Below, one piece after another: positions 1-64,000 of a stretch of DNA of 64,000 bases. The notes beneath the pieces were generated by a model. That model did no database searches. It had not been told where the DNA came from and saw only the letters and a list, made by a program, of their open reading frames with translations. This DNA comes from Escherichia coli. Its GTDB lineage: Bacteria > Pseudomonadota > Gammaproteobacteria > Enterobacterales > Enterobacteriaceae. The translations under genes were made by a program, and so were the position numbers. The stretch is from NCBI RefSeq assembly GCF_024700885.2, contig NZ_CP117016.1, one strand, 5' to 3'. How positions within the stretch are numbered: position 1 is the first letter of the stretch; the number at the start of each line of letters is the position of its first letter.

Positions 1-1076
1 GGAATATCCCGGCTCCCCAGATCATTCTCCTGTTCGTTCGGGATGTCATCCGGGAAGCCCCGCGTCTGATACCAGCGCAGGTAGACAGCAATTTTATTAC
101 GGTAATGTTCTGCCGTTCTTTCCGGCATCACATCCAGCAGGAACATCGCATAGCTGCGCCAGGTATGATGGGCCGGTTTTGATATACGTTTACGCAGGGC
201 AAAATAGGCACCGCTTTCATTGGCATAAAGCGCCCCGCTGGCAGCGCCTGACACCCGCTCACACATCCTGGCCCAGGTTTCCGGCTCCAGAACATGGTAA
301 AGCCACAGTCCCTTACGTTGTTCAGGACCAAAAGGTTCACAGACACGCATGTTGCGTAACGGTACGCCGGCACGGTACATCAGGTCATACAGGGGATTGT
401 AGATGGCACGGGTTCTGGTGTGATATATCCAGATATCACGAGTTTTCCAGTCATACAGCGGATACATGGTGTAGTAAAACCCTTCAGGCGATGCCGTGGT
501 CCAGGGCTTATCATCGGCGTATCTCAGTTTGCGCTGGGATACCAGTCCCATGAACCGGTTAAGGGACTCATCCGCACGGACACCGGTCAGTACTGCCACA
601 CCACATTTATTGTCTGCAAACCAGGAAGAAAATGCCGGAACAAATTCTTCAAACGTCATGGCATACCGGTAAAAGGGAAAATACGCCATATCTGTAATGG
701 CCCCCTCCGGTGGCTGGCGAACCCACTTCACACCAGACTCCCAGCATATCCACTCCGGCTGAAACTGAGAAACACCGTTTACCGTGGTCAGGGGAAGTGC
801 CACCCAGTAAAAGGTTTCCGTCACATCATGGTACATTTCCCGCATCTTCTGAATATGTTCAATGGTGCACTGGTACTGAGCCTCCCAGTCAATGAACAGT
901 ACAGAGAAACGACGTTTTTTCCTGCGGGCCACATCAGCCAAAAGATGGAAAAGCACGGTGGAATCTTTACCACCGGAAAAAGAGAGACAAACTGATGGAA
1001 ATGTTTCAAAAATCCACTCAATACGAGCAATTGCTGCACGCAGAACATTAGTACAAAGCCAAATTTTGTCTGTCAT
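1..1076 (-). CDS. PAPS-reductase-family PP-loop protein with DUF3440-like C-terminal region (IbrA/YbdN-like); C-terminus runs past window start
   Basis: Minus-strand frame open from ATG (complement of 1074-1076) to position 1; translation MTDKIWLCTNVLRAAIARIEWIFETFPSVCLSFSGGKDSTVLFHLLADVARRKKRRFSVLFIDWEAQ... contains the SGGKDS PP-loop. Absent from ORF track because no stop lies inside the window. Confidence 0.6.
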   Translation of the reverse strand, partial: MTDKIWLCTNVLRAAIARIEWIFETFPSVCLSFSGGKDSTVLFHLLADVARRKKRRFSVLFIDWEAQYQCTIEHIQKMREMYHDVTETFYWVALPLTTVNGVSQFQPEWICWESGVKWVRQPPEGAITDMAYFPFYRYAMTFEEFVPAFSSWFADNKCGVAVLTGVRADESLNRFMGLVSQRKLRYADDKPWTTASPEGFYYTMYPLYDWKTRDIWIYHTRTRAIYNPLYDLMYRAGVPLRNMRVCEPFGPEQRKGLWLYHVLEPETWARMCERVSGAASGALYANESGAYFALRKRISKPAHHTWRSYAMFLLDVMPERTAEHYRNKIAVYLRWYQTRGFPDDIPNEQENDLGSRDI

Positions 1077-1131
1077 TAAATGATCACGCATTACTGAACA
1101 ATATTATCTGCATCCCTTGATATAAAACAAT

Positions 1132-1962
1132 TCATAATTTTTGTATCGAGTTGGCCAACCTTTTTTCATTACCAAATCGAGTTGTGTAATATCTCTCTTC
1201 GATACCATACAGCAAAAGTTTAAGCTCTTCGTCACAAGAAATTTCGAAACAGCCAGTGCCATCATCAAACTTTAATTTTTCAGAGCAATAATCATTTATA
1301 TAAGTTAGCATATTCCCCCTGTCACTTACATCCATTTGGTTTAACGTATCCATCGCTAACGCTATTCTTTTTCTGTTTGGTTTTGAAACATTACATGCTT
1401 TATATTCACCAGAGAGAGCAATAAACGACTCCCCCAGAAACTGTTCAACATCCTGTTCTGTTGCCTCTTTATAAAGAGTATCGATACCATTAAACATGGA
1501 AGAAATGGCTGACAAGGATTTAAATATAAGCGTGTCCTTTGCAGCAAGATATACTGCATCCGGGGTCTGGTTAACAACCAGACGATTCTTCCCGCTCTCT
1601 ATCTTTGCTCTATCACCAAGTTCGATCATTTTTTTCTTGAGATATAATGATGGTGTTACCTTCTGAAAATAAAAGTCACCACTTTGAAATGAAAAAATAA
1701 ATGCTATCTTTGAAAAATATTTTTTAGGCAATTCATCATAATTTTTTGAATCAAACTCATCTTTCAAAAAGGATGGGCAGTATTCCCGTTTACTAAATTC
1801 ACTGAGACTAAACCAGGAATCTTCATCAAGATTATGATCCGGTGCATACGGAACCAATGAACACACTGACAGATCAACCCTTTCAAAAAGGGTATGATCT
1901 GAGACAATCTTAAAATATGGTTTTTTCCTGAGACCTTTTGCTTTAACAAATACATTATCCAT
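1132..1962 (-). CDS. hypothetical cytoplasmic protein, 276 aa, AT-rich gene
   Basis: ORF track 1132..1962; no TM segments; begins 3 bp after the upstream membrane-protein gene; codon usage and AT-richness differ from flanking genes. Confidence 0.5.
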   Translation of the reverse strand: MDNVFVKAKGLRKKPYFKIVSDHTLFERVDLSVCSLVPYAPDHNLDEDSWFSLSEFSKREYCPSFLKDEFDSKNYDELPKKYFSKIAFIFSFQSGDFYFQKVTPSLYLKKKMIELGDRAKIESGKNRLVVNQTPDAVYLAAKDTLIFKSLSAISSMFNGIDTLYKEATEQDVEQFLGESFIALSGEYKACNVSKPNRKRIALAMDTLNQMDVSDRGNMLTYINDYCSEKLKFDDGTGCFEISCDEELKLLLYGIEERYYTTRFGNEKRLANSIQKL

Positions 1963-1964
1963 TC

Positions 1965-2525
1965 TTATTTCCTTTCGATAAAGGTATAGTTATTAATCCT
2001 GAAAGCCATGGGCACTACAATATCTTGCGGTACTTTATACCTATAAGGACTGATAAGAAAAATCGACGCTCCTGTTTTTGTCTTAATATTATAAAACTCA
2101 TACCTGAAAACAAGAAACAAAGGATTGAAATATAAGGCCTGAGATAAAAATGTAAAAATAAACAGCACTCCATAAACAAAGAACAACGCCCCCCAGTTAT
2201 TTATACTCAGGGCAACAAAAAAGTACCCCAGATAACTCGGTAAAAAAGAGTTATTCGCATGCTCAACTGAAATCACCTCACCTTTTTTAAACTCATCTTT
2301 TCCCAGCGCAGCACTAAGCACAAGACTGACTTTAGTCAAAACAACAGGTATTAAAAAATAAAAAAGATACGACCCTACCTGAGGAATACCACTTAACCAC
2401 TGTAAACTCTGTTCATGCTGAAAAAAGTAAAACAACGTATATTTCCTTTGCACCAAAAATATAATTATCAACAAAGAAGTGGCATTGAATGTAAGCAGCA
2501 ATCTAAAAAGGATGTTAATTATCAT
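1965..2525 (-). CDS. hypothetical multi-pass membrane protein, 186 aa
   Basis: ORF track 1965..2525; several hydrophobic stretches (LLIIIFLV, LFYFLIPVVL, FFVALSINNWGALFFVYGVLFIF); AT-rich; tightly coupled to the downstream 276-aa gene. Confidence 0.5.
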   Translation of the reverse strand: MIINILFRLLLTFNATSLLIIIFLVQRKYTLFYFFQHEQSLQWLSGIPQVGSYLFYFLIPVVLTKVSLVLSAALGKDEFKKGEVISVEHANNSFLPSYLGYFFVALSINNWGALFFVYGVLFIFTFLSQALYFNPLFLVFRYEFYNIKTKTGASIFLISPYRYKVPQDIVVPMAFRINNYTFIERK

Positions 2526-2739
2526 GATATCTGGTTCCTGGACATCTAAAAATCATGCGTCATATCACACAATTTGCATTATGAATAACCATAACAATAT
2601 AACTCAGTTATTGCTACCCAAGCCCAGTATTTAAATAACTATACTATCAATGCGTAAGACCACATTAATGCTCCGCTGAAGAAGAGAAGCACTATACTCT
2701 GCAGTGCCTTTAGAAAATTATTCTCCAAAAGATGGAATA

Positions 2740-4107
2740 TCACTTCATGTCCCCTTGCGTCAAAACCCAGTAACGACTCACCAGCTCGACAAGACCATTT
2801 TCCACCTTTTTTTGCTGCTGTTCACTGCTATTCTGGTTACGAACTTCATCATAGCGACGTAACTGCTCTTCTGCCGGGATATGCCGGTTAAAAGCCTGCA
2901 TGATGCCAAACACCTCCGTTTTCAGTTCACTGACCGTCATGTATTTTCCCCGCTGCTCATCCAGACGGTTCAGGCGCTCAGCCAGCTGCTGTAAGCGGGT
3001 CATGCCTTCGTTCCAGCCCGCCATCGCCTCTTCCGGGAGCGCACGACTCCTTACACTCTTCTGCCAGTTATCCACCATTTCCTGAACACGGGGATTGTCG
3101 GGAAAAAGTACCCTCAGTTGCTGCAGCAGCTGCGCACTGCGTTGCAGGTTGTATGCCGGGGGTAGTTCTGCCAGTCGTGTTATCTGCTGACCGGAAAGGG
3201 TTATCCACTCTGACGCATGATTTAGCAGTGAAGGTGTTCTGCTGAGCTGTGTCATCTGGCCTGCTGAAAGCACATCCGGTGGTGGTGTCAGCAACGCCCT
3301 GAGTTGCTGCTCCGCCGGTGATGGCTGTGTCAGAAACTGCCATCCCGGAATGGCCACGCTGACCGCCAGCAATGCCGCACAGACACCAGTTACAAACGGT
3401 TTCAGAAACGTGGGCGGGGATTTCTGAAGGGAATGTGTGTTTTCTTTTCCGCTCTCTGCTTTTGTTTCAGAAACAACATACACCAGACGGGAGTGCGGCA
3501 GGGTCTGATGTTCCTGTACGTCCGGAGCATCAGACCGGAGTGCCTGCGCCGGAAGGGTTACCGGAGACGATACTTCACCCTGCACAGGCTGGTTCTCCAG
3601 GCGGGTGATATATCCCTTCACCATGGCTTCCGGTAAAGCCACTTTACTGCTCTGTTTAAGTTCGTGCCGGGCCAGTGTGTCACTCAGTGCCTTCAGGAAT
3701 GTTTCGGTCTGATACAGCAGGGGCAGGTTGTCACGGTCGTCCGGAGGCATGGCCCGAAGCGTTTTTTGCAGATGGTTGAACAGACCGGTAATAATTTCCA
3801 GCCGGGCGTGGGTATTCAGCGGCCACATCACTGACCAGTGATGCCGGGTCAGCGCCACAATCAGAGCCAGCCCTTCATTCAGACCACTTAACCCTGTTGT
3901 ATGCATCCGGGCGATGGTGTACCAGGATGCCGTCTGTAATTCCACGCCATTGTGTTCATACAGACGCAGGCAGAGTGTTTCCACGTAACGCCAGTCCACA
4001 TCCGGGCGTGCCGGGTGAGTCAGTTTGCTGATTTCATCGCGCAGGGCAGCATAATCCGGTAATGACCGGGGGTCACCACCGGTTTTCAGTTTCACTTCAG
4101 AAGTCAT
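2740..4107 (-). CDS. vasL: T6SS-associated ImpA_N-domain protein (VasL-like)
   Basis: N-terminus MTSEVKLKTGGDPRSLPDYAALRDEISKL... matches the ImpA N-terminal domain pattern; central hydrophobic segment (VTGVCAALLAVSVAIPGW); sits at the end of the T6SS gene string. Confidence 0.6.
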   Translation of the reverse strand: MTSEVKLKTGGDPRSLPDYAALRDEISKLTHPARPDVDWRYVETLCLRLYEHNGVELQTASWYTIARMHTTGLSGLNEGLALIVALTRHHWSVMWPLNTHARLEIITGLFNHLQKTLRAMPPDDRDNLPLLYQTETFLKALSDTLARHELKQSSKVALPEAMVKGYITRLENQPVQGEVSSPVTLPAQALRSDAPDVQEHQTLPHSRLVYVVSETKAESGKENTHSLQKSPPTFLKPFVTGVCAALLAVSVAIPGWQFLTQPSPAEQQLRALLTPPPDVLSAGQMTQLSRTPSLLNHASEWITLSGQQITRLAELPPAYNLQRSAQLLQQLRVLFPDNPRVQEMVDNWQKSVRSRALPEEAMAGWNEGMTRLQQLAERLNRLDEQRGKYMTVSELKTEVFGIMQAFNRHIPAEEQLRRYDEVRNQNSSEQQQKKVENGLVELVSRYWVLTQGDMK

Positions 4108-4161
4108 CGGCAGATTCGGTGTTGCTGTATTAAATCATGATTAACAGTGACGAAAAGAACA

Positions 4162-4470
4162 TCAGTGTGATACCGGTACCCGGGAAAGGTATTCCACCGC
4201 GCGGATAATTGCCGGTGTCACATCCCACCGCCGTTTCAGAACCGGCAACAGCTCATTAAGGTTTCTGATATAACGCTCAGTGAACAGCCGTTGTCCGTCC
4301 CTGGTTAAATGAAAACCTGACTGATTACAGGTAATGGTGATATGACAGGTATCGTTGCCAATATATACGGCTTCCTGGGGTCTGAATCTGACATTCCAGT
4401 ACCAGGAATACGGGGAATGATTAAGATGAAAAAGACGCATCTGAATGTCACTGAATAATGGATTCATCAT
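4162..4470 (-). CDS. hypothetical small protein (~102 aa)
   Basis: ORF track 4162..4572 overlaps the helicase 3' end; internal ATG pair (complement of 4465-4470, MMNPLF...) is the likely start; no clear Shine-Dalgarno. Confidence 0.3.
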   Translation of the reverse strand: MMNPLFSDIQMRLFHLNHSPYSWYWNVRFRPQEAVYIGNDTCHITITCNQSGFHLTRDGQRLFTERYIRNLNELLPVLKRRWDVTPAIIRAVEYLSRVPVSH

Positions 4471-4531
4471 AAATAAAATACACCTGATAATAAAATATAG
4501 TGGAAAACCAGAATAAAGAAATGGTCCGGTA

Positions 4532-6319
<1,788 letters not shown>

Positions 6320-6512
6320 AAACGCACCTTAATCTGTGAACAAAAAAATAATCACCACCGACATCCACGGATGTTATATCGTGGGTATCGCTTTATTCAG
6401 AAATAAAAAACAGAATCATTAACATGACCAGAATACTGTGAACCATGCTGCAGGGTATCTGCAGATATCCCTTCTGTTATATCCGGCCGGGGTAAAATCA
6501 GAACACTGACTG

Positions 6513-7757
6513 TCAGGCAGCTTCATTTTCCGCGTATTCCAGACTCTGCAGGTACTGCAGCGCCGCCGGGTCAGCCACATATTCCACCTGCCCGTGGTGA
6601 CGCTCCACTTCATTAATGATTTTCTCAAGCTTCACGCGGAAAAATTCTTTACGCAGGTTAATCCTGTTAATGCGGTATTTTTCCAGACTGTCATGAAGTG
6701 TTTTTTCCAGCGCAGGCGCATCATCACAGGAAATCATGGCGTGAACATCAAAATCAAACGGAACAGAAGCACCACTTAACTCTTTGACCCTGTCCATGGG
6801 TTCCAGCCGTCGGGTCATGCCAATTTTAAAGACATCCTCACCAAACGAACCAATATTCGAAATGATATAAACATGCCCCTGTTTCGTAAGCTGAGCCATG
6901 GATTTAGCACGTTCATACTGCGCATGCGCTTCCTGAATTTTCTGTTCCAGCTCCAGGCGTTGTTTCTCTAACTCCTCCCTGTGAGCCCCTTCTGCTGCGC
7001 GCAGCGCCTCCTCAATCAGTTTCTGCTGCTCAGCAAGACGCCGTTCTTCCTCTTCCGCTTCCCGCTGGCGCCGTTCAGGTTCATCCTGACGCTCTTTTTC
7101 TTCACGCATCTGACGCTTAAGCTCTGCCTGATATTCCTTCTCTTCCTGCGCTTTTTCCAGCAATGCCACTTTGTCCAGAAACTGTTGCCTGATACTCTCC
7201 CGGTCAGAATTATCTTCCAGGTTAAGAAAGGCTATTTTCTCACTGACAGCAGCGTAAGCCTCTCTTTCCTTACGAAGCTGGTCATATTTGCTTTGCCAGT
7301 TATTAATCGTTACACCAGCCAGCAGAGTCTTCGCCTTAAATTTCCAGGCGGAATCAACAATCCGTTGCATTGCACGGCTGGCCTTCTGTCTGGCGGTATG
7401 AAATTCCTCACGACGTCTGGCCAGTTGCTCCTTTTCCTGTCGTATTCCCCGGGCTATCGCGGCATTGACAGTTTCATTAAAACCCCGCTCTCTCTGAACC
7501 AGCTCTGAAACGGCCTGCTCAAAGGCTGCTGTTTTCTTTCTGAGTCTCCGGTAAATAAAAAAACGAAGTAAAATTGCAAATACAGTAAGCAAACCAAAAA
7601 ACAAACCAATAATACCTGCCGGATTCGATACTGCATCAATAAAGCGCTCATTAAGATTTATCAGCGCCCTGACCGCCACATAAATCCCCCAGAGAATAAC
7701 GCAAACTAAAATCAGGACAAATCCCGCTGCATTATCATCTTTTTTTCCTCCTGCCAT
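6513..7757 (-). CDS. membrane-anchored coiled-coil protein with C-terminal T5orf172/GIY-YIG-like domain (DUF4041-like architecture), 414 aa
   Basis: N-terminal TM helices (FVLILVCVILWGIYV, IIGLFFGLLTVFAILL), long Glu/Arg/Lys-rich coiled-coil region, C-terminal GHVYIISNIGSFGEDVFKIGMTRRLEPMDRVKEL module. Confidence 0.6.
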   Translation of the reverse strand: MAGGKKDDNAAGFVLILVCVILWGIYVAVRALINLNERFIDAVSNPAGIIGLFFGLLTVFAILLRFFIYRRLRKKTAAFEQAVSELVQRERGFNETVNAAIARGIRQEKEQLARRREEFHTARQKASRAMQRIVDSAWKFKAKTLLAGVTINNWQSKYDQLRKEREAYAAVSEKIAFLNLEDNSDRESIRQQFLDKVALLEKAQEEKEYQAELKRQMREEKERQDEPERRQREAEEEERRLAEQQKLIEEALRAAEGAHREELEKQRLELEQKIQEAHAQYERAKSMAQLTKQGHVYIISNIGSFGEDVFKIGMTRRLEPMDRVKELSGASVPFDFDVHAMISCDDAPALEKTLHDSLEKYRINRINLRKEFFRVKLEKIINEVERHHGQVEYVADPAALQYLQSLEYAENEAA

Positions 7758-7912
7758 GACTTTCCTTTATTTTCCTTCTCAGTAACTGAATATCTTTGAT
7801 TAACGCCCTCCGGAAATATTTATACCCGGAAGGTTGTCCGGCTTTATGATGCCAGCCACTACAGGATTAACTGCAGGCTGAGCACAGATTCCTCTGCTAT
7901 TTCAGTGTCAGA

Positions 7913-8326
7913 TTAATACTGATTACCGGAACAAATGGGCAGATGCGTAAATCCGGGTTTGCTGGCCATATAAAGCGGCGCACAGGTAGGGTTGCGGGGT
8001 TCAGTGACCGGCACAGCCTCATTTTTCTCAGCCACCGACGGTTGTGACACCTTCCGGACAGCCGCTGATTTTTCCTTCTGAACCGGCTTCGTGGTGACCG
8101 GTGATTTCACCTGACGTTTGCCGGGTGCCACGCCATAACCAGAACAAAGGCGCTTCGACTGACTCAGACTTCCGTCATTGCAGACAAAACGTCCGTCTGA
8201 CGTACAGTGTGAAATACCACCTTTAGCACCCGAGCAGGGTTTTCTTCCCCGCGCAGCATCTGCCTGAACCGAAAATAAAAGCCCCACGAACAGAAAAAAG
8301 ATAATTTTCTTCATTTTAAAACTCAT
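7913..8326 (-). CDS. hypothetical secreted Cys-containing protein with signal peptide
   Basis: MKKIIFFLFVGLLFSVQADA signal-peptide-like N-terminus (from second Met); several Cys residues; AT-rich start. Confidence 0.45.
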   Translation of the reverse strand: MSFKMKKIIFFLFVGLLFSVQADAARGRKPCSGAKGGISHCTSDGRFVCNDGSLSQSKRLCSGYGVAPGKRQVKSPVTTKPVQKEKSAAVRKVSQPSVAEKNEAVPVTEPRNPTCAPLYMASKPGFTHLPICSGNQY

Positions 8327-8470
8327 ACATTGTTATTGCTGATATGCCCGAGTTATCAGGATGATGAAACATTCAGCCAGCGTTGTCATAAGCCAGAATA
8401 ATGTCACATTCACACCTGACATATATCCATCGCTGTTTATTTATTTCTGTTCTGCCCTCCCTGCTCCGGC

Positions 8471-8905
8471 TCACGTCTGCACGTAGCGCTGCTGTTTCAG
8501 ATGGCGCAACAACACCCTGCCCTCCGGTATAAATGTTGTTCCGTAACGAACCAGCCCGGCATCTTTAAGTTCTGCATCAATGACATAATGCAACTCACCA
8601 GGCTGAGTCTGTTCCTGCATCGTCACGTCGACGCGCTTAATACGTGGCTCATACTTCAGCAGAACGTCTGAAAGCACGCGCATCAGTTGATGCGCCGTCC
8701 CCGGCATTCCCTGCAGAATGGTTGTTATATCCGGCAGACCATAATCCGGAAGATGCTTAAGGCTTCCGGCACGGGTATTCAGAATACGCTGCATGTTATC
8801 GAGCACCGAAAGAATAACCTGCTCTTCCTCACCGACCTGGTTTAACTCCAGCCCGCCAGTGAAATTGCCATAGAGAATTTCATAAAGGGAAGGACGCGGC
8901 ATCAC
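8471..8905 (-). CDS. tssE: T6SS baseplate subunit TssE (gp25-like)
   Basis: 144-aa protein MMPRPSLYEILYGNFTGG... with GPW/gp25-like pattern; abuts tssJ. Confidence 0.8.
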   Translation of the reverse strand: MMPRPSLYEILYGNFTGGLELNQVGEEEQVILSVLDNMQRILNTRAGSLKHLPDYGLPDITTILQGMPGTAHQLMRVLSDVLLKYEPRIKRVDVTMQEQTQPGELHYVIDAELKDAGLVRYGTTFIPEGRVLLRHLKQQRYVQT

Positions 8906-9441
8906 TATTTATCCTTCACCGGTAACAGGGTCAGGGTGTTACCGGATACTTCAATAAGACGGGGCGTGTCCGGCTCAAGCTCATCCCGGCCCAGCACCAC
9001 CCGCCAGGTATTTTTCTTCTGGTCAGGCTCCAGAAACATTGCTGCCACACCGGTAAATTTCGCCGCATCATCCAGAGGCATATCCACGGCTACTGAACCA
9101 CCTGGCTGCAGCCATACATCTTTCTGTGCAATGATATCGCCTGCCAGAATTTCATTGTCCCCTGTAAAAAGCGCCTGATAATCCGCACTGTCAAAACTCC
9201 GGTTGTCTTTAAGCTGATAAATCCGCACCACAACCGACAGGGGAATACCGGCAGCACTGGTGTTAATGGCCTCCCTGGCACGAATATCCAGGTGAAGTGT
9301 TTTTATCTGTCGGTAAAACAGGGATTTCGTGGCAGATACCGTACCGTCTGCCACTCTTTGCGTCAGACCGCATCCTGATAACGACAGGGAAAACAACGCA
9401 ATAATCAGACCGTAACCAGCCTTACCAGCGATAATCGCCAT
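8905..9441 (-). CDS. tssJ: T6SS outer-membrane lipoprotein TssJ
   Basis: Lipobox LSLSGCG after signal peptide; 178 aa; position between tssG and tssE. Confidence 0.8.
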   Translation of the reverse strand: MAIIAGKAGYGLIIALFSLSLSGCGLTQRVADGTVSATKSLFYRQIKTLHLDIRAREAINTSAAGIPLSVVVRIYQLKDNRSFDSADYQALFTGDNEILAGDIIAQKDVWLQPGGSVAVDMPLDDAAKFTGVAAMFLEPDQKKNTWRVVLGRDELEPDTPRLIEVSGNTLTLLPVKDK

Positions 9442-10522
9442 TTTCCTGAGTCTCCTTACGTTGATAATGTTCCTGAACCCGCTGATAACGCCCCAGACTG
9501 ATGGTCATGACGCGTGCCGCTGAAGTCGCTATCTTTGCCTGTGTTCTCATTACTGCCGTGCGCCCCAGTTGCGGACTACCGGCTGCCGGTCGGCAACTGA
9601 GCCGGGCATCCGGTAACAGTGAACGCTCAACACAAAGTTGCAGACGTACATCCAGACGGCTTCCCAGATAAACATGCAACAACGCCAACAAATCAGAATA
9701 CAGATGCCCGCCTGGTAACCAGCCCTGTACCTCGCTGCCCGTCTGTGTTGAAAGCTGTAATAACACCTGTCCGTTCACATCCGTGGCATGATCGCCCATC
9801 ACCGGGCGACTCTTCAGACTGACCGGTTGATGAACACGCATGGTCAGCGGTGTTTTCAGCGGGATCCGTCGTCGGTCATGATGCCAGACACGGGCCTGTG
9901 TTCCGGGAGCCAGCAGCGTTACCAGTGATGTCAGCCCTTCAGCTGTTCTTCCGGGTAACAACATCAGGGGCAATAACGCCAGAAAACGCGATACCGGCGT
10001 GGCAATATTCTGTGCACATCCGGGGATCCCCAGTCTGGCCAGACCGAGCAGATACTGGGATGTTTTATCCTGTCCTCCCGCCTCAAAGGTGGCCGGGTAC
10101 GAATATTTACGCCAGATACGGTAATACTGGGTGATCAGACGATGACTGAATATATCGAGAAAATCCGCTGCGGCCTCATGGCCTTCCCGCTGCTGTGCAA
10201 TATCACTGATATAGTGTGCCGGCAACGGAGACGTGACCCCGTAAAGTCCCATAAACGTCACATGTACAATGGGTGGCAGATGGGATTCTTCAGGAATTAC
10301 AGCGTCTTTTATTTCACTCGCAGGAAACCCCATTCCCGGGTATGGACAAAAGCGAACCGCTTCCTGACGGGCCTGCCAGCCACTGCCAATGGGAGGCTGG
10401 TCTGGCTGGCTTTGTTCCAGCAACTGACAGAAGCGGTAAAAATTAATATACGGAAGCTGTTTCCGGTAACGGGTAATTAACCGGGCAGGCGCGGATTGTG
10501 ATTTTCTTTCCACCGGATGCAT
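9422..10522 (-). CDS. tssG: T6SS baseplate subunit TssG
   Basis: 366-aa ORF overlapping tssF stop; typical TssG size and position directly after tssF. Confidence 0.75.
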   Translation of the reverse strand: MHPVERKSQSAPARLITRYRKQLPYINFYRFCQLLEQSQPDQPPIGSGWQARQEAVRFCPYPGMGFPASEIKDAVIPEESHLPPIVHVTFMGLYGVTSPLPAHYISDIAQQREGHEAAADFLDIFSHRLITQYYRIWRKYSYPATFEAGGQDKTSQYLLGLARLGIPGCAQNIATPVSRFLALLPLMLLPGRTAEGLTSLVTLLAPGTQARVWHHDRRRIPLKTPLTMRVHQPVSLKSRPVMGDHATDVNGQVLLQLSTQTGSEVQGWLPGGHLYSDLLALLHVYLGSRLDVRLQLCVERSLLPDARLSCRPAAGSPQLGRTAVMRTQAKIATSAARVMTISLGRYQRVQEHYQRKETQENGDYRW

Positions 10523-31068: not shown

Positions 31069-32403
31069 GTCCGCAGCACCGCAAAAAGTTCCAGTTTCAC
31101 ATCTCCCAGCGATGCCGGGGTGTAGAAAGTACAACGCCCCGCGTCCAGCATCGCCCGGGCCGCATCCGTACTTAAATCCAGCGCGAAATACTGGTTTTCC
31201 AGCCGGAGCGGAATGGCCGCCGGTACATGCGTAACCGGACGGATAATGACCCCGCTCAGCGCCACATTCACCACCTCAGACACATCATCGGGGCTCCCGG
31301 CTTTGCATAGCTGCGGAAACTTCGTCTGCAGTTCATGCCCGGGCATGGAAGAGCGCACTGAAAGCCAGAAATCAGCCCCTTCGCGCAGACGCGCATCATG
31401 TAATGCCCCCTCCCACATCACACCCTTTTGTTTCAGTTCAATGAAAACCACACGGGAAGGCAGGCTTGCCTCCAGCAGCCGGTTCAGCAAAGAAAGCAAT
31501 GGTGGGAAAACATTTTCAGGTGTTTCATGATGGTATGCCGGAACCGCATCCACATTATGCTCAAGCGAGAATGTGAGCAGGGAGCCTGCCAGCCGGGCAA
31601 GCTCCCTGTACAACAGTTCCGGGTGGCGGTAAGGCATGTCAAGCAACTCTTTCAGAACAGGCTCCGCACTGTTCAGGGCATTCAGCAACCAGAACAACGA
31701 CACGTCCGCCACAGCAAAATCCGCAAGACGGGCATTGTTCTCCCGACGCATGGACATCAGTCGCTGGCGACGCGCCTGCAGGTGATGAAGCAACTCCGCA
31801 AGTTCAGTCATCAGCGAAGGACTGGCAGACAGCGTCAGCAGAGGGGGAATAAAACGCGGGTCCCTGCACCACTGTCCCTGTGCATCACGAACAAGACGGG
31901 TAACGGGACAGGTCAGCCAGGCAGCATTTTCCTGATGAGCCATGCGCAGAGTCAGGTTATGCCGCAATACCGCCACTTCGCTTTGCTCATGCCCGGCCAG
32001 CTCCTGCACATTCACCCTTTCTGATTTCCAGCGACGCGGACGCTCGCTCTCACTGCCATTATCAATGGTTGCCACCGTTAGCATTCAGTAACGGTAGTGC
32101 CAGCACAATATCCACCAGGGAACGATCAGAAACCGTCGATAAATCACAGACCGGAGGCAGATTATCCGCGCGTTCCGTATCAATAAGCGTTCCGTCCGGG
32201 AAACGAACAATCAGACGGGTGGCATTCAACCGTGAAAGCGGTAACAGAGAGTCATCAAACTCTGCAGCCACCACGCCCCATGGATGCGCCAGCCCCATTC
32301 TGGCAACGCTGTCTGCCAGATGAACATCCCAGGCAGCCTGCTGCTGAAACTGCTGGGGCATCAGAAAAGCCCCGTCTTCCCATAGTGGGCGATAAATCTT
32401 CAT
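31065..32403 (-). pseudogene. tssK: T6SS baseplate subunit TssK, reading frame broken near 32062-32084 (frameshift)
   Basis: N-terminal 113-aa ORF (MKIYRPLWEDGAFLMPQQFQQQ..., ends 32062) and C-terminal 339-aa ORF (from 32084) are in different frames and overlap by 23 nt; together they equal a normal TssK length. Confidence 0.6.
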
Positions 32404-32418
32404 TTCCCGACACCTGCC

Positions 32419-33963
32419 TTACGCTTTTGCCTTCGGCATCTGCGAAACCAGTGACAGGCTGACGTCCATACCTTCTACCTGGAAATGCGGTACGGCGTAG
32501 AGTTTCACGCGGAAGAATCCCGGATTGTCTTCGATATCTTCCACCACCACTTTTCCGTCACGCAGCGGATGCGAGGCCTGCAGTTCATCACCCGGATCGG
32601 TCATCTCCGTCACCAGTCCCCGGATCCAGTTATTCAGCTCCAGCTCAAGCAGACGGCGATCTTTGGTGGTACCGATATTTTCCCGCTGAATGATCTTCAG
32701 GTAATGCGCAATACGGGACAGCAGGAAGATATAGGGAAGACGGGCATTAATACGACTGTTCGCCGTTGCATCCGGCGTATCGTACAGCGCCGGTTTCTGG
32801 GCGGAGTTAGCAGAGAAGAAGCAGGCATAATCCCGGTTCTTGTAGTAAGAGAGCGGAATAAAGCCCAGATTCGCGAATTCAAACTCCCGCGTTTCCGGGA
32901 TCATCACCTCTGACGGAATTTTGACCTGATTACCGGTTCCCAGATCATACAAATGGATTGGCAAATCCTGCACCGCACCACCGGCCTGAGGCCCACGGAT
33001 CTGAACACACCAGCCGTTGGTGACAAAACTGCGCACCATGTTGGCTGCAAAGGCAAAAGACGCGTTCGTCCAGAGATATTTATGGTGGTCCGGTCCTTTC
33101 ACCTCTTCAACATAGTTAAAGCTGCGGACAGGTACGGTATCCGGGCCATACGGCAGGCGTCCCAGTACACGGGGCATCACCAGGCCAATATAGCGGGCAT
33201 CGTCCGTCTCACGGAAAGCATTCCACTTGATGTACTCGGCACGCTCAAAGTGGTTGCCAATATCCTTGATGGCAGCCACCTCTTCCATGGTTTCTTTCTG
33301 GAAGAACGCCGGGCCAACTGAACCAATAAACGGCATATGTGCAGATGCCGCCACCCGGGAAATATTTTTCAGCAACGCCACGTCCTGTGCAGATGCATCA
33401 AACTCCCAGGCTGAAACCAGGGCGGCAATGGGCTCACCACCCGGCGTGTCATACTCAGCCACATAGGTCTGCAGATAAAGGCCGCTCTGAATAATTTCCG
33501 GCGCATCCTCAAAATCCTGACGCAGATCGTCTTTGGACAGATCCAGCAGCTCAATTTTCACATTACGGCGGAAGTCCGTTTTATCCACCAGGGACTTCAC
33601 GCCCCGCCACAGCGACTCCACTTTCTGAAATTCCGGATGATGAAGCACAGCATCCAGTTGACGGCTGATCTGATAATCAAGCTCTGCAATATGATGGTCA
33701 ATCAGCGCTTTATCGAGTTTTTCCACCTGCGTGCCGGCTTTTGCCAGACACTCCATAAACACCTGCATCCCTGCCGTCAGACGTTCATCTGCAGATGCTT
33801 CTGACATGGCCTGTGGATCCTGCCAGATATCCAGTGCACTCAGGGCAGATACCGGACTCAGGTTAATTTTTTCAAACAGGGAAGCATATACGCTGTCGCC
33901 GGCATGCGCTTCAGATACCACGCTCTCTGCAACGTTCTTTTCTTTCTGTACAGACATCAGCAT
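32419..33963 (-). CDS. tssC: T6SS sheath large subunit TssC (VipB)
   Basis: 514-aa ORF with typical TssC size and position after tssB. Confidence 0.85.
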   Translation of the reverse strand: MLMSVQKEKNVAESVVSEAHAGDSVYASLFEKINLSPVSALSALDIWQDPQAMSEASADERLTAGMQVFMECLAKAGTQVEKLDKALIDHHIAELDYQISRQLDAVLHHPEFQKVESLWRGVKSLVDKTDFRRNVKIELLDLSKDDLRQDFEDAPEIIQSGLYLQTYVAEYDTPGGEPIAALVSAWEFDASAQDVALLKNISRVAASAHMPFIGSVGPAFFQKETMEEVAAIKDIGNHFERAEYIKWNAFRETDDARYIGLVMPRVLGRLPYGPDTVPVRSFNYVEEVKGPDHHKYLWTNASFAFAANMVRSFVTNGWCVQIRGPQAGGAVQDLPIHLYDLGTGNQVKIPSEVMIPETREFEFANLGFIPLSYYKNRDYACFFSANSAQKPALYDTPDATANSRINARLPYIFLLSRIAHYLKIIQRENIGTTKDRRLLELELNNWIRGLVTEMTDPGDELQASHPLRDGKVVVEDIEDNPGFFRVKLYAVPHFQVEGMDVSLSLVSQMPKAKA

Positions 33964-33984
33964 TTTCTCTCGTAATCCGTTAAA

Positions 33985-34482
33985 TCACGCCTTTTCCGGC
34001 ACCAGTGCACGCAGTTCATCACGCAGCGTCTGACTCAGTGCCGGGTCACGCAGAATTTTTTCCAGCTCTTTACGGAAAGTCACGTTATCCAGCAGATTGG
34101 CTTTCAGGTCCCGCAGAAGGCTACGCATGGCCAGCATGGCTTTAAGACGGGGAATCTGTCGGGCGACCTGCTCTGGCGTGAAATCGTTCATATTGCGGAA
34201 AGTCAGGCTGATGCTCTCTTCAGAGCCATCACCGGCAAGCGTGTTCTCCACATTCAGATGTACAGACGGGGAGATATCTGCCAGAACATCATTAAAATTG
34301 TTTTTATTAATATCCGTTTTTACACGCTCTGACAGTGGACGCTCTTCCTGTCCGTTACTGAAATCACCGGCAACCAGAAGTTTGAGCGGAAGCTCCACTT
34401 TCTTCTGCCCACCACCCGTATGTAGGTCTAATTTCAGATTTACCCTTGCTTTCGGGATTTCATTCTGAAACGAACTGCTCAT
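33985..34482 (-). CDS. tssB: T6SS sheath small subunit TssB (VipA)
   Basis: From internal Met: MSSSFQNEIPKARVNLKLDLHTGGGQKKVELPLKLLVAGDF..., VipA-like; first gene of the minus-strand operon. Confidence 0.8.
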   Translation of the reverse strand: MSSSFQNEIPKARVNLKLDLHTGGGQKKVELPLKLLVAGDFSNGQEERPLSERVKTDINKNNFNDVLADISPSVHLNVENTLAGDGSEESISLTFRNMNDFTPEQVARQIPRLKAMLAMRSLLRDLKANLLDNVTFRKELEKILRDPALSQTLRDELRALVPEKA

Positions 34483-34506
34483 GGCTCTCTCCTGTGAAAC
34501 CTGCAT

Positions 34507-34988
34507 CTAAGGGGTTCCATCACCGCAGATGCCTCCCCTTGTGCACTGATTTAATTTTGATCATTATAGGACGAAGATCTGAAAAATCTCAATATGACAG
34601 ATACATCGATCGATATAACGCAAATAATCAGGACTTTATTCTATGGAATGTCGCAAAATAATGAATATTCAAAGCTTATAACCATTGTTAATGTAAAAAT
34701 ACAGAAAATTATTCCACAAAACACTTTTGATACAGCCAGTTAACATAAACACTGTATTTTCTTGATTTCAGTCATTGAAAATCACAATGAGTAAAGTTTC
34801 AGCAGCATTGACGTGATTTCTGGAAAGCGGGAAAGATATGGAGGAAGGGCCCAACAAAATGCAATGAAAGAAGGAGTGAGGGGATTTCTAGTAAAAACAG
34901 AAGATTAACAAAACACATCAGGAGGCAGAGACTCCTGATTCAGTGCTACCACATGAAAATTTAGTTAACTGTTACCGTTCTGAAATCT
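34507..34988 (-). promoter_or_regulatory. AT-rich control region upstream of tssB (T6SS promoter region), divergent from a small plus-strand ORF
   Basis: ~480 bp without ORFs, very AT-rich, directly upstream of the first T6SS gene; no specific promoter elements assigned. Confidence 0.4.
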
Positions 34989-35180
34989 ATGTCAGAAGAT
35001 ATTCCATTACCGAAAATCAATCAGCGATACAGAGACGATCATGGTGCGCTTGTCACCGTGACCAGTGTTGAGGAAACCCGGGTGGTGTTTATGCGGGACG
35101 GCTATCCGCATCCCTGCATGCGACCGATGTACAACTTCCTGGGAAAATTCAAACCCGAACCCCGGGAAGAAACAGAATAA
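34989..35180 (+). CDS. hypothetical small protein (63 aa)
   Basis: ORF track only; no recognisable motif; weak ribosome-binding site. Confidence 0.3.
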   Translation: MSEDIPLPKINQRYRDDHGALVTVTSVEETRVVFMRDGYPHPCMRPMYNFLGKFKPEPREETE

Positions 35181-35232
35181 AACGAAATCCCTGCCGGCAA
35201 TCACATTGCCTGATGGCAGCATAATCCACTTA

Positions 35233-35466
35233 TTAATTCTCATCCCCGGAGACAAGCCCTGAAAACCACTCCGGGTGTTCACTGTATGCTGTGTTCAGCG
35301 CATCCCAGGAAACGTTGATATAAAAGCTGTCCTGCAATTTCCGGGTAACCACCTCTGCCAGGCGGTTCCGGTTACCCACCAGTCCGGCATAACCTCTCTC
35401 TGCCAGCCACTCATTCAGTTCATGTTCCAGAGACAGATTGATAATATCGTAATCGGACCTTGCCAT
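35233..35466 (-). CDS. hypothetical small protein (~77 aa from internal Met MARSDYD)
   Basis: ORF track 35233..35541; likely start at internal ATG. Confidence 0.3.
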   Translation of the reverse strand: MARSDYDIINLSLEHELNEWLAERGYAGLVGNRNRLAEVVTRKLQDSFYINVSWDALNTAYSEHPEWFSGLVSGDEN

Positions 35467-35561
35467 TCCCGTTTCCTTAGCACATGTTTTCAGGCACGGG
35501 GATAAAGTATAAAGAATGTCGTACTGCTGCTGCCAGAGCAATATTCCCCCTGATGGTTGTA

Positions 35562-36221
35562 TCAGAGATGGTATGCCGGTACTTTGCGGGTTGTTCCTGT
35601 CAGGTTATCGTGCACCTCCACGGTCGTGGTCACCACCGGCATTCCGGCCTTTCTCAGCCTCAGAACATCAGCCGCAATACGCTGACTGCCAAACCAGAAC
35701 AGGCCGTCCAGTGCAGTCACCAGTAAACCCGCCTCCAGTGCATACTTCAGCCGTTCACGGGGCGCTTTCACTTCCCGGGCAACCTGCTGATATGGCAATG
35801 ATGTGTTTTCATTCCCAACCACGCGACGAATACGATGAGACAGATGATACCGGAATGTATCCGGCACACCAGAAAGGCTGGCCTTCAGGCTGTACACGCA
35901 GCCAAACCGTTTATCGTTAAACACCACATTTTTCTGGCTGATTCCCCATTCTTCACGCAGCGCAGCAATCAGTTGTGGTGTACGGGTAAGCAACAAGCGA
36001 AAAGGCAGTTCAAAACTGGTGACGTAATCCACATTCAGCAGTGCAATACGCAGCCGTTCTTCTGGCCCGGCCTCTGTCTGCCGGCACTCCTCCAGAACAT
36101 CCTGCCACTGCTGGCGAAGACGGGGCGATTCGTTCCGTTCTGTAAAACAGTATTTATCCGCCAGATAGTCAATTTGTGTACGCATACTGAAGAGCATTCC
36201 GTATAAAGATTCAGCTGACAA
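35562..36221 (-). CDS. hypothetical protein, 219 aa (prophage-like)
   Basis: ORF track; no motif recognised. Confidence 0.4.
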   Translation of the reverse strand: MSAESLYGMLFSMRTQIDYLADKYCFTERNESPRLRQQWQDVLEECRQTEAGPEERLRIALLNVDYVTSFELPFRLLLTRTPQLIAALREEWGISQKNVVFNDKRFGCVYSLKASLSGVPDTFRYHLSHRIRRVVGNENTSLPYQQVAREVKAPRERLKYALEAGLLVTALDGLFWFGSQRIAADVLRLRKAGMPVVTTTVEVHDNLTGTTRKVPAYHL

Positions 36222-36493
36222 AACTTTATCAGTCCATAAGAATCAACGGAAGCACCGATGGTTCACCTGGTCATCACCAAGTTTTGCCATAACCGGTAGC
36301 AATGATCATTCTGTGTAACTATTTGCCCGCAGATGATGATGTTTATCGATGTCTCCCCTGTCTGAATGTCGCATAAAGAGGATCATCAGCAGACACAGCC
36401 AGTGAGCCACCGTCCGCGGAACAAAGCGCCGGACCACATCCGGATCCGGCAGGGGCATGACTGGCATGATCAAGTAATTATGTCGCATCTCCC

Positions 36494-36967
36494 TCACTCC
36501 TGGTCCCGGAGCAAATCTGGCTGGTATCTGTAAACATACTTCGTACATGCCGCTCTGCAATAAATCCCCGTGCCACAGGCTTCACAGAACTTTTTCCCGG
36601 AAAAATGCTGCCCGCACATCACACAATGCCACTCCAGCACGACAGGTAATGGCGATAAAAACATCGCCATATCATCAATGTAAGGATGGGATTTTTCCGG
36701 ATTCAGCACCACGCAGGCCGCCTTCTGTTGCGCGCTCAGGGCATGTAAATCGTGCTCAAACCACGCCCCCTGAGCATCTGTCTGCAAAATCAACCGGCCA
36801 CGACAGGAAAGACAGAAACAATGCCGGATATTTCTGCTGAGCGCAGAATCGGCACTGATAATGTGCTCACCCGGCGTGATCCCAGCCCCGTTTTTATACC
36901 GTTCATTCTGCAACCACCTCCTCACTGAAGCGCCCTGTATGACAGTGTGTGCAGTACTGCTCCCCAT
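36494..36967 (-). CDS. Cys-rich zinc-ribbon-like protein, module copy 2 (start uncertain; may be fused to upstream ORF by frameshift)
   Basis: Contains CxxC...WFEH...WHCxxC...CxxC arrangement paralleling the upstream ORF; 5' end overlaps upstream ORF in another frame. Confidence 0.35.
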   Translation of the reverse strand: MGSSTAHTVIQGASVRRWLQNERYKNGAGITPGEHIISADSALSRNIRHCFCLSCRGRLILQTDAQGAWFEHDLHALSAQQKAACVVLNPEKSHPYIDDMAMFLSPLPVVLEWHCVMCGQHFSGKKFCEACGTGIYCRAACTKYVYRYQPDLLRDQE

Positions 36968-37292
36968 AATAATCGTGGTGACATTGTCTGCAGTGCCAGC
37001 TGGCTTTACGCACTACGGGTAAGGCGTTCGGTACGAATTGCCGTAAGCGTTTAATCAACAGTATTTCTCTGCGCTCCGGTCTGACATAAGGGCACTCATG
37101 ACCATGCTCAGTCAGCCCGTCGTCAGTGTGTTCAAACCAGGGACGTTCAGTGTCGTATTGCGGGTGGTATCTGAGAGCACTGCCACAGAGGTGGCAGGTG
37201 TAACGATCGTATGGCGCTGTCTGTGCGGTACGGGCGCCGGTCAGACGTCCGTTGCCATCAAGTGCGAGAAAGGATTTTGCGTACATCGTCAT
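36903..37292 (-). CDS. Cys-rich zinc-ribbon-like protein, module copy 1 (129 aa)
   Basis: TCHLCGSALRY...PWFEHTDD...WHCRQCHHDYYGEQYCTHC motif pairs. Confidence 0.4.
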   Translation of the reverse strand: MTMYAKSFLALDGNGRLTGARTAQTAPYDRYTCHLCGSALRYHPQYDTERPWFEHTDDGLTEHGHECPYVRPERREILLIKRLRQFVPNALPVVRKASWHCRQCHHDYYGEQYCTHCHTGRFSEEVVAE

Positions 37293-37453
37293 ATTCCTCA
37301 GCCGCCAGACGACACGCAGGCAACAGCCGTCCCGGTACGGGCAGCGTGGTCAGGGTGTGAATGGCGGTTTTCAGTTCAGTCTCAGAAGGGAAAATCAGTG
37401 TGGTCGCTGTGAACACGTCATCACACTAAGGTCAGATAAGTCGTCTGTCGGGC

Positions 37454-38098
37454 TCAGCCACGACTGCAGCCAAAGTTGCGCTCACCGGTGCCGTAAGCTT
37501 TGGTACTCTCCTTCGCCAGATAGTCAGCACGCTCCAGCACCTGCTGAAAGCCGGTGTCATCATCGCGTTCCAGCCACACCGCCGGCCTGACCGGAAAATG
37601 CGCCAGCGTGGTATGATCTCCGGTATCCACTCCCAGGGCACTGCACCACGCCTGTTTAATCATCCCGGCCAGTGATCCCGGAGCGCGGTAATCGCCGGCA
37701 CGACACCAGGTATCCCGGTTGACCAGCAGCATCAGGTGATAGTGTTTTTTACCTTTGCACTCCCCAAACTCCCGGGCCCAGACGTAATGCAGGGTTGTGG
37801 GATGCACGCGTTTGCCTTCACGGCGCTTACGCTTCTGATAAGCATCGATTCGGGCTTTCAGGGCATTGATGAAGCGGGATATCACTGCTGCGTCAGTTGC
37901 TGCCGGTACATCCGGGAGACGCAGGTCAATCCGCAATGCCGTCAGACGGGGATGAACATCCAGTGCGCGCAGCACCGTCTCACGGATACGTTGTTGCCAG
38001 AAGGGGTTGTATTTGTAGGTCATGGTTAAATCTCCGTATGGTTCATACGGAATAGCCACGTCGTAAAAAATGCGCAGAGTCCCTGAAGTGACCTCCAA
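37454..38098 (-). CDS. prophage protein, possibly inovirus Gp2 / YagK-YfjJ family
   Basis: ORF track; ...RLTALRIDLRLPD... segment resembles the YagK/YfjJ family from memory; start may be internal Met (MTYKYNPF). Confidence 0.35.
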   Translation of the reverse strand: MEVTSGTLRIFYDVAIPYEPYGDLTMTYKYNPFWQQRIRETVLRALDVHPRLTALRIDLRLPDVPAATDAAVISRFINALKARIDAYQKRKRREGKRVHPTTLHYVWAREFGECKGKKHYHLMLLVNRDTWCRAGDYRAPGSLAGMIKQAWCSALGVDTGDHTTLAHFPVRPAVWLERDDDTGFQQVLERADYLAKESTKAYGTGERNFGCSRG

Positions 38099-38218
38099 CC
38101 GGGCAATATCTCAGGCACTCTGTGATAACCCGATTGTCGTCTCCGGACTGACGGTTGAATTTTCAGCGTTGTTTTTTTAATGTAAAAAACCGGTTACGGG
38201 TAAGGCTGTGAGGAGGGA

Positions 38219-38422
38219 GTGATGGTGATACGCAAAAAGAAGTGCAGGGACTGTGGAAACGCGATTACTCATAATACTGTGTATTGCCCGTATTGTGGTT
38301 CTGTCGACCCCTTCGGCTATTACCGGAATACAGACCGTATCGTTACCATACTGCTGGCACTGATTATTGTGGTCCTGCTGACTACTGTCAGCGTCAGTGT
38401 GTATATACTGTGTAGCTGGTGA
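38219..38422 (+). CDS. small zinc-ribbon membrane protein (67 aa)
   Basis: Strong SD (GAGGAGGG) upstream; CRDCGN...YCPYCGS zinc ribbon followed by one TM helix (IVTILLALIIVVLLTTVSVSVYIL). Confidence 0.5.
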   Translation: MMVIRKKKCRDCGNAITHNTVYCPYCGSVDPFGYYRNTDRIVTILLALIIVVLLTTVSVSVYILCSW

Positions 38423-39648
38423 GATAACGGTTCATGTATCCCCTGAGCTGACAGTGTACCGGTTATATTAAGCGTAACCGACAGGTTCTCCTTCATACCA
38501 TATTAAATTTTTCCAGGTATTGCCGCTGCCTTATTTCGTCCCATACAGGAAAACTCGTCTGGGTTTCTGACAAATACGTGAAACTCACAGCCCCTCAATA
38601 TCAACCACACGCTGTAAGCCGGTAATACCTGAAAATCAGCCTATTACCGCCCACGCCTCCGGCACTATTCCCTTTTGATTTCGAATTCTTTGTTGTCGCT
38701 ATACCGTGTAACATCACCGATACCACACACCGGCACAGATAACACCGGACTTATCGTAGCGCTGCTTCAATATTCAGGTGACATATTTCCAGACGGAAGC
38801 CGGCACGCGATCGTAAAATTTGCGGTCAGTTCTGCCAGCCGGTTGTCAACGGCAGAGTTAAAGGCTTCCAGCTCCGCAAGGGTAAGTTTATAACGCGTGT
38901 GGGAATTCACTTTTCCCGCGTCTCCTGACGTATTACGGGCTGCCACTTACCTGGTGTCCCGCAATACAGCCTTAGTGTTCCGTTATCGGGGATCCGGACG
39001 CACCGCAACAACCGGGGAAGTATTTCTGGTTAGAGCTGTGTCAAGAGGGATTTCTCAGCCCCTCACTCACCGGCTCAGTTTCAGGGCAGGAGCATTAATA
39101 CGCTCAGTTCATGTCTTATACAGGAATGGGCATAGGGGGAGCTGGCGTGTCACTGCTGATTTTACGCATCAGCGTTCATGTATTTGCACTCTGATACAGA
39201 ATGCTTCACAGCGCTCTGTTACCGGAGAGATTTACTCTCTTAGGTTATTCTGGCAAATCCTTTACGTTACTCTCTGATAACTTCTTATATTTATAATACC
39301 AATCAGACAGCCTTATCCCACCAGTGATACCTGTCCCGGCCCACAAGGCACGGGCTGCCCCACCGTAACTGCCCCGTAAATAACTCTGCAATTATCAGAA
39401 CGCCAGTTTTCCCCTCTTCCTCACGAAAATCATCCCTTCTTTATCGCGCGCGCGTGCGGAAGCATCGTTTCGTAACAACCACCCGGCATACCGGTACGGC
39501 TCAGCCACCGTAACCTCCCCGTTTATCTCCTGGCGGTCACATTCCCGATTATTTTTTACGTTTCTCCCCGGTTGTTATGCCGGTGAAGGTGGTGCGTTGT
39601 TTTCATGACCACACCGGCTGGTTTAACAACATCCGGAGGAACATTCTC

Positions 39649-39855
39649 ATGATCACCCCAGTTTCACTGATGGATGACCAGATGGTCGACATGGCATTTA
39701 TCACTCAACTGACCGGCCTGACCGATAAGTGGTTTTACAAACTCATCAAGGATGGTGACTTTCCTGCGCCCATCAAAATGGGCCGCAGCTCCCGATGGCT
39801 GAAAAGCGAAGTGGAAGCCTGGCTGCAGGCGCGTATTGCACAGTCCCGTCCGTAA
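39649..39855 (+). CDS. alpA: AlpA-family prophage transcriptional regulator
   Basis: From internal Met: MITPVSLMDDQMVDMAFITQLTGLTDKWFYKLIKDGDFPAPIKMGRSSRWLKSEVEAWLQARI, AlpA-type HTH pattern. Confidence 0.65.
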   Translation: MITPVSLMDDQMVDMAFITQLTGLTDKWFYKLIKDGDFPAPIKMGRSSRWLKSEVEAWLQARIAQSRP

Positions 39856-39936
39856 TTCTTAACCGTTCATCTGCAACAGACGCAGTCTCCGGCCTGCCGG
39901 CGGCGTTCTGCTGCCTGTTATCCCCCGTGAGGAATA

Positions 39937-40544
39937 TGAAAATGAAACCACAGTATCAGACCCGTTACGAGCTGCTCCACGAAAGCTACCAGAAATGGCT
40001 GACCGGCTTCACCCGGCACGCCGTATCCTGGGGCGTGTGTCATCCGAATATCTACTACTTCCATAATCTGACGCCCGGGTGGGTGTCATTCAATGGTGAA
40101 AAACCGGAGATTGCCATCGTACCCCAGAGTCTGCACCGGCTGATTTATGGTCCGGACAAACGGACCACGCCGCCCCTGGATGATGATCTGATAGTGAATT
40201 TATGCACCAGTGAACATCTGCTGGTTCATCATCCGATGCTGGAAGGCATTCTCCTGTCTGAATGTGAACGTCTGAGGCAGCGTTCGCTGGCAAATAAACT
40301 GATCAGCCTCTTCCGTCAGTTTGGTGGCACGGAGTTGCGCCTCAAACTGGTCTGGCTTTGCTGGCTTGATTTAATGACCGGAAACTGCCTTGACGACTGG
40401 ACGGAGAATCTGAAACGGAAATCAGAAAAAGAGCTGGAGGAATGGATCATCAACCGTCAGAAGCAGAGCGCAGCACTGACGGATCTGATGGATCAGTACG
40501 TGCTCCTGGCATACCGCACAACGGTTGACGATAAGCGCACCTGA
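39937..40544 (+). CDS. hypothetical prophage protein (~202 aa)
   Basis: ORF track 39795..40544; likely start MKMKPQYQ preceded by GAGGAA. Confidence 0.4.
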
Positions 40545-40865
40545 TGCCAGTTGTTTCAGGGAAGCTGGTATCCGGGCAGGGTGCCAGGGCTGACTGAACG
40601 GCCTGTCTGTCTGCCGTTTCGCTCTCCGTGCGTTCTGTCACACGCTGCACCTGAACGCCGGACTGCGGGCACGCAGACAGGAAAGTCGCAGGCTGGAACT
40701 TCTGACCGGCGGGTATCAGTTATATGCCTGTTGATTCATCACCACCACGCAGCTCCTGAGCTTTAGTTCATCACCGATATTCATACATCTGAATATCGGT
40801 GATGAAATCCCCATAATAATCAATCATCTAAGTCTGAAGCATAATGGAGAAAAACTGCTCACCGG

Positions 40866-42350
40866 TTACTTCGCTCTCAGCTTATTGTAGTGATAACCCG
40901 AGGTAAAAATACCAGAGACATCAGACAACTTTAAACTGGCTATCTGGGGAAGCAGAACATACATGGTTTTTCCTTCCGGCACGACAGAAAGCCTGAACTG
41001 AGATTCAAGAATGTTCAGCAATGCGTTCAGTTTTTTCCTGTTTCTGAACCGACCCGGGCCACACTGGAGAATATAATTTTTCCTGACACGGGGTGGGCAT
41101 TCTCCGCGGCACTCCTCAATGAGCCAGTCGAACAGCTCCTCGGCGTCCTTCTGCTGCAGTTCAGATTCATCAGGTAACGCAAATAATTTTTTATATTCAT
41201 CTGTGTACCACGAACTTATTACGACAGCAGACGTCATGATATCGGCAGAGATTTTCCCTTCACCATAGTTGAAATACTGAAATAACGCTGCAATTCTTGC
41301 AATGTTTTCTGTTTTTTTTGAAACATGTCCCCGAAACGGGCTTAAGGGTCCGGAAGGGGATAAATCCTGCTCCAGAACATTATAGTGCTCAATAAATATT
41401 TTTTGCGCTTCAGGCGAAAAATGCAGACAATACCGTTCATCCTCACTGGATTTTTCAATACTGCCTCTGGCCAGTTCCATTAATCGTTCATGAAATGCCG
41501 TTAATGATCCTCCCGGAATCACAGCTCCGTTAATAAAGCGTTTCCCCTGCGTGGTTGCAGGTTTACTGATAAGACAACGGGCAAGAAAACCACTGTCCCT
41601 GGCAACAGAACCTTTTCGCTCCATATATCGGTCAAAAAGACCGGGTTGCACCATGAGGGATAACGTCATTCTGGCATTTTCAATCATCTGTTCGGGTTCA
41701 TTCTTTCTGTCCACAGACAATACAGAGCCATCCCACATTTTGTTAATAAAAGGCAACTCAGACAGGGTATATCCATCAAATATAATACCGGCTTCATCTG
41801 ACATAATACCCACTGAACGCCATTTACCATAAAGCTGATTCTTAATTGCCGCAGTCGTGGCATCATTAAAAATGAATTTATACCTCACAGGTTCTTCCGC
41901 ACTGTTTTTCTGAAGTACTTCCAGTTGTCTGAGGGTTTCTGACTCATCCGCGCCTTTGCGGAGTTCTTTATTCAGTTTTGACAACAATGCTTTTTTCTGA
42001 GCCTTTAAAAGCTCTTCCTTGTTTTTCCAGACAGCCAGTTCACTTTTGTATCTGGAATATAACTGCATCTCCTGCTGGTACAGGGGCTTCATTAATAATT
42101 TGTCCACTGCGGTTTTTCGTTCTCCGGACTCGGCAAGCGTCAGGAAAAAAAGAGAGACCGGCCCCCGCAGTGTATTCAGTCTGCAGACATCAATCAGATT
42201 CTGGCAGACAAGTGAAACAGCGCCCAGGGCAGACGCTGCCACAAGCCCAAGGGGAGCCTGCGTAATTTGCTGAGCTTCAATAACGGCATCACGAATGAGT
42301 GGAGGCAGCGAACTCAGGGGAAACTCATCACAAGGCTGACCGAATGACAT
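40866..42350 (-). CDS. hypothetical prophage protein, possibly DUF3987 (YfjI-like)
   Basis: ORF track 40866..42419; likely start MSFGQPCDEF; family assignment from memory only. Confidence 0.4.
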   Translation of the reverse strand: MSFGQPCDEFPLSSLPPLIRDAVIEAQQITQAPLGLVAASALGAVSLVCQNLIDVCRLNTLRGPVSLFFLTLAESGERKTAVDKLLMKPLYQQEMQLYSRYKSELAVWKNKEELLKAQKKALLSKLNKELRKGADESETLRQLEVLQKNSAEEPVRYKFIFNDATTAAIKNQLYGKWRSVGIMSDEAGIIFDGYTLSELPFINKMWDGSVLSVDRKNEPEQMIENARMTLSLMVQPGLFDRYMERKGSVARDSGFLARCLISKPATTQGKRFINGAVIPGGSLTAFHERLMELARGSIEKSSEDERYCLHFSPEAQKIFIEHYNVLEQDLSPSGPLSPFRGHVSKKTENIARIAALFQYFNYGEGKISADIMTSAVVISSWYTDEYKKLFALPDESELQQKDAEELFDWLIEECRGECPPRVRKNYILQCGPGRFRNRKKLNALLNILESQFRLSVVPEGKTMYVLLPQIASLKLSDVSGIFTSGYHYNKLRAK

Positions 42351-43580
42351 AGTAACCTCACTACACACAGATATAAAAGCACTGCAATTCTGGCTATTAA
42401 TAGCAAAAATAGCAGTCAAATCAATATGAGGTAAAAATTTTTGTTGATTTAATGGTTAAATAATAACCACAGTGTGTTTTGCTGCTGAAGAAAGACAAAA
42501 TGAATCTGTGTGTCCCCTCCTTCCCTTCAGAGCACATCCACTATTCAAATTTTACACAACCACGTACGAACAAAAAGCATCATCCCGGGTATTGCAGATA
42601 CCGGTTTCCTGCCGGGATGAATCATAAACAGAACACCGGGAATAACGCCTTCAGGAATCCCCCCCCTCCTGAAGAAGAATAAAATAAAGAAGACTACATT
42701 TCCTGCACTGTATGCTGAGTACAATATTCTATGGACAGGATGACATATTTATAAATAACAAAAACCATTTAATACTGATACATCAATAAAATACTTCCTC
42801 CCTGCTGACGCAGATAAAATGCACCATTTTTTCTTCAAATACTTCTGTATAATCGCCAGCCAATGATGAGAATGGATTAAAATAACACTTCTTCGACAAA
42901 CACAAAAACAGCCTTCATTTTACATCATCATCCAGTTTCAGTTAACCCCGGACGAGCAACAGCGTTTCAGTACAGGAATTAAAAGCCAGCTTTTGCTCAG
43001 TAAAAACACACTCAACTAATAATATCTCAGCAGATATTATCCTGACCAGGACACCTCACATTACTGAATTCTCTTCCGACAGTATCACTGCACAAATAAA
43101 AAAGAACGGGATAAATATTCAGACCGGAAGAATGGTGTCACAAAAGCATTTAATCATTACGCATGACCAGGAAGGGAAACACTTAACCACATGGTATCAA
43201 CAGATATCATTACGTGTGCACTCTTATAAAAAACACACAGAAGAAGTAAGATAATTATAAATGTAAATTTAATATCTCCCACTGACATCTCCCCCACAAT
43301 ACACTGAAAAATACTCACAGCAGTAAACACAGACACACCTGATAATCATGCAGCCGATAAATATTTTCCCCTTTACGGAGAAATCAGCCTGCTGTTTAAC
43401 AATAACGGCGTATTTTCATGGAAGGAGATCACCCAGTAACGGATAAGTCCTGATCTCCTTCATGTTAATACGCAACAATCCCATCGATTAAAAACAATTT
43501 CAGACAGATATTATCTCCGTGAATCCCCCGCCACCTTTCCGGTGCGCGGGATTTTGTCTTTTTTCACCGGGAATACATGT

Positions 43581-44453
43581 ATGAATCCGTCTGATGCCAT
43601 TGAGGCAATTGAAAAACCGCTCTCCTCCCTGCCTTACTCGCTTTCCCGTCACATCCTGGAACATCTGCGCAAACTCACCCGTCACGAACCCGTGATTGGC
43701 ATTATGGGTAAAAGCGGGGCCGGTAAATCCTCACTCTGTAATGCACTGTTTCAGGGGGAGGTCACCCCGGTCAGTGATGTTCACGCCGGCACCCGGGAAG
43801 TACGGCGCTTCCGTCTGAGTGGCCACGGTCACAGCATGGTTATCACTGACCTGCCCGGGGTGGGCGAGAGCCGGGACAGGGATGCAGAGTATGAGGCCCT
43901 GTACCGTGACATTCTGCCTGAACTTGACCTGGTACTGTGGCTGATTAAAGCCGATGACCGTGCCCTGTCTGTGGATGAGTATTTCTGGCGACACATCCTG
44001 CACCGGGGACATCAGCGGGTACTGTTTGTGGTGACGCAGGCCGACAAAACGGAGCCCTGCCATGAATGGGATATGGCCGGTATTCAGCCTTCTCCTGCAC
44101 AGGCACAGAATATTCGCGAAAAAACGGAGGCGGTATTCCGTCTGTTCCGGCCCGTACATCCGGTTGTGGCCGTATCGGCCCGCACCGGCTGGGAACTGGA
44201 TACGCTGGTCAGTGCGCTCATGACAGCGCTTCCCGACCATGCCGCCAGTCCCCTGATGACCCGACTGCAGGACGAGCTGCGCACGGAATCTGTCCGGTCT
44301 CAGGCCCGTGAACAGTTTACCGGTGCGGTGGACCGGATATTTGACACGGCGGAGAGCGTCTGTATTGCCTCTGTTGCACGCACGGTTCTGCGTGCCGTCC
44401 GTGACTCGGTGGTCTCTGTTGCCCGCGCTGTATGGAACTGGATTTTCTTCTGA
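43581..44453 (+). CDS. yeeP: CP4-type prophage GTPase (YeeP/YkfA/YfjP family)
   Basis: P-loop GIMGKSGAGKSSLCNALF; DLPG switch motif; precedes flu as in CP4-44. Confidence 0.75.
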   Translation: MNPSDAIEAIEKPLSSLPYSLSRHILEHLRKLTRHEPVIGIMGKSGAGKSSLCNALFQGEVTPVSDVHAGTREVRRFRLSGHGHSMVITDLPGVGESRDRDAEYEALYRDILPELDLVLWLIKADDRALSVDEYFWRHILHRGHQRVLFVVTQADKTEPCHEWDMAGIQPSPAQAQNIREKTEAVFRLFRPVHPVVAVSARTGWELDTLVSALMTALPDHAASPLMTRLQDELRTESVRSQAREQFTGAVDRIFDTAESVCIASVARTVLRAVRDSVVSVARAVWNWIFF

Positions 44454-44572
44454 ACACTCTGCCAGGGGAAATGCCTGATTATATTGCATTAACAAACTGA
44501 AAACATGACACAAACCCCTCATACTCCTCCTGTTTCTCTTGCGTGACCGCCTTGTCGTTAATAGAATAAAAC

Positions 44573-44608
44573 GATCGATAAAACAGGTATCGATCGCTAC
44601 TATCGATC
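44573..44608. promoter_or_regulatory. three closely spaced GATC sites: Dam/OxyR phase-variation switch of flu (agn43)
   Basis: GATC at 44573-44576, 44592-44595, 44605-44608, ~220 bp upstream of the Ag43 start. Confidence 0.7.
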
Positions 44609-44825
44609 GTTTATAGTGGTTAATGGCCTGCGAAAAGGCAGCTGAATCTCTTCATCATGCAGAACGGAATTGCACACAACGGACTGATACTTCTCTGGCG
44701 GATGAGAGAGGGGAAGCATTTATGTCCGGGAAAAACCACTTTATCTGACCATGCTGTTTTGTACCTGCCGGTATCCACATTTGTGGGTACCGGCTTTTTT
44801 ATTCACCCTCTGTAAGGAAAAGCTG

Positions 44826-47672
44826 ATGAAACGACATCTGAACACCAGCTACAGGCTGGTATGGAATCACATTACGGGTACCCTGGTGGTGGCCTCCGAA
44901 CTGGCCCGCTCACGGGGAAAACGCGCCGGTGTGGCGATTGCGCTGTCTCTTGCTGCTGTCACATCAGTCCCGGCACTGGCTGCTGACACGGTTGTACAGG
45001 CGGGAGAAACCGTGAGCGGCGGAACACTGACAAATCATGACAACCAGATTGTTCTCGGTACGGCCAACGGAATGACCATCAGTACCGGTCTGGAGTATGG
45101 GCCGGATAACGAGGCCAATACCGGCGGGCAATGGGTACAGGATGGCGGCACAGCCAGTAATACCGCCATCAGCAGCGGCGGTCTCCAGTTTGTAGGTGCC
45201 GGGGGAAAGGCTACAGACACAATAATCAATGAAGGAGGCGGACAAAGTCTGAAGGGACTGGCACTGAACACCACGCTGAATGGTGGCGAGCAGTGGATGC
45301 ATGAGGGTGCGATAGCCACAGGAACCGTCATTAATGATAAGGGCTGGCAGGTCGTCAAATCCGGCGCAATGGCAACCGACACGGTTGTGAATACCGGCGC
45401 GGAAGGGGGACCGGATGCAGAAAATGGTGATACCGGGCAGTTTGTTCGCGGAAATGCCGTACGTACCACCATCAATAAAAATGGTCGTCAGATTGTGGCT
45501 GCTGAAGGAACAGCAAATACCACTATGGTTTATGCCGGCGGAGACCAGACTGTACATGGCTACGCGCTGGATACCACACTGAACGGCGGTAACCAGTATG
45601 TGCACAACGGCGGTACAGCGTCTGACACTGTTGTTAACAGTGACGGCTGGCAGGTGGTGAAGGATGGTGCAGTGGCTGAGAATACCACCGTTAATCACAA
45701 GGGCAAACTGCAGGTGAATGCCGGTGGTGTCGCTGTTGATGTTACTCAGAATCAGGGAGGGGCACTGGTTACCAGTACTGCTGCAACGGTTCTTGGCAGC
45801 AACCGTCTGGGCAATTTCGCGGTGGAAAACGGTAAGGCTGACGGCGTGGTTCTGGAATCCGGTGGTCGCCTGGATGTACTGGAGAGCCATTCAGCACAGA
45901 ATACCCTGGTGGATGACGGCGGTACCCTGGCAGTGTCTGCCGGTGGTAAGGCAACAGGTGTCACCATGACATCCGGTGGTGCCCTGATAGCAGACAGTGG
46001 TGCCACTGTTGAGGGTACCAATGCCAGCGGCAAGTTCAGTATTGATGGCATATCCGGTCAGGCCAGCGGCCTGCTGCTGGAAAATGGCGGCAGCTTTACG
46101 GTCAATGCCGGGGGACAAGCCAGCAACACCACGATCGGACATCGTGGAACACTGACGCTGGCTGCCGGGGGAAGTCTGAGTGGCAGAACACAACTCAGTA
46201 AAGGCGCCAGTATGGTACTGAATGGTGATGTGGTCAGTACCGGCGATATTGTTAACGCAGGGGAGATTCGCTTTGATAATCAGACGACACAGGATGCCGT
46301 GCTGAGCCGTGCTGTTGCAAAAGGCGACGCCCCGGTAACGTTCCATAAACTGACCACCAATAACCTCACCGGCCAGGGCGGCACCATCAATATGCGTGTT
46401 CGCCTTGATGGCAGCAATGCCTCTGACCAGCTGGTGATTAATGGTGGTCAGGCAACCGGCAAAACCTGGCTTGCGTTTACAAATGTCGGAAACAGTAACC
46501 TCGGGGTGGCAACCACCGGACAGGGTATCCGGGTTGTGGATGCACAGAATGGTGCCACCACAGAAGAAGGTGCATTTGCCCTGAGCCGCCCGCTTCAGGC
46601 CGGCGCCTTTAACTACACCCTGAACCGTGACAGCGATGAAGACTGGTACCTGCGCAGTGAAAATGCTTATCGTGCTGAAGTCCCCCTGTATGCCTCCATG
46701 CTGACACAGGCAATGGACTATGACCGGATTCTGGCAGGCTCCCGCAGCCATCAGACCGGTGTAAACGGTGAAAATAACAGCGTCCGTCTCAGCATTCAGG
46801 GCGGTCATCTCGGTCACGATAACAACGGCGGTATTGCCCGTGGAGCCACGCCGGAAAGCAGCGGCAGCTATGGCTTCGTCCGTCTGGAGGGTGACCTGCT
46901 CAGAACAGAGGTCGCCGGTATGTCTGTGACCGCGGGGGTATATGGTGCTGCTGGCCATTCTTCCGTTGATGTTAAGGATGATGACGGTTCCCGCGCCGGC
47001 ACGGTCCGGGATGATGCCGGCAGCCTGGGCGGATACCTGAATCTGGTACACACGTCCTCCGGCCTGTGGGCTGACATTGTGGCACAGGGAACCCGCCACA
47101 GCATGAAAGCGTCATCGGACAATAACAACTTCCGCGCCCGGGGCCGGGGCTGGCTGGGCTCACTGGAAACCGGTCTGCCCTTCAGTATCACTGACAACCT
47201 GATGCTGGAGCCACAACTGCAGTACACCTGGCAGGGGCTCTCCCTGGATGACGGCCAGGATAACGCCGGTTATGTGAAGTTCGGGCATGGCAGTACACAA
47301 CATGTGCGTGCCGGCTTCCGTCTGGGCAGCCACAACGATATGACCTTTGGCGAAGGCACCTCATCCCGTGACACCCTGCGCGACAGTACAAAACACCGTG
47401 TGAGTGAACTGCCGGTGAACTGGTGGGTACAGCCTTCTGTTATCCGCACTTTCAGCTCCCGGGGTGACATGAGCATGGGTACAGCCGCCGCCAGCAGTAA
47501 CATGACGTTCTCACCGTCCCGGAATGGCACGTCACTGGACCTGCAGGCCGGACTGGAAGCCCGTGTCCGGGAAAATATCACCCTGGGCGTTCAGGCCGGT
47601 TATGCCCACAGCGTCAGCGGCAGCAGCGCTGAAGGCTATAACGGTCAGGCCACGCTGAGTGTGACCTTCTGA
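44826..47672 (+). CDS. flu: antigen 43 self-associating autotransporter adhesin
   Basis: MKRHLNTSYRLVWNHITGTLVVASELARSRGKRAGVAIALSLAAVTSVPALAADTVV... extended signal peptide, beta-helix repeats, C-terminal beta-barrel. Confidence 0.9.
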   Translation: MKRHLNTSYRLVWNHITGTLVVASELARSRGKRAGVAIALSLAAVTSVPALAADTVVQAGETVSGGTLTNHDNQIVLGTANGMTISTGLEYGPDNEANTGGQWVQDGGTASNTAISSGGLQFVGAGGKATDTIINEGGGQSLKGLALNTTLNGGEQWMHEGAIATGTVINDKGWQVVKSGAMATDTVVNTGAEGGPDAENGDTGQFVRGNAVRTTINKNGRQIVAAEGTANTTMVYAGGDQTVHGYALDTTLNGGNQYVHNGGTASDTVVNSDGWQVVKDGAVAENTTVNHKGKLQVNAGGVAVDVTQNQGGALVTSTAATVLGSNRLGNFAVENGKADGVVLESGGRLDVLESHSAQNTLVDDGGTLAVSAGGKATGVTMTSGGALIADSGATVEGTNASGKFSIDGISGQASGLLLENGGSFTVNAGGQASNTTIGHRGTLTLAAGGSLSGRTQLSKGASMVLNGDVVSTGDIVNAGEIRFDNQTTQDAVLSRAVAKGDAPVTFHKLTTNNLTGQGGTINMRVRLDGSNASDQLVINGGQATGKTWLAFTNVGNSNLGVATTGQGIRVVDAQNGATTEEGAFALSRPLQAGAFNYTLNRDSDEDWYLRSENAYRAEVPLYASMLTQAMDYDRILAGSRSHQTGVNGENNSVRLSIQGGHLGHDNNGGIARGATPESSGSYGFVRLEGDLLRTEVAGMSVTAGVYGAAGHSSVDVKDDDGSRAGTVRDDAGSLGGYLNLVHTSSGLWADIVAQGTRHSMKASSDNNNFRARGRGWLGSLETGLPFSITDNLMLEPQLQYTWQGLSLDDGQDNAGYVKFGHGSTQHVRAGFRLGSHNDMTFGEGTSSRDTLRDSTKHRVSELPVNWWVQPSVIRTFSSRGDMSMGTAAASSNMTFSPSRNGTSLDLQAGLEARVRENITLGVQAGYAHSVSGSSAEGYNGQATLSVTF

Positions 47673-47786
47673 CAGAACCATCGCCTCTCTGTGGTCCCGG
47701 TCATCATGATCGGGACCCGGACCGGCGCAACGGATATTCAACGCCACATTCGCTGGCATTAACAATAACATGATATTCATCACGGA

Positions 47787-50309
47787 GTGACTATGTTACA
47801 GATAGTCGGCGCGCTGATCCTGCTGATCGCAGGATTTGCCATTCTTCGCCTTTTGTTCAGAGCATTAATCAGCACGGCTTCTGCGCTGGCAGGGCTCATA
47901 TTGCTGTGTCTGTTCGGCCCGGCCTTACTGGCTGGCTATATCACCGAACGCATAACCCGGTTGTTCCATATTCGCTGGCTGGCAGGCGTATTTCTGACGA
48001 TTGCCGGAATGATCATCAGCTTCATGTGGGGACTTGATGGTAAACATATCGCGCTGGAGGCTCACACCTTTGACTCTGTGAAATTTATTCTGACCACCGC
48101 TCTCGCCGGTGGTCTGCTGGCTGTTCCCCTGCAGATCAAAAACATTCAGCAGAACGGGATCACACCAGAAGATATCAGCAAGGAAATTAACGGGTATTAC
48201 TGCTGTTTTTATACTGCCTTTTTCCTTATGGCGTGTTCTGCATGCGCACCATTGATCGCGTTACAGTACGATATTTCACCGTCACTGATGTGGTGGGGCG
48301 GGTTGTTGTACTGGCTGGCTGCATTAGTGACGCTGCTATGGGCGGCCAGCCAAATCCAGGCGCTGAAAAAACTGACCTGTGCCATCAGCCAGACACTGGA
48401 AGAACAACCGGTGCTCAACAGTAAATCGTGGCTGACCAGTTTGCAAAACGATTACAGCCTTCCTGACTCACTGACGGAGCGCATCTGGCTGACGCTCATT
48501 TCTCAACGGATTTCCCGGGGAGAGCTGAGGGAATTTGAACTGGCAGACGGAAACTGGTTACTGAACAATGCCTGGTATGAAAGAAACATGGCAGGGTTTA
48601 ACGAACAGTTGAAAGAGAACCTGTCATTCACACCTGATGAACTGAAAACGCTCTTCCGGAACCGCCTGAATTTATCACCGGAAGCGAATGACGATTTTCT
48701 CGATCGTTGCCTGGACGGCGGTGACTGGTATCCCTTTTCAGAAGGTCGCCGTTTTGTATCATTCCATCACGTGGATGAGCTTCGTATCTGTGCCTCCTGC
48801 GGGCTGACAGAAGTACATCATGCCCCGGAAAATCATAAGCCGGATCCGGAATGGTACTGCTCCTCTCTTTGTCGCGAAACAGAAACACTGTGTCAGGAAA
48901 TTTATGAACGCCCTTACAACAGCTTTATTTCCGATGCAACGGCGAATGGTCTGATTCTCATGAAACTGCCGGAAACCTGGAGTACAAATGAGAAAATGTT
49001 TGCTTCCGGAGGGCAGGGACATGGGTTTGCCGCTGAACGGGGAAACCATATTGTCGACAGAGTCCGTCTGAAAAACGCACGGATCCTCGGTGATAATAAT
49101 GCCAGAAATGGAGCAGACAGACTGGTCAGCGGAACAGAAATCCAGACGAAATATTGTTCAACTGCAGCCCGTAGCGTCGGTGCGGCATTCGACGGACAAA
49201 ACGGACAGTATCGTTACATGGGAAATAATGGCCCCATGCAACTGGAAGTCCCCCGTGATCAGTATGCCGGCGCTGTTGAAACCATGAGGAATAAGATCCG
49301 CGAAGGTAAAGTACCCGGTGTAACCGATCCCGCAGAAGCATCCCGGCTGATTCGTCGGGGACATCTGACTTATACTCAGGCCCGTAATATCACCCGGTTC
49401 GGGACCATCGAATCGGTCACTTATGATATTGCCGAGGGTTCGGTTGTCAGTCTGGCGGCCGGAGGGATCAGTTTTGCCCTGACGGCATCGGTCTTCTGGC
49501 TCAGCACCGGCGATCGCGATGCTGCCCTGCAGACAGCTGCTGTCCAGGCAGGAAAAACCTTCACCCGCACACTGGCTGTCTACGTCACAACCCAGCAACT
49601 CCACCGGCTCAGTGTTGTTCAGGGTATGCTGAAGCACATTGATTTTTCGACTGCCAGCCCGGCTGTTCGACTGGCTCTTCAGAAGGGGACCGGTGCAGGA
49701 AATATCAGTGCCCTGAACAAAGTGATGAAGGGTACGCTGGTGACATCTCTGGCACTGGTAGCTGTCACAACCGGCCCTGACATGATCAAAATGTTGCGGG
49801 GACGGATCTCCGGTACGCAGTTCATCAGGAATCTTGCCGTGGCATCTTCCGGTGTGGCAGGTGGTGCTGTCGGGTCAGTGGCGGGCGGAATACTGTTCAG
49901 TCCACTGGGACCATTTGGTGCACTGACAGGGCGTGTGGTTGGCGGTGTTCTGGGGGGAATGATTGCCTCCGCTGTATCAGGAAAAATTGCCGGAGCGCTG
50001 GTTGAAGAAGATCGCGTCAAAATTCTGGCAATGATTCAGGAGCAGGTGACATGGCTTGCCGGCAGTTTCCTGCTGACCGGACATGAGATTGAAAATCTGA
50101 ACGAGAATCTGGCCCGTGTTATCGATCAGAATGCTCTGGAGATCATTTTCGCCGCCGGTATACAACAACGGGCCGCGACCAATATGTTAATCAAACCACT
50201 GGTGGTCAGTATCATCAGGCAACGCCCCGTCATGGAATATGATGCATCCCATCTCGGCAATATGGTTAACCGACTGGAAGAAGCATTACCCCCGGAGTTA
50301 CCGGCATAA
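47787..50309 (+). CDS. yeeR: CP4-44-type inner-membrane protein (YeeR-like), 840 aa
   Basis: Multiple N-terminal TM helices; position directly downstream of flu as in CP4-44. Confidence 0.6.
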   Translation: MTMLQIVGALILLIAGFAILRLLFRALISTASALAGLILLCLFGPALLAGYITERITRLFHIRWLAGVFLTIAGMIISFMWGLDGKHIALEAHTFDSVKFILTTALAGGLLAVPLQIKNIQQNGITPEDISKEINGYYCCFYTAFFLMACSACAPLIALQYDISPSLMWWGGLLYWLAALVTLLWAASQIQALKKLTCAISQTLEEQPVLNSKSWLTSLQNDYSLPDSLTERIWLTLISQRISRGELREFELADGNWLLNNAWYERNMAGFNEQLKENLSFTPDELKTLFRNRLNLSPEANDDFLDRCLDGGDWYPFSEGRRFVSFHHVDELRICASCGLTEVHHAPENHKPDPEWYCSSLCRETETLCQEIYERPYNSFISDATANGLILMKLPETWSTNEKMFASGGQGHGFAAERGNHIVDRVRLKNARILGDNNARNGADRLVSGTEIQTKYCSTAARSVGAAFDGQNGQYRYMGNNGPMQLEVPRDQYAGAVETMRNKIREGKVPGVTDPAEASRLIRRGHLTYTQARNITRFGTIESVTYDIAEGSVVSLAAGGISFALTASVFWLSTGDRDAALQTAAVQAGKTFTRTLAVYVTTQQLHRLSVVQGMLKHIDFSTASPAVRLALQKGTGAGNISALNKVMKGTLVTSLALVAVTTGPDMIKMLRGRISGTQFIRNLAVASSGVAGGAVGSVAGGILFSPLGPFGALTGRVVGGVLGGMIASAVSGKIAGALVEEDRVKILAMIQEQVTWLAGSFLLTGHEIENLNENLARVIDQNALEIIFAAGIQQRAATNMLIKPLVVSIIRQRPVMEYDASHLGNMVNRLEEALPPELPA

Positions 50310-50384
50310 CGGCTATTCTGCGCCTTTTACGCTTTATCACCTGATTTGTCAGTGTCATCGTCATGACTCAGAGAGGTAAATACC

Positions 50385-50840
50385 ATGATTCACCTGTTCA
50401 AAACCTGCATGATTACCGCCTTCATTCTGGGGTTAACGTGGTCTGCCCCACTCCGGGCACAGGATCAACGTTACATCAGTATACGCAATACAGATACGAT
50501 ATGGCTCCCGGGAAATATTTGTGCTTACCAGTTCCGGCTGGATAATGGCGGAAACGATGAAGGATTTGGCCCCCTCACCATCACTCTGCAACTCAAAGAC
50601 AAATATGGTCAGACGCTGGTGACCAGAAAAATGGAAACGGAAGCTTTTGGTGACAGTAATGCCACGCGAACCACAGACGCATTTCTGGAAACGGAGTGCG
50701 TGGAAAATGTCGCCACAACCGAAATCATCAAAGCAACTGAAGAAAGTAACGGCCATCGTGTCAGTCTGCCGTTATCGGTTTTCAATCCCCAGGACTACCA
50801 TCCACTGCTGATTACCGTTTCCGGAAAAAACGTTAACTGA
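50385..50840 (+). CDS. hypothetical secreted protein (151 aa) with signal peptide
   Basis: MIHLFKTCMITAFILGLTWSAPLRA signal-peptide-like N-terminus; SD GAGAGG upstream. Confidence 0.5.
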   Translation: MIHLFKTCMITAFILGLTWSAPLRAQDQRYISIRNTDTIWLPGNICAYQFRLDNGGNDEGFGPLTITLQLKDKYGQTLVTRKMETEAFGDSNATRTTDAFLETECVENVATTEIIKATEESNGHRVSLPLSVFNPQDYHPLLITVSGKNVN

Positions 50841-50863
50841 TCCCTGAAGTCAGTTTCATGCTT

Positions 50864-50901
50864 CAGCCTCTGTCACAACGCGTGGCAGAGGCTTTTTATT
50901 T
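50864..50901 (+). terminator. rho-independent terminator
   Basis: CAGCCTCTG...CAGAGGC hairpin followed by TTTTTATTT. Confidence 0.5.
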
Positions 50902-50914
50902 ATCAGGAGAAAAC

Positions 50915-50922
50915 AGATATGC
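50915..50922. repeat. 8-bp target-site duplication AGATATGC (left copy) of IS66-family insertion
   Basis: Identical 8-mer flanks both ends of the element (50915-50922 and 53356-53363). Confidence 0.7.
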
Positions 50923-50959
50923 GTAAGCGTGCAGCAAGAACCGTATTGACGGGGATGTG

Positions 50960-64000: not shown

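Follow-up and report, generated by a model that had tools for sequence, protein, structure and literature searches.

An ibrA-type PP-loop gene cut by the window edge beside a rare Kiwa cassette on an Escherichia coli genomic island

The window analysed here is a stretch of 64,000 nt of Escherichia coli DNA (contig NZ_CP117016.1), and its left edge cuts through an ibrA-like gene, of which 142 nt including the stop lie beyond position 1. The features found at this end of the window are the following:

1..1091, minus strand: 5' 88 % of an ibrA-like gene (363 codons out of 410), with the start ATG at 1091-1089
1..368, minus strand: DUF3440, beginning at residue 242; a basic domain of helices only, left incomplete by the window edge
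372..1004, minus strand: PAPS-reductase-like adenine-nucleotide alpha-hydrolase domain (PF01507), about residues 30-240
960..977, minus strand: PP-loop SGGKDS, the ATP pyrophosphatase signature, residues 39-44
1050..2781, no strand: variable slot; homology to other ibrA-bearing islands ends at 1049
1132..1962, minus strand: KwaB (Kiwa), 276 aa, PADLOC 2.4e-12
1965..2525, minus strand: KwaA (Kiwa), 186 aa, PADLOC 3e-10

Translation of the minus strand over positions 1-1076 gives 358 codons with zero stops and the motif SFSGGKDS inside, and the gene is missing from the list of complete ORFs because its frame is still open at the left edge. The first-pass annotation had the gene span 1-1076, which needs to be corrected: RefSeq places the start at the ATG at 1091, making 1076 part of codon 6, and the O157:H7 and 28Eco12 orthologues use the aligned ATG as their start and lack a Met opposite 1076. 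Its description of a PP-loop (SGGKDS) PAPS-reductase-like protein with a long C-terminal extension was borne out by Pfam, in which the fragment matched PAPS_reduct (PF01507) at 4.8e-17, next to a sub-threshold PP-loop match. The extension, an extra stretch of about 170 residues after the catalytic domain, is DUF3440 (PF11922; 5.5e-25 for the fragment, 1e-33 for the full-length protein of E. coli 042), in which no recognisable DNA-binding fold was found. When the 042 copy was compared with four orthologues by the Nei-Gojobori method, dN/dS beyond codon 20 was 0.06-0.09 at a synonymous divergence of 0.14-0.77, and ibrA is therefore a real gene under strong purifying selection. Judging from genomes with identical DNA, the gene is probably intact at its source locus; in 042, whose DNA is 99.9 % identical to the window, it is an intact 410-codon CDS (WP_001204642.1).

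Directly upstream of ibrA lies the 276-aa ORF that had already been described as unrelated, and it was indeed seen in the ORF listing. This KwaB ORF and the KwaA ORF are adjacent and co-oriented and thereby represent a Kiwa anti-phage system by the PADLOC definition. Neither of the two ORFs has a Pfam match, and RefSeq labels the pair mostly as 'hypothetical', with 'KwaA family protein' appearing in one record. The earlier remark that the GC content of ibrA exceeds that of the adjacent low-GC pair was confirmed by values of 0.503 for ibrA against 0.351 for the KwaB ORF and 0.339 for the KwaA ORF, the whole window being at 0.51. A promoter and terminator scan of positions 1-2900 returned counts no higher than those of shuffled sequences and no hit in the gap between KwaB and ibrA.

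Over positions 1-6400 the window matches E. coli MLI114 at 100 % identity and 042, 55989 and others at 99.9 %. Its remainder corresponds to the 042 island, on which cadCBA, a CP4-like element, ag43 and the sci-1 T6SS (with tle1/tli1) are found. In 042, ibrA is followed on one strand by ibrB, a PerC-family regulator gene and two hypothetical genes. As such, ibrA is the first gene of a conserved ibrA-ibrB-perC-hypothetical block carried on E. coli genomic islands, and the island that carries the block here is the well-studied pheU-type island of EAEC 042/55989, on which it lies between the two T6SS clusters. What precedes the block is variable, as homology to other genomes ends at window positions 1025-1049, within the first ibrA codons (within the first 14 for an end at 1049). 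In 28Eco12 homology resumes at 2782 and the slot is taken up by another segment of 967 bp carrying a single 214-aa gene, in O157:H7 it is filled by a Mokosh-like helicase gene, and in MS16-3 ibrAB are found on a quite different island. PD-Lambda-1 and NERD-UvrD were also seen near the E. coli defence-cassette slot. Among 5426 complete E. coli genomes, 2108 carry ibrA-like DNA (at least 80 % identical) and 26 carry the Kiwa segment, and the Kiwa pair was therefore acquired separately. The separate acquisition proposed in the first-pass annotation is thus well supported: the Kiwa cassette entered a variable site that directly precedes the 5' end of ibrA, and it does not form one system with ibrAB.

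Full-length IbrA, taken from 042, shares 58 % identity with YbdN of K-12 over 402 aa, that is over its whole length, 93 % with the O157:H7 orthologue and 90.5 % with the annotated IbrA of Escherichia phage PhiR5_2. The exact 042/55989 protein is named 'Immunoglobulin-binding regulator' in UniRef (B7LFS5_ECO55), and homologues appear as 'Co-activator of prophage gene expression IbrA' in their source records, so the assignment to the IbrA/YbdN family stands. Every testable feature of that family is present, namely the PP-loop domain, DUF3440, full-length similarity and the partner described below. The copy is an ordinary, catalogued E. coli ibrA-type gene that is already contained in RefSeq and UniRef, and nothing about it is unusual except for the cut by the window edge and the rare Kiwa cassette upstream. 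A search of 1.84 billion representatives (E ≤ 1e-3) returned 1846 clusters (50 % identity) matching IbrA. We aligned 81 full-length homologues whose identity to the query ranges from 28 to 80 %. Among them, the SGGKDS loop is 93-99 % conserved, and at least 90 % conservation is also seen for D68, E70, R172, E175, S176, D214, W215 and D219, which are among the conserved residues of the catalytic domain, and for G170, R179, Y235, R249 and R279. No invariant Cys column was found in this alignment: the most frequent Cys, at column 98, occurs in 80 % of the family but is replaced by Ala in the E. coli clade, and a hidden catalytic Cys shifting between columns 98 and 116 was sought as well, giving mixed patterns and no clean covariation.

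The first-pass annotation had stated that such proteins are in E. coli normally encoded with a ParB-like partner, and that the partner must here lie beyond the window or be absent. Looking leftward in the nearly identical 042 DNA revealed a ParB-like gene, encoding a 214-aa 'IbrB-like domain-containing protein', which overlaps the 3' end of ibrA by 16 nt and, transferred to window coordinates, would start 127 nt left of position 1; the partner thus in all likelihood lies beyond the window, its apparent lack being an artefact of the window cut. As the partner in E. coli is the downstream overlapping gene, the unrelated upstream ORF never argued against its presence. IbrB is 56 % identical to YbdM of K-12 over its full length. 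It consists of a ParB/Srx-fold N-terminal domain and a C-terminal HTH-like, helix-rich segment, and it matches Pfam ParB_N weakly, below threshold (0.0021), while its VDGFHR motif aligns over the GERR nucleotide-binding box of a solved ParB. Furthermore, it falls in a PHROG annotated as 'ParB-like partition protein' (8.6e-85). The motifs NDYNPN, VDGFHR and RHNRARG and the C-terminal segment LGMDxxEVLRLKQISGL are kept across phyla. PDB sequence searches with IbrA and IbrB returned marginal PP-loop and ParB matches and nothing more.

The pairing of ibrA with ibrB is near-universal. Seventy-five of 80 IMG/VR viral contigs carry a co-oriented IbrB-like gene no more than about 1.2 kb from the ibrA-like gene, placed downstream and overlapping in 26 cases, directly upstream in 23 and one small gene away in 26. 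An IbrB-like gene likewise adjoins the ibrA-like gene in Escherichia phage PhiR5_2, Streptococcus phage Pika and Flavobacterium phage FCL-2 and neighbours it in all five divergent metagenomic representatives (IbrA homologues of 32-45 % identity). Among the other loci examined, roughly one in three shares the downstream overlapping arrangement of E. coli. The other top neighbours in the viral contigs are an SNF2-like helicase (18 loci), which often directly precedes the pair in phage genomes, and a ResIII/DEAD helicase (9 loci), with YqaJ exonuclease, DnaB and AAA_24 recurring as well. As the pair mostly resides in phage replication and recombination modules, a DNA-directed role rather than one in sulfur metabolism is indicated. 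Such a role is also suggested by the basic DUF3440 tail and the position of DGFHR over GERR, in addition to the helicase and exonuclease neighbours. It is worth mentioning that the IbrA/IbrB (YbdN/YbdM) family, which couples a PP-loop enzyme firmly to a ParB-fold protein, is very large, being present in hundreds of phages and in some 39 % of the complete genomes of E. coli.

As a whole, these findings are, with good probability, best explained by an ibrA-family gene that works with its IbrB partner as an ATP-dependent switch, next to an independent Kiwa system. The proposal is based on fold, motifs and gene context. IbrA is likely an ATP-dependent adenylyl-transfer or ATP-pyrophosphatase enzyme; AMP transfer is predicted because its fold and PP-loop are shared with FMN adenylyltransferase, CysD and CysH. 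As no Cys is conserved family-wide, IbrA would not be a thiol-dependent reductase, nor would it be an Fe-S sulfurtransferase such as DndC or TtuA. Its PP-loop would bind ATP and AMP would be passed to an acceptor, for which a small ligand, IbrB itself and nucleic acid are candidates. IbrB, for its part, may be an NTP-dependent DNA-binding partner by virtue of the DGFHR at the ParB GERR position, and the two proteins together would act on mobile-element DNA and thereby switch on silent horizontally acquired genes. Switching of this kind would fit the activation of prophage eib genes in trans that ibrA plus ibrB reportedly achieve in ECOR-9 (Sandt et al. 2002, J Bacteriol 184:3640, as described in PMC7649339 and also cited in PMC6024878), the sole genetic finding known to us for the family. 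In STEC, epithelial contact co-induces the adjacent ibrB and perC together with the hypothetical gene that follows (PMC7649339). ParB-fold proteins of mobile elements are known as NTP-dependent switches (PMC10770331, PMC12704722), and the ParB-like VirB is a CTP-dependent anti-silencer (PMC10770331, PMC10676424). A 2025 survey of the ParB-CTPase fold mentions neither IbrB nor YbdM, and the literature searched yielded neither biochemical nor structural work on IbrA, IbrB, YbdN, YbdM or DUF3440.

Two other readings of the gene would either turn it into a metabolic enzyme or attach it to its neighbour. The RefSeq product name 'phosphoadenosine phosphosulfate reductase' suggests an assimilatory PAPS/APS reductase of the canonical CysH type or else an 'auxiliary metabolic gene' of sulfur metabolism, and besides this name the Pfam PAPS_reduct match and the fold comparison may be cited in its favour. 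With an AlphaFold2 model of IbrA (mean pLDDT 92), the best Foldseek match of the N-terminal 240 or so residues was the PAPS domain of human FAD synthase (7e-7), followed by CysH, APS reductase and CysD, these four matches lying at about 1e-6 to 1e-5, and then by TtuA and FMN adenylyltransferase. However, the solved reductases share 13-19 % sequence identity with IbrA, and this in the N-terminal 240 residues alone, and IbrA scores only 35.6 bits against a cut-off of 154 with NF002537, 34.5 against 254 with TIGR02057 and 29.6 against 165 with TIGR00434, the fragment reaching no NCBIfam model at all. The catalytic motif ECGLH (ECG[LIV]H) is absent from IbrA, as is CxxC, and no Cys is conserved across the 81 homologues, while the protein carries DUF3440, is paired with a ParB-fold protein and is encoded on islands and phages instead of in a cys operon. 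The sub-cut-off scores and the missing motif effectively exclude a CysH, which we regard as hardly conceivable and which the first-pass annotation had named as the result that would speak against it; the RefSeq label should not be taken as sulfur metabolism. Very improbable, too, is that ibrA serves the adjacent Kiwa system as an accessory gene. The KwaB stop and the ibrA start are on one strand and just 40 nt apart, in a gap that holds no predicted promoter or terminator and would allow for such a connection, but ibrA-like DNA is found in 2108 genomes and the Kiwa segment in 26, the block follows quite other genes in 28Eco12, O157:H7 and MS16-3, GC contents differ (0.50 vs 0.34-0.35), and the PADLOC models define Kiwa as the two genes kwaA and kwaB. 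The genome counts (2108 vs 26) effectively exclude this reading.

More weight is due to the idea that IbrA and IbrB act together in the covalent modification of nucleic acid, as a minimal pair related to DndC-DndB, although we consider it unlikely. IbrB would load on or nick the DNA, and IbrA would adenylylate a backbone phosphate or base position for group exchange, leaving a mark that alters expression or shields mobile-element DNA from restriction in an anti-defence or epigenetic manner. The domain pair matches that of the ParB-like DndB and the PAPS-reductase-like DndC (PMC11662687), IbrA gives weak matches to the DndC and BrxP profiles, and the nearest non-self PHROG of IbrB is a family of ParB-domain DNA methyltransferases. 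Location speaks for it as well, since the pair is common in phage replication and recombination modules, often right after the SNF2-like helicase, and the E. coli block borders the defence-cassette slot with Kiwa here and the Mokosh-like helicase in O157:H7. Residence in phage replication modules fits covalent modification just as well as a switch, and against the switch it may be held that transcription factors of the classical type have no need of an ATP pyrophosphatase at their side. On the other hand, DndC requires a [4Fe-4S] cluster ligated by Cys280 (PMC11662687), for which IbrA offers no family-wide Cys, the block has no cysteine desulfurase, DndD/E or restriction partner, no system in PADLOC claims IbrA or IbrB, and no modified base is reported for ibrAB-carrying strains in the literature searched. 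An identification as DndC itself was rejected, as the DndC model TIGR03183 yields 15.4 bits where 290 are required, no Cys is conserved and the neighbours are ibrB, perC and hypothetical genes. BrxP of type 4 BREX was rejected, too: it is characterised by a full-length match with a DUF4007 fusion and by pglZ, brxC and brxL as neighbours, whereas the PADLOC match reached 27.8 bits over residues 14-93 alone and no BREX genes are nearby. In a wider form of this idea, prompted by the near-universal pairing, the phage replication modules next to SNF2-like helicases and the position at the edge of a defence slot, the two enzymes might conceivably constitute a mobile-element system that marks DNA, RNA or its own ParB-like clamp by ATP-dependent adenylylation, a proposal that we put forward tentatively. 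If true, the pair would be an anti-restriction, epigenetic or anti-silencing device of phages and islands, and the 'regulator' phenotype would be a by-product.

Compared with known systems, the pair discussed here as an ATP-dependent switch resembles, by description, IbrA/IbrB of ECOR-9, which are likewise encoded by two overlapping genes with matching domains; the difference is that the island of the window strain has the Kiwa cassette upstream. The island block of STEC has perC after ibrAB, as is the case in 042. YbdN and YbdM of K-12 (b0602/b0601) are encoded by overlapping genes in the same order and with the same Pfam domains as ibrAB, but ybdNM belongs to the core genome, next to citR and dsbG, whereas the ibrA of the window is an island-borne paralogue with perC downstream. 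The K-12 ybdNM operon is repressed by CitR/YbdO (PMC9068703).

With DndC/DndB, the pair has in common a PAPS-reductase-like PP-loop ATPase and a ParB/Srx-fold protein on mobile DNA, but DndC works with DndA/IscS, DndD and DndE (PMC11662687), partners that IbrA does not have. The N-terminal 240 residues of IbrA share fold and PP-loop with CysH, APS reductase, CysD and FMN adenylyltransferase, while IbrA differs from the CysH-like clade in having no catalytic C-terminal Cys, an extra DUF3440, a ParB-fold partner and no metabolic operon. IbrB, finally, is reminiscent of VirB from Shigella and of other orphan regulators with the ParB-CTPase fold (PMC10770331, PMC10676424, PMC12704722), with a ParB N-terminal-type domain, an Arg-containing motif at the GERR position, a C-terminal part rich in helices and a location on mobile DNA. 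Unlike VirB, it is coupled to a PP-loop enzyme and has a ParB_N score below threshold, but like VirB it is genetically linked to the activation of horizontally acquired genes.

The Kiwa, NERD-UvrD and PD-Lambda-1 genes lying near ibrA, the PAPS-reductase-like gene cut by the left edge of the window, form a small defence island that is wedged between the two T6SS clusters. These genes and their neighbours are listed here:

1132-2525, minus strand: Kiwa pair, KwaB (276 aa) and KwaA (186 aa), low GC
2740-4107, minus strand: uninterrupted TssA-like ORF, 455 aa (ImpA_N, 2.4e-17; VasL, 1e-37)
4162-4572: small ORF of unknown function, 136 aa, overlapping the 3' end of the NERD-UvrD gene
4532-6319, minus strand: NERD and UvrD-helicase protein, 595 aa (PADLOC candidate defence family C3a187, 1e-139)
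6513-7757, minus strand: GIY-YIG family protein, 414 aa (PD-Lambda-1, PADLOC, 5e-88)

Among 5426 complete E. coli genomes, just 26 carry the Kiwa pair, which here occupies a variable slot (1050-2781) between ibrA and the TssA-like gene. One cassette boundary falls within the first 14 codons of ibrA, and the other reaches some 40 nt into the TssA-like gene from its 3' end, an arrangement which suggests that the cassette is exchanged via recombination within these flanking genes. The 455-aa ORF itself may represent an intact orphan TssA-like gene that has been mis-annotated.

It is worth adding how these genes are named in RefSeq. Both kwaA and kwaB are labelled hypothetical in most records, the 595-aa NERD-UvrD protein carries the product name "3'-5' exonuclease", and the TssA-like ORF is broken up in the annotation of strain 042 into three pseudogene fragments marked "incomplete", of which one bears the name POTRA.

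Beyond the window, ibrA and its ParB-fold partner gene ibrB were also encountered in viruses. Viral contigs of predominantly aquatic origin (L046 2749-3999, L050 2721-3848, L055, L064, L086 and about 18 further IMG/VR loci) form a group with the reversed order ibrB-ibrA, and their IbrB features a conserved C-terminal extension of about 170 aa with the Cys/His motifs WECHKAGFY, WKHSCEHYLTN and NRIAWLGQA; neither a Pfam nor a PHROG match was obtained for this extension. Phages and prophages of Gram-positive hosts (L007 4824-7765, L012-L014 3772-6816, L015 3086-6273) have a gene for an SNF2-like helicase that overlaps the ibrA start, and the resulting helicase-IbrA-IbrB triple is located past the lysis genes or within the replication module; the helicase was detected at 18 of the 80 viral loci. 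Escherichia phage PhiR5_2, a 61.5-kb E. coli phage record, encodes ibrA/ibrB (57883-59696) at about 90% protein identity to the gene of the window and adjoined by two antirepressor genes. This phage could possibly serve as a vehicle carrying the ibrA/ibrB block from island to island.

When full-length IbrA homologues were aligned, the column of residue 98 held Cys in 80% of the family (motif YWxCLP) and Ala in the enterobacterial clade, including YbdN and the ibrA product of the window, and no other Cys column of this alignment cleanly compensates for the Ala.

Downstream of ibrB, left of the window (9828-11151 in L001), a PerC-family regulator is followed by a pair of hypothetical genes whose products, of 214 and 107 aa, gave no match in Pfam, PHROG, NCBIfam or PADLOC. 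This block is also present in O157:H7 and 28Eco12, and part of it has been reported to be co-induced with ibrB in STEC (PMC7649339).

Follow-up and report, generated by a model that had tools for sequence, protein, structure and literature searches.

Gene content and base composition of the Sci-1 locus

The window, a stretch of 64,000 nucleotides of Escherichia coli DNA, is 100% identical to E. coli MLI114 and 99.8% identical to the enteroaggregative E. coli (EAEC) strain 042 and to strain 55989. By predicted gene content (Pfam and RefSeq annotation), positions 1–34506 contain the well-studied Sci-1/T6SS-1 type VI secretion cluster of EAEC, and all the genes described here lie on the minus strand. 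The core genes, as recognized by Pfam, comprise a block at 8471–12240 (GC 0.51–0.54) with tssE (8471–8905, GPW_gp25), tssJ (8905–9441, T6SS-SciN), tssG (9422–10522, T6SS_TssG) and tssF (10477–12240, T6SS_TssF); tssA (12942–14540, T6SS_VasJ/ImpA_N) and tssM (14540–17929, IcmF-related/IcmF_helical/IcmF_C) at 12942–17929 (GC 0.55–0.56); and clpV, hcp, tagL (OmpA), tssL, tssK, tssC and tssB at 25359–34506 (GC 0.50–0.58). The tssK gene is frameshifted by 1 extra base near ~32067 relative to 042. The operon's final T6SS gene is tagA (2740–4107), an intact ORF of 455 aa with VasL (1e-37) and ImpA_N (2.4e-17) domains that the PGAP annotation breaks into pseudo-fragments.

Fifteen T6SS core genes (21.8 kb in total) had a pooled GC of 0.544, with 300-bp tiles averaging 0.546 (sd 0.035; minimum 0.447; 65 tiles); core genes such as tssE (0.515), tssJ (0.510), hcp (0.510) and tssB (0.498) have lower values. 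The sequence-only reading had described the non-core ORFs at 1132–2525, 4162–8326, 12248–12940 and 17922–21751 (hereafter islets 1 to 4) as distinctly AT-richer than the core, and had attributed them to repeated insertion of cargo at operon junctions rather than to a single acquisition. Its ORF coordinates are exact and the mosaic is real: tile GC was significantly below that of the core in all four islets (one-sided Mann-Whitney, islet tiles against core tiles). The description fits islets 1 (GC 0.346, i.e. −0.198 vs core; p = 4e-4; GC3 0.31–0.37), 3 (0.374, −0.170; p = 9e-3; GC3 0.42) and 4 (0.431, −0.113; p = 5e-8; GC3 0.36–0.43), all of which lie beneath every core tile, but not islet 2, where the difference is weak (0.487, −0.057; p = 4e-6) and the largest gene is core-like in GC. 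The GC-normalized dinucleotide signatures of islets 1 and 2 and of tli1 + tle1 in islet 4 were unlike all equal-length core chunks (0/300), while those of orf382 + PAAR (0.52), also in islet 4, and of the short orf230 in islet 3 (0.90) were no different from them.

Occupants of the variable slots

Synteny was compared across the best 80 of 389 related Enterobacterales loci and in other E. coli strains, the E. coli counts being megablast counts that loci below ~85% identity escape. In this set at least four slots vary separately, either empty or holding unrelated genes, and in the related loci the occupants were AT-richer than the adjacent core in every case. The earlier suggestion that the locus was not assembled in a single step is thus borne out.

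Downstream of tagA, the first slot has as its conserved right-hand flank an ibrA-like PAPS-reductase/DUF3440 gene (1–1091, 5′ part, cut by the window edge; MLI114 PGAP annotation; Pfam DUF3440 and PAPS_reduct), which is 94.8–96.5% identical among strains with different slot contents. Here the slot contains a KwaB-like gene (1132–1962, 276 aa, GC 0.351; PADLOC KwaB, E 2.4e-12, nearly full length) and a gene for a KwaA-like membrane protein (1965–2525, 186 aa, GC 0.339; PADLOC KwaA, E 3e-10) with about four hydrophobic helices by hydropathy. An AlphaFold model of the KwaB-like protein (pLDDT 77) matched only KwaB structures in the PDB at E ≤ 1e-3 (9mtn, 9mrx and 9nyu); Pfam DUF4868 gave no match in this protein. 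The KwaB-like gene is carried by 26 of 5426 E. coli genomes, and a matching pair in Proteus (185 aa + 277 aa) adjoins a type I R-M system and an integrase. Elsewhere in E. coli the slot, with swap boundaries at 1050 and 2760 for islet 1, is occupied by OLD-family nucleases (PADLOC 'Old', 1e-67 and 6e-59) or by a small unknown gene alone. Islet 1 is a putative, divergent Kiwa-like anti-phage pair that lies beyond the operon, in the tagA–ibrA interval.

Islet 2 fills the slot between tssE and tagA. Its orf133/137 (7913–8326) encodes a small, Cys-rich secreted protein with a signal peptide and a precomputed Pfam label YdcA, a companion of the PD-Lambda-1-type gene that it also adjoins, as homologues of 63–65% identity, in three genera. 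The PD-Lambda-1-type protein (6513–7757, GC 0.476; PADLOC PD-Lambda-1, E 5e-88, spanning residues 201–412, i.e. the C-terminal half only; Pfam T5orf172 and MUG113) has two TM helices at its N-terminus and a T5orf172/GIY-YIG-like domain at its C-terminus, as well as a coiled coil; homologues of 78–79% identity occupy this slot in Pluralibacter, Salmonella arizonae and Tenebrionibacter. The largest gene of the islet (4532–6319; Pfam NERD, UvrD-helicase and UvrD_C) encodes a NERD nuclease with a UvrD-like SF1 helicase; its GC (0.515; GC3 0.544) is within the range of core genes, and it matches over its full length PADLOC PDLC01087 'NERD+UvrD' (E 1e-139), a model of a candidate family and not of a validated system. 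Cedecea neteri has a homologue of 66% identity in the same slot. Its companion orf101 (4162–4467), a small unknown gene with no family match in Pfam, PADLOC and further family searches, is kept beside NERD-UvrD in strains without the T6SS core. In 32 of 57 related loci tssE and tagA are ≤110 bp apart, and in 17 a gene of ~156 aa lies between them; PD-Lambda-1 was found in three, NERD-UvrD in one and decayed remnants in two more. Between genera, DNA identity of the PD-Lambda-1 islet is 85.1%, against 85.7–86.1% for the core, and this divergence in step with the core argues for an old resident rather than a recent addition. We regard 4162–8326 as a candidate anti-phage defence islet within the transcription unit and not as T6SS cargo; it would consist of two separately acquired units, orf133 with PD-Lambda-1, which is old and has co-diverged with the core, and NERD-UvrD with orf101.

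The RfaH ops1 element GGCGGTAGCGTG at 28048–28059 is an exact match to the ops consensus. A GGTAGCTT motif located by pattern search at 6250–6257 (minus strand), at the PD-Lambda-1/NERD-UvrD boundary, is likely RfaH ops2, which has been placed between EC042_4547 and EC042_4548, if these locus tags map to the genes as we infer; read-through transcription here needs the ops elements and RfaH (preprint 10.1101/2025.02.08.637259).

Islet 3 is a single gene, orf230 (12248–12940, GC 0.374), set between tssA and tssF with zero intergenic space and encoding a hypervariable membrane protein of about four hydrophobic helices, for which Pfam, PADLOC and NCBIfam searches gave no family match. Its homologues form five clusters restricted to E. 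coli, plus one 34% homologue in Cedecea. The CP057784 allele is 67–85% identical, its flanks being 97–100% identical, and 26 of 67 E. coli loci carry a 552-bp deletion here. In most related loci (50 of 64) tssA and tssF are separated by ≤110 bp; where the gap is occupied (11 gaps of 150–2600 bp), its GC averages 0.19 below that of the core of the same locus, and at least five unrelated gene families are represented, including lipoproteins, DUF805 or TM2 membrane proteins and an effector/immunity pair. From the content and variability of this slot, orf230 may encode an orphan immunity-like protein.

The vgrG-effector block and the PAAR and orf382 genes

The upper part of islet 4 (19372–21751, GC 0.43; Pfam T6SS_Tle1-like_cat and DUF2931; PGAP Tle1-EAEC and Tli1-EAEC) comprises tli1 (19372–20049), encoding a lipoprotein immunity protein, and tle1 (20069–21751), encoding a phospholipase A1 effector whose protein accession is shared with 042. 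Next to them lies the vgrG spike gene (21748–24273; Pfam Phage_GPD, T6SS_Vgr and DUF2345), followed in the clpV|vgrG slot (24260–25371) by orf188, with an HExxH motif (HEMAH) at residue 94, and a lipoprotein gene (Pfam DUF7480) assigned to NCBIfam NF045617, 'putative T6SS immunity periplasmic lipoprotein'. The latter two are a putative second effector/immunity pair, and a homologous pair is located at tssA|tssF in Buttiauxella L014. Two lower-GC stretches that the sequence-only reading did not list lie here, the clpV|vgrG slot itself (0.493) and the 3′ 766 bp of vgrG (21748–22513; 0.469).

In strain PapRG-04-4, tle1-tli1 gives way to a Lipase_3 effector and an unknown gene, the clpV|vgrG pair is replaced, and vgrG is 77.6% identical at 22514–24205 with an unalignable 3′ end. 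Positions 19331–25386 are replaced as one block, which reaches from the end of clpV to the start of PAAR and takes in vgrG. The exchanges resemble such whole-block replacement rather than the insertion exactly at gene junctions that had been proposed. Tle1-Tli1 is the only part of the islets demonstrable as T6SS cargo, and it is exchanged within a block of ~6 kb that also holds vgrG and the orf188/DUF7480 pair.

The remainder of islet 4 behaves differently. An intact ORF of 369–465 aa corresponding to orf382 (17922–19070, GC 0.450), a conserved accessory protein, is present at this position in all 60 loci compared, with GC below the core in each of them. Its AlphaFold model (pLDDT 90) has N-terminal TM helices and a thiolase/ketosynthase-like, Tla3-like fold, with Foldseek matches to ketosynthases and to the T6SS adaptor Tla3 (8yz3, E 2e-8). 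The adjacent PAAR spike tip gene (19074–19340, GC 0.412; Pfam PAAR_motif, 8e-24) is 39–85% identical in 61 related loci, where its GC averages 0.113 under that of its own core, and both genes stay AT-rich in hosts with core GC from 0.38 to 0.64. In EAEC, PAAR is essential (PMC10715212), so the 'non-core' label was wrong for this gene. Since both genes are fixed in ~60 loci and have a core-like dinucleotide signature, their AT-richness cannot be equated with insertion; they are conserved machine or accessory genes with an intrinsically lower GC, by ~0.11, across the T6SS lineage.

Origin of the mosaic and comparison with known systems

The explanation we consider probable is that of a conserved, relatively GC-rich structural scaffold with a few fixed slots, in which the four islets are four different things with separate histories and the Sci-1 cluster is part of the pheU-type island. 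Slot contents would be exchanged through homologous recombination between conserved flanking sequences, without a mobile-element integrase.

The other readings are improbable. One holds that all four islets are effector/immunity-type cargo that arrived by separate insertions at operon junctions; it is consistent with the genuine cargo Tle1-Tli1, with the Buttiauxella effector/immunity pair and the lipoproteins at tssA|tssF, and with the many relatives that have empty slots. It is already partly refuted, however, because the families matched by islet 1 and by most of islet 2 are those of anti-phage defence and not of T6SS effectors, because PAAR and orf382 are kept in all related loci, and because the breakpoints of the vgrG-linked unit fall inside or beyond genes rather than at junctions; the earlier term 'cargo' holds for tle1-tli1 but not for islet 1 or most of islet 2. 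About equally doubtful is that E. coli obtained the locus once, already mosaic, with no insertions since. The co-divergence of the PD-Lambda-1 islet with the core across genera, the ancestral orf382 and PAAR, and an islet 2 GC close to the mean for E. coli, which long residence would produce, all favour it. Yet among E. coli loci whose cores are 96–98% identical, tagA|ibrA contains the Kiwa-like pair, one or the other of two OLD-like genes, or none of these; the vgrG-effector block has been exchanged; orf230 may be whole, deleted or represented by the 67–85% allele; and tli1 is single or duplicated, so that a single acquisition would apply at most to islet 2 and PAAR/orf382. Least probable is that AT-richness reflects not foreign origin but protein composition (an abundance of Phe, Ile, Lys and Asn codons in genes for membrane proteins or lipoproteins) or weak codon selection at low expression: several islet proteins are of these types, and for PAAR/orf382, AT-rich in every lineage with a core dinucleotide signature, this is the better explanation, but GC3, on which amino-acid content has little influence, is likewise reduced in islets 1, 3 and 4 (0.31–0.43 vs 0.52–0.63), and the observed polymorphism, both presence/absence and replacement, attests directly to separate histories.

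Under the scaffold-and-slots explanation, the Sci-1 mosaic is an ordinary case of a pattern already described, with a few new details. In Vibrio cholerae the T6SS structural genes show high conservation, whole vgrG-linked effector/immunity modules with 6–13% lower GC are swapped among strains, and clusters retain orphan immunity genes (Unterweger 2014 and Kirchberger 2017, summarized in PMC6730261); according to that review, no comparable module study existed for E. coli. Low GC in T6SS effector modules is thus already known, and Tle1-Tli1 conforms to it, with 11% lower GC and a Lipase_3 module in its place in other strains. The organism and T6SS subtype differ, however, vgrG and the upstream pair move with the module here, and of the four AT-rich islets, two do not represent effector modules at all.

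The locus is the same as the EAEC Sci-1 of 042 and 17-2 (EC042_4524-4550; Cascales laboratory), with 99.8% identity, the same gene order, and Tle1, Tli1, PAAR, TagA and the ops1 element in common; unlike 042, which has two tli1 copies, the window strain has one, together with the frameshifted tssK. The EAEC Sci-1 literature searched gave no functional label to the 'accessory' genes EC042_4546-4549 or to the two genes after tagA.

The Kiwa defence system is a membrane supercomplex of a KwaA tetramer and a KwaB dimer (PMC11785009; PDB 9mrx, 9mtn and 9nyu). Islet 1 resembles it in its two-gene operon (a small multi-pass membrane protein, then a soluble protein of ~280–310 aa), in its PADLOC KwaA/KwaB HMM matches, in the KwaB fold as sole significant PDB match and in its defence-island context in other genera. 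The KwaB-like protein nevertheless differs from solved KwaB, with ~10% sequence identity, TM-scores of 0.37–0.41 and no match to the PDB by sequence, and falls into a distinct, very widespread subfamily labelled 'ATP F0F1 synthase synthase' by NCBI.

Like the defence hotspots of the E. coli pan-genome (PMC10121019, in which we found no mention of secretion systems) and of P. aeruginosa (PMC10250203), tagA-ibrA is a fixed site with alternative predicted defence systems by strain, either Kiwa-like or one of two OLD-family nucleases. Unlike those hotspots, it is flanked by a T6SS gene and ibrAB within a pathogenicity island instead of by core chromosome or a prophage/satellite, and a second defence islet would lie within the T6SS transcription unit; predicted defence genes embedded in a T6SS cluster are a modest new detail of this locus.

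Locus identity and the GC mosaic

The cluster at 1–34506, encoded on the minus strand, is, as judged by sequence, Sci-1 (T6SS-1), the Cascales-laboratory system. Window positions 1–20000 were 100% identical to E. coli MLI114 and 99.8–99.9% identical to the enteroaggregative strains 042 and 55989, the sole structural difference from EAEC 042 in this 20-kb match (99.8%) being one copy of tli1 instead of two. The core set tssA, B, C, E, F, G, J, K, L, M, hcp, vgrG, clpV and PAAR was present in full (Pfam, E 1e-16 to 1e-167). Gene order on the minus strand starts (Pfam and MLI114 RefSeq annotation) with tssB, tssC, tssK, tssL, tagL (OmpA), hcp and clpV, continues with orf188, a DUF7480 lipoprotein gene, vgrG, tle1, tli1, PAAR (EC042_4537 in EAEC; PMC10715212) and orf382, proceeds through tssM, tssA, orf230, tssF, tssG, tssJ and tssE to orf133, a T5orf172 protein gene, a NERD-UvrD helicase gene, orf101 and tagA, and ends with two unknown genes (1132–2525) followed by ibrA. 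The RfaH ops consensus occurs in exact form at 28048–28059, in the interval separating hcp from clpV. Relative to EAEC 042, tssK (31065–32403) has one extra base at about 32067 that breaks it into two ORFs, besides which there is one substitution in 1338 bp, and in MLI114, identical to the window, PGAP annotates a frameshifted tssK pseudogene; with tssK split in this way, the T6SS of the window strain is probably inactive, unless the extra base is an assembly error. ImpA_N and VasL domains are both encoded by tagA (2740–4107), whose 455-aa ORF is intact; PGAP calls this gene as three pseudo-fragments, one of them as ShlB/FhaC or POTRA, in MLI114, 042 and other strains, which is probably an annotation artefact.

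The sequence-only reading had described four non-core stretches (islets 1–4) as distinctly AT-richer than the core, and their limits proved to be true ORF boundaries. Measured against fifteen core genes (pooled GC 0.544; 300-bp tiles, mean 0.546, sd 0.035; GC3 0.52–0.63), the difference was strong for islet 1 (1132–2525; GC 0.346, GC3 0.31–0.37), islet 3 (12248–12940; GC 0.374, GC3 0.42) and islet 4 (17922–21751; GC 0.431, GC3 0.36–0.43), all lower than every core tile, but weak for the heterogeneous islet 2 (4162–8326; GC 0.487, GC3 0.45–0.54). Islet 2 as a whole was significantly below core GC (p=4e-6), and its largest gene, NERD-UvrD, falls within the core range (GC 0.515). A GC-normalised dinucleotide signature set islets 1 and 2 and tle1+tli1 apart from all equal-length core chunks (0/300) and did not separate orf382+PAAR or the short orf230 from the core. 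The AT-rich pattern is real, graded and of more than one kind. Further AT-rich dips (GC 0.36–0.43) were seen at 34000–35500, 41000–43500 and 61000–63000, in an island region with Ag43, a CbtA toxin–antitoxin, IS elements and CP4-like genes that adjoins kps capsule genes. A tRNA scan found no tRNA within the window, and the island's tRNA anchor therefore lies outside it.

Exchangeable cargo and ancestral AT-rich genes

Islet 4 consists of two things, the tle1–tli1 cargo on the one hand and PAAR with orf382 on the other. The tle1 gene (20069–21751) lies directly downstream of vgrG, matches T6SS_Tle1-like_cat (Pfam, 2.6e-16) and encodes a protein whose accession is identical to that in 042 (WP_000170556.1), while the following tli1 (19372–20049) encodes a DUF2931 protein with a lipobox; the two are an already characterised pair of phospholipase effector and lipoprotein immunity protein. 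Flaugnatti and colleagues reportedly described in 2016, for identical proteins of 042/17-2, T6SS delivery of Tle1 and protection by the immunity protein. Two tandem tli1 copies, with an extra ~820 bp, occur in EAEC 042 and most related strains (33872–35370 in the compared locus), against the single copy of the window. Compared with E. coli PapRG-04-4, the stretch 19331–25386 is replaced entirely between flanks that are both 96–98% identical: tle1–tli1 gives way to a Lipase_3 effector plus one unknown gene, vgrG is just 77.6% identical with an unalignable 3' end, and the orf188/DUF7480 pair is also replaced. The exchange unit is therefore vgrG with its cargo, and its breakpoints lie away from the tle1 junctions. 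Within 24260–25371, orf188 encodes a HEMAH zinc-peptidase-like motif, gave no match in Pfam, NCBIfam or PADLOC, and is followed by the DUF7480 lipoprotein, which NCBIfam names 'putative T6SS immunity periplasmic lipoprotein'; homologues of the pair (65% and 40%) sit between tssA and tssF in Buttiauxella brennerae. Together they look like an uncharacterised putative effector/immunity pair.

Islet 3 is a single gene, orf230 (12248–12940), encoding a membrane protein and placed between tssA and tssF without intergenic space. It matched no family in Pfam, NCBIfam or PADLOC, and its homologues among 5.8 billion proteins comprised five E. coli clusters only (70–100% identity); a 34% relative in Cedecea neteri also occupies the tssA|tssF slot. 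Among related loci (the best 80 of 389 Enterobacterales relatives), the tssA|tssF distance was ≤110 bp in 50 of 64, mostly 10–26 bp, and the 11 occupied gaps (150–2600 bp) had a GC on average 0.19 below their own core. These gaps hold at least five unrelated gene sets, with a 244-aa lipoprotein family, DUF805 membrane proteins, a TM2 protein, another lipoprotein and, in Buttiauxella, the homologues of orf188 (HExxH) and the DUF7480 lipoprotein. Within E. coli, orf230 was intact in 41 of 67 loci and carried a 552-bp deletion in the other 26, and in CP057784 it was 67–85% identical between flanks at 97–100%. The slot is a recurrent one and orf230 a hypervariable cassette within it. Membrane topology, hypervariability and the nature of the other slot occupants make an immunity-like role plausible; none of the orf230 homologues (the five E. 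coli clusters and the one in Cedecea, all in this slot) adjoins an effector, the arrangement looked for in an orphan immunity gene.

PAAR (19074–19340) and orf382 (17922–19070) remain with the tssM block in PapRG-04-4 at 98% identity, and an ORF of 369–465 aa is found at the PAAR|tssM position in 60/60 related loci. Their GC was below that of the local core in every related locus (by 0.113 for PAAR and 0.106 for orf382), across hosts with a core GC anywhere between 0.38 and 0.64, and their joint dinucleotide signature is core-like despite the low GC. The low GC of these two genes is a lineage-wide property and not an insertion mark. Fast-evolving (13–53% identity across related loci) and without a match in Pfam, NCBIfam or PADLOC, orf382 had as its initial lead a weak Tla3_C match in one of 47 homologues, later backed by a fold search: its AlphaFold model (pLDDT 90) shows N-terminal membrane helices and a thiolase/ketosynthase-like fold, and matched ketosynthases and the Pseudomonas aeruginosa T6SS lipase adaptor Tla3 (8yz3). 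As it lacks a conserved catalytic Cys, the modelled protein looks like a pseudo-enzyme accessory or adaptor.

Putative defence genes in islets 1 and 2

Islet 1 occupies a slot between the end of tagA and the start of ibrA with swap borders at 1050 and 2760. Its 186-aa gene, encoding about four hydrophobic helices, matches PADLOC KwaA (3e-10) and lies directly upstream of the 276-aa gene in the same operon, with a 2-bp gap; the latter matches PADLOC KwaB HMMs over nearly its full length (2.4e-12). The KwaB-like protein gave no Pfam DUF4868 match, even at E≤1, and nothing relevant by sequence against the PDB, the relationship being visible at the fold level only: for its AlphaFold model (30 homologues, pLDDT 77), KwaB crystal and cryo-EM structures were the sole significant PDB matches (Foldseek E about 1e-5, probability 1.00), with TM-scores of just 0.37–0.41. 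The family is very large (at least 1531 homologues, 55–67% identical, from Vibrio to Verrucomicrobia) and wrongly labelled 'ATP F0F1 synthase synthase' at NCBI, and in Proteus the equivalent two-gene module adjoins a type I restriction system and an integrase. The Kiwa-like pair was found in 26 of 5426 complete E. coli genomes by megablast, a search that detects loci above about 85% identity. Elsewhere the slot holds an OLD-family nuclease and a small gene (some strains), a different OLD-like ATPase (one strain) or the small gene alone (one strain). In other genera the locus stops at tagA, and what flanks it there does not lend itself to comparison with this slot. Islet 1 is best described as a putative defence hotspot bordering the T6SS cluster and not as T6SS cargo. 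A 19-nt direct repeat (CCAAAAGATGGAA.., 17/19 matching; 938–956 and 2725–2743) flanks it just outside the swap borders and could be chance or a recombination scar.

In islet 2 (4162–8326), which fills the tssE|tagA slot, the T5orf172 protein matches PADLOC PD-Lambda-1 (PDLC03976, 5e-88, in the C-terminal half; PDLC03977, 5e-82) over residues 125–412 at best, the N-terminal TM region lying outside the match, and the Pfam families T5orf172 (1e-16) and MUG113 (1e-18). The NERD-UvrD protein, with its NERD nuclease at the N terminus and an SF1 helicase core (Pfam NERD, UvrD-helicase and UvrD_C), matches the candidate defence family PDLC01087 'NERD+UvrD' over residues 1–594 of 595 (1e-139) and is a candidate anti-phage protein. 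No match was found for orf101 in Pfam, NCBIfam or PADLOC, and orf133 gave only a below-cutoff NCBIfam PRK10040 match over its first ~60 residues. Among the related loci of other Enterobacterales, the tssE|tagA interval was ≤110 bp in 32 of 57 and held a ~156-aa gene in 17 of 57; this family, which has no Pfam match, occurs in Enterobacter, Pantoea, Buttiauxella, Rahnella and others and is absent from the E. coli locus. Cedecea neteri has NERD-UvrD in the slot, Pluralibacter, Salmonella arizonae and Tenebrionibacter have orf133 with PD-Lambda-1, and Rosenbergiella and Cedecea colo keep PD-Lambda-1 or NERD-UvrD in decayed form. When Pluralibacter was compared with S. arizonae, DNA identity was 85.1% for the islet region and 85.7–86.1% for the core; the orf133 and PD-Lambda-1 unit is therefore an old resident travelling with the locus.

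A 2025 preprint (10.1101/2025.02.08.637259) locates a second ops element at the EC042_4547/EC042_4548 boundary and describes transcription through EC042_4548/4549 as RfaH- and ops-dependent; in the window, the motif GGTAGCTT lies on the coding strand at 6250–6257. By consecutive numbering from PAAR, the tags EC042_4547/4548/4549 would cover PD-Lambda-1 and NERD-UvrD, and on this tag-to-gene mapping, transcription of the T6SS operon appears to include the defence-like genes, which precede tagA. By the same megablast search, about 1000 complete E. coli genomes matched NERD-UvrD/orf101 and 67 matched the tssF–tssA core. The 2486 genomes matching window 1–20000 were considered as T6SS carriers and rejected as such, since beyond the 67 with tssF–tssA they hold NERD-UvrD/tagA/ibrA remnants. 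Two NERD-UvrD contexts were inspected (window stretches 2782–6410 and 34546–35992): in strain Survcare045 an IS remnant replaces 6411–34545 (the entire T6SS core), with NERD-UvrD, tagA fragments and ibrAB kept, and in UTME-14 a CDI/hemagglutinin locus abuts the NERD-UvrD islet. A joint reading, in which the fixed intra-operon slots of this T6SS lineage dock anti-phage genes as well as toxins, PD-Lambda-1 and NERD-UvrD belong to the RfaH/ops T6SS operon and defence is kept when the weapon is lost, strikes us as rather unlikely. Under it, tagA could be expressed only by read-through of PD-Lambda-1 and NERD-UvrD, the defence part would be what selection keeps once the T6SS is lost, given about 1000 E. 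coli genomes in which NERD-UvrD, tagA fragments and ibrAB persist and the T6SS core is missing, and anti-bacterial attack and phage defence would be coupled in one regulon.

Origin of the mosaic and known parallels

Insertion by mobile elements finds no trace in the islets: none of the four contains a recombinase gene (integrase or transposase; Pfam, PGAP annotation), and the search for repeats at their borders gave no convincing target-site duplications or terminal inverted repeats, only weak short repeats, the best of which is the 19-nt repeat around islet 1. Homology between alleles ends at the islet borders, and the simplest mechanism would be replacement via homologous recombination in conserved flanking genes, at slots tolerant of additional genes. 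In age the events range from ancestral (PAAR and orf382) through old (PD-Lambda-1) to recent and polymorphic within E. coli (Kiwa-like versus OLD, Tle1 versus Lipase_3, the orf230 alleles and tli1 copy number). The AT-richness had been taken to suggest repeated cargo insertion at operon junctions, and a synteny comparison with related T6SS loci had been proposed; that comparison found slots that vary separately, empty or differently filled, so several independent histories are upheld, but cargo at junctions holds only in part.

These results provide a map of the best-studied E. coli T6SS cluster that distinguishes machine, cargo and passenger. They also give functional leads for genes known until now just as 'accessory' or 'hypothetical': EC042_4546–4549 and the pair that follows tagA resemble genes of anti-phage defence, EC042_4541 would be the hypervariable membrane cassette, and EC042_4538 the universally conserved protein with a predicted Tla3-like thiolase fold, all tags following from the numbering. 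For genome scanning, low GC within an operon serves well to flag genes that evolve separately; it is no proof of insertion, as PAAR and orf382 illustrate, and is silent on the type of cargo. In the searchable literature no paper was found that assigns the 'accessory' genes of Sci-1 to defence, the ops/RfaH preprint calling them accessory, and no mention of PD-lambda-1 or T5orf172 was found in the Vassallo 2022 preprint text. The modest new points are that two islets are putative anti-phage modules, one of them apparently within the transcription unit of the T6SS, and that the AT-richness of PAAR and orf382 is no sign of insertion. According to an E. coli review (PMC6730261), Vibrio cholerae shows effector modules 6–13% lower in GC than structural genes, module exchange and orphan immunity genes, and E. 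coli had not been the subject of a study of this kind. Hotspots where defence systems vary within conserved surroundings are likewise established (PMC10121019, PMC10250203). The mosaic described here is an instance of this known pattern and changes no general concept.

Follow-up and report, generated by a model that had tools for sequence, protein, structure and literature searches.

Two adjacent genes on the minus strand of an E. coli chromosome, analysed here within a stretch of 64,000 nucleotides (hereafter the window), very probably constitute a horizontally acquired two-gene anti-phage system of the Kiwa family that belongs to a sequence-remote clade. The first-pass annotation, which was made from the letters of the sequence, had suggested a Kiwa-like architecture of a membrane protein and a soluble partner. 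This suggestion was supported by PADLOC models, by fold neighbours in the PDB, by RefSeq naming, and by the occurrence of PF28043 on homologues. The standard PADLOC models and the newest RefSeq naming already reach the pair (RefSeq proteins WP_000370895.1 and WP_000586175.1). The features of the locus are summarized in Table 1.

Table 1. Positions in the window of the gene pair, its flanking features, and neighbouring defence systems
Feature	Position	Strand	Description
kwaA-like gene	1965..2525	(-)	186-aa ORF, ATG start; predicted four-helix inner-membrane protein
kwaB-like gene	1132..1962	(-)	276-aa ORF, ATG start; predicted DNA-binding effector, soluble
Upstream spacer of kwaA	2526..2739	(-)	214 nt, GC 0.35; AT-rich
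Variable low-GC cassette	1050..2781		blastn boundaries versus ST131 genome L002
vasL/tssA-like gene	2740-4107		455-aa ORF, GC 0.545; annotated by RefSeq as three pseudogene fragments
PAPS-reductase gene	1-1091		GC 0.503
NERD-UvrD candidate system	4532-6319		PADLOC C3a187, 1e-139
PD-Lambda-1	6513-7757		PADLOC, 5e-88

The two open reading frames were found where the first-pass annotation had placed them, downstream of vasL, which precedes the kwaA-like gene. The spacing of 3 bp given there had to be corrected, as the sequence reads 2 nt: the TAA stop codon of the kwaA-like gene (1967-1965) is followed by GA and then by the ATG of the kwaB-like gene at 1962. The purine-rich, Shine-Dalgarno-like motif AAGGAAA lies within the 3' end of the kwaA-like gene, which is consistent with translational coupling of the kwaB-like gene. 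A promoter scan of the upstream spacer revealed no sigma-70 consensus site above chance. This spacer, which carries a terminator-like hairpin just past the vasL stop (2709-2687), presumably provides the pair with a promoter and ribosome-binding site of its own.

The pair had also been described as more AT-rich than its neighbours on both sides, and the measured composition agrees with this. A 1.7-kb block with a GC content of 0.34-0.35 (0.339 for the kwaA-like and 0.351 for the kwaB-like gene) is embedded in flanks of 0.50-0.55, the value for the whole window being 0.51. Third codon positions gave the same picture, with a GC3 of 0.31-0.37 in the pair versus 0.58 in vasL. Since the cassette has exact boundaries at both ends in comparison with ST131, the AT-rich block is beyond chance.

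The window originates from an enteroaggregative-type E. coli chromosome and is 100% identical to MLI114 and 99.9% identical to 042 and 55989. The pair is located within a variable segment of ~15 kb that has the Sci-1 T6SS cluster (tle1/tli1) on one side and the AAI cluster (aaiC) on the other, and the two defence neighbours detected by PADLOC are listed in Table 1. Pseudogenes and IS remnants are abundant around the pair. At the window site, the allele is present in only 21-32 of 5,426 complete E. coli genomes. When the ST131 genome L002 was compared with positions 1-4300 of the window by local blastn, homology stopped at 1049 and restarted at 2782. The cassette so delimited contains kwaA and kwaB with the spacers on either side and extends ~14 codons into each neighbour, covering the start of the PAPS-reductase gene and the end of vasL. 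At the same position, L002 carries a different cassette of 967 bp with a GC content of 0.34 and a single gene for a hypothetical protein of 214 aa. The pair is thus swappable foreign cargo at a hotspot.

For the 186-aa protein, the proposed multi-pass membrane character was borne out by Kyte-Doolittle 19-residue peaks of 2.0-2.15 and by four long helices in the AF2 model (residues 2-26, 49-72, 91-107, and 111-128). The same model predicts a cytoplasmic beta-strand region composed of the TM2-TM3 loop and the C-terminus. This predicted topology, in which four TM helices are combined with beta strands from an intracellular loop and the C-terminus, agrees with that of published KwaA (PMC11785009). 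Confidence in the AF2 models was moderate, with a pLDDT of 77 for the 186-aa protein and 74 for the 276-aa protein. The solved Kiwa chains were the only meaningful PDB neighbours of the 186-aa model, at a weak Foldseek E-value of 0.025.

Six KwaA models of PADLOC-DB and no non-Kiwa model matched the 186-aa protein, the best of them at 3e-10 and 7e-10. The model with 7e-10 aligned residues 4-184 of 186 to profile positions 3-170 of 173 and thus covered nearly the entire protein. WP_000586175.1, which is identical to the 186-aa protein, is named 'KwaA family protein' in the newest RefSeq records. Precomputed matches to PF28043, the Pfam model of KwaA, occur on many of the best 120 listed homologues; the near-identical cluster P0121 carries no precomputed PF28043. 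Scanning of the 186-aa protein alone gave no match in NCBIfam, and none in a Pfam library that did not contain PF28043.

The 276-aa protein is soluble, as had been proposed, in that it contains no hydrophobic segment (Kyte-Doolittle maximum 1.0). It was matched by four PADLOC KwaB models (PDLC00222, PDLC00229, PDLC00225, and PDLC00234) and by no non-Kiwa model. The best of them, PDLC00222, aligned residues 36-273 of 276 to profile positions 46-288 of 292 with an E-value of 2.4e-12. The AF2 model of the protein (pLDDT 73.6), built from an alignment of 27 sequences, is alpha/beta in its N-terminal domain and helical in its C-terminal domain. In a Foldseek search of the PDB with this model, the top six matches were all KwaB (9mrx_D, 9nyu_A, and four chains of 9mtn), with E-values from 3.2e-5 to 9.9e-4, TM scores of 0.54-0.59, and a probability of 1.00; the match to 9mrx_D had an E-value of 3.2e-5 and a TM score of 0.59. 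The first non-KwaB match followed at an E-value of 0.26.

The first-pass annotation had singled out DUF4868 as the family to be checked for the 276-aa protein. This link turned out to be transitive only: the PADLOC KwaB models that match the protein carry the description 'DUF4868 domain', but direct hmmscan with PF16162 (Pfam KwaB, formerly DUF4868) gave no match to the protein itself. Among 57 diverse KwaB-like representatives, PF16162 matched four at E ≤ 1e-3 and eight at E ≤ 0.1, the best value being 9.7e-7. No precomputed Pfam domain was found on any of the 120 closest homologues, and scans of the 276-aa protein alone against Pfam and NCBIfam gave no match.

A conserved basic motif, K194-P-N-R-K-R199, is located at the beginning of the C-terminal helical domain of the 276-aa protein. 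K194, P195, N196, and R197 are invariant in the 27-sequence alignment, and K198 and R199 are conserved in at least 90% of the sequences. Among the 57 diverse representatives, N196 and R197 still reach at least 90%. The motif would be a plausible DNA-contact element.

The distance of the pair from characterised Kiwa is considerable. Neither phmmer nor hmmsearch with family profiles retrieved a solved Kiwa chain at E ≤ 10 from the complete set of PDB sequences, among which are the KwaA and KwaB chains. The queries were both proteins, the family profiles A1, A3, and A2, and P0382, the member with the best PADLOC score in the family. As the family profiles retrieve no solved Kiwa chain, the pair represents a remote clade. 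In structural alignments, the identity to the solved Kiwa proteins was only 9-19%. The PADLOC scores of the pair (38-45 bits) are at the level of remote homology, from which it follows that this clade was not the source of any PADLOC model. Ten other KwaB-like members, 31-58% identical to the window protein, matched KwaB models only in PADLOC, with E-values from 2e-4 to 5e-18 (2e-9 or better for nine of the ten). Divergent E. coli alleles likewise matched only Kiwa models. A 298-aa protein from a 4.2-kb Shigella plasmid (21.5% identity) was considered as a bridge and rejected, having no PADLOC or PDB match and no kwaA neighbour.

Clustered at 90% identity, homologues of the two proteins are nearly equal in number (1,531 and 1,528 clusters). 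When 1.84 billion representatives were searched with a family profile, 647 KwaB-like sequences, representatives at 50% identity, were retrieved at E ≤ 1e-3; most of the best 150 are ~270-285 aa long, and about a dozen are shorter fragments. The clade occurs in Vibrio, Shewanella, Yersinia, Proteus, Photorhabdus, Arsenophonus, Marinobacter, Neisseria, lactobacilli, and others. A tblastn search of 50,697 phage genomes found no relatives.

In every context examined (the window and ten others), the kwaA-like gene directly precedes the kwaB-like gene. The gap between them is 2 nt in Arsenophonus and Proteus and 5 nt in Marinospirillum, and the genes overlap by 4-26 nt in Yersinia and Vibrio. In Marinobacter, the kwaA ORF is present though missed by the gene caller. 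In nine of 11 independent contexts, a type I R-M operon on the same strand immediately precedes the pair: in the Vibrio harveyi group, Yersinia, Arsenophonus (with type III, not type VI, secretion genes close by), V. cyclitrophicus, Shewanella colwelliana, Proteus vulgaris, Marinospirillum, E. coli 2022CK-00450 (in the leuX island), and E. coli MEW, where the start of kwaA abuts the hsdR stop. The MEW allele is common to about 83 E. coli genomes, and the linkage is seen with both hsd gene orders. The exceptions, in which no type I R-M operon is adjacent, are the window locus and Marinobacter. A tyrosine integrase was located within ~5 kb in six contexts and within ~8 kb in a seventh; the sites usually lie inside integrase-bounded islands, and DarT-Macro was found in two contexts. 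Neither of the observations that the first-pass annotation had set against a defence role was made: no homology to a housekeeping or T6SS-accessory family was found, and the homologues co-localise with type I R-M operons, DarT-Macro, and integrases. Among the papers searched, there was no relevant report on Kiwa in EAEC or on a link between Kiwa and type I R-M.

Kiwa was reportedly described by Doron et al. in 2018. It has been characterised in E. coli O55:H7, ECOR8, ECOR12, and ECOR49 (Zhang, Todeschini et al., PMC11785009; PDB 9mrx, 9mrg, 9mrr, 9mtn, 9nyu). KwaA forms a membrane tetramer, and its cytoplasmic beta-barrel, made of ICL1 and the C-terminus, docks KwaB dimers, resulting in a fence-like supercomplex (KwaA4-KwaB2) (PMC11785009). 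This assembly is found where phages attach and reacts to the membrane perturbation that accompanies DNA ejection or conjugation. Non-specific DNA binding through a basic channel of KwaB, without cleavage, stalls replication forks and late transcription. Infected Kiwa cells survive, lambda Gam inhibits KwaB, and the protection against phages and conjugation needs both Kiwa genes (PMC11785009).

By homology with these systems, we infer how the pair in the window is assembled and triggered, that it binds DNA, and that it protects against phages. The 186-aa KwaA-like protein, with its predicted four TM helices and small beta-barrel on the cytoplasmic side, would form an oligomer in the inner membrane, and dimers of the 276-aa KwaB-like protein would dock onto the barrel. 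Phage attachment, DNA ejection, or conjugation would perturb the membrane at this complex, whereupon the KwaB-like protein would bind the incoming DNA uncut. Replication and late gene expression would be stalled, and the infected cell would survive. There is about an even chance that the published mechanistic details carry over unchanged to the remote clade.

The tight association with type I R-M operons allows for another reading, in which the pair is not an autonomous defence system but a Kiwa-homologous accessory of type I R-M that depends on, or cooperates with, HsdR. Such an accessory might, for example, retain or label entering DNA for HsdR at the point of entry, or control restriction, and the window copy without an hsd operon would be an orphan with reduced or altered activity. 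The same-strand position directly behind hsdR/M/S in nine of 11 contexts, its occurrence with both hsd gene orders, and the abutting genes of E. coli MEW all speak for this, and in view of the near-obligate linkage elsewhere, activity could depend on a partner that is absent from the window locus. However, unrelated defence genes are known to insert preferentially at type I R-M loci, so the linkage need not mean functional dependence. Furthermore, the pair is intact without adjacent hsd genes in Marinobacter and in the window lineage, where it is under purifying selection, and characterised Kiwa works as two genes alone (PMC11785009). A role as a mere R-M accessory is therefore regarded as quite improbable. 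It is also unlikely that the clade with a 'short KwaB' of ~277 aa constitutes a Kiwa subtype of distinct function, evolved to partner type I restriction enzymes. In that case, KwaB may retain incoming DNA where it crosses the membrane, allowing the slow, translocating HsdR complex to act on it, or the Kiwa pair may cover those phages that evade restriction; the window copy would then be an orphan showing that the module can also work alone.

The location between the Sci-1 and AAI clusters, right after a vasL/tssA-like gene, would suit a T6SS accessory, or an effector-immunity pair in which the membrane protein confers immunity, that serves the secretion clusters on either side; small membrane proteins are indeed common as T6SS immunity proteins. 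This reading was rejected and is considered extremely improbable. The homologues examined in Vibrio, Yersinia, Shewanella, Proteus, Marinospirillum, Marinobacter, and at other E. coli loci have no T6SS flanks, and no T6SS genes were detected within 7-8 kb in the nine contexts examined outside the T6SS island, which removes the connection. In addition, the GC content is 0.34 in the pair against 0.55 in the T6SS genes, Kiwa profiles and folds were the sole matches, and an unrelated cassette occupies the same site in ST131. Alternatively, the pair might be inert, decaying cargo of horizontal origin without current function, to which the pseudogenes and IS remnants of the neighbourhood and the upstream spacer without a consensus promoter could point. 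Both ORFs are intact, however, and keep all family-invariant residues, and the alleles are 99.9% identical among about 19 unrelated isolates. A 93%-identical allele occurs at the same site in OkiPb01677, where the PAPS-reductase gene has decayed and both genes of the pair are intact. Between this allele and that of the window, dN/dS was 0.059 for the kwaA-like and 0.141 for the kwaB-like gene, indicating that the genes are maintained by selection. On account of this genomic context and the dN/dS values, decay was rejected as very unlikely.

The assignment to Kiwa provides a predicted defence function for two genes that are mostly annotated as 'hypothetical' in RefSeq E. coli genomes, including the EAEC reference strains 042 and 55989. 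In many records from other taxa, the KwaB-like protein bears the erroneous name 'ATP F0F1 synthase synthase', for which the literature search found nothing relevant. The segment between the two EAEC T6SS clusters emerges as a small defence island with a cassette-swapping hotspot, containing Kiwa, PD-Lambda-1, and a NERD-UvrD candidate system. Two aspects are mildly new: a large Kiwa clade (about 1,500 clusters at 90% identity) is largely missed by the Pfam KwaB model, and its strong linkage to type I R-M offers a lead on cooperation between defence systems. Otherwise, the pair is an expected instance of a known system, from a little-studied branch.

Among other known systems, PrrC and RloC are examples of defence cargo carried within or next to type I R-M (hsd) loci. 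Most members of the clade resemble this type of cargo in being located directly 3' of hsd genes, on the same strand, and in integrase-bounded islands. PrrC and RloC themselves are unrelated to the window proteins, and the window copy has no adjacent hsd operon. Zorya is a defence system with a membrane-embedded sensor component (ZorAB). It shares with the pair the general logic only, namely a membrane sensor combined with a cytoplasmic, nucleic-acid-directed effector at the site of phage entry; no relationship in sequence or fold was found, and the PADLOC matches of the pair are exclusively to Kiwa.

Compared with characterised Kiwa, the window proteins are distinct in that neither pairwise nor profile-to-sequence comparison detects any similarity to the solved proteins. 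The KwaB-like protein is, at 276 aa versus 315 aa in solved KwaB, ~40 residues shorter and is missed by PF16162, and the clade of the pair is predominantly attached to type I R-M operons. The common features are the two-gene operon with kwaA followed by kwaB, a KwaA of ~185-195 aa that combines four TM helices with a beta region in the cytoplasm, and a soluble two-domain KwaB with a Rossmann-like alpha/beta N-terminal and a helical C-terminal domain, the structural features being predicted in the window proteins. Horizontal mobility and location in defence islands are likewise shared, and both window proteins are recovered by the PADLOC Kiwa models and by fold search.

A type I restriction-modification (R-M) operon was found immediately 5' of the Kiwa-like pair, on the same strand, in nine of the eleven independent contexts (comparison loci L004, L006, L008, L011, L012, L013, L014, L015, and L017). 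The kwaA and kwaB homologues lie at positions ~7,000–8,800 within each of these R-M-linked loci. Both the hsdR-M-S and the hsdM-S-R gene orders occur upstream of the pairs, and in E. coli MEW the hsdR stop abuts the kwaA start. A literature search did not find a paper on the linkage of this Kiwa-like clade to type I R-M systems. The features of the window and of the comparison loci are summarized in the table.

Features in the window and in comparison loci
Feature	Location	Strand	Remarks
PAPS-reductase-like (IbrA-like) gene	window 1-1091	-	directly 3' of the Kiwa-like pair
vasL/tssA-like ORF, 455 aa	window 2740-4107	-	single, intact; ImpA/TssA-like N-terminus, VasL-like C-terminus
Small ORF, 136 aa from GTG	window 4162-4572	-	between the NERD-UvrD gene and vasL
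NERD + UvrD-like helicase, 595 aa	window 4532-6319	-	PADLOC candidate system C3a187, 1e-139, full length
414-aa protein	window 6513-7757	-	PADLOC PD-Lambda-1 match, 5e-88
ST131 cassette, GC 0.34	L002 4050-5016 (gene 4232-4876)	- (gene)	equivalent of window 1050-2781
Three-gene set, Marinobacter adhaerens	L003 4436-7346	+	5' of the kwaAB pair
298-aa protein, Shigella flexneri	L010 155-1051	+	4.2-kb ColE1-type plasmid

In many NCBI records, among them those of the homologues P0009, P0016, and P0019 and of other homologues as well as E. coli M3 and AH19B041, the KwaB-like protein carries the name "ATP F0F1 synthase synthase". No profile or fold result obtained here backs this name, which is a propagated label without meaning.

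The ST131 genome carries a cassette different from the kwaAB cassette, encoding one 214-aa protein that is annotated as hypothetical and had no match in PADLOC. Its gene is a candidate for an unknown defence gene at this cassette-swapping site. The Shigella flexneri plasmid protein shares 21.5% identity with the KwaB-like protein (E 5e-7), with no kwaA-like neighbour found on L010 and no match in PADLOC or PDB sequence searches; perhaps this small plasmid carries a KwaB relative that stands alone and has diverged very far. The Marinobacter adhaerens set, comprising an adenylosuccinate-synthetase-like protein, DUF7002, and a 191-aa P-loop (GxxxxGKS) protein, has NYN/OST-HTH and NERD genes close by and looks like further uncharacterised defence-island cargo.

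The module containing the PAPS-reductase-like gene runs on in comparison locus L001 (8929-12192), where an IbrB-like (ParB-like) gene is followed by PerC and two hypotheticals. More than 2,300 E. coli genomes, O157 strains and some plasmids among them, carry the PAPS-reductase gene; the protein gave weak matches to BrxP (2.4e-7) and DndC (2.6e-4).

The N-terminus of the vasL/tssA-like ORF matches TIGR03362 at 1e-22, which is below the cut-off, and RefSeq splits the region into three pseudogene fragments, one of them ShlB/POTRA. This has the look of an orphan T6SS gene that is chimeric, or of an artefact of annotation. The adjoining small ORF (101 aa in the RefSeq version) had no match in PADLOC and NCBIfam scans. 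It is kept beside the ImpA_N remnant even in strain OkiPb01677 (L016), which lacks the NERD-UvrD gene and the gene next to it; the NERD-UvrD gene has therefore been inserted between tssE and the remnant of vasL.

RefSeq names the NERD-UvrD protein "3'-5' exonuclease". The 414-aa protein starts with a TM region, continues as a long, charged coiled-coil, and ends in a GIY-YIG domain; the system it matches, PD-Lambda-1, is a known defence system made of one gene.

Follow-up and report, generated by a model that had tools for sequence, protein, structure and literature searches.

The AT-rich intergenic region upstream of tssB in the window, by which we mean the whole 64,000-nucleotide stretch of Escherichia coli DNA analysed here, is very probably (at a rough probability of 93%) Psci1, which serves the Sci1 (T6SS-1) gene cluster both as its sigma-70 promoter and as a Fur/Dam epigenetic switch. 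Psci1 is already known and is among the best-characterised T6SS control regions; it was described in enteroaggregative E. coli (EAEC) 17-2, ahead of sciH (= tssB), in work published in 2011 (Brunet 2011, PMC3145626) and extended in 2026 (Taillefer 2026, PMC13262931). The first-pass annotation had placed a control region of a T6SS operon here, and this proposal is borne out, with the same elements present in the same arrangement as in the published Psci1. What it missed is what sets the region apart, a trio of Dam GATC sites and the epigenetic switching by Fur and Dam, and the reading is corrected to one of Fur and Dam acting on a sigma-70 promoter, not a sigma-54 promoter.

The intergenic gap and its flanking genes

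The gap upstream of tssB extends from 34483 to 34988 (506 bp). To its left, on the minus strand, is tssB (sciH, 33985–34482; TIGR03358, E = 1.4e-49), the first gene of a sci1-type T6SS cluster in which the order after Psci1 is tssB, tssC, tssK, tssL, an OmpA-family gene, hcp and tssH; the same tssB CDS is annotated by RefSeq in a 100% identical genome. To its right, transcribed divergently on the plus strand, is a 63-residue DUF4222 gene (34989–35180; PF13973, E = 5e-23). The tssB start codon is the ATG at 34482, as in both RefSeq and the published work, and is preceded by the Shine-Dalgarno sequence AGGAGAG at 34487–34493. An in-frame ATG at 34506, 24 nt upstream of this start, is the source of the boundary previously placed at 34507, such that of the interval first proposed (34507–34988, ∼480 bp) the right end stands and the left end moves to 34483.

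The GC content of the gap is 36.6%, compared to 51.0% for the 64-kb window, with a minimum of 28% at 34600–34799. Only 3.6% of the 506-nt windows in the stretch are as GC-low as the gap, and there are five comparably AT-rich stretches elsewhere in it; the AT-richness is thus genuine, though not extreme. The description of the region as AT-rich, ORF-free and divergent from a small plus-strand ORF was correct, the DUF4222 gene being real and the gap containing no conserved ORF. RefSeq annotates no ORF inside the gap, and none of its ORFs is conserved across the ten alleles compared.

Three small ORFs were considered and rejected, with reference in part to homologous loci (cdi-type loci, described below) in which cdi genes lie downstream in place of tssB. 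First, the longest in the gap, a 49-residue plus-strand ORF at 34594–34743, is not maintained in five of nine homologous loci; it looked as if it was kept in one cdi-type locus, with about 55% amino acid identity as counted by eye, which is near the level of neutral drift, and in most alleles the frame is broken or its start is lost. Secondly, a hydrophobic minus-strand ORF at 34799–34918 varies in its length and C-terminus, has no well-spaced Shine-Dalgarno sequence as judged by eye, and is most simply read as a side effect of the richness of that strand in pyrimidines. Thirdly, a 26-residue upstream ORF preceding the DUF4222 gene occurs in cdi-type alleles only. An Rfam scan of positions 33500–36000 (E up to 1) gave nothing in the gap, its sole match being a chance snoRNA inside tssC. 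Inside the 3′ end of the DUF4222 gene there is a terminator-like hairpin on the minus strand (35154–35166; CCCGGGGTTCGGG followed by a T-run), which probably terminates the convergent small gene at 35233–35472.

Identity with Psci1 and the sigma-70 elements

The correspondence with the published promoter is apparent at several levels. The cloning primers Promsci1-5 and Promsci1-3 (PMC3145626) match the window with 0 mismatches, at 35024–35048 and 34465–34491 respectively. The published fragment, from −578 to +18, corresponds to 35060–34465 and is 596 bp long; the window interval has the same length, and there are therefore no indels. This fragment runs 72 bp into the DUF4222 gene and takes in a distal GATC at 35037–35040; the papers treat the upstream 578 bp as non-coding, whereas in RefSeq the DUF4222 gene starts 506 bp upstream. 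Compared to an EAEC-lineage O104:H4 genome, the 506-bp gap is collinear and identical at 503 of its 506 positions (99.4%).

A sigma-70 scan places a −10 hexamer, TATAAT, at 34563–34568 and a −35 hexamer, TTGAGA, at 34587–34592, both on the minus strand with an 18-nt spacer, about 75–110 nt upstream of the tssB ATG. The combination TTGAGA-18-TATAAT (34592–34563) is the only sigma-70 match of at least 11/12 on either strand of the 64-kb window, although the promoter scan overall is not enriched relative to shuffled sequence (2 found, 2.0 expected), and the −10 and −35 of Psci1 are termed ‘putative’ in the published work. From the position of the −10, transcription of tssB would start near 34556, giving a 5′ UTR of about 74 nt (34483–34556, minus strand) that is the T6SS-specific part of the gap. 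We considered whether this UTR is structured, there being AAGGGG/CCCCTT and GCATCT/AGATGC stems visible by eye, and rejected this, its predicted fold being no stabler than that of shuffled sequence (z = −0.66). Mutations reported in a preprint (10.1101/2025.02.08.637259) fall among these elements: a 34-bp deletion covering the −10 abolishes T6SS activity, and expression is lowered when the A lying 13 bp upstream of the tssB start codon is changed to T; the equivalent position in the window, 34495, also has A in the sense orientation.

Fur boxes and Dam methylation sites

Two Fur boxes are present on the minus strand. The proximal box (fur1 or F1, 34550–34568), with the sequence TATAATGATCAAAATTAAA, overlaps the −10, contains the first GATC site and matches the Fur consensus at 13 of 19 positions, as published; the published F1/−10 oligonucleotide, TCCTATAATGATCAAAATTAAATCAG, has an exact match at 34546–34571. 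The distal box (fur2 or F2, 34614–34632) lies upstream of the −35, and the published oligonucleotide matches at 24 of 25 positions at 34611–34635. The consensus is not discriminating, and because 34 other sites in the window score at least 13/19, the boxes are not identifiable from the sequence alone; their identification rests instead on their identity to sequence that has been tested experimentally.

The single mismatch in F2 is a SNP at 34619, which on the tssB-sense strand is G in the window and A in both EAEC 17-2 and O104:H4, and the consensus match of the box is 10/19 in the window compared to 11/19 in the published allele. The other SNPs relative to O104:H4 are at 34509 and 34890. In the published work mutation of F2 makes the ON state more frequent, and the mutants kill in rich medium too (PMC13262931), and we speculate that the 34619 SNP could shift the set-point of the switch. 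One cdi-type allele, that of ETEC1703, has the same base as the window at this position.

Three GATC sites complete the arrangement. GATC-I (G1, 34559–34562) is within F1 in a BclI site (TGATCA), in agreement in both position and enzyme with Fig. S1 of PMC3145626. GATC-II (G2, 34576–34579) is 17 nt from G1, between the −35 and the −10, in a BglII/Hpy188I site (AGATCT), and GATC-III (G3, 34608–34611) is a further 32 nt away, upstream of the −35 and adjoining F2, in overlapping PvuI/BspDI sites (CGATCG/ATCGAT). The GATC positions 34559, 34576, 34608 and 35037 define fragments of 17, 32 and 429 nt, with G1–G3 spanning 53 nt; the published description is of three GATCs over 53 nt, each within a 6-nt palindrome, and of Sau3AI fragments of 17, 32 and 429 nt (PMC3145626). 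Clustering alone is not unique, with four other triple-GATC clusters within 53 nt occurring in the window. Overall, the region and EAEC 17-2 Psci1 have in common the primer sites, the F1 oligonucleotide, the places of the −35, −10, F1 and F2, the 17/32-nt GATC spacing, the distal GATC, and the flanking genes, with tssB downstream and DUF4222 upstream; they differ by the F2 SNP at 34619.

The probable Fur/Dam switch

Fur was among the regulators that the first-pass annotation proposed, and this proposal is well founded, experiments having demonstrated the dependence (PMC3145626) for a sequence whose counterpart in O104:H4 is collinear with the gap and 99.4% identical to it. The binding, methylation and heterogeneity experiments were all performed with EAEC 17-2. 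With transposon insertions in fur, or with fur deleted, sci1-lacZ is derepressed about 25-fold, and the fusion also responds to iron chelation with induction; Fur titration and gel-shift show binding to both boxes, which is tighter at the proximal one; in a gel-shift assay of SspI fragments, Fur shifted only the proximal one; and pre-bound Fur reduces the binding of RNA polymerase (all PMC3145626). Fur also blocks Dam at GATC-I, and not at GATC-II or GATC-III, both in vitro and in vivo, and methylation of GATC-I lowers the affinity of Fur (PMC3145626). Under iron limitation only a subpopulation is ON, in a state that is inherited and can also be reversed; the ON/OFF ratio is altered by point mutations made in the chromosome at F1, F2 and G1–G3, with Fur-box mutations pushing towards ON, and G3 or triple-GATC mutations locking cells OFF (PMC13262931).

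We infer from the near-identity of the sequences that the switch works likewise in this strain. When iron is plentiful, Fe-Fur would occupy F1, overlapping the −10, and F2, upstream of the −35, and would thereby exclude RNA polymerase and shield GATC-I from Dam. When iron is scarce, Fur would leave, tssB and the downstream genes would be transcribed, and Dam would methylate GATC-I; methylation would then reduce Fur affinity, such that the ON state would be stable until replication gives hemimethylated DNA. The G2, G3 and F2 sites would tune the share of ON versus OFF cells. Similar competition between a regulator and Dam at promoter-overlapping GATCs gives heritable ON/OFF states at agn43 (OxyR/Dam) and pap (Lrp/Dam); in contrast to these, the competitor at Psci1 is the iron sensor Fur, which makes the switch environment-gated and not purely stochastic. 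The switch occupies only the proximal region of roughly 150 bp (34546–34635), and the distal ∼350 bp is conserved DNA on the DUF4222 side.

Alternative regulators

T6SS clusters of Vibrio, Pseudomonas and Aeromonas are controlled by sigma-54 and enhancer-binding proteins, and this precedent, which comes from other genera only, is what favours the sigma-54-dependent promoter suggested in the first-pass annotation. A scan of 34483–34988 for the −24/−12 element (TGGCAC-N5-TTGCW) with up to two mismatches gave no match, however, and across the whole window the matches number 29 compared to 44.7 expected by chance. Moreover, the published fragment is bound by the sigma-70 holoenzyme, and there was no competition for Fur binding from a sigma-54 box that served as non-specific competitor (both PMC3145626). 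The sigma-54 reading is effectively refuted.

Silencing by H-NS is plausible from the base composition, and it could be that H-NS filaments nucleated on the AT-rich tract are the main control of this acquired T6SS, with Fur secondary. The GC content falls to 28% at 34600–34799, and A/T runs of at least 5 nt are doubled, with 20 in the gap compared to 9.5 per 506 nt in the window. There is precedent for regulation of T6SS clusters by H-NS, in E. coli EDL933, Salmonella Typhimurium and Edwardsiella, and in uropathogenic E. coli the silencing of T6SS genes by H-NS is opposed by RfaH (both cited in 10.1101/2025.02.08.637259). However, when about 20,000 random transposon clones were screened for derepressed sci1-lacZ, the only insertions recovered were in fur (PMC3145626), no site in the gap matches the high-affinity H-NS motif TCGATAAATT at 8 or more of its 10 positions, and our literature search found no paper showing H-NS acting at sci1. 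We regard H-NS as an unlikely principal regulator; because H-NS and Fur are compatible, it would be an added layer to the Fur/Dam switch and not an alternative to it.

With regard to RfaH itself, there is no ops element (GGCGGTAGnnTG) in 34483–34988, and the gap is not an RfaH/ops leader. The only exact ops (GGCGGTAGCGTG) in the window is at 28048–28059 on the minus strand, in the hcp–tssH intergenic region, which is consistent with the ‘ops1’ of the preprint 10.1101/2025.02.08.637259.

Relationship to the promoter of class IV cdiBCAI operons

Most of the gap is shared with loci that have no T6SS genes behind it. When positions 34400–35200 were used as a query, 1,365 genomes covered at least 80% of it at about 82–84% identity, and the matches that we sampled begin at about 34546 and do not include tssB. 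The common segment, 34546–34988 within the gap, travels with the DUF4222 side: in alignments of five loci, and of a core from ten sampled alleles, homology runs from beyond the DUF4222 gene through F2, G3, the −35, G2, the −10, F1 and G1, and ends at about 34546–34550. It stops immediately after the sequence ...AAATTAA(A/G)TCAG, about 10 nt past the predicted transcription start. The boundary is also seen in the identity to cdi-type loci per 30 nt, which is 57–100% from 35000 to 34551 and then 27–50%. The homologous coordinates are 34546–35200 in the window, 4990–5633 in locus L003, 4990–5668 in L006 and 13241–14140 in L012. The −10 and all three GATCs are invariant in five of five cdi-type loci, and F1 differs at one or two positions. 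Accordingly, the suggestion that the whole region is a leader of the T6SS operon is only partly upheld; positions 34483–34545 are T6SS-specific, and the other ∼440 bp, including the promoter, travels with the DUF4222 side.

Downstream of the promoter in the cdi-type loci are an ops leader, a ShlB/FhaC-family transporter (PF03865), an acyltransferase of the HlyC family (PF02794), and a filamentous haemagglutinin bearing a VENN pre-toxin motif; this is the order cdiB, cdiC and cdiA. The cargo is cdiBCAI-STEC4, a class IV system described by Halvorsen et al. 2021 (PMC8510554). The annealing part of the ZR258 forward primer for cdiBCAI-STEC4 (PMC8510554), TCAGGAGACTGAGTTTCCTGATG, matches L003 exactly, at the homologue of a hairpin at 34917–34939 in the window (see below). 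[quoted passage not shown] This ‘Pcdi’ shares about 76–83% identity with Psci1 from about 34546 to beyond DUF4222, and both promoters drive contact-dependent antibacterial weapons. They differ in the −35 (TTGCTG in Pcdi, TTGAGA in Psci1) and in the unrelated leader and cargo downstream, with an ops leader and then cdiB, cdiC and cdiA in place of tssB. The ops is about 90 nt downstream of the −10 in L003–L006 (e.g. at 4925–4936 on the minus strand of L006); most alleles carry GGCGGTAGCGTG exactly, and strain A31 has AGCGGTAGCGTG.

The junction between the promoter and the cdi leader is covered over at least 80% of its length in 1,097 of the 5,426 complete E. coli genomes, and the cdi leader with cdiB and cdiC is covered to the same extent in 192; many genomes have a cdi operon that is degraded or that insertion sequences have separated. 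The tssB region has a match of any kind in 209 of the 5,426, including O104:H4. An exact pattern comprising G2, the −10 and G1 (CAGATC-N7-TATAATGATCAAAA) had 0 matches in 100,044 species-representative genomes.

The alignments demonstrate homology at the sequence level between the promoters of the sci1 and class IV cdi loci, and this seems to be unreported; our literature search returned no paper linking the two promoters or linking Fur or GATC sites with CDI, and nothing relevant on DUF4222. Tentatively, and at slightly less than an even chance, we suggest that the Fur/Dam switch is not a T6SS invention but a portable cassette, carrying the promoter and located at the DUF4222 end of an E. coli island family, and that recombination about 10 nt past the predicted transcription start has put either the Sci1 T6SS or class IV cdiBCAI behind it, the regulatory consequence being what the homology would imply. 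On this view, iron limitation should induce class IV CDI as well, its expression should be Dam-dependent and heritably ON or OFF, and sci1 alleles without GATC-I should behave unlike the EAEC allele. The sharing of the switch module with the class IV CDI operon extends to about a fifth (∼20%) of the complete E. coli genomes. If the switch operates there as well, two mechanistically unrelated contact-dependent weapons would share one iron-gated logic of heterogeneous deployment, and the idea of ‘attenuation by heterogeneity’ proposed for the T6SS would be generalised. The loci would also provide a natural experiment, with one promoter, two cargoes, and alleles that lack GATC-I or carry the F2 SNP.

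Allelic variation and island arrangement

The switch elements are not uniformly retained among sci1-type alleles. In those of strains 2013C-3181 (L009) and 48 (L010), GATC-I and the F1 core are lost, the sequence being TATAATGGGTGAAA, and GATC-II and GATC-III are kept; the gaps of these two strains are only 73–74% identical to that of the window. By that measure, the switch elements are better retained in the cdi-type promoter than in some sci1 alleles. SLK172 (L011) has only a tssB remnant and is without GATC-II. Alleles without GATC-I or GATC-II should differ in the behaviour of a Fur/Dam switch.

Two strains are informative about the arrangement of the islands. Strain A19 (NZ_CP028756.1) has both a sci1-type tssB and a cdiB–cdiC locus, about 100 kb apart, which shows that one type of cargo does not preclude the other. 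In O157:H7 strain NE 1169-1 (L002, 4633–5846) an IS3-family element abuts the promoter and cdiB–cdiC is about 400 kb away, from which it appears that the cdi operon has been split from its promoter by an IS-mediated rearrangement.

The distal segment and the DUF4222 side

There is about an even chance that the distal segment, from about 34640 to 34988, is not T6SS control at all, and that it instead serves DUF4222 as promoter and leader, or is an island gene, so far unrecognised, for a small RNA or peptide. The segment is about 76–83% conserved in more than 1,300 genomes without tssB, always beside DUF4222, and, as described above, Fur shifts only the proximal SspI fragment (PMC3145626). Conservation is greatest in the 48 nt directly upstream of the DUF4222 start (34941–34988), which are essentially invariant: all 30 positions are identical at 34941–34970 and 27 of 30 at 34971–35000, a block that covers the first 12 nt of the DUF4222 gene, compared to 17–19 of 30 in other blocks. 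Against a promoter or a small gene in this segment, we find no match to an Rfam family, no ORF conserved across alleles, and no sigma-70 consensus on the plus strand. The DUF4222-leader reading in any case complements the identification of the gap as Psci1, and the role of the proximal 150 bp is unchanged by it.

Several smaller features of this segment are evident. The invariance of 34941–34988 spans both sci1-type and cdi-type alleles, in which the neighbouring blocks are 57–77% identical; this sequence holds an 8-bp palindrome, AGTTAACT, and no obvious Shine-Dalgarno sequence. Positions 34820–34890 are purine-rich on the plus strand, with about seven GGA motifs, and in cdi-type alleles it is the composition of the tract, not its sequence, that is kept; the tract may be part of a DUF4222 leader. 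Between these is the conserved hairpin at 34917–34939, which has an 8-bp stem followed by GTGTTTTGTT and resembles a terminator on the minus strand; it may shield Psci1 against minus-strand transcription arriving from upstream, or may belong to the DUF4222 leader.

Follow-up and report, generated by a model that had tools for sequence, protein, structure and literature searches.

A tandem pair of paralogous genes for small zinc-ribbon proteins lies on the minus strand of the window, by which is meant the whole 64-kb stretch of Escherichia coli DNA that was analysed. Gene 1 (36903..37286) is intact and encodes a protein of 127 aa, and gene 2 (36494..36906), which in its intact form encodes 137 aa, has lost a single G at codon 9 and is a frameshifted pseudogene. 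That there are two tandem paralogues, the second of them a pseudogene, can be taken as nearly certain, and the explanation as a whole, in which anatomy, pseudogene status and a reading of function are combined, is held at a probability of roughly 0.85. The genes, their family and the status of gene 2 are already known from RefSeq and Pfam; since RefSeq lists gene 1 and the frameshifted gene 2 in identical strains, little is gained for genome annotation.

Anatomy of the tandem gene pair

Two open reading frames on the minus strand, 36903..37292 (129 aa) and 36494..36967 (157 aa), overlap by 65 nt. Both contain the motifs CxxC, (P/A)WFEH, WHCxxC and CxxC in this order, a repetition that had been pointed out in the first-pass annotation and that is borne out by protein comparison: gene 1 and an intact gene 2 allele are 31% identical over 83 aa (BLASTP, E = 5e-10), and both match the same two Pfam families. 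DUF7828 (PF25165) is matched at 105.4 bits by gene 1 and at 73.6 bits by the downstream frame of gene 2 (cut-off 25.7), and Zn_ribbon_11 (PF11682, formerly DUF3279) at 34.8 and 59.9 bits, respectively (cut-off 24). Gene 1 belongs to these families without any difference, whereas gene 2 is here a frameshifted copy. The candidate metal ligands that are invariant in the family (C, C, H, C in one set and C, C, C, C in the other) are all present in gene 1 and in gene 2 after repair of its frame. No further copy of the family was found within the 64-kb window.

Gene 1 is annotated as 'putative zinc ribbon protein' in a RefSeq CDS of 384 nt, both in an identical strain and in strain 55989. An alternative start, ATG 37292, would give the 129-aa form. 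The sequence GAGGAA stands 7 nt upstream of ATG 37286 and only 1 nt from ATG 37292, and alignments of the family begin at MYAKSF. The start of gene 2 (36906-36904) shares an ATGA (36903..36906) with the stop codon of gene 1 (36905-36903), and an AGGAGG Shine-Dalgarno sequence (36917..36922) is located 10 nt before ATG 36906, inside the 3' end of gene 1; the longer GAGGAGG is invariant in six aligned loci. RefSeq describes gene 2, from 36906 to 36494 of the window, as 'putative zinc ribbon protein, frameshifted' in BEC1-S17 and 55989, and the same conclusion is reached by alignment to six intact alleles.

Translation from the native start of gene 2 runs through an ORF of 38 codons (36790..36906) to a premature stop, and only the first 8 residues of this ORF match the real protein. 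The 157-aa ORF (36494..36967) is the downstream frame of gene 2 read back into gene 1; the DUF7828 match begins at its residue 30, and its first ~29 residues are non-homologous to the family. The suspicion that this ORF has no convincing start of its own was well founded, in that no Shine-Dalgarno sequence precedes ATG 36967. A credible start is missing because the true start, ATG 36906, sits in a different frame. Among six alleles the dN/dS values of gene 1 are 0.06-0.28, or 0.06-0.16 when one near-identical pair is left out, and those of gene 2 among alleles are 0.05-0.34. Both genes are thus under purifying selection, and these low values identify them as genuine coding genes.

The overlap had also been read in the first-pass annotation as one gene of ~280 aa with an internal duplication, the two frames being joined across ~36905 by a single indel. 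A gene of ~265-280 aa, in which a duplicated Cys-rich module is split by an indel near 36905, would account for two overlapping ORFs with an identical order of motifs and for a long second ORF without a ribosome-binding site of its own. It is at odds with the related loci. Seven E. coli loci of 90-99% identity (L002-L006, L022 and L023) have intact CDSs of 127 aa and of 137 or 141 aa, and the 4-nt ATGA stop/start overlap is annotated in each of them. All seven intact loci (7/7) therefore encode two genes, each with its own start, which is the very arrangement that the first-pass annotation had set against its own proposal; the one-gene reading is refuted because related intact loci encode two separate genes with their own starts. 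The conserved GAGGAGG ahead of the second start argues in the same direction. A frameshift does exist, but its place is within gene 2: it affects codon 9, at a distance of 20-25 nt past the stop codon of gene 1, and leaves the two genes separate.

Searches for a single homologue of ~280 aa agree with two genes, and no fused homologue of ~260-280 aa is found among the matches listed. A word-indexed search yielded 104 proteins, of 76-211 aa, none of them a fusion. When 1.84 billion protein cluster representatives were searched exhaustively with a profile, 261 proteins were obtained at E <= 0.001, and the best 150 of these 261 are mostly of 60-170 aa, the longest being of 238 aa. This longest protein (P0112) is composed of a truncated DUF7828 copy joined to a full copy, and to that extent it speaks for a fused gene; it is, however, itself preceded by another, separate copy of 129 aa, and no match exceeds 238 aa among those listed. 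A single split gene consequently retains hardly any credibility, and two tandem paralogues are the reading adopted below.

The one-base deletion in gene 2

The frame of gene 2 is shifted at codon 9 by loss of one G from a run that reads GGG in the window (36881..36883, minus strand) and GGGG in six intact alleles. In a DNA alignment, the intact alleles begin with ATG AAC GGT ATA AAA ACG GGG and continue with CTG GGG ATC, where the window has CTG GGA TC. From this point the rest of gene 2 runs on in the -1 frame, which is open upstream to ATG 36967. A 66-nt query centred on the site finds the exact GGG 66-mer in 42 of 1801 complete E. coli genomes that have the stretch; all of the further matches listed (18/18) span 67 bases, that is, they have the extra G. 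The in-frame allele is accordingly that of ~98% of genomes.

The closest intact counterpart is in strain STEC005 (L022 910-1323), where gene 2 is the same as in the window except for the extra G, the alignment containing a single gap and no other difference; the gene 1 sequences of the two differ at three positions. When one G is added to gene 2 of the window, its protein is identical to that of STEC005 (WP_032255455.1). Because gene 2 of STEC005 differs by the extra G alone, the deletion is very recent. In effect, STEC005 supplies a natural counterpart of gene 2 that is isogenic and intact.

A single-base difference in a run of G is a classic site of sequencing or assembly error, and gene 2 might on this account be intact in the organism. 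The run is, however, only 3-4 bases long, and the exact allele is shared by 42 complete genomes from many laboratories, including 55989, 042 and numerous O104:H4 strains. Since these 42 independent complete assemblies carry the exact allele, a homopolymer error is excluded for practical purposes, its likelihood being negligible.

The run could alternatively be a regulated switch, in which phase variation or programmed slippage of the ribosome or of RNA polymerase controls the expression of gene 2. Both GGG and GGGG alleles are found on otherwise identical sequence, gene 2 has acquired no further mutations, and the upstream AUA-AAA-AC would let the lysine tRNA slip by -1 and bring the frame back. 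Known contingency tracts are long homopolymers or short repeats, typically of 7 or more units, and a tract of 3-4 bases is far below them; gene 2 contains no long tract of the kind expected of a phase-variable locus, only G3 versus G4. Intact alleles, too, have the A5 run of codons 4-6, and slippage in them would do harm. Neither a stimulatory structure nor a slippery heptamer is evident, and no X-XXY-YYZ is seen in the sequence at the shift site, CUG-GGA-UCA. The shift is moreover not conserved across homologues as a programmed frameshift would be, the exact allele being confined to 42/1801 genomes and all 7/7 intact loci examined being in frame; the predominance of the in-frame allele (~98%) likewise tells against a switch, and the absence of further decay is equally explained by a recent deletion. 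A regulated switch is thus very improbable, and a recent inactivating deletion is preferred. An N-terminally altered product of gene 2 could still be made from in-frame ATG 36967, GTG 36925 or TTG 36913, all three of which lie in poor ribosome-binding contexts.

Putative zinc-binding modules and remote likenesses

Nine residues are invariant in an alignment of 33 diverse members of the family. In the numbering of gene 1, five of them (C31, C34, F51, H53 and C65) belong to the N-terminal DUF7828 module and four (C99, C102, C112 and C115) to the C-terminal Zn_ribbon_11 module. We infer from this pattern that each module would bind one zinc ion, through a CCHC site and a CCCC site, respectively, so that a protein would hold two. 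An AlphaFold2 model (mean pLDDT 88.6) has a strand-rich N-terminal part, a long helix at 70-84 and a C-terminal beta ribbon. Proteins of the family are near-neutral (median pI 7.6), and this gives no support for general DNA binding. Structure searches gave no significant relative, and neither zinc-ribbon protein has a significant match in PADLOC, PHROGs or NCBIfam. Literature searches with DUF7828, DUF3279, Zn_ribbon_11, PF11682 and the protein accessions retrieved no paper or experiment.

The competence protein CoiA offers one remote likeness. The stretch of the family from CxxC to (W)FEH aligns to positions ~7-45 of CoiA_N (PF25164) in 12 of the 33 members, with a best E of 6.9e-5 among family members; the five matches inspected score 11.8-18.8 bits, all under the gathering score of 26.3 bits. 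Of the window proteins, gene 1 has no match to CoiA_N at E <= 5 and the gene 2 ORF has none at E <= 1. The PD-(D/E)XK nuclease domain of CoiA (PF06054) is absent from the family, which has a C-terminal zinc ribbon in its place: these proteins of 127-141 aa show no Pfam match to PF06054 and end after the zinc ribbon. Because of the sub-threshold scores and the absence of the nuclease domain, the likeness to CoiA is judged from these comparisons to be a resemblance, not membership.

Small zinc-binding proteins of P2/P4-type elements are also represented by Ogr/Delta, the zinc-finger activators of late genes in phages P2 and P4, and P4 Delta consists of an Ogr-like unit duplicated in tandem within one covalent chain. 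This duplication parallels the occurrence of single and tandem copies in the present family, by analogy only. The spacing of cysteines and the size differ between Ogr/Delta and the zinc-ribbon family, and the Ogr_Delta Pfam model has no match in the window proteins at E <= 1.

RPB9, a subunit of RNA polymerase II, consists of two zinc ribbons joined by a linker. A search of the PDB with the family profile yields an ungapped alignment of 77 residues to RPB9 (E = 0.007, which is marginal for a Cys-rich profile), in which the first and the C-terminal (third) CxxC of the family coincide with those of RPB9; the alignment covers the N-terminal ribbon and the linker only. The C-terminal ribbon of the family is much shorter than the TFIIS-type ribbon of RPB9/TFS. 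Fold searches are not significant, Foldseek ranking RPB9 at E ~3 with a probability of 0.02. With a marginal E of 0.007 and no support from fold searches, the likeness to RPB9 is probably a matter of chance or convergence.

Island setting and possible role

The pair resides in a CP4/P4-type genomic island of E. coli. The 1.2-kb region that contains it is 100% identical to E. coli BEC1-S17-ESBL-09 and MLI114 and 99.8% identical to 55989, 042 and many O104:H4 genomes, and the whole window is collinear with E. coli 55989. The pair stands between a Sci-1 type VI secretion cluster (from tssB to tssH, with tle1/tli1) and a block that comprises Ag43, RadC, CbeA/CbtA, a YeeP-like GTPase and an antirestriction gene. 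The otherwise identical strain BEC1-S17 carries an ISEc31 element between a DUF4222 gene and the ECs1377-family gene (L001 9909-11122, corresponding to ~35200 of the window) that is absent from the window and from 55989, and hha is a pseudogene in BEC1-S17 and intact in 55989.

On the minus strand, the order of genes is the inovirus Gp2 (YagK/YfjJ) gene, a 52-aa ORF, gene 1, gene 2, a 60-aa ORF and a gene for an ECs1377-family protein, so that the pair forms part of an operon-like array behind the Rep-like gene. The upstream YagK/YfjJ gene (37454..38023, 'inovirus Gp2 family', Rep-like) is a RefSeq CDS that matches PF11726 at 8.9e-48, and its ORF extends in the window to 38098; its match to REP_ORF2-G2P is sub-threshold (25.8 bits against a cut-off of 27.8, E 1.3e-5). 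The 52-aa hypothetical ORF (37258..37416, WP_000493525.1) shares 29 nt with the start of gene 1, and the 60-aa hypothetical ORF (36306..36488, WP_001216313.1) starts 5 nt past gene 2. These two ORFs, which tightly flank the pair, are without any family match. The downstream ECs1377-family protein (35562..36185) matches NCBIfam NF052300 at 1.6e-98 and, weakly and at its C-terminus, a winged-helix model (HTH_39, E 0.01); its homologue in STEC005 is annotated as 'DNA-binding protein'. It could belong to the same module as the zinc-ribbon pair. Within 33000-41000 no RNA family was detected with Rfam, and a scan for promoters and terminators gave counts at the level of shuffled controls.

The family is common in E. 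coli. At least part of a 1.2-kb cassette query is matched in 3782 of 5426 complete E. coli genomes (~69%), and the number of places per genome has a median of 2 and a maximum of 6. The named relatives that were looked up, in Escherichia, Klebsiella, Citrobacter, Enterobacter, Kluyvera, Lelliottia, Salmonella, Yersinia, Rahnella and Ewingella, all belong to Enterobacterales, and the family looks restricted to this order. A scan of genome contigs with over-specific patterns hit only two short contigs of the 'Collinsella sp.' MAG JAIJJM01 (L020 and L021), one of which encodes an E. coli-like copy of 86% identity; these contigs are most likely contamination of the bin by Enterobacteriaceae. A scan of 2.9 million viral contigs found 3 loci.

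Copy number and make-up vary between loci. Single copies are found in L009, L010 and L014, tandem copies in E. coli and in the distant lineage L011, and L015 has two copies, each within a repeated unit of two genes. In other E. coli, as in an E. coli-like IMG/VR contig (L018 7570-8369), the place after gene 1 is taken by a third subtype (MRILNCYMAND...), which is 35% identical to gene 2, has an AGGAGG of its own and overlaps by 12 nt. Chimeric proteins such as P0095 combine the N-terminus of gene 1 with the C-terminus of gene 2. The occurrence of a third subtype and of chimeras shows that the tandem paralogues recombine and are swapped. Conserved residues have been lost from some in-frame alleles: WHC is changed to WHS in gene 2 of STEC434 (L002 1595-2008), and CTHC to CTHS together with W97R in gene 1 of UID2309220003 (L006 1215-1598), which suggests that in other strains, as well, the cassette decays sporadically.

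About ten contexts were inspected, a handful of them outside E. coli, and each locus examined has a YagK/YfjJ-like or REP_ORF2-G2P-like gene no more than ~2.5 kb away. A gene for AlpA is usually nearby, and the zinc-ribbon gene is co-oriented with AlpA and YagK/YfjJ. In L011, the zinc-ribbon genes directly follow AlpA, and the sole YagK-like gene, which lies two genes upstream, is only distantly related. The zinc-ribbon gene adjoins variable cargo, such as KwaA and HsdR (L011), a WYL-regulated cluster (L009) and an SMC-like ATPase (L015). In the two distant loci L015 (5458-8459) and L010 (4438-6393), an unannotated family of proteins of 176-202 aa is encoded directly before the zinc-ribbon gene; the unit of this gene and the zinc-ribbon gene flanks the YagK/YfjJ gene on both sides in L015, and no similarity of the 176-202-aa family to YagK was found by BLAST. 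In K-12, the regions examined around yfjJ (CP4-57) and yagK (CP4-6) have no annotated copy of the family; in CP4-57 (L007 5548-10154), the anti-phage genes abpB/abpA come next after yfjJ on the opposite strand, in the place where the window has the zinc-ribbon pair downstream of its YfjJ-like gene. In phage-mobilised islands of Pseudomonas, Gp2-like proteins, an integrase and AlpA are regarded as likely core functions (bioRxiv 10.1101/2024.08.29.610337).

Because the family is found near YagK/YfjJ and AlpA genes in every locus examined, the zinc-ribbon proteins may be accessory or regulatory partners of the Rep-like protein, an assignment drawn from gene neighbourhood that is tentative and somewhat on the unlikely side. 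The overlap of the gene 1 stop and the gene 2 start would lead to translational coupling, and the two co-translated paralogues may act together, perhaps as a heteromer. The pair would then provide zinc-stabilised accessory or regulatory partners to the YagK/YfjJ Rep-like protein, contributing by DNA recognition or by protein contacts to the processing, replication or regulation of island DNA. In the lineage of the window, the partner role would fall to gene 1 alone.

The zinc-ribbon proteins might instead be island cargo that acts independently of YagK/YfjJ in phage defence, in anti-defence or in manipulation of the host. Their position at the border of variable cargo with defence genes among it (KwaA and HsdR in L011, the WYL cluster in L009), the anti-phage abpAB next after yfjJ in CP4-57 of K-12, the swapping and recombination of subtypes between loci and the loss of zinc ligands from some alleles are all consistent with cargo. 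On the other hand, neither PADLOC nor PHROGs gives a match, viral contigs yield only 3 loci in 2.9 million, and, in contrast to cargo, the genes keep their position and orientation with respect to YagK/YfjJ and AlpA in divergent lineages. A cargo role is unlikely, and partnership with the Rep-like protein is the reading followed here.

More specifically, a coupled heteromeric zinc protein could form, together with YagK/YfjJ, a control or DNA-recognition module of CP4/P4-type islands, a proposal that goes further and is distinctly improbable. If it is true, the heteromeric module might trigger replication or mobilisation of the island on phage infection, and lineages without subunit B (55989, O104:H4) would have an altered or immobilised island. 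The contribution of the window itself is a natural knockout allele of one paralogue only. The family to which it belongs is common and is part of an AlpA / YagK-YfjJ backbone that is conserved in islands with virulence and defence cargo, and its role, once known, could help to explain how such islands are regulated or mobilised.

Follow-up and report, generated by a model that had tools for sequence, protein, structure and literature searches.

A conserved promoter-leader cassette at the edge of a largely unconserved AT-rich gap in an Escherichia coli CP4/P4-type genomic island

What, if anything, is encoded in the AT-rich gap that separates two divergent genes of an Escherichia coli genomic island is the question raised by this locus, which lies in the 64,000-nucleotide stretch of DNA that was analysed (hereafter, the window). 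A first-pass annotation had described it as non-coding, AT-rich DNA of about 1.1 kb (42420-43540), with no open reading frame of 60 aa or more, lying between divergent prophage genes, and had proposed it as a candidate for xenogeneic silencing or for an unannotated small RNA. The non-coding and AT-rich character of the region was confirmed. The RefSeq/PGAP annotation of NZ_AP022298, a genome with 100% identity, puts the start of the yfjI-family gene at window position 42350 on the minus strand and that of the GTPase gene at 43581 on the plus strand, and therefore the gap extends from 42351 to 43580 and is slightly larger than first described (1,230 bp); the narrower limits had been obtained because the longest possible open reading frames were taken. 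The GC content of the gap is 38.2%, as compared to 51.0% in the whole window, which places it in the lowest 2% of equal-sized windows. It is AT-rich but not extreme, a stretch of 34.5% GC being present near window position 1450. Its plus strand contains 36% A, 26% T, 23% C and 15% G, and the resulting GC skew (-0.21) and AT skew (+0.16) are both in the top 1-2% of the window. The statement on open reading frames was nearly correct, except that a 67-aa frame starting with TTG (42479-42682, plus strand) lies inside the region and a 61-aa frame starting with GTG overlaps its right edge. None of the records listed has an annotated feature within the gap, at least 80% of which is present in about 1,850 E. 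coli genomes.

The flanking genes are indeed divergent, although the element that carries them is a P4-integrase-type genomic island and not a true prophage. The gap is the non-coding junction that joins two parts of this CP4/P4-type island. On the left, the yfjI-family gene (DUF3987; 40866-42350, minus strand; PGAP product "YfjI family protein") is the last gene of a block of HTH-regulator and yfjI genes, whose homologous block in K-12 CP4-57 is intA-alpA-yfjI. The encoded protein shares 52% identity with K-12 YfjI and 90-92% with its counterparts in the other two E. coli lineages compared. On the right, a gene of the yeeP/ykfA/yfjP family (43581-44453, plus strand; "GTPase family protein") heads about 14 co-oriented genes, which include those for Ag43, DUF932, antirestriction, RadC/JAB, DUF987 and YeeU-CbtA proteins. 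PADLOC gave only weak and generic matches of the GTPase to the LeoBC/LeoA GTPases, and none for yfjI. In K-12, yeeP of CP4-44 is truncated and the gap region is absent, while CP4-57 and CP4-6 share with the window only the promoter-leader that precedes the GTPase gene. The gap is in fact made of two very different pieces. We consider it reasonably probable that these are a spacer acting as passive filler and, in the last ~90 bp, a control cassette for the GTPase operon, which begins with a promoter-like box.

The spacer (42470-43487) evolves fast, contains neither a conserved open reading frame nor a conserved RNA structure, and corresponds to the variable cargo slot of the island; about 85% of the gap bears no sign of function. 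Among the three E. coli lineages, the spacer diverges by 12-23%, with 121-204 gap columns and many indels, and is thus as fast as, or faster than, the fourfold-degenerate sites of the flanking genes (5-19% divergence). No open reading frame of at least 20 aa is intact in all three lineages. Pfam searches on six-frame translations of the spacer gave nothing significant. In other genera the same slot is occupied by unrelated genes encoding 120-1,375 aa; tblastn of 15 such proteins against the spacer gave E values of 0.85 or higher, and an HMM of a slot family of about 300 aa, run against six-frame translations of the three lineages, gave E values of 0.33 or higher. The spacer thus appears to encode nothing conserved, to drift in a nearly neutral way and to collect small mobile insertions. 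One of these is a 70-nt palindromic element (43404-43473) flanked by a duplication of AACAAT (43398-43403 and 43474-43479). It has 24-nt arms, folds at -30 kcal/mol (z -6.5) and is absent from lineage L037, where the empty site is a single AACAAT. Copies lie at 5,264 places in 2,716 genomes of E. coli, and others are next to cdtABC in conjugative plasmids. With its terminal inverted repeats, its target-site duplication, its many copies and its presence in some lineages only, the element has the features of a MITE; no transposase partner of this MITE-like element was found. At the opposite end of the gap, about 30-65 bp 5' of the yfjI start, an imperfect 36-bp palindrome (inverted repeat I2, 42381-42416) matches itself on the opposite strand in the window copy and in L037, and is a possible operator or promoter region of yfjI.

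The spacer would most likely be only a passive AT-rich buffer that separates two divergent promoters, and it is probably coated by H-NS/Hha. However, its persistence as 1.1-1.3 kb of DNA in three diverged lineages and its strong bias of C over G and A over T go beyond a purely inert spacer. A stronger version of the H-NS idea, which had also been raised by the first-pass annotation, is that about 1 kb of AT-rich DNA is kept as a platform that nucleates H-NS/Hha filaments, which would extend across the two divergent promoters and silence the island. This is compatible with the filler-and-cassette reading and not exclusive of it, and we regard it as a serious possibility, albeit not the probable one. 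It is favoured by the 38% GC content of the gap in a window of 51% GC, by a length retained at 1.18-1.34 kb in the three lineages despite the heavy sequence turnover, and by an intact hha gene that two sister islands carry about 3.3 kb past yfjI (the island copy in the window has an hha pseudogene). On the other hand, the high-affinity H-NS consensus (tCGATAAATT) is not enriched, with 52 matches in the window as compared to 48.8 expected, and the gap holds only two matches, each with two mismatches. Moreover, the promoter sites of K-12 ykfA and yfjP are not flagged for H-NS overlap in the table of RpoD SELEX sites (PMC3946193), and related islands in other genera manage with just 84-500 bp at the same position.

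Alternatively, the spacer might be what remains of an AT-rich plus-strand gene of about 300-400 aa once hosted by the cargo slot, like the variable genes of other genera. The genes found 5' of the box elsewhere agree with it in position, in size (0.9-1.2 kb), in GC content (32-40%) and in bias of A over T, and L037 retains a stop codon within the box (AAATAA). We nevertheless hold this origin to be doubtful. The tblastn, family HMM and Pfam searches described above detected no trace of a decayed gene in the gap, each frame contains 15-32 stop codons, and in slot genes G exceeds C on the coding strand, contrary to the strong excess of C over G in the spacer. Since all three lineages are already non-coding, any decay must be older than their 12-23% divergence.

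As for a small RNA or a small protein encoded within the spacer, we find this idea very hard to sustain, even though promoter-like and terminator-like matches occur on both strands and a minus-strand TTTATA-18-TAGAAT precedes a conserved block (42570-42630) by about 100 nt. The promoter-like matches are at the level expected from shuffled sequences (5 vs. 3.9), and the absence of an intact frame of 20 aa or more applies here as well. The minus-strand candidate formed by the promoter-like site at 42755-42726 and the conserved block was rejected: its fold is no better than that of shuffled sequences (z -0.81), and the one internal stem-loop examined (about 42580-42619) is not retained in lineage L036. 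The Rfam scan of 42200-43800 gave no match at gathering score (the best reached 22 bits against a threshold of 52, with an E value of 1.1), and at permissive thresholds only chance-level matches were obtained in the gap (E values 1-10). A free-standing small RNA is therefore unsupported, because there is no Rfam match, the candidate fold resembles shuffled sequence, the bulk of the spacer is not conserved and the stem is not retained in L036. What survives of the original proposal is that the region 42420-43540 partly overlaps a conserved structured leader at the 3' end of the gap (hairpin at 43527-43550). The only match at gathering level in the whole window is IS102/IsrC (44571-44807), which lies outside the gap.

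A recombination or replication site, either an invertible switch between 27-nt repeats or an origin adjoining the helicase/primase-like yfjI gene, is the reading to which we give the least credit: the inverted repeat I1 detected by the repeat search (arms at 42475-42501 and 43551-43577) brackets nearly the whole gap, yfjI is inverted with respect to its K-12 CP4-57 homologue and the transition from variable to conserved island DNA coincides exactly with the box, but L036 does not conserve the left arm of I1 and every full-length match in the genomes listed is one collinear piece, none being inverted, on which grounds the switch was rejected, and there are no iterons, the direct repeats being only two-copy pairs at chance level.

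The other piece of the gap is its last ~90 bp (43488-43580), a conserved promoter-leader cassette that represents the functional part of the gap and had been missed by the first-pass annotation. This segment is kept in at least 13 genera of Enterobacterales, and outside E. coli conservation is limited to it. It begins with the promoter box (43488-43527, plus strand), in which a -35-like TTAAAA (43488-43493) is separated by a 15-nt spacer from a -10-like TATTAT (43509-43514); the predicted transcription start is at about 43521. The conserved core TTTCAGACAGATATTATCTCCGTGA occupies 43498-43522, and the 25-35 nt of the box follow the consensus TTTCAGAyAGATATTATCTnnGTGA. In the 13 genera the box is present in one copy per locus, upstream of the GTPase gene, and in another type of island it is found directly 5' of a DUF932 gene. 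Several unrelated slot genes located upstream in other genera terminate with a stop codon within the box. When a consensus with flanks derived in part from the island sequence was used as a query, 9,331 places were found in 4,254 of 5,426 complete E. coli genomes (up to seven per genome), which is the same count given by the distribution of the leader itself; one place that was examined, in strain SE11, lies 5' of a GTPase gene. A literature text search for the box sequence returned unrelated primer lists only.

The box has the A at position 2 and the T at position 6 that are expected of a sigma-70 -10 hexamer, and TATTAT or TATCAT is present in all leaders. The -35-like element matches the consensus at 4 of 6 positions and is placed at the short distance of 15 bp, and the site was not called by a sigma-70 scan that required 16-18 bp; in other genera the -35 position is occupied by coding sequence and no -35 is present. 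Genomic SELEX with the RpoD holoenzyme lists TTGAAA-15-TATCAT upstream of K-12 ykfA and yfjP (Shimada et al., 2014; PMC3946193), whose promoters were classed as "constitutive" sigma-70 promoters. A comparison of the sequences showed that these sites are the box of the corresponding leaders. Host sigma-70 RNA polymerase can therefore bind the box in vitro in the K-12 paralogues, and by analogy it should also bind the window copy. The two K-12 promoters occupy the same position before paralogous GTPase genes, share the box (TTCAGATAtATATCATC) and show the same succession of box, hairpin, U-run and ribosome-binding site. The window copy, however, belongs to the other subfamily, having TATTAT instead of TATCAT and GTGAA instead of CTGAA, a weaker -35 (TTAAAA) and a different hairpin stem.

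Immediately downstream of the box, the terminator scan and folding revealed a GC-rich hairpin (43527-43564 including the U-run, plus strand) formed by CCCGCCACC and GGTGCGCGGG around the loop TTTCC and followed by the U-run TTTTGTCTTTTTT. The stem (-15 kcal/mol) has 9 bp with one bulge, the loop has 5 nt and the scan call itself covers 43537-43551. GC-rich stem, short loop and U-run give it the form of an intrinsic (Rho-independent) terminator, and it looks like such a terminator placed inside a leader. Compensatory double changes were observed at 5 of the 9 pairs of the stem among 18 leaders, and in the yfjP/ykfA and Pectobacterium subfamilies this position is taken by unrelated stems. RNAfold and duplex predictions further indicated that the ribosome-binding region (43563-43580, plus strand) could form an anti-SD helix with TCCGTGAA (43516-43523), a complementary segment at the 3' edge of the box. 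Complementarity of this kind between the 5' and 3' parts is present in nearly all of the 31 leaders, in differing registers, with a mean z of -1.8 and values down to -5.2; in many leaders it is statistically modest (z 0 to -2), and the leader sequences are related to each other.

The arrangement is reminiscent of attenuators with SD-masking helices, in that a GC hairpin and a U-run lie between the promoter and the ribosome-binding site and an upstream segment is complementary to the ribosome-binding region. It differs from them because its hairpin starts only about 5 nt past the predicted start, and neither an alternative antiterminator structure nor a leader peptide or a ligand-binding fold was recognised. 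According to the control that we propose for the GTPase-led operon, transcripts entering from the cargo slot would end at the hairpin, with a masked ribosome-binding site. Transcripts initiated at the box would not contain the masking segment and might be translated if polymerase moves past the hairpin. In this way the operon would be insulated from upstream insertions and held at a low basal level. Start site, terminator activity and masking helix are predictions at the window locus. Since a terminator located about 5-45 nt past the predicted start would halt the box transcripts too, partial read-through or an antiterminating condition would be needed.

Sequence comparison also showed that the box is the same motif as the dominant repeated, co-oriented intergenic motif of SPN3US-type jumbo phages. 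Erwinia phage Huxley has 22 copies, all intergenic and all on the gene strand, and ATAGATATTATC is the commonest 12-mer on its plus strand. SPN3US-group phages, including those of E. coli, gave 7-11 BLAST places each, and four sites (40-47 bits) were present in a 40-kb segment of E. coli phage EC001. With a weight matrix built only from the 22 Huxley sites, the window site scored 27.4-27.6 bits, within the range of Huxley's own sites (26.9-50.8 bits), as compared to 13.7 bits for the next-best site in the window. The 29 island leaders had a median score of 31 bits and a maximum of 47, whereas among 2 million random 38-mers scores of at least 10 bits occurred at a frequency of 2.5e-6, and 15 bits were never attained. 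The segment TTTCAGATAGA, which lies outside the -10, contributes by itself 13-18 bits to the score. Placement is similar as well: the window core ends 58 nt 5' of the GTPase ATG, on the same strand, and the phage sites lie 40-90 nt before a start codon. The TATCAT variant of the box was found on two uncultured phage-like contigs (L059 and L094), neither of which matches the phage collection. The phage motif and the island box are both AT-rich, centred on a -10, co-oriented with the downstream gene and often followed by a stem-loop (immediately 3' in half of the phage sites). They differ in that the box lies on a bacterial chromosome, once per island, and in that the island hairpin, GC-rich and with a long U-run, is much stronger than the phage stem-loops. 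No homologue of the island proteins was found in phage Huxley.

Early motifs have reportedly been predicted in all phiKZ-like phages. [quoted passage not shown] The virion RNA polymerase enters the cell together with the injected DNA and reportedly stays outside the phage nucleus (PMC13282480). If the promoter of the GTPase operon were a working SPN3US-type early promoter, the island module could be transcribed by the phage vRNAP on infection. We put this forward as an unlikely extension, suggested by the shared motif. In the uninfected cell, host polymerase would fire the box weakly and be halted by the strong hairpin and U-run; upon infection, vRNAP would recognise the box and the genes for the GTPase, DUF932, antirestriction, RadC and CbtA-type toxin proteins would be transcribed. 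The island might thereby sense infection through the phage transcription machinery, for defence/abortive infection or for hitch-hiking, and the variants TATTAT..GTGAA and TATCAT..CTGAA would track variants of phage promoters. The literature on ykfA, yfjP and yeeP in relation to phage infection yielded no expression data. Satellite and helper phages offer a partial parallel. The late promoters Psid and PLL of P4 are activated by the Ogr protein of P2. Similarly, the window contains a P4-integrase-type island with a promoter whose sequence falls in the promoter class of a lytic phage, and infection could in principle switch the island on. We offer this comparison as a lead: we saw no genes related to packaging, to capsid redirection or to a helper, and the phage group is a different one, that of nucleus-forming jumbo phages.

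The cassette is the probable control region, previously undescribed, of the GTPase-DUF932-antirestriction-RadC-CbtA module, which is among the commonest accessory gene blocks of E. coli. For annotation, the lesson is that an apparently empty 1.2-kb AT-rich gap may be mostly drift-prone filler, with the functional element confined to its last 90 bp. The motif family that the box shares with probable jumbo-phage early promoters is a concrete and testable link between island and phage. Nucleus-forming jumbo phages are hard for cells to detect because their DNA is shielded, and if the phage polymerase reads the island promoter, this would be infection sensing through promoter mimicry. If instead host polymerase reads both, the "early promoters" of SPN3US-type phages would be host-type promoters, and this would alter our understanding of early transcription in these phages.

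The window DNA is 100% identical to that of E. coli strain BEC1-S17-ESBL-09. In the RefSeq annotation of this strain, the minus-strand gene of a "YfjI family protein" (DUF3987) has its limit at window position 42350, and the plus-strand gene of a "GTPase family protein" (yeeP/ykfA/yfjP family) starts at 43581. About 14 more plus-strand genes are co-oriented with the GTPase gene, coding among others for Ag43, a large hypothetical protein, IrmA, DUF905, DUF932, antirestriction, JAB/RadC, DUF987, YeeU antitoxin, CbtA toxin, DUF5983, DUF957 and DUF4942 proteins. Upstream of yfjI come a helix-turn-helix regulator gene and a pseudogene of hha, and the element is bordered by a type VI secretion cluster and a kps capsule cluster. 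CP4-type (P4-integrase) genomic islands have this element as their conserved right arm, and three degenerate relatives, CP4-44, CP4-57 and CP4-6, are present in K-12. An Rfam match to the IS102/IsrC small RNA (72.5 bits as compared to a gathering score of 46) was observed at 44571-44807 (+), between the GTPase and Ag43 genes; in K-12 the same arrangement occurs between yeeP and flu.

The true gap between the divergent genes extends from 42351 to 43580 (1,230 bp), slightly wider than the 42420-43540 of the first-pass annotation, whose description as AT-rich non-coding DNA is confirmed. None of the RefSeq records listed has an annotated feature in it. Its GC content is 38.2% as compared to 51.0% for the window, within the lowest 2% of equal-length windows, and its plus strand contains 36% A, 26% T, 23% C and 15% G, an asymmetry that ranks in the top 1-2% for the window. 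Within the window, GC content is lowest not here but at about 1450-2680, where it falls to 34.5% over 1.2 kb. The interval had been thought to lack ORFs of 60 aa or more; it does contain one of 67 aa with a TTG start, but no ORF of at least 20 aa is intact across all three E. coli lineages compared, namely the window, L036 (strain JNEC-KY176, ~88% identity) and L037 (~80% identity). At least 80% of the gap is present in about 1,850 of 5,426 complete genomes, often in multiple copies.

The conserved part of the interval is its 3' end. When 29-31 distinct leaders, representing 13 genera, were aligned, they showed a fixed architecture, consisting of a promoter-like box, present once per locus, a GC-rich hairpin with a U-run, which is detected by the terminator scan, and then the ribosome-binding site and ATG. 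The box consensus is AATAATTTCAGAyAGATATTATCTCnGTGAAT, replaced by AAAATCTTCAGATAtATATCATCnCTCTGAAC in the yfjP/ykfA subfamily, and its -10-like TATTAT or TATCAT lies within the palindrome AGATA-T-TATCT. In the window, a -35-like TTAAAA (43488-43493, +) is followed after 15 nt by TATTAT (43509-43514, +), and transcription is predicted to start near 43521. Five of the nine hairpin pairs show compensatory double changes among 18 leaders (RNAalifold), and the stems that the other subfamilies carry at this position are entirely different. Nearly all leaders show complementarity between the ribosome-binding region and the box region or the 3' edge of the box, although the register varies (TTTCAGACAGA with TCTGTCTGAG, ATCTCAGTG with CACTGAGAT, CTCTGAA with TTCAGAG and, in the window, TCCGTGAA with TTCACCGGGA).

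Genomic SELEX with the RpoD holoenzyme listed "TTGAAA-15-TATCAT" as a promoter upstream of both ykfA and yfjP (PMC3946193). In the K-12 leader sequences this TATCAT coincides with the -10-like element of the box, so that in vitro the K-12 boxes are bound by host sigma-70 polymerase (PMC3946193). The cassette, a novel form of element types already known, probably serves the GTPase-led operon as promoter and leader.

In 31 loci encoding GTPase relatives from other species, recognizable conservation is confined to the last ~90 nt of the interval, which retain 76-91% DNA identity even at loci whose GTPase protein has dropped to 45-62% identity. In the loci with upstream flank, the 5 kb upstream never include yfjI. 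Unrelated genes, coding for 120-1,375 aa, directly precede the conserved block, which therefore marks the border between a variable cargo slot and a conserved module. One AT-rich slot family of ~300-400 aa recurs in several genera, with its stop codon inside the conserved box (AAATAA); examples are at 3999-4916 in L011, 4032-4916 in L017, 3858-4916 in L024, 3690-4895 in L021 and 3872-4891 in L035, among other retrieved loci. No Pfam domain was found in this family, whose members share W..W, FD.W and KAW.QK motifs and a ribbon-helix-helix-like C-terminus. The hairpin with its U-run and the helix masking the ribosome-binding site would shield the operon from transcription entering via the slot and would keep its expression low. 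A terminator 5-45 nt past the predicted start would also stop transcripts from the box, so that read-through or an antiterminating condition would be needed. Some of the retrieved contigs (L005, L030, L033-L035) have 94-100% protein identity to the E. coli GTPase locus and belong to bins labelled Lachnospiraceae or Collinsella, which almost certainly reflects contamination of these bins by E. coli.

The slot is filled by 1 kb of non-coding DNA in the lineage of the window, and this bulk of the interval shows no conservation, coding signal or RNA-family signal. The three lineages differ at 12-23% of aligned positions, with 121-204 gap columns, as compared to only 5-19% at fourfold-degenerate sites in yfjI and the GTPase gene on either side. 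Over its first 270 nt the window's interval resembles L037, and over the remainder L036, a mosaic that points to recombination between island copies. Pfam searches of six-frame translations, tblastn with 15 proteins holding the same position in other genera and an HMM of the commonest slot-protein family all gave nothing in the bulk, and the H-NS high-affinity consensus is not enriched. The bulk resembles drifting filler, which we infer to be either inert or coated by H-NS. This reading leaves unexplained the strong excess of C over G and the retention of the spacer in all three lineages. Alternatively, the spacer may be a decayed cargo gene of the slot, whose genes it resembles in size, GC content and A>T bias; however, its excess of C over G (24% vs. 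15% on the plus strand of 42470-43490, with 36% A and 25% T, a bias common to all three lineages) is opposite in sign to theirs. The small RNA proposed by the first-pass annotation is not supported, since the Rfam scan gave no match in the interval and the folding of a minus-strand candidate with promoter and hairpin is no better than that of shuffled sequence. As first written, an AT-rich gap possibly silenced or hiding a small RNA is an ordinary finding.

A Hha/YmoA-family gene ~3.3 kb beyond yfjI is frameshifted and truncated in the window (~38774-38913, -) and intact in L036 (439-663) and L037 (600-812); its state bears on H-NS/Hha silencing of the island.

The spacer has also received small insertions. 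A 70-nt palindromic element with MITE properties is inserted at 43404-43473, flanked by an AACAAT duplication (43398-43403 and 43474-43479), and is missing in L037. It folds as a strong hairpin (z -6.5), contains two GATC sites and an SD-like AAGGAG in each arm, and is present at 5,264 sites across 2,716 E. coli genomes, as well as on IncF conjugative plasmids beside cdtABC, just downstream of cdtC. Neither a name nor a transposase partner was found for it. L036 carries its own 71-nt palindromic insertion (~4865-4935, aligning between window positions 43156 and 43157), which includes the perfect palindrome GATCACGGTTTGGCCAAACCGTGATC and is possibly another small mobile element. In some strains (e.g. 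NZ_CP195442.1) the IS5-like ISEc35 interrupts the interval and splits the match into two pieces.

A consensus query, whose flanks were partly shaped on island sequence, matched 9,331 places in 4,254 of the 5,426 E. coli genomes, a distribution equal to that of the GTPase leader. The one place inspected (strain SE11) is upstream of a GTPase gene; in sampled rows the match overlaps a hypothetical protein or no annotated feature. On a 21.5-kb IMG/VR contig (L067, 7960-9140), box, hairpin and U-run stand directly ahead of a DUF932 gene, followed by genes for a YqaJ-like exonuclease and an AlpA-like protein, and there is no GTPase gene, which indicates that a second island type uses the box.

The exact-pattern scan of IMG/VR found the box upstream of more GTPase genes and, in several copies per contig, in 220-243-kb phage contigs, including Erwinia phage vB_EamM_Huxley, which like phiKZ encodes split beta-type subunits of a multisubunit RNA polymerase. 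The complete Huxley genome contains 22 sites at no more than 6 mismatches from TTTCAGATAGATATTATCTAGGTGA, all intergenic, on the gene strand and 40-80 nt ahead of a start codon; ATAGATATTATC is its commonest plus-strand 12-mer. BLAST with the consensus query matched 7-11 places per phage genome in the SPN3US group (Salmonella SPN3US and relatives, Escherichia phages vB_EcoM_EC001 and Lh1B), and also in Proteus phage 7, many Erwinia phages, Serratia PCH45 and an Aeromonas phage. Uncultured phage-like IMG/VR contigs (L059-L063, L093/L094, L124 and L129-L134, some of 98-232 kb) carry several copies of box variants, with TTTCAGATATATATTATCTAGGTGAA or a TATCATC form, each preceding a stem-loop, SD and ATG; two of them gave no match to the phage collection.

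A weight matrix made from the 22 Huxley sites only scored the window site at 43490 (+) with 27.4 bits, as compared to 13.7 bits for the next-best site in the 64-kb window. The 29 island leaders have a median of 31 and a maximum of 47 bits, the phage's own sites range from 26.9 to 50.8 bits, and four sites in a 40-kb piece of EC001 score 40-47 bits. The element TTTCAGATAGA, a "spacer" in sigma-70 terms, adds 13-18 bits, exceeding the share of the -10 hexamer. By hand count, 31 of 36 positions are identical between one EC001 site and the common island leader, and a stem-loop directly follows about half of the phage sites. No homologue of any island protein was found in Huxley. At the sequence level, the box matches the phage motif, and island and phage share a regulatory motif, not genes.

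In all jumbo phages that encode RNA polymerases, the presumed early operons are preceded by a conserved AT-rich motif with its centre near -10, and every test of this motif has identified it as the consensus of early promoters, which the injected virion RNA polymerase reads (PMC7598289). By analogy, the motif of the SPN3US group would be an early promoter read by this enzyme; no measurement of it as such was found in the literature searched. SPN3US builds a phage nucleus that excludes the virion polymerase (PMC13282480). We consider it unlikely that the phage polymerase really drives the island promoter. As far as our literature searches show, membership of the box in the jumbo-phage promoter motif family is unreported. 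The shared motif raises the question of whether SPN3US-type infection activates this island module, which is among the commonest in E. coli. Should host polymerase instead read both the island and the phage boxes, current views of how these phages carry out early transcription would have to be revised.

Follow-up and report, generated by a model that had tools for sequence, protein, structure and literature searches.

The locus described here raises the question whether three GATC sites upstream of an Ag43-type gene in a 64,000-nucleotide stretch of Escherichia coli DNA (the whole stretch is referred to as the window) belong to an intact phase-variation switch of the kind that controls agn43 (flu) in strain K-12. 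In K-12, OxyR binds to the unmethylated site, represses transcription and shields the GATC sites from Dam, while OxyR cannot bind once the site is methylated; replication lets Dam and OxyR compete anew, and mutation of dam fixes the OFF state whereas mutation of oxyR fixes the ON state (PMC13337833, PMC4872104, PMC3764049, PMC2909390). The switch is a textbook one and already known, since the conservation of the GATC sites across agn43 allele groups has been published: the EAEC 042 genome paper, citing a 2008 review on Ag43, describes three similarly spaced GATC sites in both allele groups, with Dam/OxyR phase variation as the inference drawn (PMC2808357). Judged by its sequence, the agn43/flu regulatory region of the window is very probably complete and homologous to the Dam/OxyR switch of K-12. 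The OxyR binding, methylation states, start site and switching discussed below we infer from the work on K-12 and on the gtr and opvAB systems. Neither dam nor oxyR lies within the window; both genes belong to the core genome of E. coli.

Position and spacing of the GATC sites

Three GATC sites do lie inside 36 bp, as the first-pass annotation of this DNA had claimed. GATC-I is found at 44573-44576 (no strand assigned; the sequence is in register with K-12), GATC-II 19 bp further on at 44592-44595, and GATC-III another 13 bp on at 44605-44608. The ATG of the Ag43 gene at 44826 is 253 nt from GATC-I, and 217 nt separate it from GATC-III, so the distance of about 220 bp upstream of the start that had been given is right for the proximal edge of the triplet.

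By count alone the triplet is not above chance. The window contains 137 GATC sites in 64 kb, and random placement of this number yielded on average 0.30 groups of three sites inside 36 bp for a window of this kind, with at least one such group in 26% of the trials. A second cluster of three is in fact present at 62755-62790 (36 bp, with spacings of 24 and 8) within a 339-aa open reading frame (62431-63450, + strand), showing that clusters of this sort arise by chance in the window. Since the count is not significant, the case for the triplet rests on its register and on its conservation. The window has no second instance of the 19/13-bp spacing, and between 43456 and 46132 the triplet accounts for all GATC sites.

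Promoter and predicted OxyR half-sites

The promoter was placed by homology with K-12. A putative -35 hexamer TTGCGT (44539-44544, + strand), which agrees with TTGACA at 3 of 6 positions and is in register with TTGTCC of K-12, is separated by 17 nt from the -10 hexamer TAGAAT (44562-44567, + strand), which has the same sequence and position as in K-12. GATC-I follows directly downstream of the -10 box in the arrangement TAGAAT-aaaac-GATC, again the same as in K-12. The G of GATC-I (44573) corresponds to the K-12 transcription start reportedly placed there by Wallecha et al. 2002, and a match to the Rfam IS102 family described below begins at 44571, 2 nt upstream of this G. A generic sigma-70 promoter scan of the region reported no promoter, because the -35 hexamer falls short of its threshold.

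Half-sites for OxyR were scored against the published consensus ATAGnTnnnAnCTAT, which has 10 consensus positions (PMC2909390). Predicted half-site 1, ATAGAATAAAACGAT (44561-44575), lies over the -10 box and GATC-I, and predicted half-site 2, ATCGCTACTATCGAT (44593-44607), takes in both GATC-II and GATC-III, 13 bp apart; each matches 8 of the 10 positions, neither has a strand assigned, and their centres are 32 bp apart. A score of 8/10 is reached at 13 positions in the whole window, and half-sites 1 and 2 form the sole pair in the 64 kb where both partners score at least 8/10 at an offset of 22 or 32 bp (sum 16, next best 13). Thus, an OxyR-like sequence covers the GATC sites in the 32-bp register, but the predicted half-site for the 22-bp register found in K-12 reaches only 2/10. 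Positions 13-15 (+1) of half-site 1 are taken up by GATC-I and those of half-site 2 by GATC-III, which overlaps the right recognition element there; GATC-II is found at the mirror position of half-site 2, overlapping the left recognition element. The mirror position of half-site 1 is taken by ATAG, which overlaps the -10 box, and this would account for a set of three methylatable elements instead of four. A distance of 32 bp between half-sites is canonical for reduced OxyR in opvAB (PMC4856963), and in gtr the half-site spacing is likewise consistent with the reduced form, and the half-sites contain GATC pairs 13 bp apart (PMC2909390).

The triplet is accordingly not misaligned relative to the OxyR site and the promoter, since two half-sites with 8/10 overlap the -10 box and all three GATC sites. 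With the 19/13 spacing, the -10 box and GATC-I found as in K-12, and the predicted half-sites lying over the GATC sites, the reading as a Dam/OxyR switch gains support. The description of the switch as intact holds for the sequence elements, their register and the complete gene downstream, which is to say at the level of sequence.

In the proposed mechanism a sigma-70 promoter (-35 TTGCGT, 17 nt, -10 TAGAAT) would most likely start transcription at or beside the G of GATC-I. An OxyR tetramer would occupy 44561-44575 and 44593-44607 in the extended mode typical of reduced OxyR, with centres 32 bp apart, and since the protein would then lie across the -10 box, the transcription start and the first 35 transcribed nucleotides, it would repress the promoter (OFF). 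The three GATC sites would each overlap one of four 4-bp recognition elements, the fourth being the ATAG in the -10 box, and Dam methylation of the GATC adenines would block the binding of OxyR and give the ON state. Because methylation would block OxyR and bound OxyR would block Dam, either state should be inherited until replication reopens the competition. Transcripts made in the ON state would cross a leader of 253 nt with a terminator-like hairpin at its end and then an intact gene for an Ag43-type adhesin of 948 aa.

Comparison with K-12 agn43 and other known systems

The comparison with the K-12 agn43 regulatory region that had been proposed as a check was made as an ungapped alignment anchored on GATC-I (the K-12 GATC sites are at 1345, 1364 and 1377 of the K-12 locus L001), and it showed the promoter and the GATC spacing to be in register. 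It replaced a MAFFT alignment in which a gap of 13 nt inside the switch had shifted GATC-II out of place; a megablast match to K-12 begins only at the leader hairpin. The two regions have TAATAGAATAAAACGATC in common, comprising the -10 box, the discriminator and GATC-I, as well as GATC spacings of 19 and 13 bp, the TTG of the -35 box at a 17-nt spacer, and two predicted OxyR half-sites in the 32-bp register. The terminator hairpin of the leader is conserved between them as well, and so are the Shine-Dalgarno sequence and the start codon. In both cases an Ag43-family gene is found downstream and a GTPase gene upstream, in a CP4-44-like island, although the K-12 counterpart of the upstream gene is a pseudogene annotated as a partial GTPase family protein.

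The regulatory region of the window does not, however, simply duplicate its K-12 counterpart. The spacer between GATC-I and GATC-II is GATAAAACAGGTAT in the window and AATATCTATTTTAT in K-12, and the CTAT element of the K-12 spacer is absent from the window. The contiguous half-site of the 22-bp register, ACGATCAATATCTAT with 6/10 in K-12, corresponds to the ACGATCGATAAAACA that scored 2/10 in the window. Four bases differ in the spacer between GATC-II and GATC-III, the -35 hexamers are TTGCGT and TTGTCC, respectively, and the leader is 253 nt long in the window compared to 222 nt in K-12, the 31 additional nucleotides being accompanied by a middle part that is mostly unalignable. The encoded protein has 948 residues in the window, as against 1039 aa for K-12 Ag43.

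The cah gene of O157:H7 has the same long type of regulatory region, with a GATC-I/II spacer and GATC positions identical to those of the window. What sets cah and other Ag43/Cah alleles apart from the window is a small number of base changes, found between GATC-II and GATC-III, where they hit 'n' positions of the OxyR consensus, and in the sequence before the -35 box. The gtr and opvAB systems of Salmonella are similar to the window in having OxyR half-sites 32 bp apart with GATC sites inside them, and the GATC pairs of gtr are 13 bp apart, as are GATC-II and GATC-III here. They differ in having three or four half-sites, so that OxyR can sit in an activating or in a repressing position, whereas the window has a single predicted repressor site, which lies across the promoter and the transcription start. 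The genes under control are also unrelated.

Natural alleles

Metagenome contigs were searched with the leader hairpin and not with GATC, and the resulting sample is therefore unbiased for GATC. At least 120 hairpin stretches were found, and the matches listed included 119 usable metagenomic loci, mostly from gut E. coli; the same leader-hairpin scan gave no match in representative genomes. Exactly three GATC sites with the 19/13 spacing were present in 112 of the 119 loci among the matches listed, and one locus only of these 119 had any other GATC within 330 bp upstream of the hairpin. When the window, the K-12 locus, locus L002 and 117 metagenomic loci were scored for OxyR half-sites, half-site 1 had 8/10 and half-site 2 at least 7/10 in all 120 (among the matches listed).

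The leaders fall into two natural classes, of 253 and 222 nt, which have both ends in common and an unalignable middle. Among the matches listed, 104 of the 120 loci belong to the long, window-like class and 16 to the short, K-12-like class, and in complete E. coli genomes, with a coverage of at least 80%, 3445 of 5426 had the long type and 1781 had the K-12 type, showing that the long regulatory type is the commoner one. The two types also differ in the 22-bp-register half-site, which scores 1-3/10 in 104 of 104 long-class loci and 5-6/10 in 16 of 16 K-12-type loci (among the matches listed).

Variation within the long class, judged from the 102 long-class loci listed, is low at the elements of the switch: the mean minor-allele frequency is 0.003-0.008 at GATC, -10, -35 and OxyR consensus positions and approximately 0.09 elsewhere, and a permutation against random sets of 12 positions gave P = 0.009 for the low variability of the GATC positions. 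In the same 102 loci polymorphism in half-site 2 falls almost wholly on the 'n' positions 5, 7, 8 and 9 of the consensus. Among the matches listed the -35 hexamer hardly varies in the long class and the -10 hexamer hardly varies across alleles, and the TCTCTTG of the -35 region is invariant in 78 distinct alleles. The early leader is also largely invariant in the long class, and since much of the leader is nearly invariant there, conservation lends support to the switch elements but is not exclusive to them. The half-site 2 variant of the window, with a C at position 5 (positions 5-9 of the half-site are 44597-44601), is a minor one, found in 5 of the 120 loci listed including the window and L002.

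In seven of the 119 loci among the matches listed one GATC has been lost by a point change, affecting GATC-II in L006, L019, L046 and L122, GATC-I in L015 and L090, and GATC-III in L088. The idea that such losses go together with decayed genes was rejected, as four of the five GATC-loss loci with complete open reading frames (among the matches listed) encode a full-length Ag43 of 948-1039 aa. Since these seven loci lack one GATC and mostly precede full-length genes, the full triplet appears to be dispensable; the loci may be natural switch variants with an altered ON/OFF bias, or they may reflect assembly errors in low-coverage contigs.

Leader RNA and flanking genes

Upstream of the promoter lies a gene for a GTPase family protein (43581-44453, + strand; Pfam MMR_HSR1, named after the RefSeq annotation of the identical sequence in strain MLI114), the stop codon of which is 86 bp before the -35 box. 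Downstream, the 5' leader of the Ag43 mRNA, of the long class, matches Rfam family RF00124 (IS102) at 44571-44807 (+ strand). From GATC-I to the terminator the leader matches the model end to end (positions 1-206 of 206) with 72.5 bits, above the gathering score of 46. K-12 scores 252.6 bits, the difference going along with approximately 100 nt in the middle of the window leader that are unalignable to the model. The z-score of the leader fold is -2.8.

The 5' helix of the model is the palindrome formed by GATC-II and GATC-III, and its 3' helix is an intrinsic-terminator-like hairpin identified by a terminator scan at 44767-44803 (+ strand), with a 12-bp stem and a 4-nt loop (together 44767-44794) followed by the T-run TTTTTTATT. 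Because these two elements are the helices of the model, the coordinates of the IS102 sRNA are those of the agn43 leader up to the hairpin, and they suggest that the IS102 'sRNA' is a prematurely terminated agn43 leader. IS102 RNA is presumably the same as IsrC of E. coli, and a 2014 study is said to have dealt with premature termination in the agn43 leader. The hairpin, which lies in a block conserved with K-12, ends 22 nt before the ATG, and a Shine-Dalgarno-like AAGGAA (44814-44819, + strand) is located 6 nt before the ATG, as in K-12. The gene itself (44826-47672, + strand) is an intact flu/agn43 allele whose product of 948 aa carries the Pfam domains ESPR, AIDA repeats, AC_1 autochaperone and Autotransporter beta-domain, and in the identical MLI114 genome RefSeq names it 'Ag43/Cah family autotransporter adhesin'.

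Alternative readings

Observations against the reading as a complete Dam/OxyR switch include the -35 box with half of the consensus bases, the silent generic scan, the natural loci with one GATC lost, the conservation of much of the leader outside the switch elements and the poor half-site in the 22-bp register. The last of these might indicate a homologous switch with a different behaviour, where loss of CTAT leaves OxyR only the extended, reduced-form mode, so that repression is weaker or dependent on oxidation and the ON/OFF bias is shifted or coupled to peroxide. The difference in 22-bp-register scores between the long class and the K-12 type fits such a reading, as do the reports that both oxidized and reduced OxyR bind K-12 agn43 (PMC2909390) and that the match of a half-site to the consensus is linked to the switching bias in opvAB (PMC4856963). 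If binding at agn43 depends on the 22-bp-register element, the allele type of the window would bind OxyR poorly. On the other hand the 32-bp register retains its two half-sites in full, published work found that agn43, gtr and opvAB undergo phase variation whatever the oxidation state of OxyR and also with the reduced mimic C199S (PMC2909390, PMC4856963), and the long type with its constrained elements is the one carried by 3445 of the complete genomes, and we therefore regard a changed behaviour as unlikely. The wider proposition that K-12 may not represent most natural agn43 alleles, with oxidized OxyR possibly binding the commonest type poorly, appears equally doubtful to us; if it were true, wild strains under peroxide stress could, in contrast to K-12, be relieved of repression or switch from OFF to ON more often.

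A role at the RNA level is also conceivable, where the CGAUCG repeats would fold into hairpins at the 5' end of the leader/IS102 RNA and these would control transcript stability or the read-through of the terminator, the Dam sites being incidental. The Rfam model does have a 9-bp helix made from the GATC-II/III palindrome, the minimum-free-energy fold pairs GATC-I with GATC-II and contains a second 5'-proximal hairpin, and a conserved terminator-like hairpin follows downstream; however, hairpins of this sort arise from any palindromic protein-binding site. The bases that vary belong to the loop of the hairpin and to 'n' positions of the OxyR consensus, a pattern compatible with both readings, and no compensatory changes were seen in the long-class loci listed, since the stems are invariant there. 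What makes an RNA-level role very improbable is that the exact GATC tetramers, beyond mere complementary stems, are kept in both leader classes, and that half-site 1 would not be part of the RNA, as it lies mostly upstream of the likely start site. The idea that the three GATC sites lie together by chance and play no part in regulation is scarcely credible at all, even with 0.30 clusters per window expected by count and one other cluster present. Their exact spacing is unique in the window and the same as in K-12, it recurs in the 112 of 119 loci (among the matches listed) across two divergent leader classes, and the triplet falls on the one strong pair of OxyR half-sites that the 64 kb contain; this conservation and the half-site pair effectively refute the chance reading.

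GATC distribution elsewhere in the window

The window as a whole has few GATC sites, the 137 observed comparing with 257 +/- 15 in shuffled sequences, and the depletion is specific since tetramers one base different from GATC are present in normal numbers. GATC is absent from four stretches (1900-9789, 12157-17802, 25223-32123 and 53398-58347) that are 5.0-7.9 kb long and for which base composition predicts 19-30 sites each. The first three cover segments of the type VI secretion cluster together with neighbouring nuclease genes, containing part of tssG, tssJ/E, a GIY-YIG nuclease and a 3'-5' exonuclease; tssM/tssA; and tssK/L, hcp and tssH, and they alternate with blocks of normal GATC density carrying tssF, vgrG and tle1/tli1. 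The fourth is the DUF905-to-CbtA module of the Ag43 island. An assembly artefact, which would have made the GATC sites themselves less trustworthy, was considered and rejected: over 2000-9700 the sequence agrees at 100% with that of an independent genome, and a homologue with 96% identity is GATC-free as well. CCGG is enriched in the window, with 661 occurrences versus 246 expected from dinucleotides. Compared with the MLI114 RefSeq record the window is 100% identical over 1-34504, and from approximately 34500 to 43000 it has one extra base (noted for the region 33999-43000; alignment of 26002 columns, 99.996%), which is an indel difference.

Another group of three GATC sites is found in 53 bp (34559-34611) upstream of tssB (- strand, start codon at 34482), 77-126 bp from the gene, and one of them directly abuts a perfect TATAAT (cctataatGATCaaaatt). 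The type VI cluster of the window carries Tle1-EAEC/Tli1-EAEC genes. The tssB-side group recalls the sci1 type VI secretion cluster of enteroaggregative E. coli, for which a Fur/Dam epigenetic switch has been described (PMC3145626); a search for the Fur-box consensus with up to 3 mismatches gave no match near the tssB group.

Implications for Ag43 phase variation

In the accessible literature we found K-12 data or general statements only and no experiment on the long-type regulatory region, and a search of methylome and UPEC literature likewise returned general statements about Ag43 and no regulatory-region data from outside K-12. Nor did we find it stated in the accessible literature that the majority type has half-sites in the 32-bp register only, without the central CTAT.

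Apart from a correct annotation of this particular genome the finding has little importance. Since the Ag43 copy is to be treated as phase-variable, expression, aggregation and biofilm phenotypes of the strain would depend on the ON/OFF state of the colony that was picked. For the family as a whole, the textbook K-12 sequence represents a minority regulatory type, and quantitative models of switching that are based on K-12 need checking on the long type.

Follow-up and report, generated by a model that had tools for sequence, protein, structure and literature searches.

Ageorges et al. 2019 (PMC6668479) divided the passengers of Ag43 into SL, EJ, and BL subdomains. They distinguished subfamily I (classes C1 and C3), with a passenger of about 500 aa, from subfamily II (C2 and C4), with a passenger of about 430 aa. 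The two subfamilies differ mainly in having BL1 or BL2, a difference of 53 aa, and the class structure was ascribed to shuffling of the subdomains. The scheme grew to six classes with Ageorges et al. 2023 (PMC10058404), who gave BL1 as 143 aa and BL2 as 90 aa and found that EJ1-BL1 is always paired with one type of autochaperone (AC) and EJ2-BL2 with another. Vo et al. 2022 (PMC8993888) described the structures of Ag43 from UTI89 (7KO9) and of Ag43/Cah from EDL933 (7KOH). The alpha-domains of these two proteins are 69 aa shorter than that of Ag43a, and structures with the short module have four beta-helix rungs in the bottom arm, while the long type has seven. Modules are shuffled among Ag43 alleles by recombination, and this mosaicism is documented in the literature. 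The phenomenon is already known at the sequence, phylogenetic, and structural levels.

An Ag43 allele in a 64,000-nucleotide stretch of Escherichia coli DNA (the window)

The window contains a gene of the Ag43/Cah family of autotransporter adhesins. The gene is identical in E. coli MLI114 (NZ_CP117013.1), where PGAP labels its product as a 948-aa "Ag43/Cah family autotransporter adhesin" (WP_151298310.1). The whole window corresponds to positions 830505-894504 of that sequence, on the reverse strand, with a single difference in the length of one poly-C. MLI114 has four agn43-like loci, counted as places found by BLAST. The gene and the parts of its product are:

44826-47672, + strand: agn43, encoding an Ag43/Cah family autotransporter adhesin of 948 aa, plus the stop codon
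44826-44981, + strand: extended signal peptide (ESPR), aa 1-52, ending in ...VPALA before the mature ADTVV; PF13018 covers aa 6-49
44982-45746, + strand: SL stem, aa 53-307, the part compared with published class representatives
45747-46001, + strand: EJ subdomain (elbow), aa 308-392, type EJ2, with boundaries as in the rows of Table S1 of PMC10058404 that we used; it contains the conserved VVLESGGRLDVL rung
46002-46271, + strand: BL subdomain (bottom arm of the L), aa 393-482, type BL2, 90 aa against the 143 aa of BL1 in K-12
46272-46625, + strand: linker loop and autochaperone, aa 483-600, with Pfam AC_1 at aa 488-599; the other of the two sites where the lengths differ
46626-47669, + strand: alpha-helical linker and beta-barrel translocator, aa 601-948, with PF03797 at aa 674-924

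The protein matches the Ag43/Cah equivalog NF033177 of NCBIfam with 1946.9 bits (the cutoff is 1200), over positions 1-948 of the model's 948. The length of the model is thus the length of the protein. The Pfam set is complete, with ESPR (PF13018), five stretches of AIDA (PF16168), AC_1 (PF18883), and the autotransporter beta-domain (PF03797), all above their gathering thresholds. This is the modular layout of type Va: an ESPR signal peptide, a beta-helical passenger of AIDA repeats, a type 1 autochaperone, and a C-terminal beta-barrel. Within this analysis, we found no evidence that contradicts the identification as Ag43.

The protein also has the features of subfamily II: its BL2 measures 90 aa, the published boundaries give it a passenger of 430 aa, and its AC is of the matching type. 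It does not belong to subfamily I (the K-12 Flu type, C1 and C3), because its BL, at 90 aa, shares just 46-47% identity with those of K-12 Flu, Ag43a, and Ag43b. We put at about 95% the probability that the window carries an intact agn43 allele, subject to phase variation, that belongs to the short subfamily SF-II (Ag43/Cah type) and, within it, to the rare class C5.

Three sets of characterized relatives are useful for comparison. Ag43 from UTI89 (C4 in the 2019/2022 nomenclature) has the same short architecture and a nearly identical EJ2-BL2-AC module, but its SL differs at about aa 104-146 and about aa 276-312, which are the patches that define SL1b/SL1c versus the UTI89 type. Cah/Ag43 from EHEC O157:H7 EDL933 (C2) is also of the short form (949 aa), with 98% identity in BL and 97% in the linker and AC; its SL, however, belongs to the other major type (SL2a), is 68% identical, and is one residue longer. 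K-12 Flu (b2000; C1) and CFT073 Ag43a and Ag43b (C3) belong to the same family and share the ESPR, the promoter, the GATC triplet, and a barrel that is 92-95% identical. But they are 1039-1040 aa, with an EJ1-BL1-AC of the other type that makes them 91-92 aa longer across BL, linker, and AC, and their bottom arms have seven rungs instead of four. The gene upstream of agn43 encodes a GTPase in the window and at the K-12 Flu, Ag43a, and Ag43b loci alike. Downstream, the window has the same set of genes as CFT073 (a large membrane protein, IrmA, DUF905, DUF932, antirestriction, and JAB), whereas K-12 has only a shorter YeeR and then the JAB-domain protein YeeS.

Location of the length difference from K-12 Flu

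The initial annotation put the open reading frame at about 948 codons from MKRHL, gave K-12 Ag43 as about 1039 aa, and suggested an allelic variant with fewer passenger repeats. The frame is indeed 948 codons, from the ATG at 44826 to the stop codon TGA at 47670-47672 in the ORF list of the window, and flu (b2000) is 3120 bp and encodes 1039 aa. The allele is therefore shorter than the K-12 protein, by exactly 91 aa. The idea of fewer repeats holds in part: the passenger is shorter, with four bottom-arm rungs against seven in crystal structures of proteins that have this module, but the cause is a swap of modules instead of a loss of repeats, and only 69 of the 91 aa are in the passenger.

We aligned the protein with K-12 Flu, CFT073 Ag43a (1040 aa), CFT073 Ag43b (1039 aa), and two short alleles. 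Lengths were unequal, and the indel lies opposite aa 393-600: every additional residue of the three long proteins falls there. Over these positions, identity to the long proteins is 46-56%, versus 95-98% to the two short alleles. By segment, the alignment gave:

Signal peptide, aa 1-52: 81-88% identity to the three long proteins; no change in length
SL stem, aa 53-307: 84% to K-12 and 61-65% to Ag43a/b; no change in length (Ag43a has one more residue)
EJ elbow, aa 308-392: 71-72% to the long proteins and 89-93% to the short alleles; no change in length
BL, aa 393-482: 46-47% to the long proteins and 98% to the short alleles; 90 aa opposite 128 aa in the alignment
Linker and autochaperone, aa 483-600: 54-56% to the long proteins and 95-97% to the short alleles; 118 aa opposite 171 aa
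Linker helix and barrel, aa 601-948: 92-95% to the long proteins; no change in length

At the nucleotide level, identity to K-12 is about 90%, falls to 33-64% across about aa 332-600, and then returns to 91-98%. The gaps in the divergent part are many and scattered, without a single clean junction. In the rows of Table S1 of PMC10058404 that we used, K-12 is divided into 52 + 499 + 488 residues and the short alleles into 52 + 430 + 466. By those boundaries, 69 of the 91 aa belong to the passenger and the other 22 to the translocation unit, in its linker/autochaperone region. By the alignments, aa 393-600 are a replaced, diverged module and not the result of a loss of repeat copies from a K-12-type gene. 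The EJ2-BL2-AC module, in place of EJ1-BL1-AC, accounts for the 91 aa that the protein lacks relative to K-12 Flu.

Solved structures and AlphaFold 2 (AF2) models show what the difference amounts to. The best sequence matches in PDB were 7KO9 (no gaps) and 7KOH (one 1-residue gap), both over aa 52-613, followed by 4KH3 (Ag43a) and 7KOB (Ag43b). Past the first rung of the elbow, which is conserved, the AF2 model of the window protein has 15 strands, with the end of the main helix near residue 432 (model numbering). The K-12 model has 22 strands past that rung, ending at about residue 490, so the main helix of the window model stops about 58 residues earlier. A low-confidence loop in the window model (435-451) corresponds to an 18-residue loop (434-451) that is undefined in the UTI89 crystal, and in the EDL933 crystal as well (PMC8993888). 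With Foldseek, the top match of the window model was 7KO9, with a TM of 0.53 and an rmsd of 17 A. Given this TM, and given that the bend or elbow angle of the crystal was not reproduced, we used the AF2 models for strand counts only. (The K-12 model has pLDDT below 50 after residue 496, because its alignment contained one long-type sequence.) Overall, compared with EJ1-BL1-AC, the EJ2-BL2-AC module has about three fewer rungs in its bottom arm, and its linker/autochaperone stretch is shorter.

Class of the stem and prevalence of the short module

To assign a class, we relied on the identity of SL to five published C5 representatives instead of on a split network (SplitsTree). In the rows of Table S1 that were compared, these identities were:

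VAEP_654.16 (C5): 99.2% (2 of 255 residues differ)
Four other C5 representatives: 94-97%
The C4 representative: 90%, the next best after C5 among the representatives compared
Four C6 representatives: 84-86%
K-12 (C1): 83.5%
EDL933-like (C2): 68%, taken from the protein alignment above

Two motifs from the last third of SL, AENTTVNHKGKLQVNAGG and VAVDVTQNQGGALV, each occur in four sequences among the Table S1 rows listed. Both are present in the three C5 rows that we examined in full and in the passages shown. Because SL is closest to the C5 representatives and carries these motifs, we assign the allele, by its sequence, to class C5 (SL1c + EJ2-BL2). Class C6 (SL1a + EJ2-BL2) had been suspected from the K-12-like SL and was rejected, since identities in the rows compared were 84-86% to C6 versus 94-99% to C5. 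According to its row in Table S1, VAEP_654.16 is also 948 aa and has an identical 52-aa signal peptide. The EJ of 85 aa, the BL of 90 aa, and the start of the translocation unit (FDNQTTQDAV...) in the window protein agree with the boundaries and lengths given for C5 in that part of the table. The two differences from VAEP_654.16 in SL are S179/P and M182/V (precursor numbering), where the window residues are of the C6/UTI89 type, again among the rows compared.

C5 is the rarest class, with 0.3% of Ag43 sequences (PMC10058404). Consistent with this, a C5-specific patch of 303 nt (45498-45800) was found at 95% identity or above in 34 of 5426 complete genomes; the next band of matches was at 93% or below.

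The short module is far from rare. The EJ2-BL2 DNA segment of the window was found with at least 90% identity in 2970 of 5426 complete E. coli genomes (4046 places), and the EJ1-BL1 segment of K-12 in 2405 of the 5426 (3074 places). Of the two forms, the short one is thus more common. A single 948-aa cluster in the protein database comprises 26,437 sequences, and of the 120 matches listed, 113 are 949 aa. We conclude that 948 aa is the standard length of Ag43 subfamily II and that the shortness of this protein is ordinary, not an anomaly.

Predicted phase variation and self-association, and alternative explanations

In K-12 agn43, the region of the GATC triplet is a Dam/OxyR phase-variation switch. 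The corresponding features upstream of the window's gene are:

44539-44567, + strand: predicted agn43 promoter, with a -35 box TTGCGT (44539-44544), a 17-nt spacer, and a -10 box TAGAAT (44562-44567)
44571-44807, + strand: 5' leader, matched by Rfam IS102 (RF00124) with 72.5 bits (gathering cutoff 46) over model positions 1-206
44573-44608, no strand: three Dam GATC sites, starting at 44573, 44592, and 44605; the presumed OxyR-binding/Dam-methylation switch
44814-44819, + strand: Shine-Dalgarno sequence AAGGAA, 6 nt 5' of the ATG and kept in K-12 and in both CFT073 alleles

We placed the promoter by homology with K-12. TAGAAT is 11 nt 5' of the first GATC, and this arrangement is shared with K-12, CFT073 Ag43a, and CFT073 Ag43b, so conservation suggests that 44539-44567 acts as the promoter. 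A generic promoter scan did not flag the site at 44539-44567. By a count of coordinates, the GATC sites are spaced by 19 and 13 nt, as in K-12 flu, Ag43a, and Ag43b. (A MAFFT alignment of the upstream region had shown a 13-nt insertion between the GATC sites, along with low identity; since the spacing equals that of K-12 by direct count, we regard this as an alignment artefact.) With the GATC triplet and the -10 box intact, expression should be phase-variable. IS102 in Rfam represents the IsrC region, which lies upstream of flu. Compared with that of K-12, the leader has 31 additional nt; it contains a terminator-like hairpin (44767-44794) followed by a run of T; the hairpin and the last ~80 nt of the leader are nearly identical to K-12.

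By homology to type Va autotransporters, the 52-aa extended signal peptide, which has the same sequence in the class C5 representative among the rows of Table S1 used, would direct export through Sec. The C-terminal beta-barrel would then insert in the outer membrane and thread the passenger to the surface, where the autochaperone would nucleate folding upward into an L-shaped beta-helix. Between neighbouring cells, SL stems of this protein would bind one another head-to-tail, which would lead to clumping and biofilm. Such self-association of stems is established for Ag43a, Ag43b, and the UTI89 and EDL933 proteins (PMC8993888). The single interface of Ag43-UTI89, confirmed by experiment, involves nine residues, all of them kept in the window protein (G13, G30, T32, N60, D79, T80, T98, N100, and N137 in mature numbering). 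D133 and R161 are kept as well; these two were suggested to prevent a double interface (PMC8993888). The conservation of these residues suggests a UTI89-like, comparatively weak aggregation through a single interface, and we infer secretion and phase variation along with it. The aggregation strength and partner specificity that we predict are extrapolated from the UTI89 protein, to which SL is only ~85-90% identical.

Could the protein be an intact adhesin of a different kind, for instance a Cah-like calcium-binding or host-binding protein, instead of a self-aggregation factor? Close relatives are named "calcium-binding autotransporter Cah" in databases, and neither C5 nor C6 has any characterized member (PMC10058404). 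But the Cah of EDL933 is itself an Ag43 of class C2, with an extensive double interface and strong aggregation (PMC8993888); self-association was seen in all classes tested so far (PMC6668479); and the window protein has every interface residue proven for UTI89. Because Cah itself is an aggregating Ag43, we consider a different function unlikely. Nor does the short length point to a gene other than an intact agn43. A recent internal deletion in a K-12-type 1039-aa gene, with tandem beta-helix repeats lost by slippage or by recombination between repeats, is conceivable in that the passenger is made of repetitive rungs (the five AIDA matches) and repeat recombination does alter length: P0001 is a short-type allele with a 91-aa internal tandem duplication. 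But the sequence near the gaps does not resemble K-12: nucleotide identity there is 33-64% (over about aa 332-600) and protein identity to the long proteins over BL, linker, and AC is 46-56%. We also looked for near-identity of the flanking EJ and AC to BL1-type alleles, as expected for a recent origin from such a gene, and did not see it. The short module is a long-established lineage, documented as EJ2-BL2 and present at 90% identity or above in the 2970 genomes. Given the diverged flanking sequence and the wide distribution of the module, we reject a recent deletion as very improbable.

An artefact of annotation or reading (a wrong start codon, a truncation, or a pseudogene) is harder still to credit. 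The open frame in a mechanical ORF call does begin upstream, at the ATG at 44751, and runs to 47672 on the + strand, which would give 973 aa. But the 25 codons before MKRHL sit within the conserved 5' leader and span its hairpin, while the MKRHL start is common to K-12 Flu, CFT073 Ag43a, and CFT073 Ag43b and is preceded by the conserved AAGGAA. PGAP also used this start in MLI114, and on these observations we reject the ATG at 44751 as the genuine start. The end-to-end match to the curated family model, along with the conserved start context, leads us to reject an artefact; the beta-barrel is intact and there are no internal stops.

Taking the gene as an intact class C5 allele, we can ask what its stem might do. 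The stem patches at about aa 104-146 are shared with C4, and those at about aa 276-312 are private to C5. It is possible, though we hold this only tentatively, that these patches give C5 proteins a recognition specificity or aggregation strength of their own, so that their carriers would clump preferentially with each other or with carriers of C4. If so, MLI114 could display several recognition "codes" under independent phase variation.

For the family, these results mean that K-12 Flu is unsuitable as the reference length for Ag43: the form of 948 or 949 aa is a separate and commoner type of module, with solved structures. Beyond correct annotation, the importance of this is slight, and the allele is of mild interest only as a member of the rare class C5. 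As such, this copy is a ready-made, intact C5 candidate, with its native phase-variation region, for extending structure-function work on Ag43.

The window in MLI114 and the type VI secretion cluster

E. coli MLI114, which originates from human stool in Mali, is a 100% match across window positions 1-64000 (NZ_CP117013.1 830505-894504, reverse strand). The sole difference between the window and this RefSeq record is in a poly-C run at 42659-42666, which is C8 in the window and C7 in RefSeq. This run is intergenic, with a yfjI-family gene on one side and a GTPase gene on the other.

At about 1-34500, upstream of the Ag43 island, the window carries a type VI secretion cluster that is complete and belongs to the EAEC Sci-1 type. 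Among its genes are tssA-M, hcp, vgrG, and those for PAAR and for the phospholipase effector-immunity pair Tle1/Tli1. The annotation of the identical RefSeq record describes tssK (at about 31065-32403) as frameshifted.

The surroundings of agn43

The 5' leader of agn43 (44571-44825) is 31 nt longer than the K-12 leader. Its middle part has diverged strongly from K-12; conservation is seen in the region with three GATC (Dam) sites and in the final ~80 nt, which contain the hairpin.

Directly 3' of agn43 is an ORF of 840 amino acids (47787-50309), which RefSeq labels "hypothetical protein" and whose N-terminus is predicted to be a multi-pass membrane region. YeeR from K-12 has just 510 amino acids, so the ORF in the window is far longer. 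In CFT073, a counterpart of this ORF is present behind both copies of agn43 and is followed by irmA. In the window, irmA is separated from the DUF905 gene by an inserted IS66-family element (tnpA/B/C; 50957-53274).

Further along the island, at ~56539-57374, is a toxin-antitoxin pair of the YeeU/CbtA type. The annotation places an internal stop in the antitoxin gene, and the gene for the CbtA-family toxin is intact. The same pattern is found in CFT073, beside Ag43b (C_RS29770). A DUF4942 gene is interrupted by the IS21-like element ISEc10 (~58670-60920), and the end of the island adjoins the capsule genes kpsF, E, D, and U, which start at about 62431.

Copies and lengths of Ag43

Using BLAST, we found four agn43-like places in the genome of MLI114, three of which have the short EJ2-BL2 module. 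Only 2.6% of Escherichia genomes contain four copies of agn43 (PMC10058404).

Outside the window, protein P0001 (from a single contig in ENA) is a short-type Ag43 with an internal tandem duplication of 91 amino acids; the duplicated unit, LEGHSARKT...GHRGT, is present twice. The duplication brings the total to 1039 amino acids, which equals the length of Flu from K-12 by coincidence. Because P0001 is of the short type yet is as long as K-12 Flu, the subfamily of an Ag43 protein is not identifiable from its length alone.

What the first reader, a model, noticed from the sequence alone, without database searches (positions are those of the whole stretch)
47787..50309. Full-length yeeR-like membrane protein
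The gene after flu encodes 840 aa here, whereas I recall the K-12 yeeR product as much shorter. This allele may represent the intact ancestral form, of unknown function.
Basis: partly seen in the sequence, partly recalled or inferred. Interest (0 to 1): 0.2.

Follow-up and report, generated by a model that had tools for sequence, protein, structure and literature searches.

The report
Intact yeeR gene; K-12 copy truncated
This is the complete, widespread form of the E. coli gene yeeR, already known to be cut short in laboratory strain K-12; its untested protein looks like a membrane-anchored DNA-cutting enzyme of the kind bacteria use against viruses.

Summary
An uninterrupted 840-codon frame lies at 47787-50309 (+), right after an Ag43/flu gene. 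The real start is most likely the ATG at 47793, which has a GGAG 5 nt upstream, giving 838 aa.

K-12 MG1655 matches only the first 1527 nt. Homology then jumps to window 55091, inside yeeS. K-12 YeeR is therefore 507 shared residues plus EER (510 aa).

None of this is new. RefSeq flags K-12 yeeR as a pseudogene "missing C-terminus", and two papers (mBio 2016, BMC Genomics 2019) state it. The full-length gene is in 1800 of 5426 complete E. coli genomes. Homologues of 805-850 aa occur across Gamma- and Betaproteobacteria. dN/dS between two intact alleles is 0.21.

Function is unpublished. My analysis gives this architecture:
- about six membrane helices
- a four-cysteine cluster
- a restriction-endonuclease-like core with invariant E415, D442, Q451-x-K453
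- a glycine-zipper helical region

The C-terminal module occurs in more than 1000 protein clusters with varied fusions. It is distantly related to PADLOC's untested defence candidate PDC-M09B and sits in defence islands. A membrane-tethered nuclease-fold defence protein is the best guess, but it is unproven. Interest in the finding as stated is low.

The parts
47793..50309 (+). yeeR coding sequence, 838 aa plus stop.
   Evidence: ORF list and translation. RefSeq CDS in the 100%-identical strain MLI114 starts at this ATG. The 838-aa cluster P0001 has 15,556 members and carries Pfam PF27347 YeeR_C.
47784..47787 (+). Shine-Dalgarno GGAG, 5 nt upstream of ATG 47793
   Evidence: Read directly from the sequence.
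47793..48392 (+). N-terminal membrane domain (aa 1-200), about six hydrophobic helices
   Evidence: Hydropathy segments. AF2 helices 2-57, 61-82, 93-120, 125-159, 163-204, pLDDT about 75-92. The K+R distribution of the loops across 31 homologues places the following domains in the cytoplasm (inference).
48405..48782 (+). Tandem winged-helix domains (aa 205-330)
48789..48893 (+). Cysteine cluster (aa 333-367): invariant C333, C336, C356, C360, C367. Probably a zinc ribbon.
   Evidence: Invariant columns in the 31-sequence alignment. Zinc binding is inferred and was not tested.
49005..49427 (+). Restriction-endonuclease-like (PD-(D/E)xK fold) domain (aa 405-545). Invariant E415 (49035-49037), D442 (49116-49118), Q451 (49143-49145), K453 (49149-49151).
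49437..50012 (+). Helical, glycine-zipper-rich region (aa 549-740), probably membrane-associated
   Evidence: Invariant G690, G694, G698, G713, G717, G721. Hydrophobic segments at 549-570 and 715-737. Weak Pfam C19orf12 hit at 690-783. A Lactococcus homologue is annotated 'glycine zipper family protein'. pLDDT is low over aa 689-736.
50013..50306 (+). C-terminal helical domain (aa 741-838)
   Evidence: AF2 helices 738-831. Conserved L761, E765, P802, R811.
49314..55090 (.). Stretch absent from K-12 MG1655: yeeR codons 508-838, irmA, DUF905, DUF932, the antirestriction gene and the first 24 nt of the yeeS (JAB) gene. Here it also contains an IS66 element.
   Evidence: blastn of the K-12 locus against the window. 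Junction sequence and K-12 translation. Annotations of both loci.
47765..49179 (.). Stretch deleted in an ST131 genome (strain 4433). It removes the ribosome-binding site, the start and about 462 codons of yeeR.
   Evidence: blastn of L021 against the window. RefSeq note 'missing N-terminus'.
44826..47672 (+). Ag43/Cah autotransporter gene (flu/agn43), first gene of the published agn43-yeeR-irmA operon
   Evidence: NCBIfam auto_Ag43 E = 0 and Pfam AIDA, AC_1, Autotransporter, ESPR. RefSeq CDS. Operon described in PMC4807369.
50385..50840 (+). irmA (interleukin receptor mimic protein A), downstream of yeeR
   Evidence: Pfam IrmA E 2e-37. RefSeq annotation.
50865..50893 (+). Terminator-like hairpin plus T-run after irmA
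   Evidence: Consensus scan only. The number of terminator-like sites in the region is not above the shuffled expectation.

Best explanation
Shown: this is the intact yeeR gene (838 aa) of a CP4-44-like integrative island. It is the middle gene of the published, OxyR-repressed agn43-yeeR-irmA operon. K-12 carries a remnant. A deletion fused codon 507 to the yeeS region. The deleted stretch is 5.8 kb as measured in this window, or about 3.3 kb without the IS66 that sits here.

Shown at the level of prediction: the protein has about six N-terminal membrane helices, two winged-helix domains, a four-cysteine cluster, a restriction-endonuclease-fold core with invariant E415...D442...Q451-x-K453, a glycine-zipper helical region and a helical C-terminus.

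Inferred: the winged helices, cysteine cluster and nuclease core face the cytoplasm and bind and cut nucleic acid close to the inner membrane. The glycine-zipper half either anchors or oligomerises the protein, or damages the membrane once the protein is triggered.

The most likely role is a stand-alone conflict protein carried as island cargo, acting against phages or other incoming DNA. In E. coli it would be expressed phase-variably together with Ag43. My confidence is about 0.97 for the identity and truncation part and about 0.4 for the defence-nuclease mechanism.
For: Identity and truncation. Literature.

Selection on the whole length: dN/dS is 0.21 overall and 0.13 for the part lost in K-12. 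Homologues of 805-850 aa occur in many genera.

Fold:
- AF2 full-length model with mean pLDDT 77.5 and nuclease-domain model with pLDDT 82.
- E, D, Q and K are invariant in both alignments.

Modularity: the C-terminal module (aa about 400-815) occurs in 1167 50%-identity clusters of 480-1335 aa. N-terminal fusions include Sel1, TPR and PARG plus ADP-ribosylglycohydrolase.

Defence link:
- Weak colinear PADLOC hits to PDC-M09B.
- A PDC-M09B HMM hits 38 of 246 YeeR-family proteins at E <= 0.01, against 0 of the shuffled and 0 of the reversed copies. The hits fall on the nuclease core and the glycine-zipper region.
- Shared motifs: HG..AE, AD....G...Q[ST]K[FY], [VI]PKD, RG.I.
- In an Enterobacteriaceae island the 68%-identical YeeR homologue lies directly after WYL, PDC-M09A (E 3e-120) and PDC-M09B (E 5e-214), and before DndBCDE.
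- Other members lie between BREX PglZ and DarTG/PglX, in an island with type II CBASS, and beside HepT/MNT, HicAB, a TIR protein and RES-Xre.
- One member follows a WYL gene on a lactococcal plasmid. Another sits between the endolysin and a recombinase gene of a temperate phage.

YeeR homologues occur without Ag43 or IrmA.
Against: - No experiment links YeeR or PDC-M09 to phage resistance. PDC systems are explicitly untested candidates.
- No Pfam, NCBIfam or PDB sequence match was found for that domain.
- Profile-profile homology to PDC-M09B is weak: hhalign probability 19-52% over 51-60 columns.
- The neighbourhood evidence is about a dozen hand-inspected loci with no background control. One locus (Dyella) shows no mobile or defence context.
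- The family is almost absent from sequenced plasmids and phages.
- yeeR has been lost independently in K-12 and ST131. That fits dispensable cargo of any kind, not defence specifically.
- The glycine-zipper region is modelled with low confidence.
Confidence: 0.45

Rival explanations
1. YeeR is an accessory factor of its operon partners. It would help export, anchor or regulate the adhesin Ag43 or the secreted IrmA protein.
For: Co-transcription of agn43-yeeR-irmA and OxyR control are reported in UPEC (PMC4807369). irmA also lies next to yeeR in a Serratia island, in the opposite order. YeeR is a membrane protein.
Against: IrmA is released in an MG1655 agn43 mutant that lacks functional Ag43 and YeeR. 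Ag43 functions in K-12, where yeeR is truncated. In strain 042 irmA has its own promoter. Homologues in Pseudomonas, Methylomonas, Dyella, Herbaspirillum, Deefgea, Alcaligenes and an Enterobacteriaceae island have neither Ag43 nor IrmA nearby. A winged-helix plus nuclease-fold cytoplasmic domain does not suggest a secretion helper.
Confidence: 0.06
2. YeeR serves the mobile island itself rather than host immunity. Examples would be entry exclusion of related elements, handling of island DNA at the membrane, or an addiction or toxin function whose nuclease is self-directed.
Against: No conserved immunity or antitoxin partner gene lies next to it: the neighbouring genes differ in every locus examined. 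It also occurs outside recognisable islands and embedded in BREX. It is dispensable for island persistence in K-12 and ST131.
Confidence: 0.2
3. The nuclease fold is not catalytic. YeeR would be a membrane sensor or scaffold that binds a nucleic acid or nucleotide ligand and acts only through its membrane-active glycine-zipper half. Alternatively it has a membrane or envelope-stress role unrelated to foreign DNA.
For: Q replaces the acidic residue in the (D/E)xK position. The glycine-zipper region gives weak hits to C19orf12, DUF1269 and LeoB/LeoBC C-terminal regions. It is expressed from an OxyR-repressed operon.
Against: E415, D442, Q451 and K453 are invariant across very divergent architectures. 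That is expected for an active site. To my knowledge the D...QxK variant is the catalytic motif of active Mrr- and MspJI-type enzymes; this rests on recall and was not tested here. The weak glycine-rich hits may be compositional.
Confidence: 0.2
4. The long frame is a decaying or chance ORF with no function.
For: It is annotated only as 'hypothetical protein'. It has been lost repeatedly within E. coli.
Against: dN/dS is 0.21. There are hundreds of full-length homologues across proteobacterial classes with 50+ invariant residues. The AF2 model is confident.
Confidence: 0.01

Closest known systems
E. coli K-12 YeeR (b2001, CP4-44 prophage; 510 aa)
   Same: Same gene. The first 1527 nt are 99.9% identical and it occupies the same position after flu/agn43.
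   Different: K-12 lacks codons 508-838: the end of the nuclease-like domain, the whole glycine-zipper region and the C-terminal domain. It ends in three foreign residues (EER). RefSeq treats it as a pseudogene.
PDC-M09B, component of PADLOC 'phage defence candidate' system PDC-M09 (Payne et al., bioRxiv 10.1101/2024.01.29.577857)
   Same: Same order of an HG..AE / D...QxK nuclease-like core followed by a glycine-zipper helical region. Weak but colinear HMM matches. A YeeR homologue lies directly downstream of a true PDC-M09A/B pair.
   Different: Only remote similarity: E about 1e-5 and hhalign probability 19-52%. PDC-M09B is about 480 aa, has no N-terminal membrane, winged-helix or cysteine modules, carries no PF27347 hit and works with a partner, PDC-M09A. 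That partner is absent from this window. PDC-M09 itself is untested.
Mrr / MspJI-type (type IV) restriction endonucleases
   Different: No sequence match to Mrr_cat or any nuclease Pfam family. YeeR is membrane-anchored and carries a large glycine-zipper C-terminal half that those soluble enzymes lack.
Glycine-zipper membrane proteins (C19orf12-like, DUF1269, YcfJ-type)
   Same: GxxxG-rich helical hairpins. Weak Pfam hits. Source names include 'glycine zipper family protein' and 'uncharacterized protein YcfJ'.
   Different: Those are small proteins without nuclease-fold or winged-helix domains. All hits are below the curated cut-offs.

Membership tests
YeeR family (Pfam PF27347 YeeR_C) | Match to the YeeR_C model | tested here: met
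   The 99%-identical cluster representative P0001 and about 115 homologues carry precomputed PF27347, named YeeR_C. The model is not in the local Pfam copy, so my own scan could not show it.
YeeR family (Pfam PF27347 YeeR_C) | Orthology with K-12 yeeR (same locus, near-identical 5' part) | tested here: met
   99.9% identity over nt 1-1527, flanked by flu on the left and yeeS on the right.
YeeR family (Pfam PF27347 YeeR_C) | Full-length colinear similarity to 805-850-aa homologues | tested here: met
   30-68% identity over 94-100% of the length. 53 invariant columns are spread from C333 to R811.
PD-(D/E)xK (restriction-endonuclease-like) superfamily | Core helix-strand-strand-strand-helix-strand fold | tested here: met
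PD-(D/E)xK (restriction-endonuclease-like) superfamily | Conserved E (helix 1), D (start of strand 2) and (D/E/Q)xK (strand 3) | tested here: met
   E415, D442, Q451 and K453 are invariant in A1 and A2 and sit on the expected elements.
PD-(D/E)xK (restriction-endonuclease-like) superfamily | Metal-dependent nuclease activity | not testable with these tools
   Needs biochemistry.
PD-(D/E)xK (restriction-endonuclease-like) superfamily | Sequence match to a curated nuclease family | tested here: not met
   No Pfam, NCBIfam or PDB sequence hit for aa 400-548.
PADLOC PDC-M09 candidate defence system | B protein matches the PDC-M09B model along its length | tested here: inconclusive
   Only partial hits at E 6e-6 and 4e-5. 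A true PDC-M09B scores E 5e-214. The family-to-family signal is above shuffled and reversed controls, but hhalign probability is 19-52%. I read this as a distant relative, not a member.
PADLOC PDC-M09 candidate defence system | Adjacent PDC-M09A partner gene | tested here: not met
   None of seven neighbouring products in the window hits PDC-M09A. The partner is present only in the Enterobacteriaceae island L023.
PADLOC PDC-M09 candidate defence system | Demonstrated anti-phage activity | not testable with these tools
   PDC systems are described as 145 untested candidates.
Mrr-like type IV restriction enzymes | Match to the Mrr catalytic domain family | tested here: not met
   No Pfam hit. 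There is only a fold-level and motif-level resemblance.
Eleos / LeoABC dynamin-like defence system | Dynamin-like GTPase domain in the protein | tested here: not met
   YeeR has no GTPase domain. Family members give only weak LeoB/LeoBC C-terminal hits in the glycine-rich region at E 1e-4 to 1e-6. The separate island GTPase at 43581-44453 hits LeoBC at E 2e-8.

The most novel reading that the evidence does not exclude
Full-length YeeR is a single-gene, inner-membrane-tethered nuclease that protects the cell from phage or other incoming DNA. It would have a winged-helix plus D-QxK arrangement resembling Mrr, joined to a glycine-zipper membrane module, and would found a large unrecognised defence superfamily (YeeR_C / PDC-M09B-like, more than 1000 clusters). 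In E. coli it would be switched on and off together with the phase-variable adhesin Ag43, so aggregating 'ON' cells would also be the immune ones. K-12 and ST131 would have lost this immunity.
Probability: 0.3. Interest if true: 0.55.

Novelty: already known. Interest (0 to 1): 0.2.

Why it matters
As stated, the finding matters little. The difference in length between K-12 and wild yeeR is documented in RefSeq and in at least three papers, and the intact gene is in a third of complete E. coli genomes.

The open question is what YeeR does. It is a conserved 838-aa protein co-transcribed with a major adhesin in pathogenic E. coli. K-12, where most E. coli genetics has been done, lacks a working copy.

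The domain reading obtained here gives a concrete, cheap hypothesis to test: a membrane anchor, tandem winged helices, a cysteine cluster, a nuclease-fold core with an invariant catalytic-type motif and a glycine-zipper module, with kinship to an untested PADLOC defence candidate. If it holds, it would add a widespread defence family and link phase-variable aggregation with phase-variable immunity.

Tried and rejected
- **Family scans of YeeR.** Pfam, NCBIfam, PHROGs and PDB sequence searches gave nothing useful. There was only a sub-threshold C19orf12 hit, a tape-measure hit driven by glycine-rich composition, and Hsp70 fragments at E about 1.
- **Profile of the nuclease-like domain against PDB sequences.** Only L7Ae at E 0.07, judged chance.
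- **Foldseek of the whole model against PDB.** No hit at E <= 0.001. Long helical transporters dominate. Only the winged-helix matches had a high probability.
- **afdb50 fold search.** The library was not available.
- **hhalign of YeeR profiles against a single PDC-M09B or PDC-M09A sequence.** Uninformative, probability 2-3%.
- **Literature.** No paper links yeeR to anti-phage function, and no paper mentions PDC-M09 by name.
- **A conserved partner gene for YeeR.** Rejected, because the adjacent genes differ in every locus.
- **GTPase (43581-44453) plus YeeR as a split LeoBC-like system.** Not adopted. The GTPase is a core gene of this island type regardless of yeeR, and the LeoBC hits to the glycine-rich region are weak.
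- **Plasmid or phage origin.** Only 11 plasmid records, several of which look like mislabelled chromosomes, and one phage record.
- **tRNA scan.** No tRNA gene in the window.
Full report
**1. The observation**

An uninterrupted frame of 840 codons runs from GTG 47787 to the stop ending at 50309 on the + strand. It follows an Ag43/Cah autotransporter gene (NCBIfam auto_Ag43 E = 0; Pfam AIDA, AC_1, Autotransporter, ESPR). It precedes irmA (Pfam IrmA, E 2e-37).

A GGAG lies five bases before the ATG at 47793. RefSeq starts the identical gene of strain MLI114 at that ATG. The protein cluster that contains it is 838 aa with 15,556 member sequences.

Window 1-39504 is 100% identical to the MLI114 chromosome, and yeeR is 100% identical to the MLI114 copy.

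**2. Comparison with K-12**

A megablast of the ORF against 5426 complete E. coli genomes finds it in 2582. In 1800 of these at least 80% of the query is covered.

- K-12 strains match only nt 1-1527, at 99.9%.
- In the MG1655 locus, homology to the window ends at 49313 and resumes at 55091.
- The K-12 frame reads ...KIREGKVEER*. That is 507 shared residues plus three foreign ones, 510 aa in all.
- RefSeq annotates K-12 yeeR as a pseudogene, 'incomplete; missing C-terminus', followed 8 nt later by yeeS.
- The missing stretch (49314-55090) holds yeeR codons 508-838, irmA, DUF905, DUF932, an antirestriction gene and the first 24 nt of the JAB/yeeS gene.
- In this window the stretch also contains an IS66 element of about 2.4 kb (50923-53353). 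This follows from comparison with an IS-free ST131 locus. The ancestral K-12 deletion was therefore about 3.3 kb.

**3. The intact form is ancestral and under selection**

Homologues of 805-850 aa that cover 94-100% of the protein occur in Serratia, other Enterobacteriaceae, Methylomonas, Pseudomonas, Shewanella, Stutzerimonas, Herbaspirillum, Cupriavidus, Alcaligenes, Dyella, Deefgea, Cellvibrio and Stenotrophomonas.

A 31-sequence alignment has 53 invariant columns spread from C333 to R811. They include the part absent from K-12.

Between the window allele and a 96.9%-identical intact allele, dN/dS is 0.21 overall and 0.13 for codons 508-838.

A second, independent lesion exists. An ST131 genome has a clean deletion of window 47765-49179, which removes the start and about 462 codons.

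**4. The finding is already known**

- PMC4807369 (mBio 2016) defines the OxyR-repressed agn43-yeeR-irmA operon. It states that a large deletion in MG1655 disrupts yeeR. It shows that IrmA release needs neither Ag43 nor YeeR. It says YeeR's function remains to be elucidated.
- PMC9431211 adds that irmA has its own promoter in strain 042 and that insertions and deletions in flu-yeeR are frequent.
- PMC8614746 calls K-12 yeeR a pseudogene.
- Pfam now has a family PF27347 'YeeR_C'.

**5. What the protein looks like**

An AF2 model from the 31-sequence alignment has a mean pLDDT of 77.5. Its parts are as follows.

*Membrane domain.* Residues 1-200 form about six hydrophobic helices. Across homologues the loops after TM2, TM4 and TM6 are rich in K and R, and the loops after TM3 and TM5 are not. 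The positive-inside rule therefore places what follows in the cytoplasm (inference).

*Cysteine cluster.* C333, C336, C356 and C360 are invariant. A zinc ribbon is inferred.

*Nuclease-like core.* Residues 405-545 run helix-strand-strand-strand-helix-strand. E415 lies on the first helix, D442 at the start of strand 2, and Q451-x-K453 on strand 3. These four residues are invariant among full-length homologues and also among very divergent relatives.

The scores are modest, and no sequence-level family match exists. I file this as 'nuclease fold with a catalytic-type motif', not as a member of any named nuclease family. From my own knowledge, and untested here, D...QxK is the motif used by Mrr- and MspJI-type enzymes, and Mrr also pairs it with an N-terminal winged helix.

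*C-terminal half.* Residues 549-740 are helical with invariant glycines in GxxxG spacing (G690, G694, G698, G713, G717, G721) and two clearly hydrophobic segments. Model confidence is low over aa 689-736. Residues 741-838 are helical.

K-12 keeps everything up to residue 507. That includes the E/D/QxK residues. It loses the end of the nuclease-like domain and the whole C-terminal half.

**6. The wider family**

I searched residues 371-838 against 1.84 billion cluster representatives. This found 1167 proteins at E <= 0.001 and 586 at E <= 1e-30.

The module (about aa 400-815) sits at the N-terminus, middle or C-terminus of proteins of 480-1335 aa. Fusion partners include Sel1 repeats, TPR, a beta-helix-like region, and a microbial PARG plus ADP-ribosylglycohydrolase pair. 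Many members are about 480-570 aa and consist of the module alone, including sequences from low-GC organisms.

The membrane, winged-helix and cysteine front end is thus one of several exchangeable heads on a conserved unit of nuclease-like core plus glycine zipper.

**7. Link to defence candidates**

PADLOC-DB gives YeeR weak hits to PDC-M09B at E 6e-6 and 4e-5. Module-only relatives hit it colinearly over 340-390 residues at E 2e-8 and 2e-6.

In an Enterobacteriaceae island, the 68%-identical YeeR homologue P0008 has this gene order:
- GTPase, AlpA, YagK/YfjJ
- a WYL regulator
- a 281-aa gene
- a 481-aa gene
- YeeR
- ArsC, DndBCDE, a PIN protein

The 281- and 481-aa products are full-length PDC-M09A (E 3e-120) and PDC-M09B (E 5e-214).

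PDC-M09B carries the same motifs in the same order as YeeR:
- KHGEIAEQ against GHGFAAER
- APADYMIDGVDVQSKF against NGADRLVSGTEIQTKY
- HIPKD against EVPRD
- RGEINADEF against RGRISGTQF

The corresponding H, E, D, Q and K are invariant in 23 PDC-M09B homologues.

An HMM of those 23 sequences hits 38 of 246 YeeR-family proteins at E <= 0.01 and 146 at E <= 1. The shuffled copies gave 0 and 0, and the reversed copies 0 and 11. Matches are confined to the nuclease core and the glycine-zipper region. Profile-profile scores are only moderate: hhalign probability 19% and 52%.

I conclude that YeeR_C and PDC-M09B are probable distant relatives. YeeR is not a PDC-M09 member, and the window has no PDC-M09A.

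PDC systems are 145 untested candidates derived by 'guilt by embedding' (bioRxiv 10.1101/2024.01.29.577857).

**8. Genomic neighbourhoods**

| Source | Context |
|---|---|
| Metagenomic module-only member | Between BREX PglZ and DarT-NADAR plus PglX |
| Alcaligenes | Integrase island with type II CBASS, antirestriction and ParB |
| Herbaspirillum | Integrase island beside DUF6361-PLD genes |
| Deefgea | Two HepT/MNT pairs, an integrase and IS21 |
| Methylomonas | HicAB, a CAP12-type TIR protein and IS66 |
| Pseudomonas nunensis | A RES-Xre pair |
| Lactococcal conjugative plasmid | IS6-bounded WYL, YeeR_C protein, then a protein with a BnzA-like N-terminus; an Abi gene nearby |
| Oscillospirales phage | Between the endolysin and an invertase gene |
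| Serratia | A CP4-like island with irmA upstream of yeeR |
| Dyella | Nothing suggestive |

No partner gene is conserved across these loci. This fits a self-contained cargo gene of defence islands. It is a hand-inspected sample without a background control.

**9. Mechanism and confidence**

Firm (about 0.97): the gene's identity, its intactness here, and the deletions in K-12 and ST131.

Predicted with reasonable support: the domain architecture.

Inferred (about 0.4): the cytoplasmic winged-helix, cysteine and nuclease unit recognises and cuts nucleic acid at the inner membrane. The glycine-zipper half anchors or oligomerises the protein, or permeabilises the membrane on activation. The result would be defence against phage or other incoming DNA, expressed phase-variably with Ag43 in E. 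coli.

Rivals:
- An island-serving exclusion or toxin role (0.2).
- A non-catalytic sensor or membrane-stress role (0.2).
- An Ag43/IrmA helper (0.06). This is contradicted and by homologues that lack both genes.
- A functionless ORF (0.01).

**10. Verdict**

The finding is real and correctly interpreted, but it is already documented, so interest is low (0.2). The functional hypothesis is the only part that goes beyond the literature I could search, and it needs the simple experiments listed under next steps.

Noticed in passing
window 50923-53353: An IS66-family element (tnpA, tnpB, tnpC on the - strand) is inserted between irmA and the DUF905 gene. An ST131 locus without it overlaps the two flanks by 10 bp, which suggests a target-site duplication.
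   Followed up: partly
window 1-c.34500 (- strand): A complete type VI secretion cluster with Tle1-EAEC/Tli1 phospholipase effector and immunity genes, Hcp, VgrG and PAAR. tssK is frameshifted. This comes from the annotation of the 100%-identical MLI114 sequence. The yeeR island abuts it.
   Followed up: partly
window 47765-49179; locus L021: ST131 strain 4433 has a clean 1415-bp deletion that removes the yeeR start and about 462 codons. The gene called yeeR in some ST131 genomes is therefore a 5'-truncated remnant, a lesion independent of the K-12 one. By the spread of hits, about an eighth of matching genomes show this pattern.
   Followed up: partly
window 43581-44453: The island's small GTPase (YeeP/YkfA/YfjP type) gives PADLOC hits to the GTPase part of LeoBC (E 2e-8) and LeoA (E 4e-5) of the Eleos dynamin-like defence system. 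Glycine-zipper regions of YeeR_C and PDC-M09A proteins weakly hit the LeoB/LeoBC C-terminus. This could be compositional or could be a real link.
   Followed up: no
locus L023, 3761-9523: In an Enterobacteriaceae island (PDC-M09B 99% identical to a Citrobacter koseri protein), WYL, PDC-M09A, PDC-M09B and a YeeR homologue form a tight four-gene run next to DndBCDE. PDC-M09 may have a third, YeeR-type component in some genomes.
   Followed up: partly
locus L018, 7163-10520: In a Serratia island irmA lies upstream of yeeR, the reverse of the E. coli order, and there is no Ag43 gene. The irmA-yeeR linkage thus survives rearrangement within Enterobacterales, although published data show that IrmA secretion does not need YeeR.
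   Followed up: no
window c.55846-56908: In the identical MLI114 annotation, two genes downstream of the JAB/DUF987 genes are marked as pseudogenes with internal stops: an antitoxin gene and a YeeU-family antitoxin gene. The adjacent CbtA-family toxin gene is intact.
   Followed up: no
window c.38775-38914: A frameshifted, N-terminally truncated Hha/YmoA-family gene lies at the island's edge. Published work correlates extra hha copies with the yeeR-irmA cluster. Here the linked hha copy is decayed.
   Followed up: no
window 55067-55097: The K-12 deletion also clips the 5' end of the JAB/RadC-like gene. K-12 yeeS (148 aa) starts at an internal Met of the 158-aa gene present here.
   Followed up: partly
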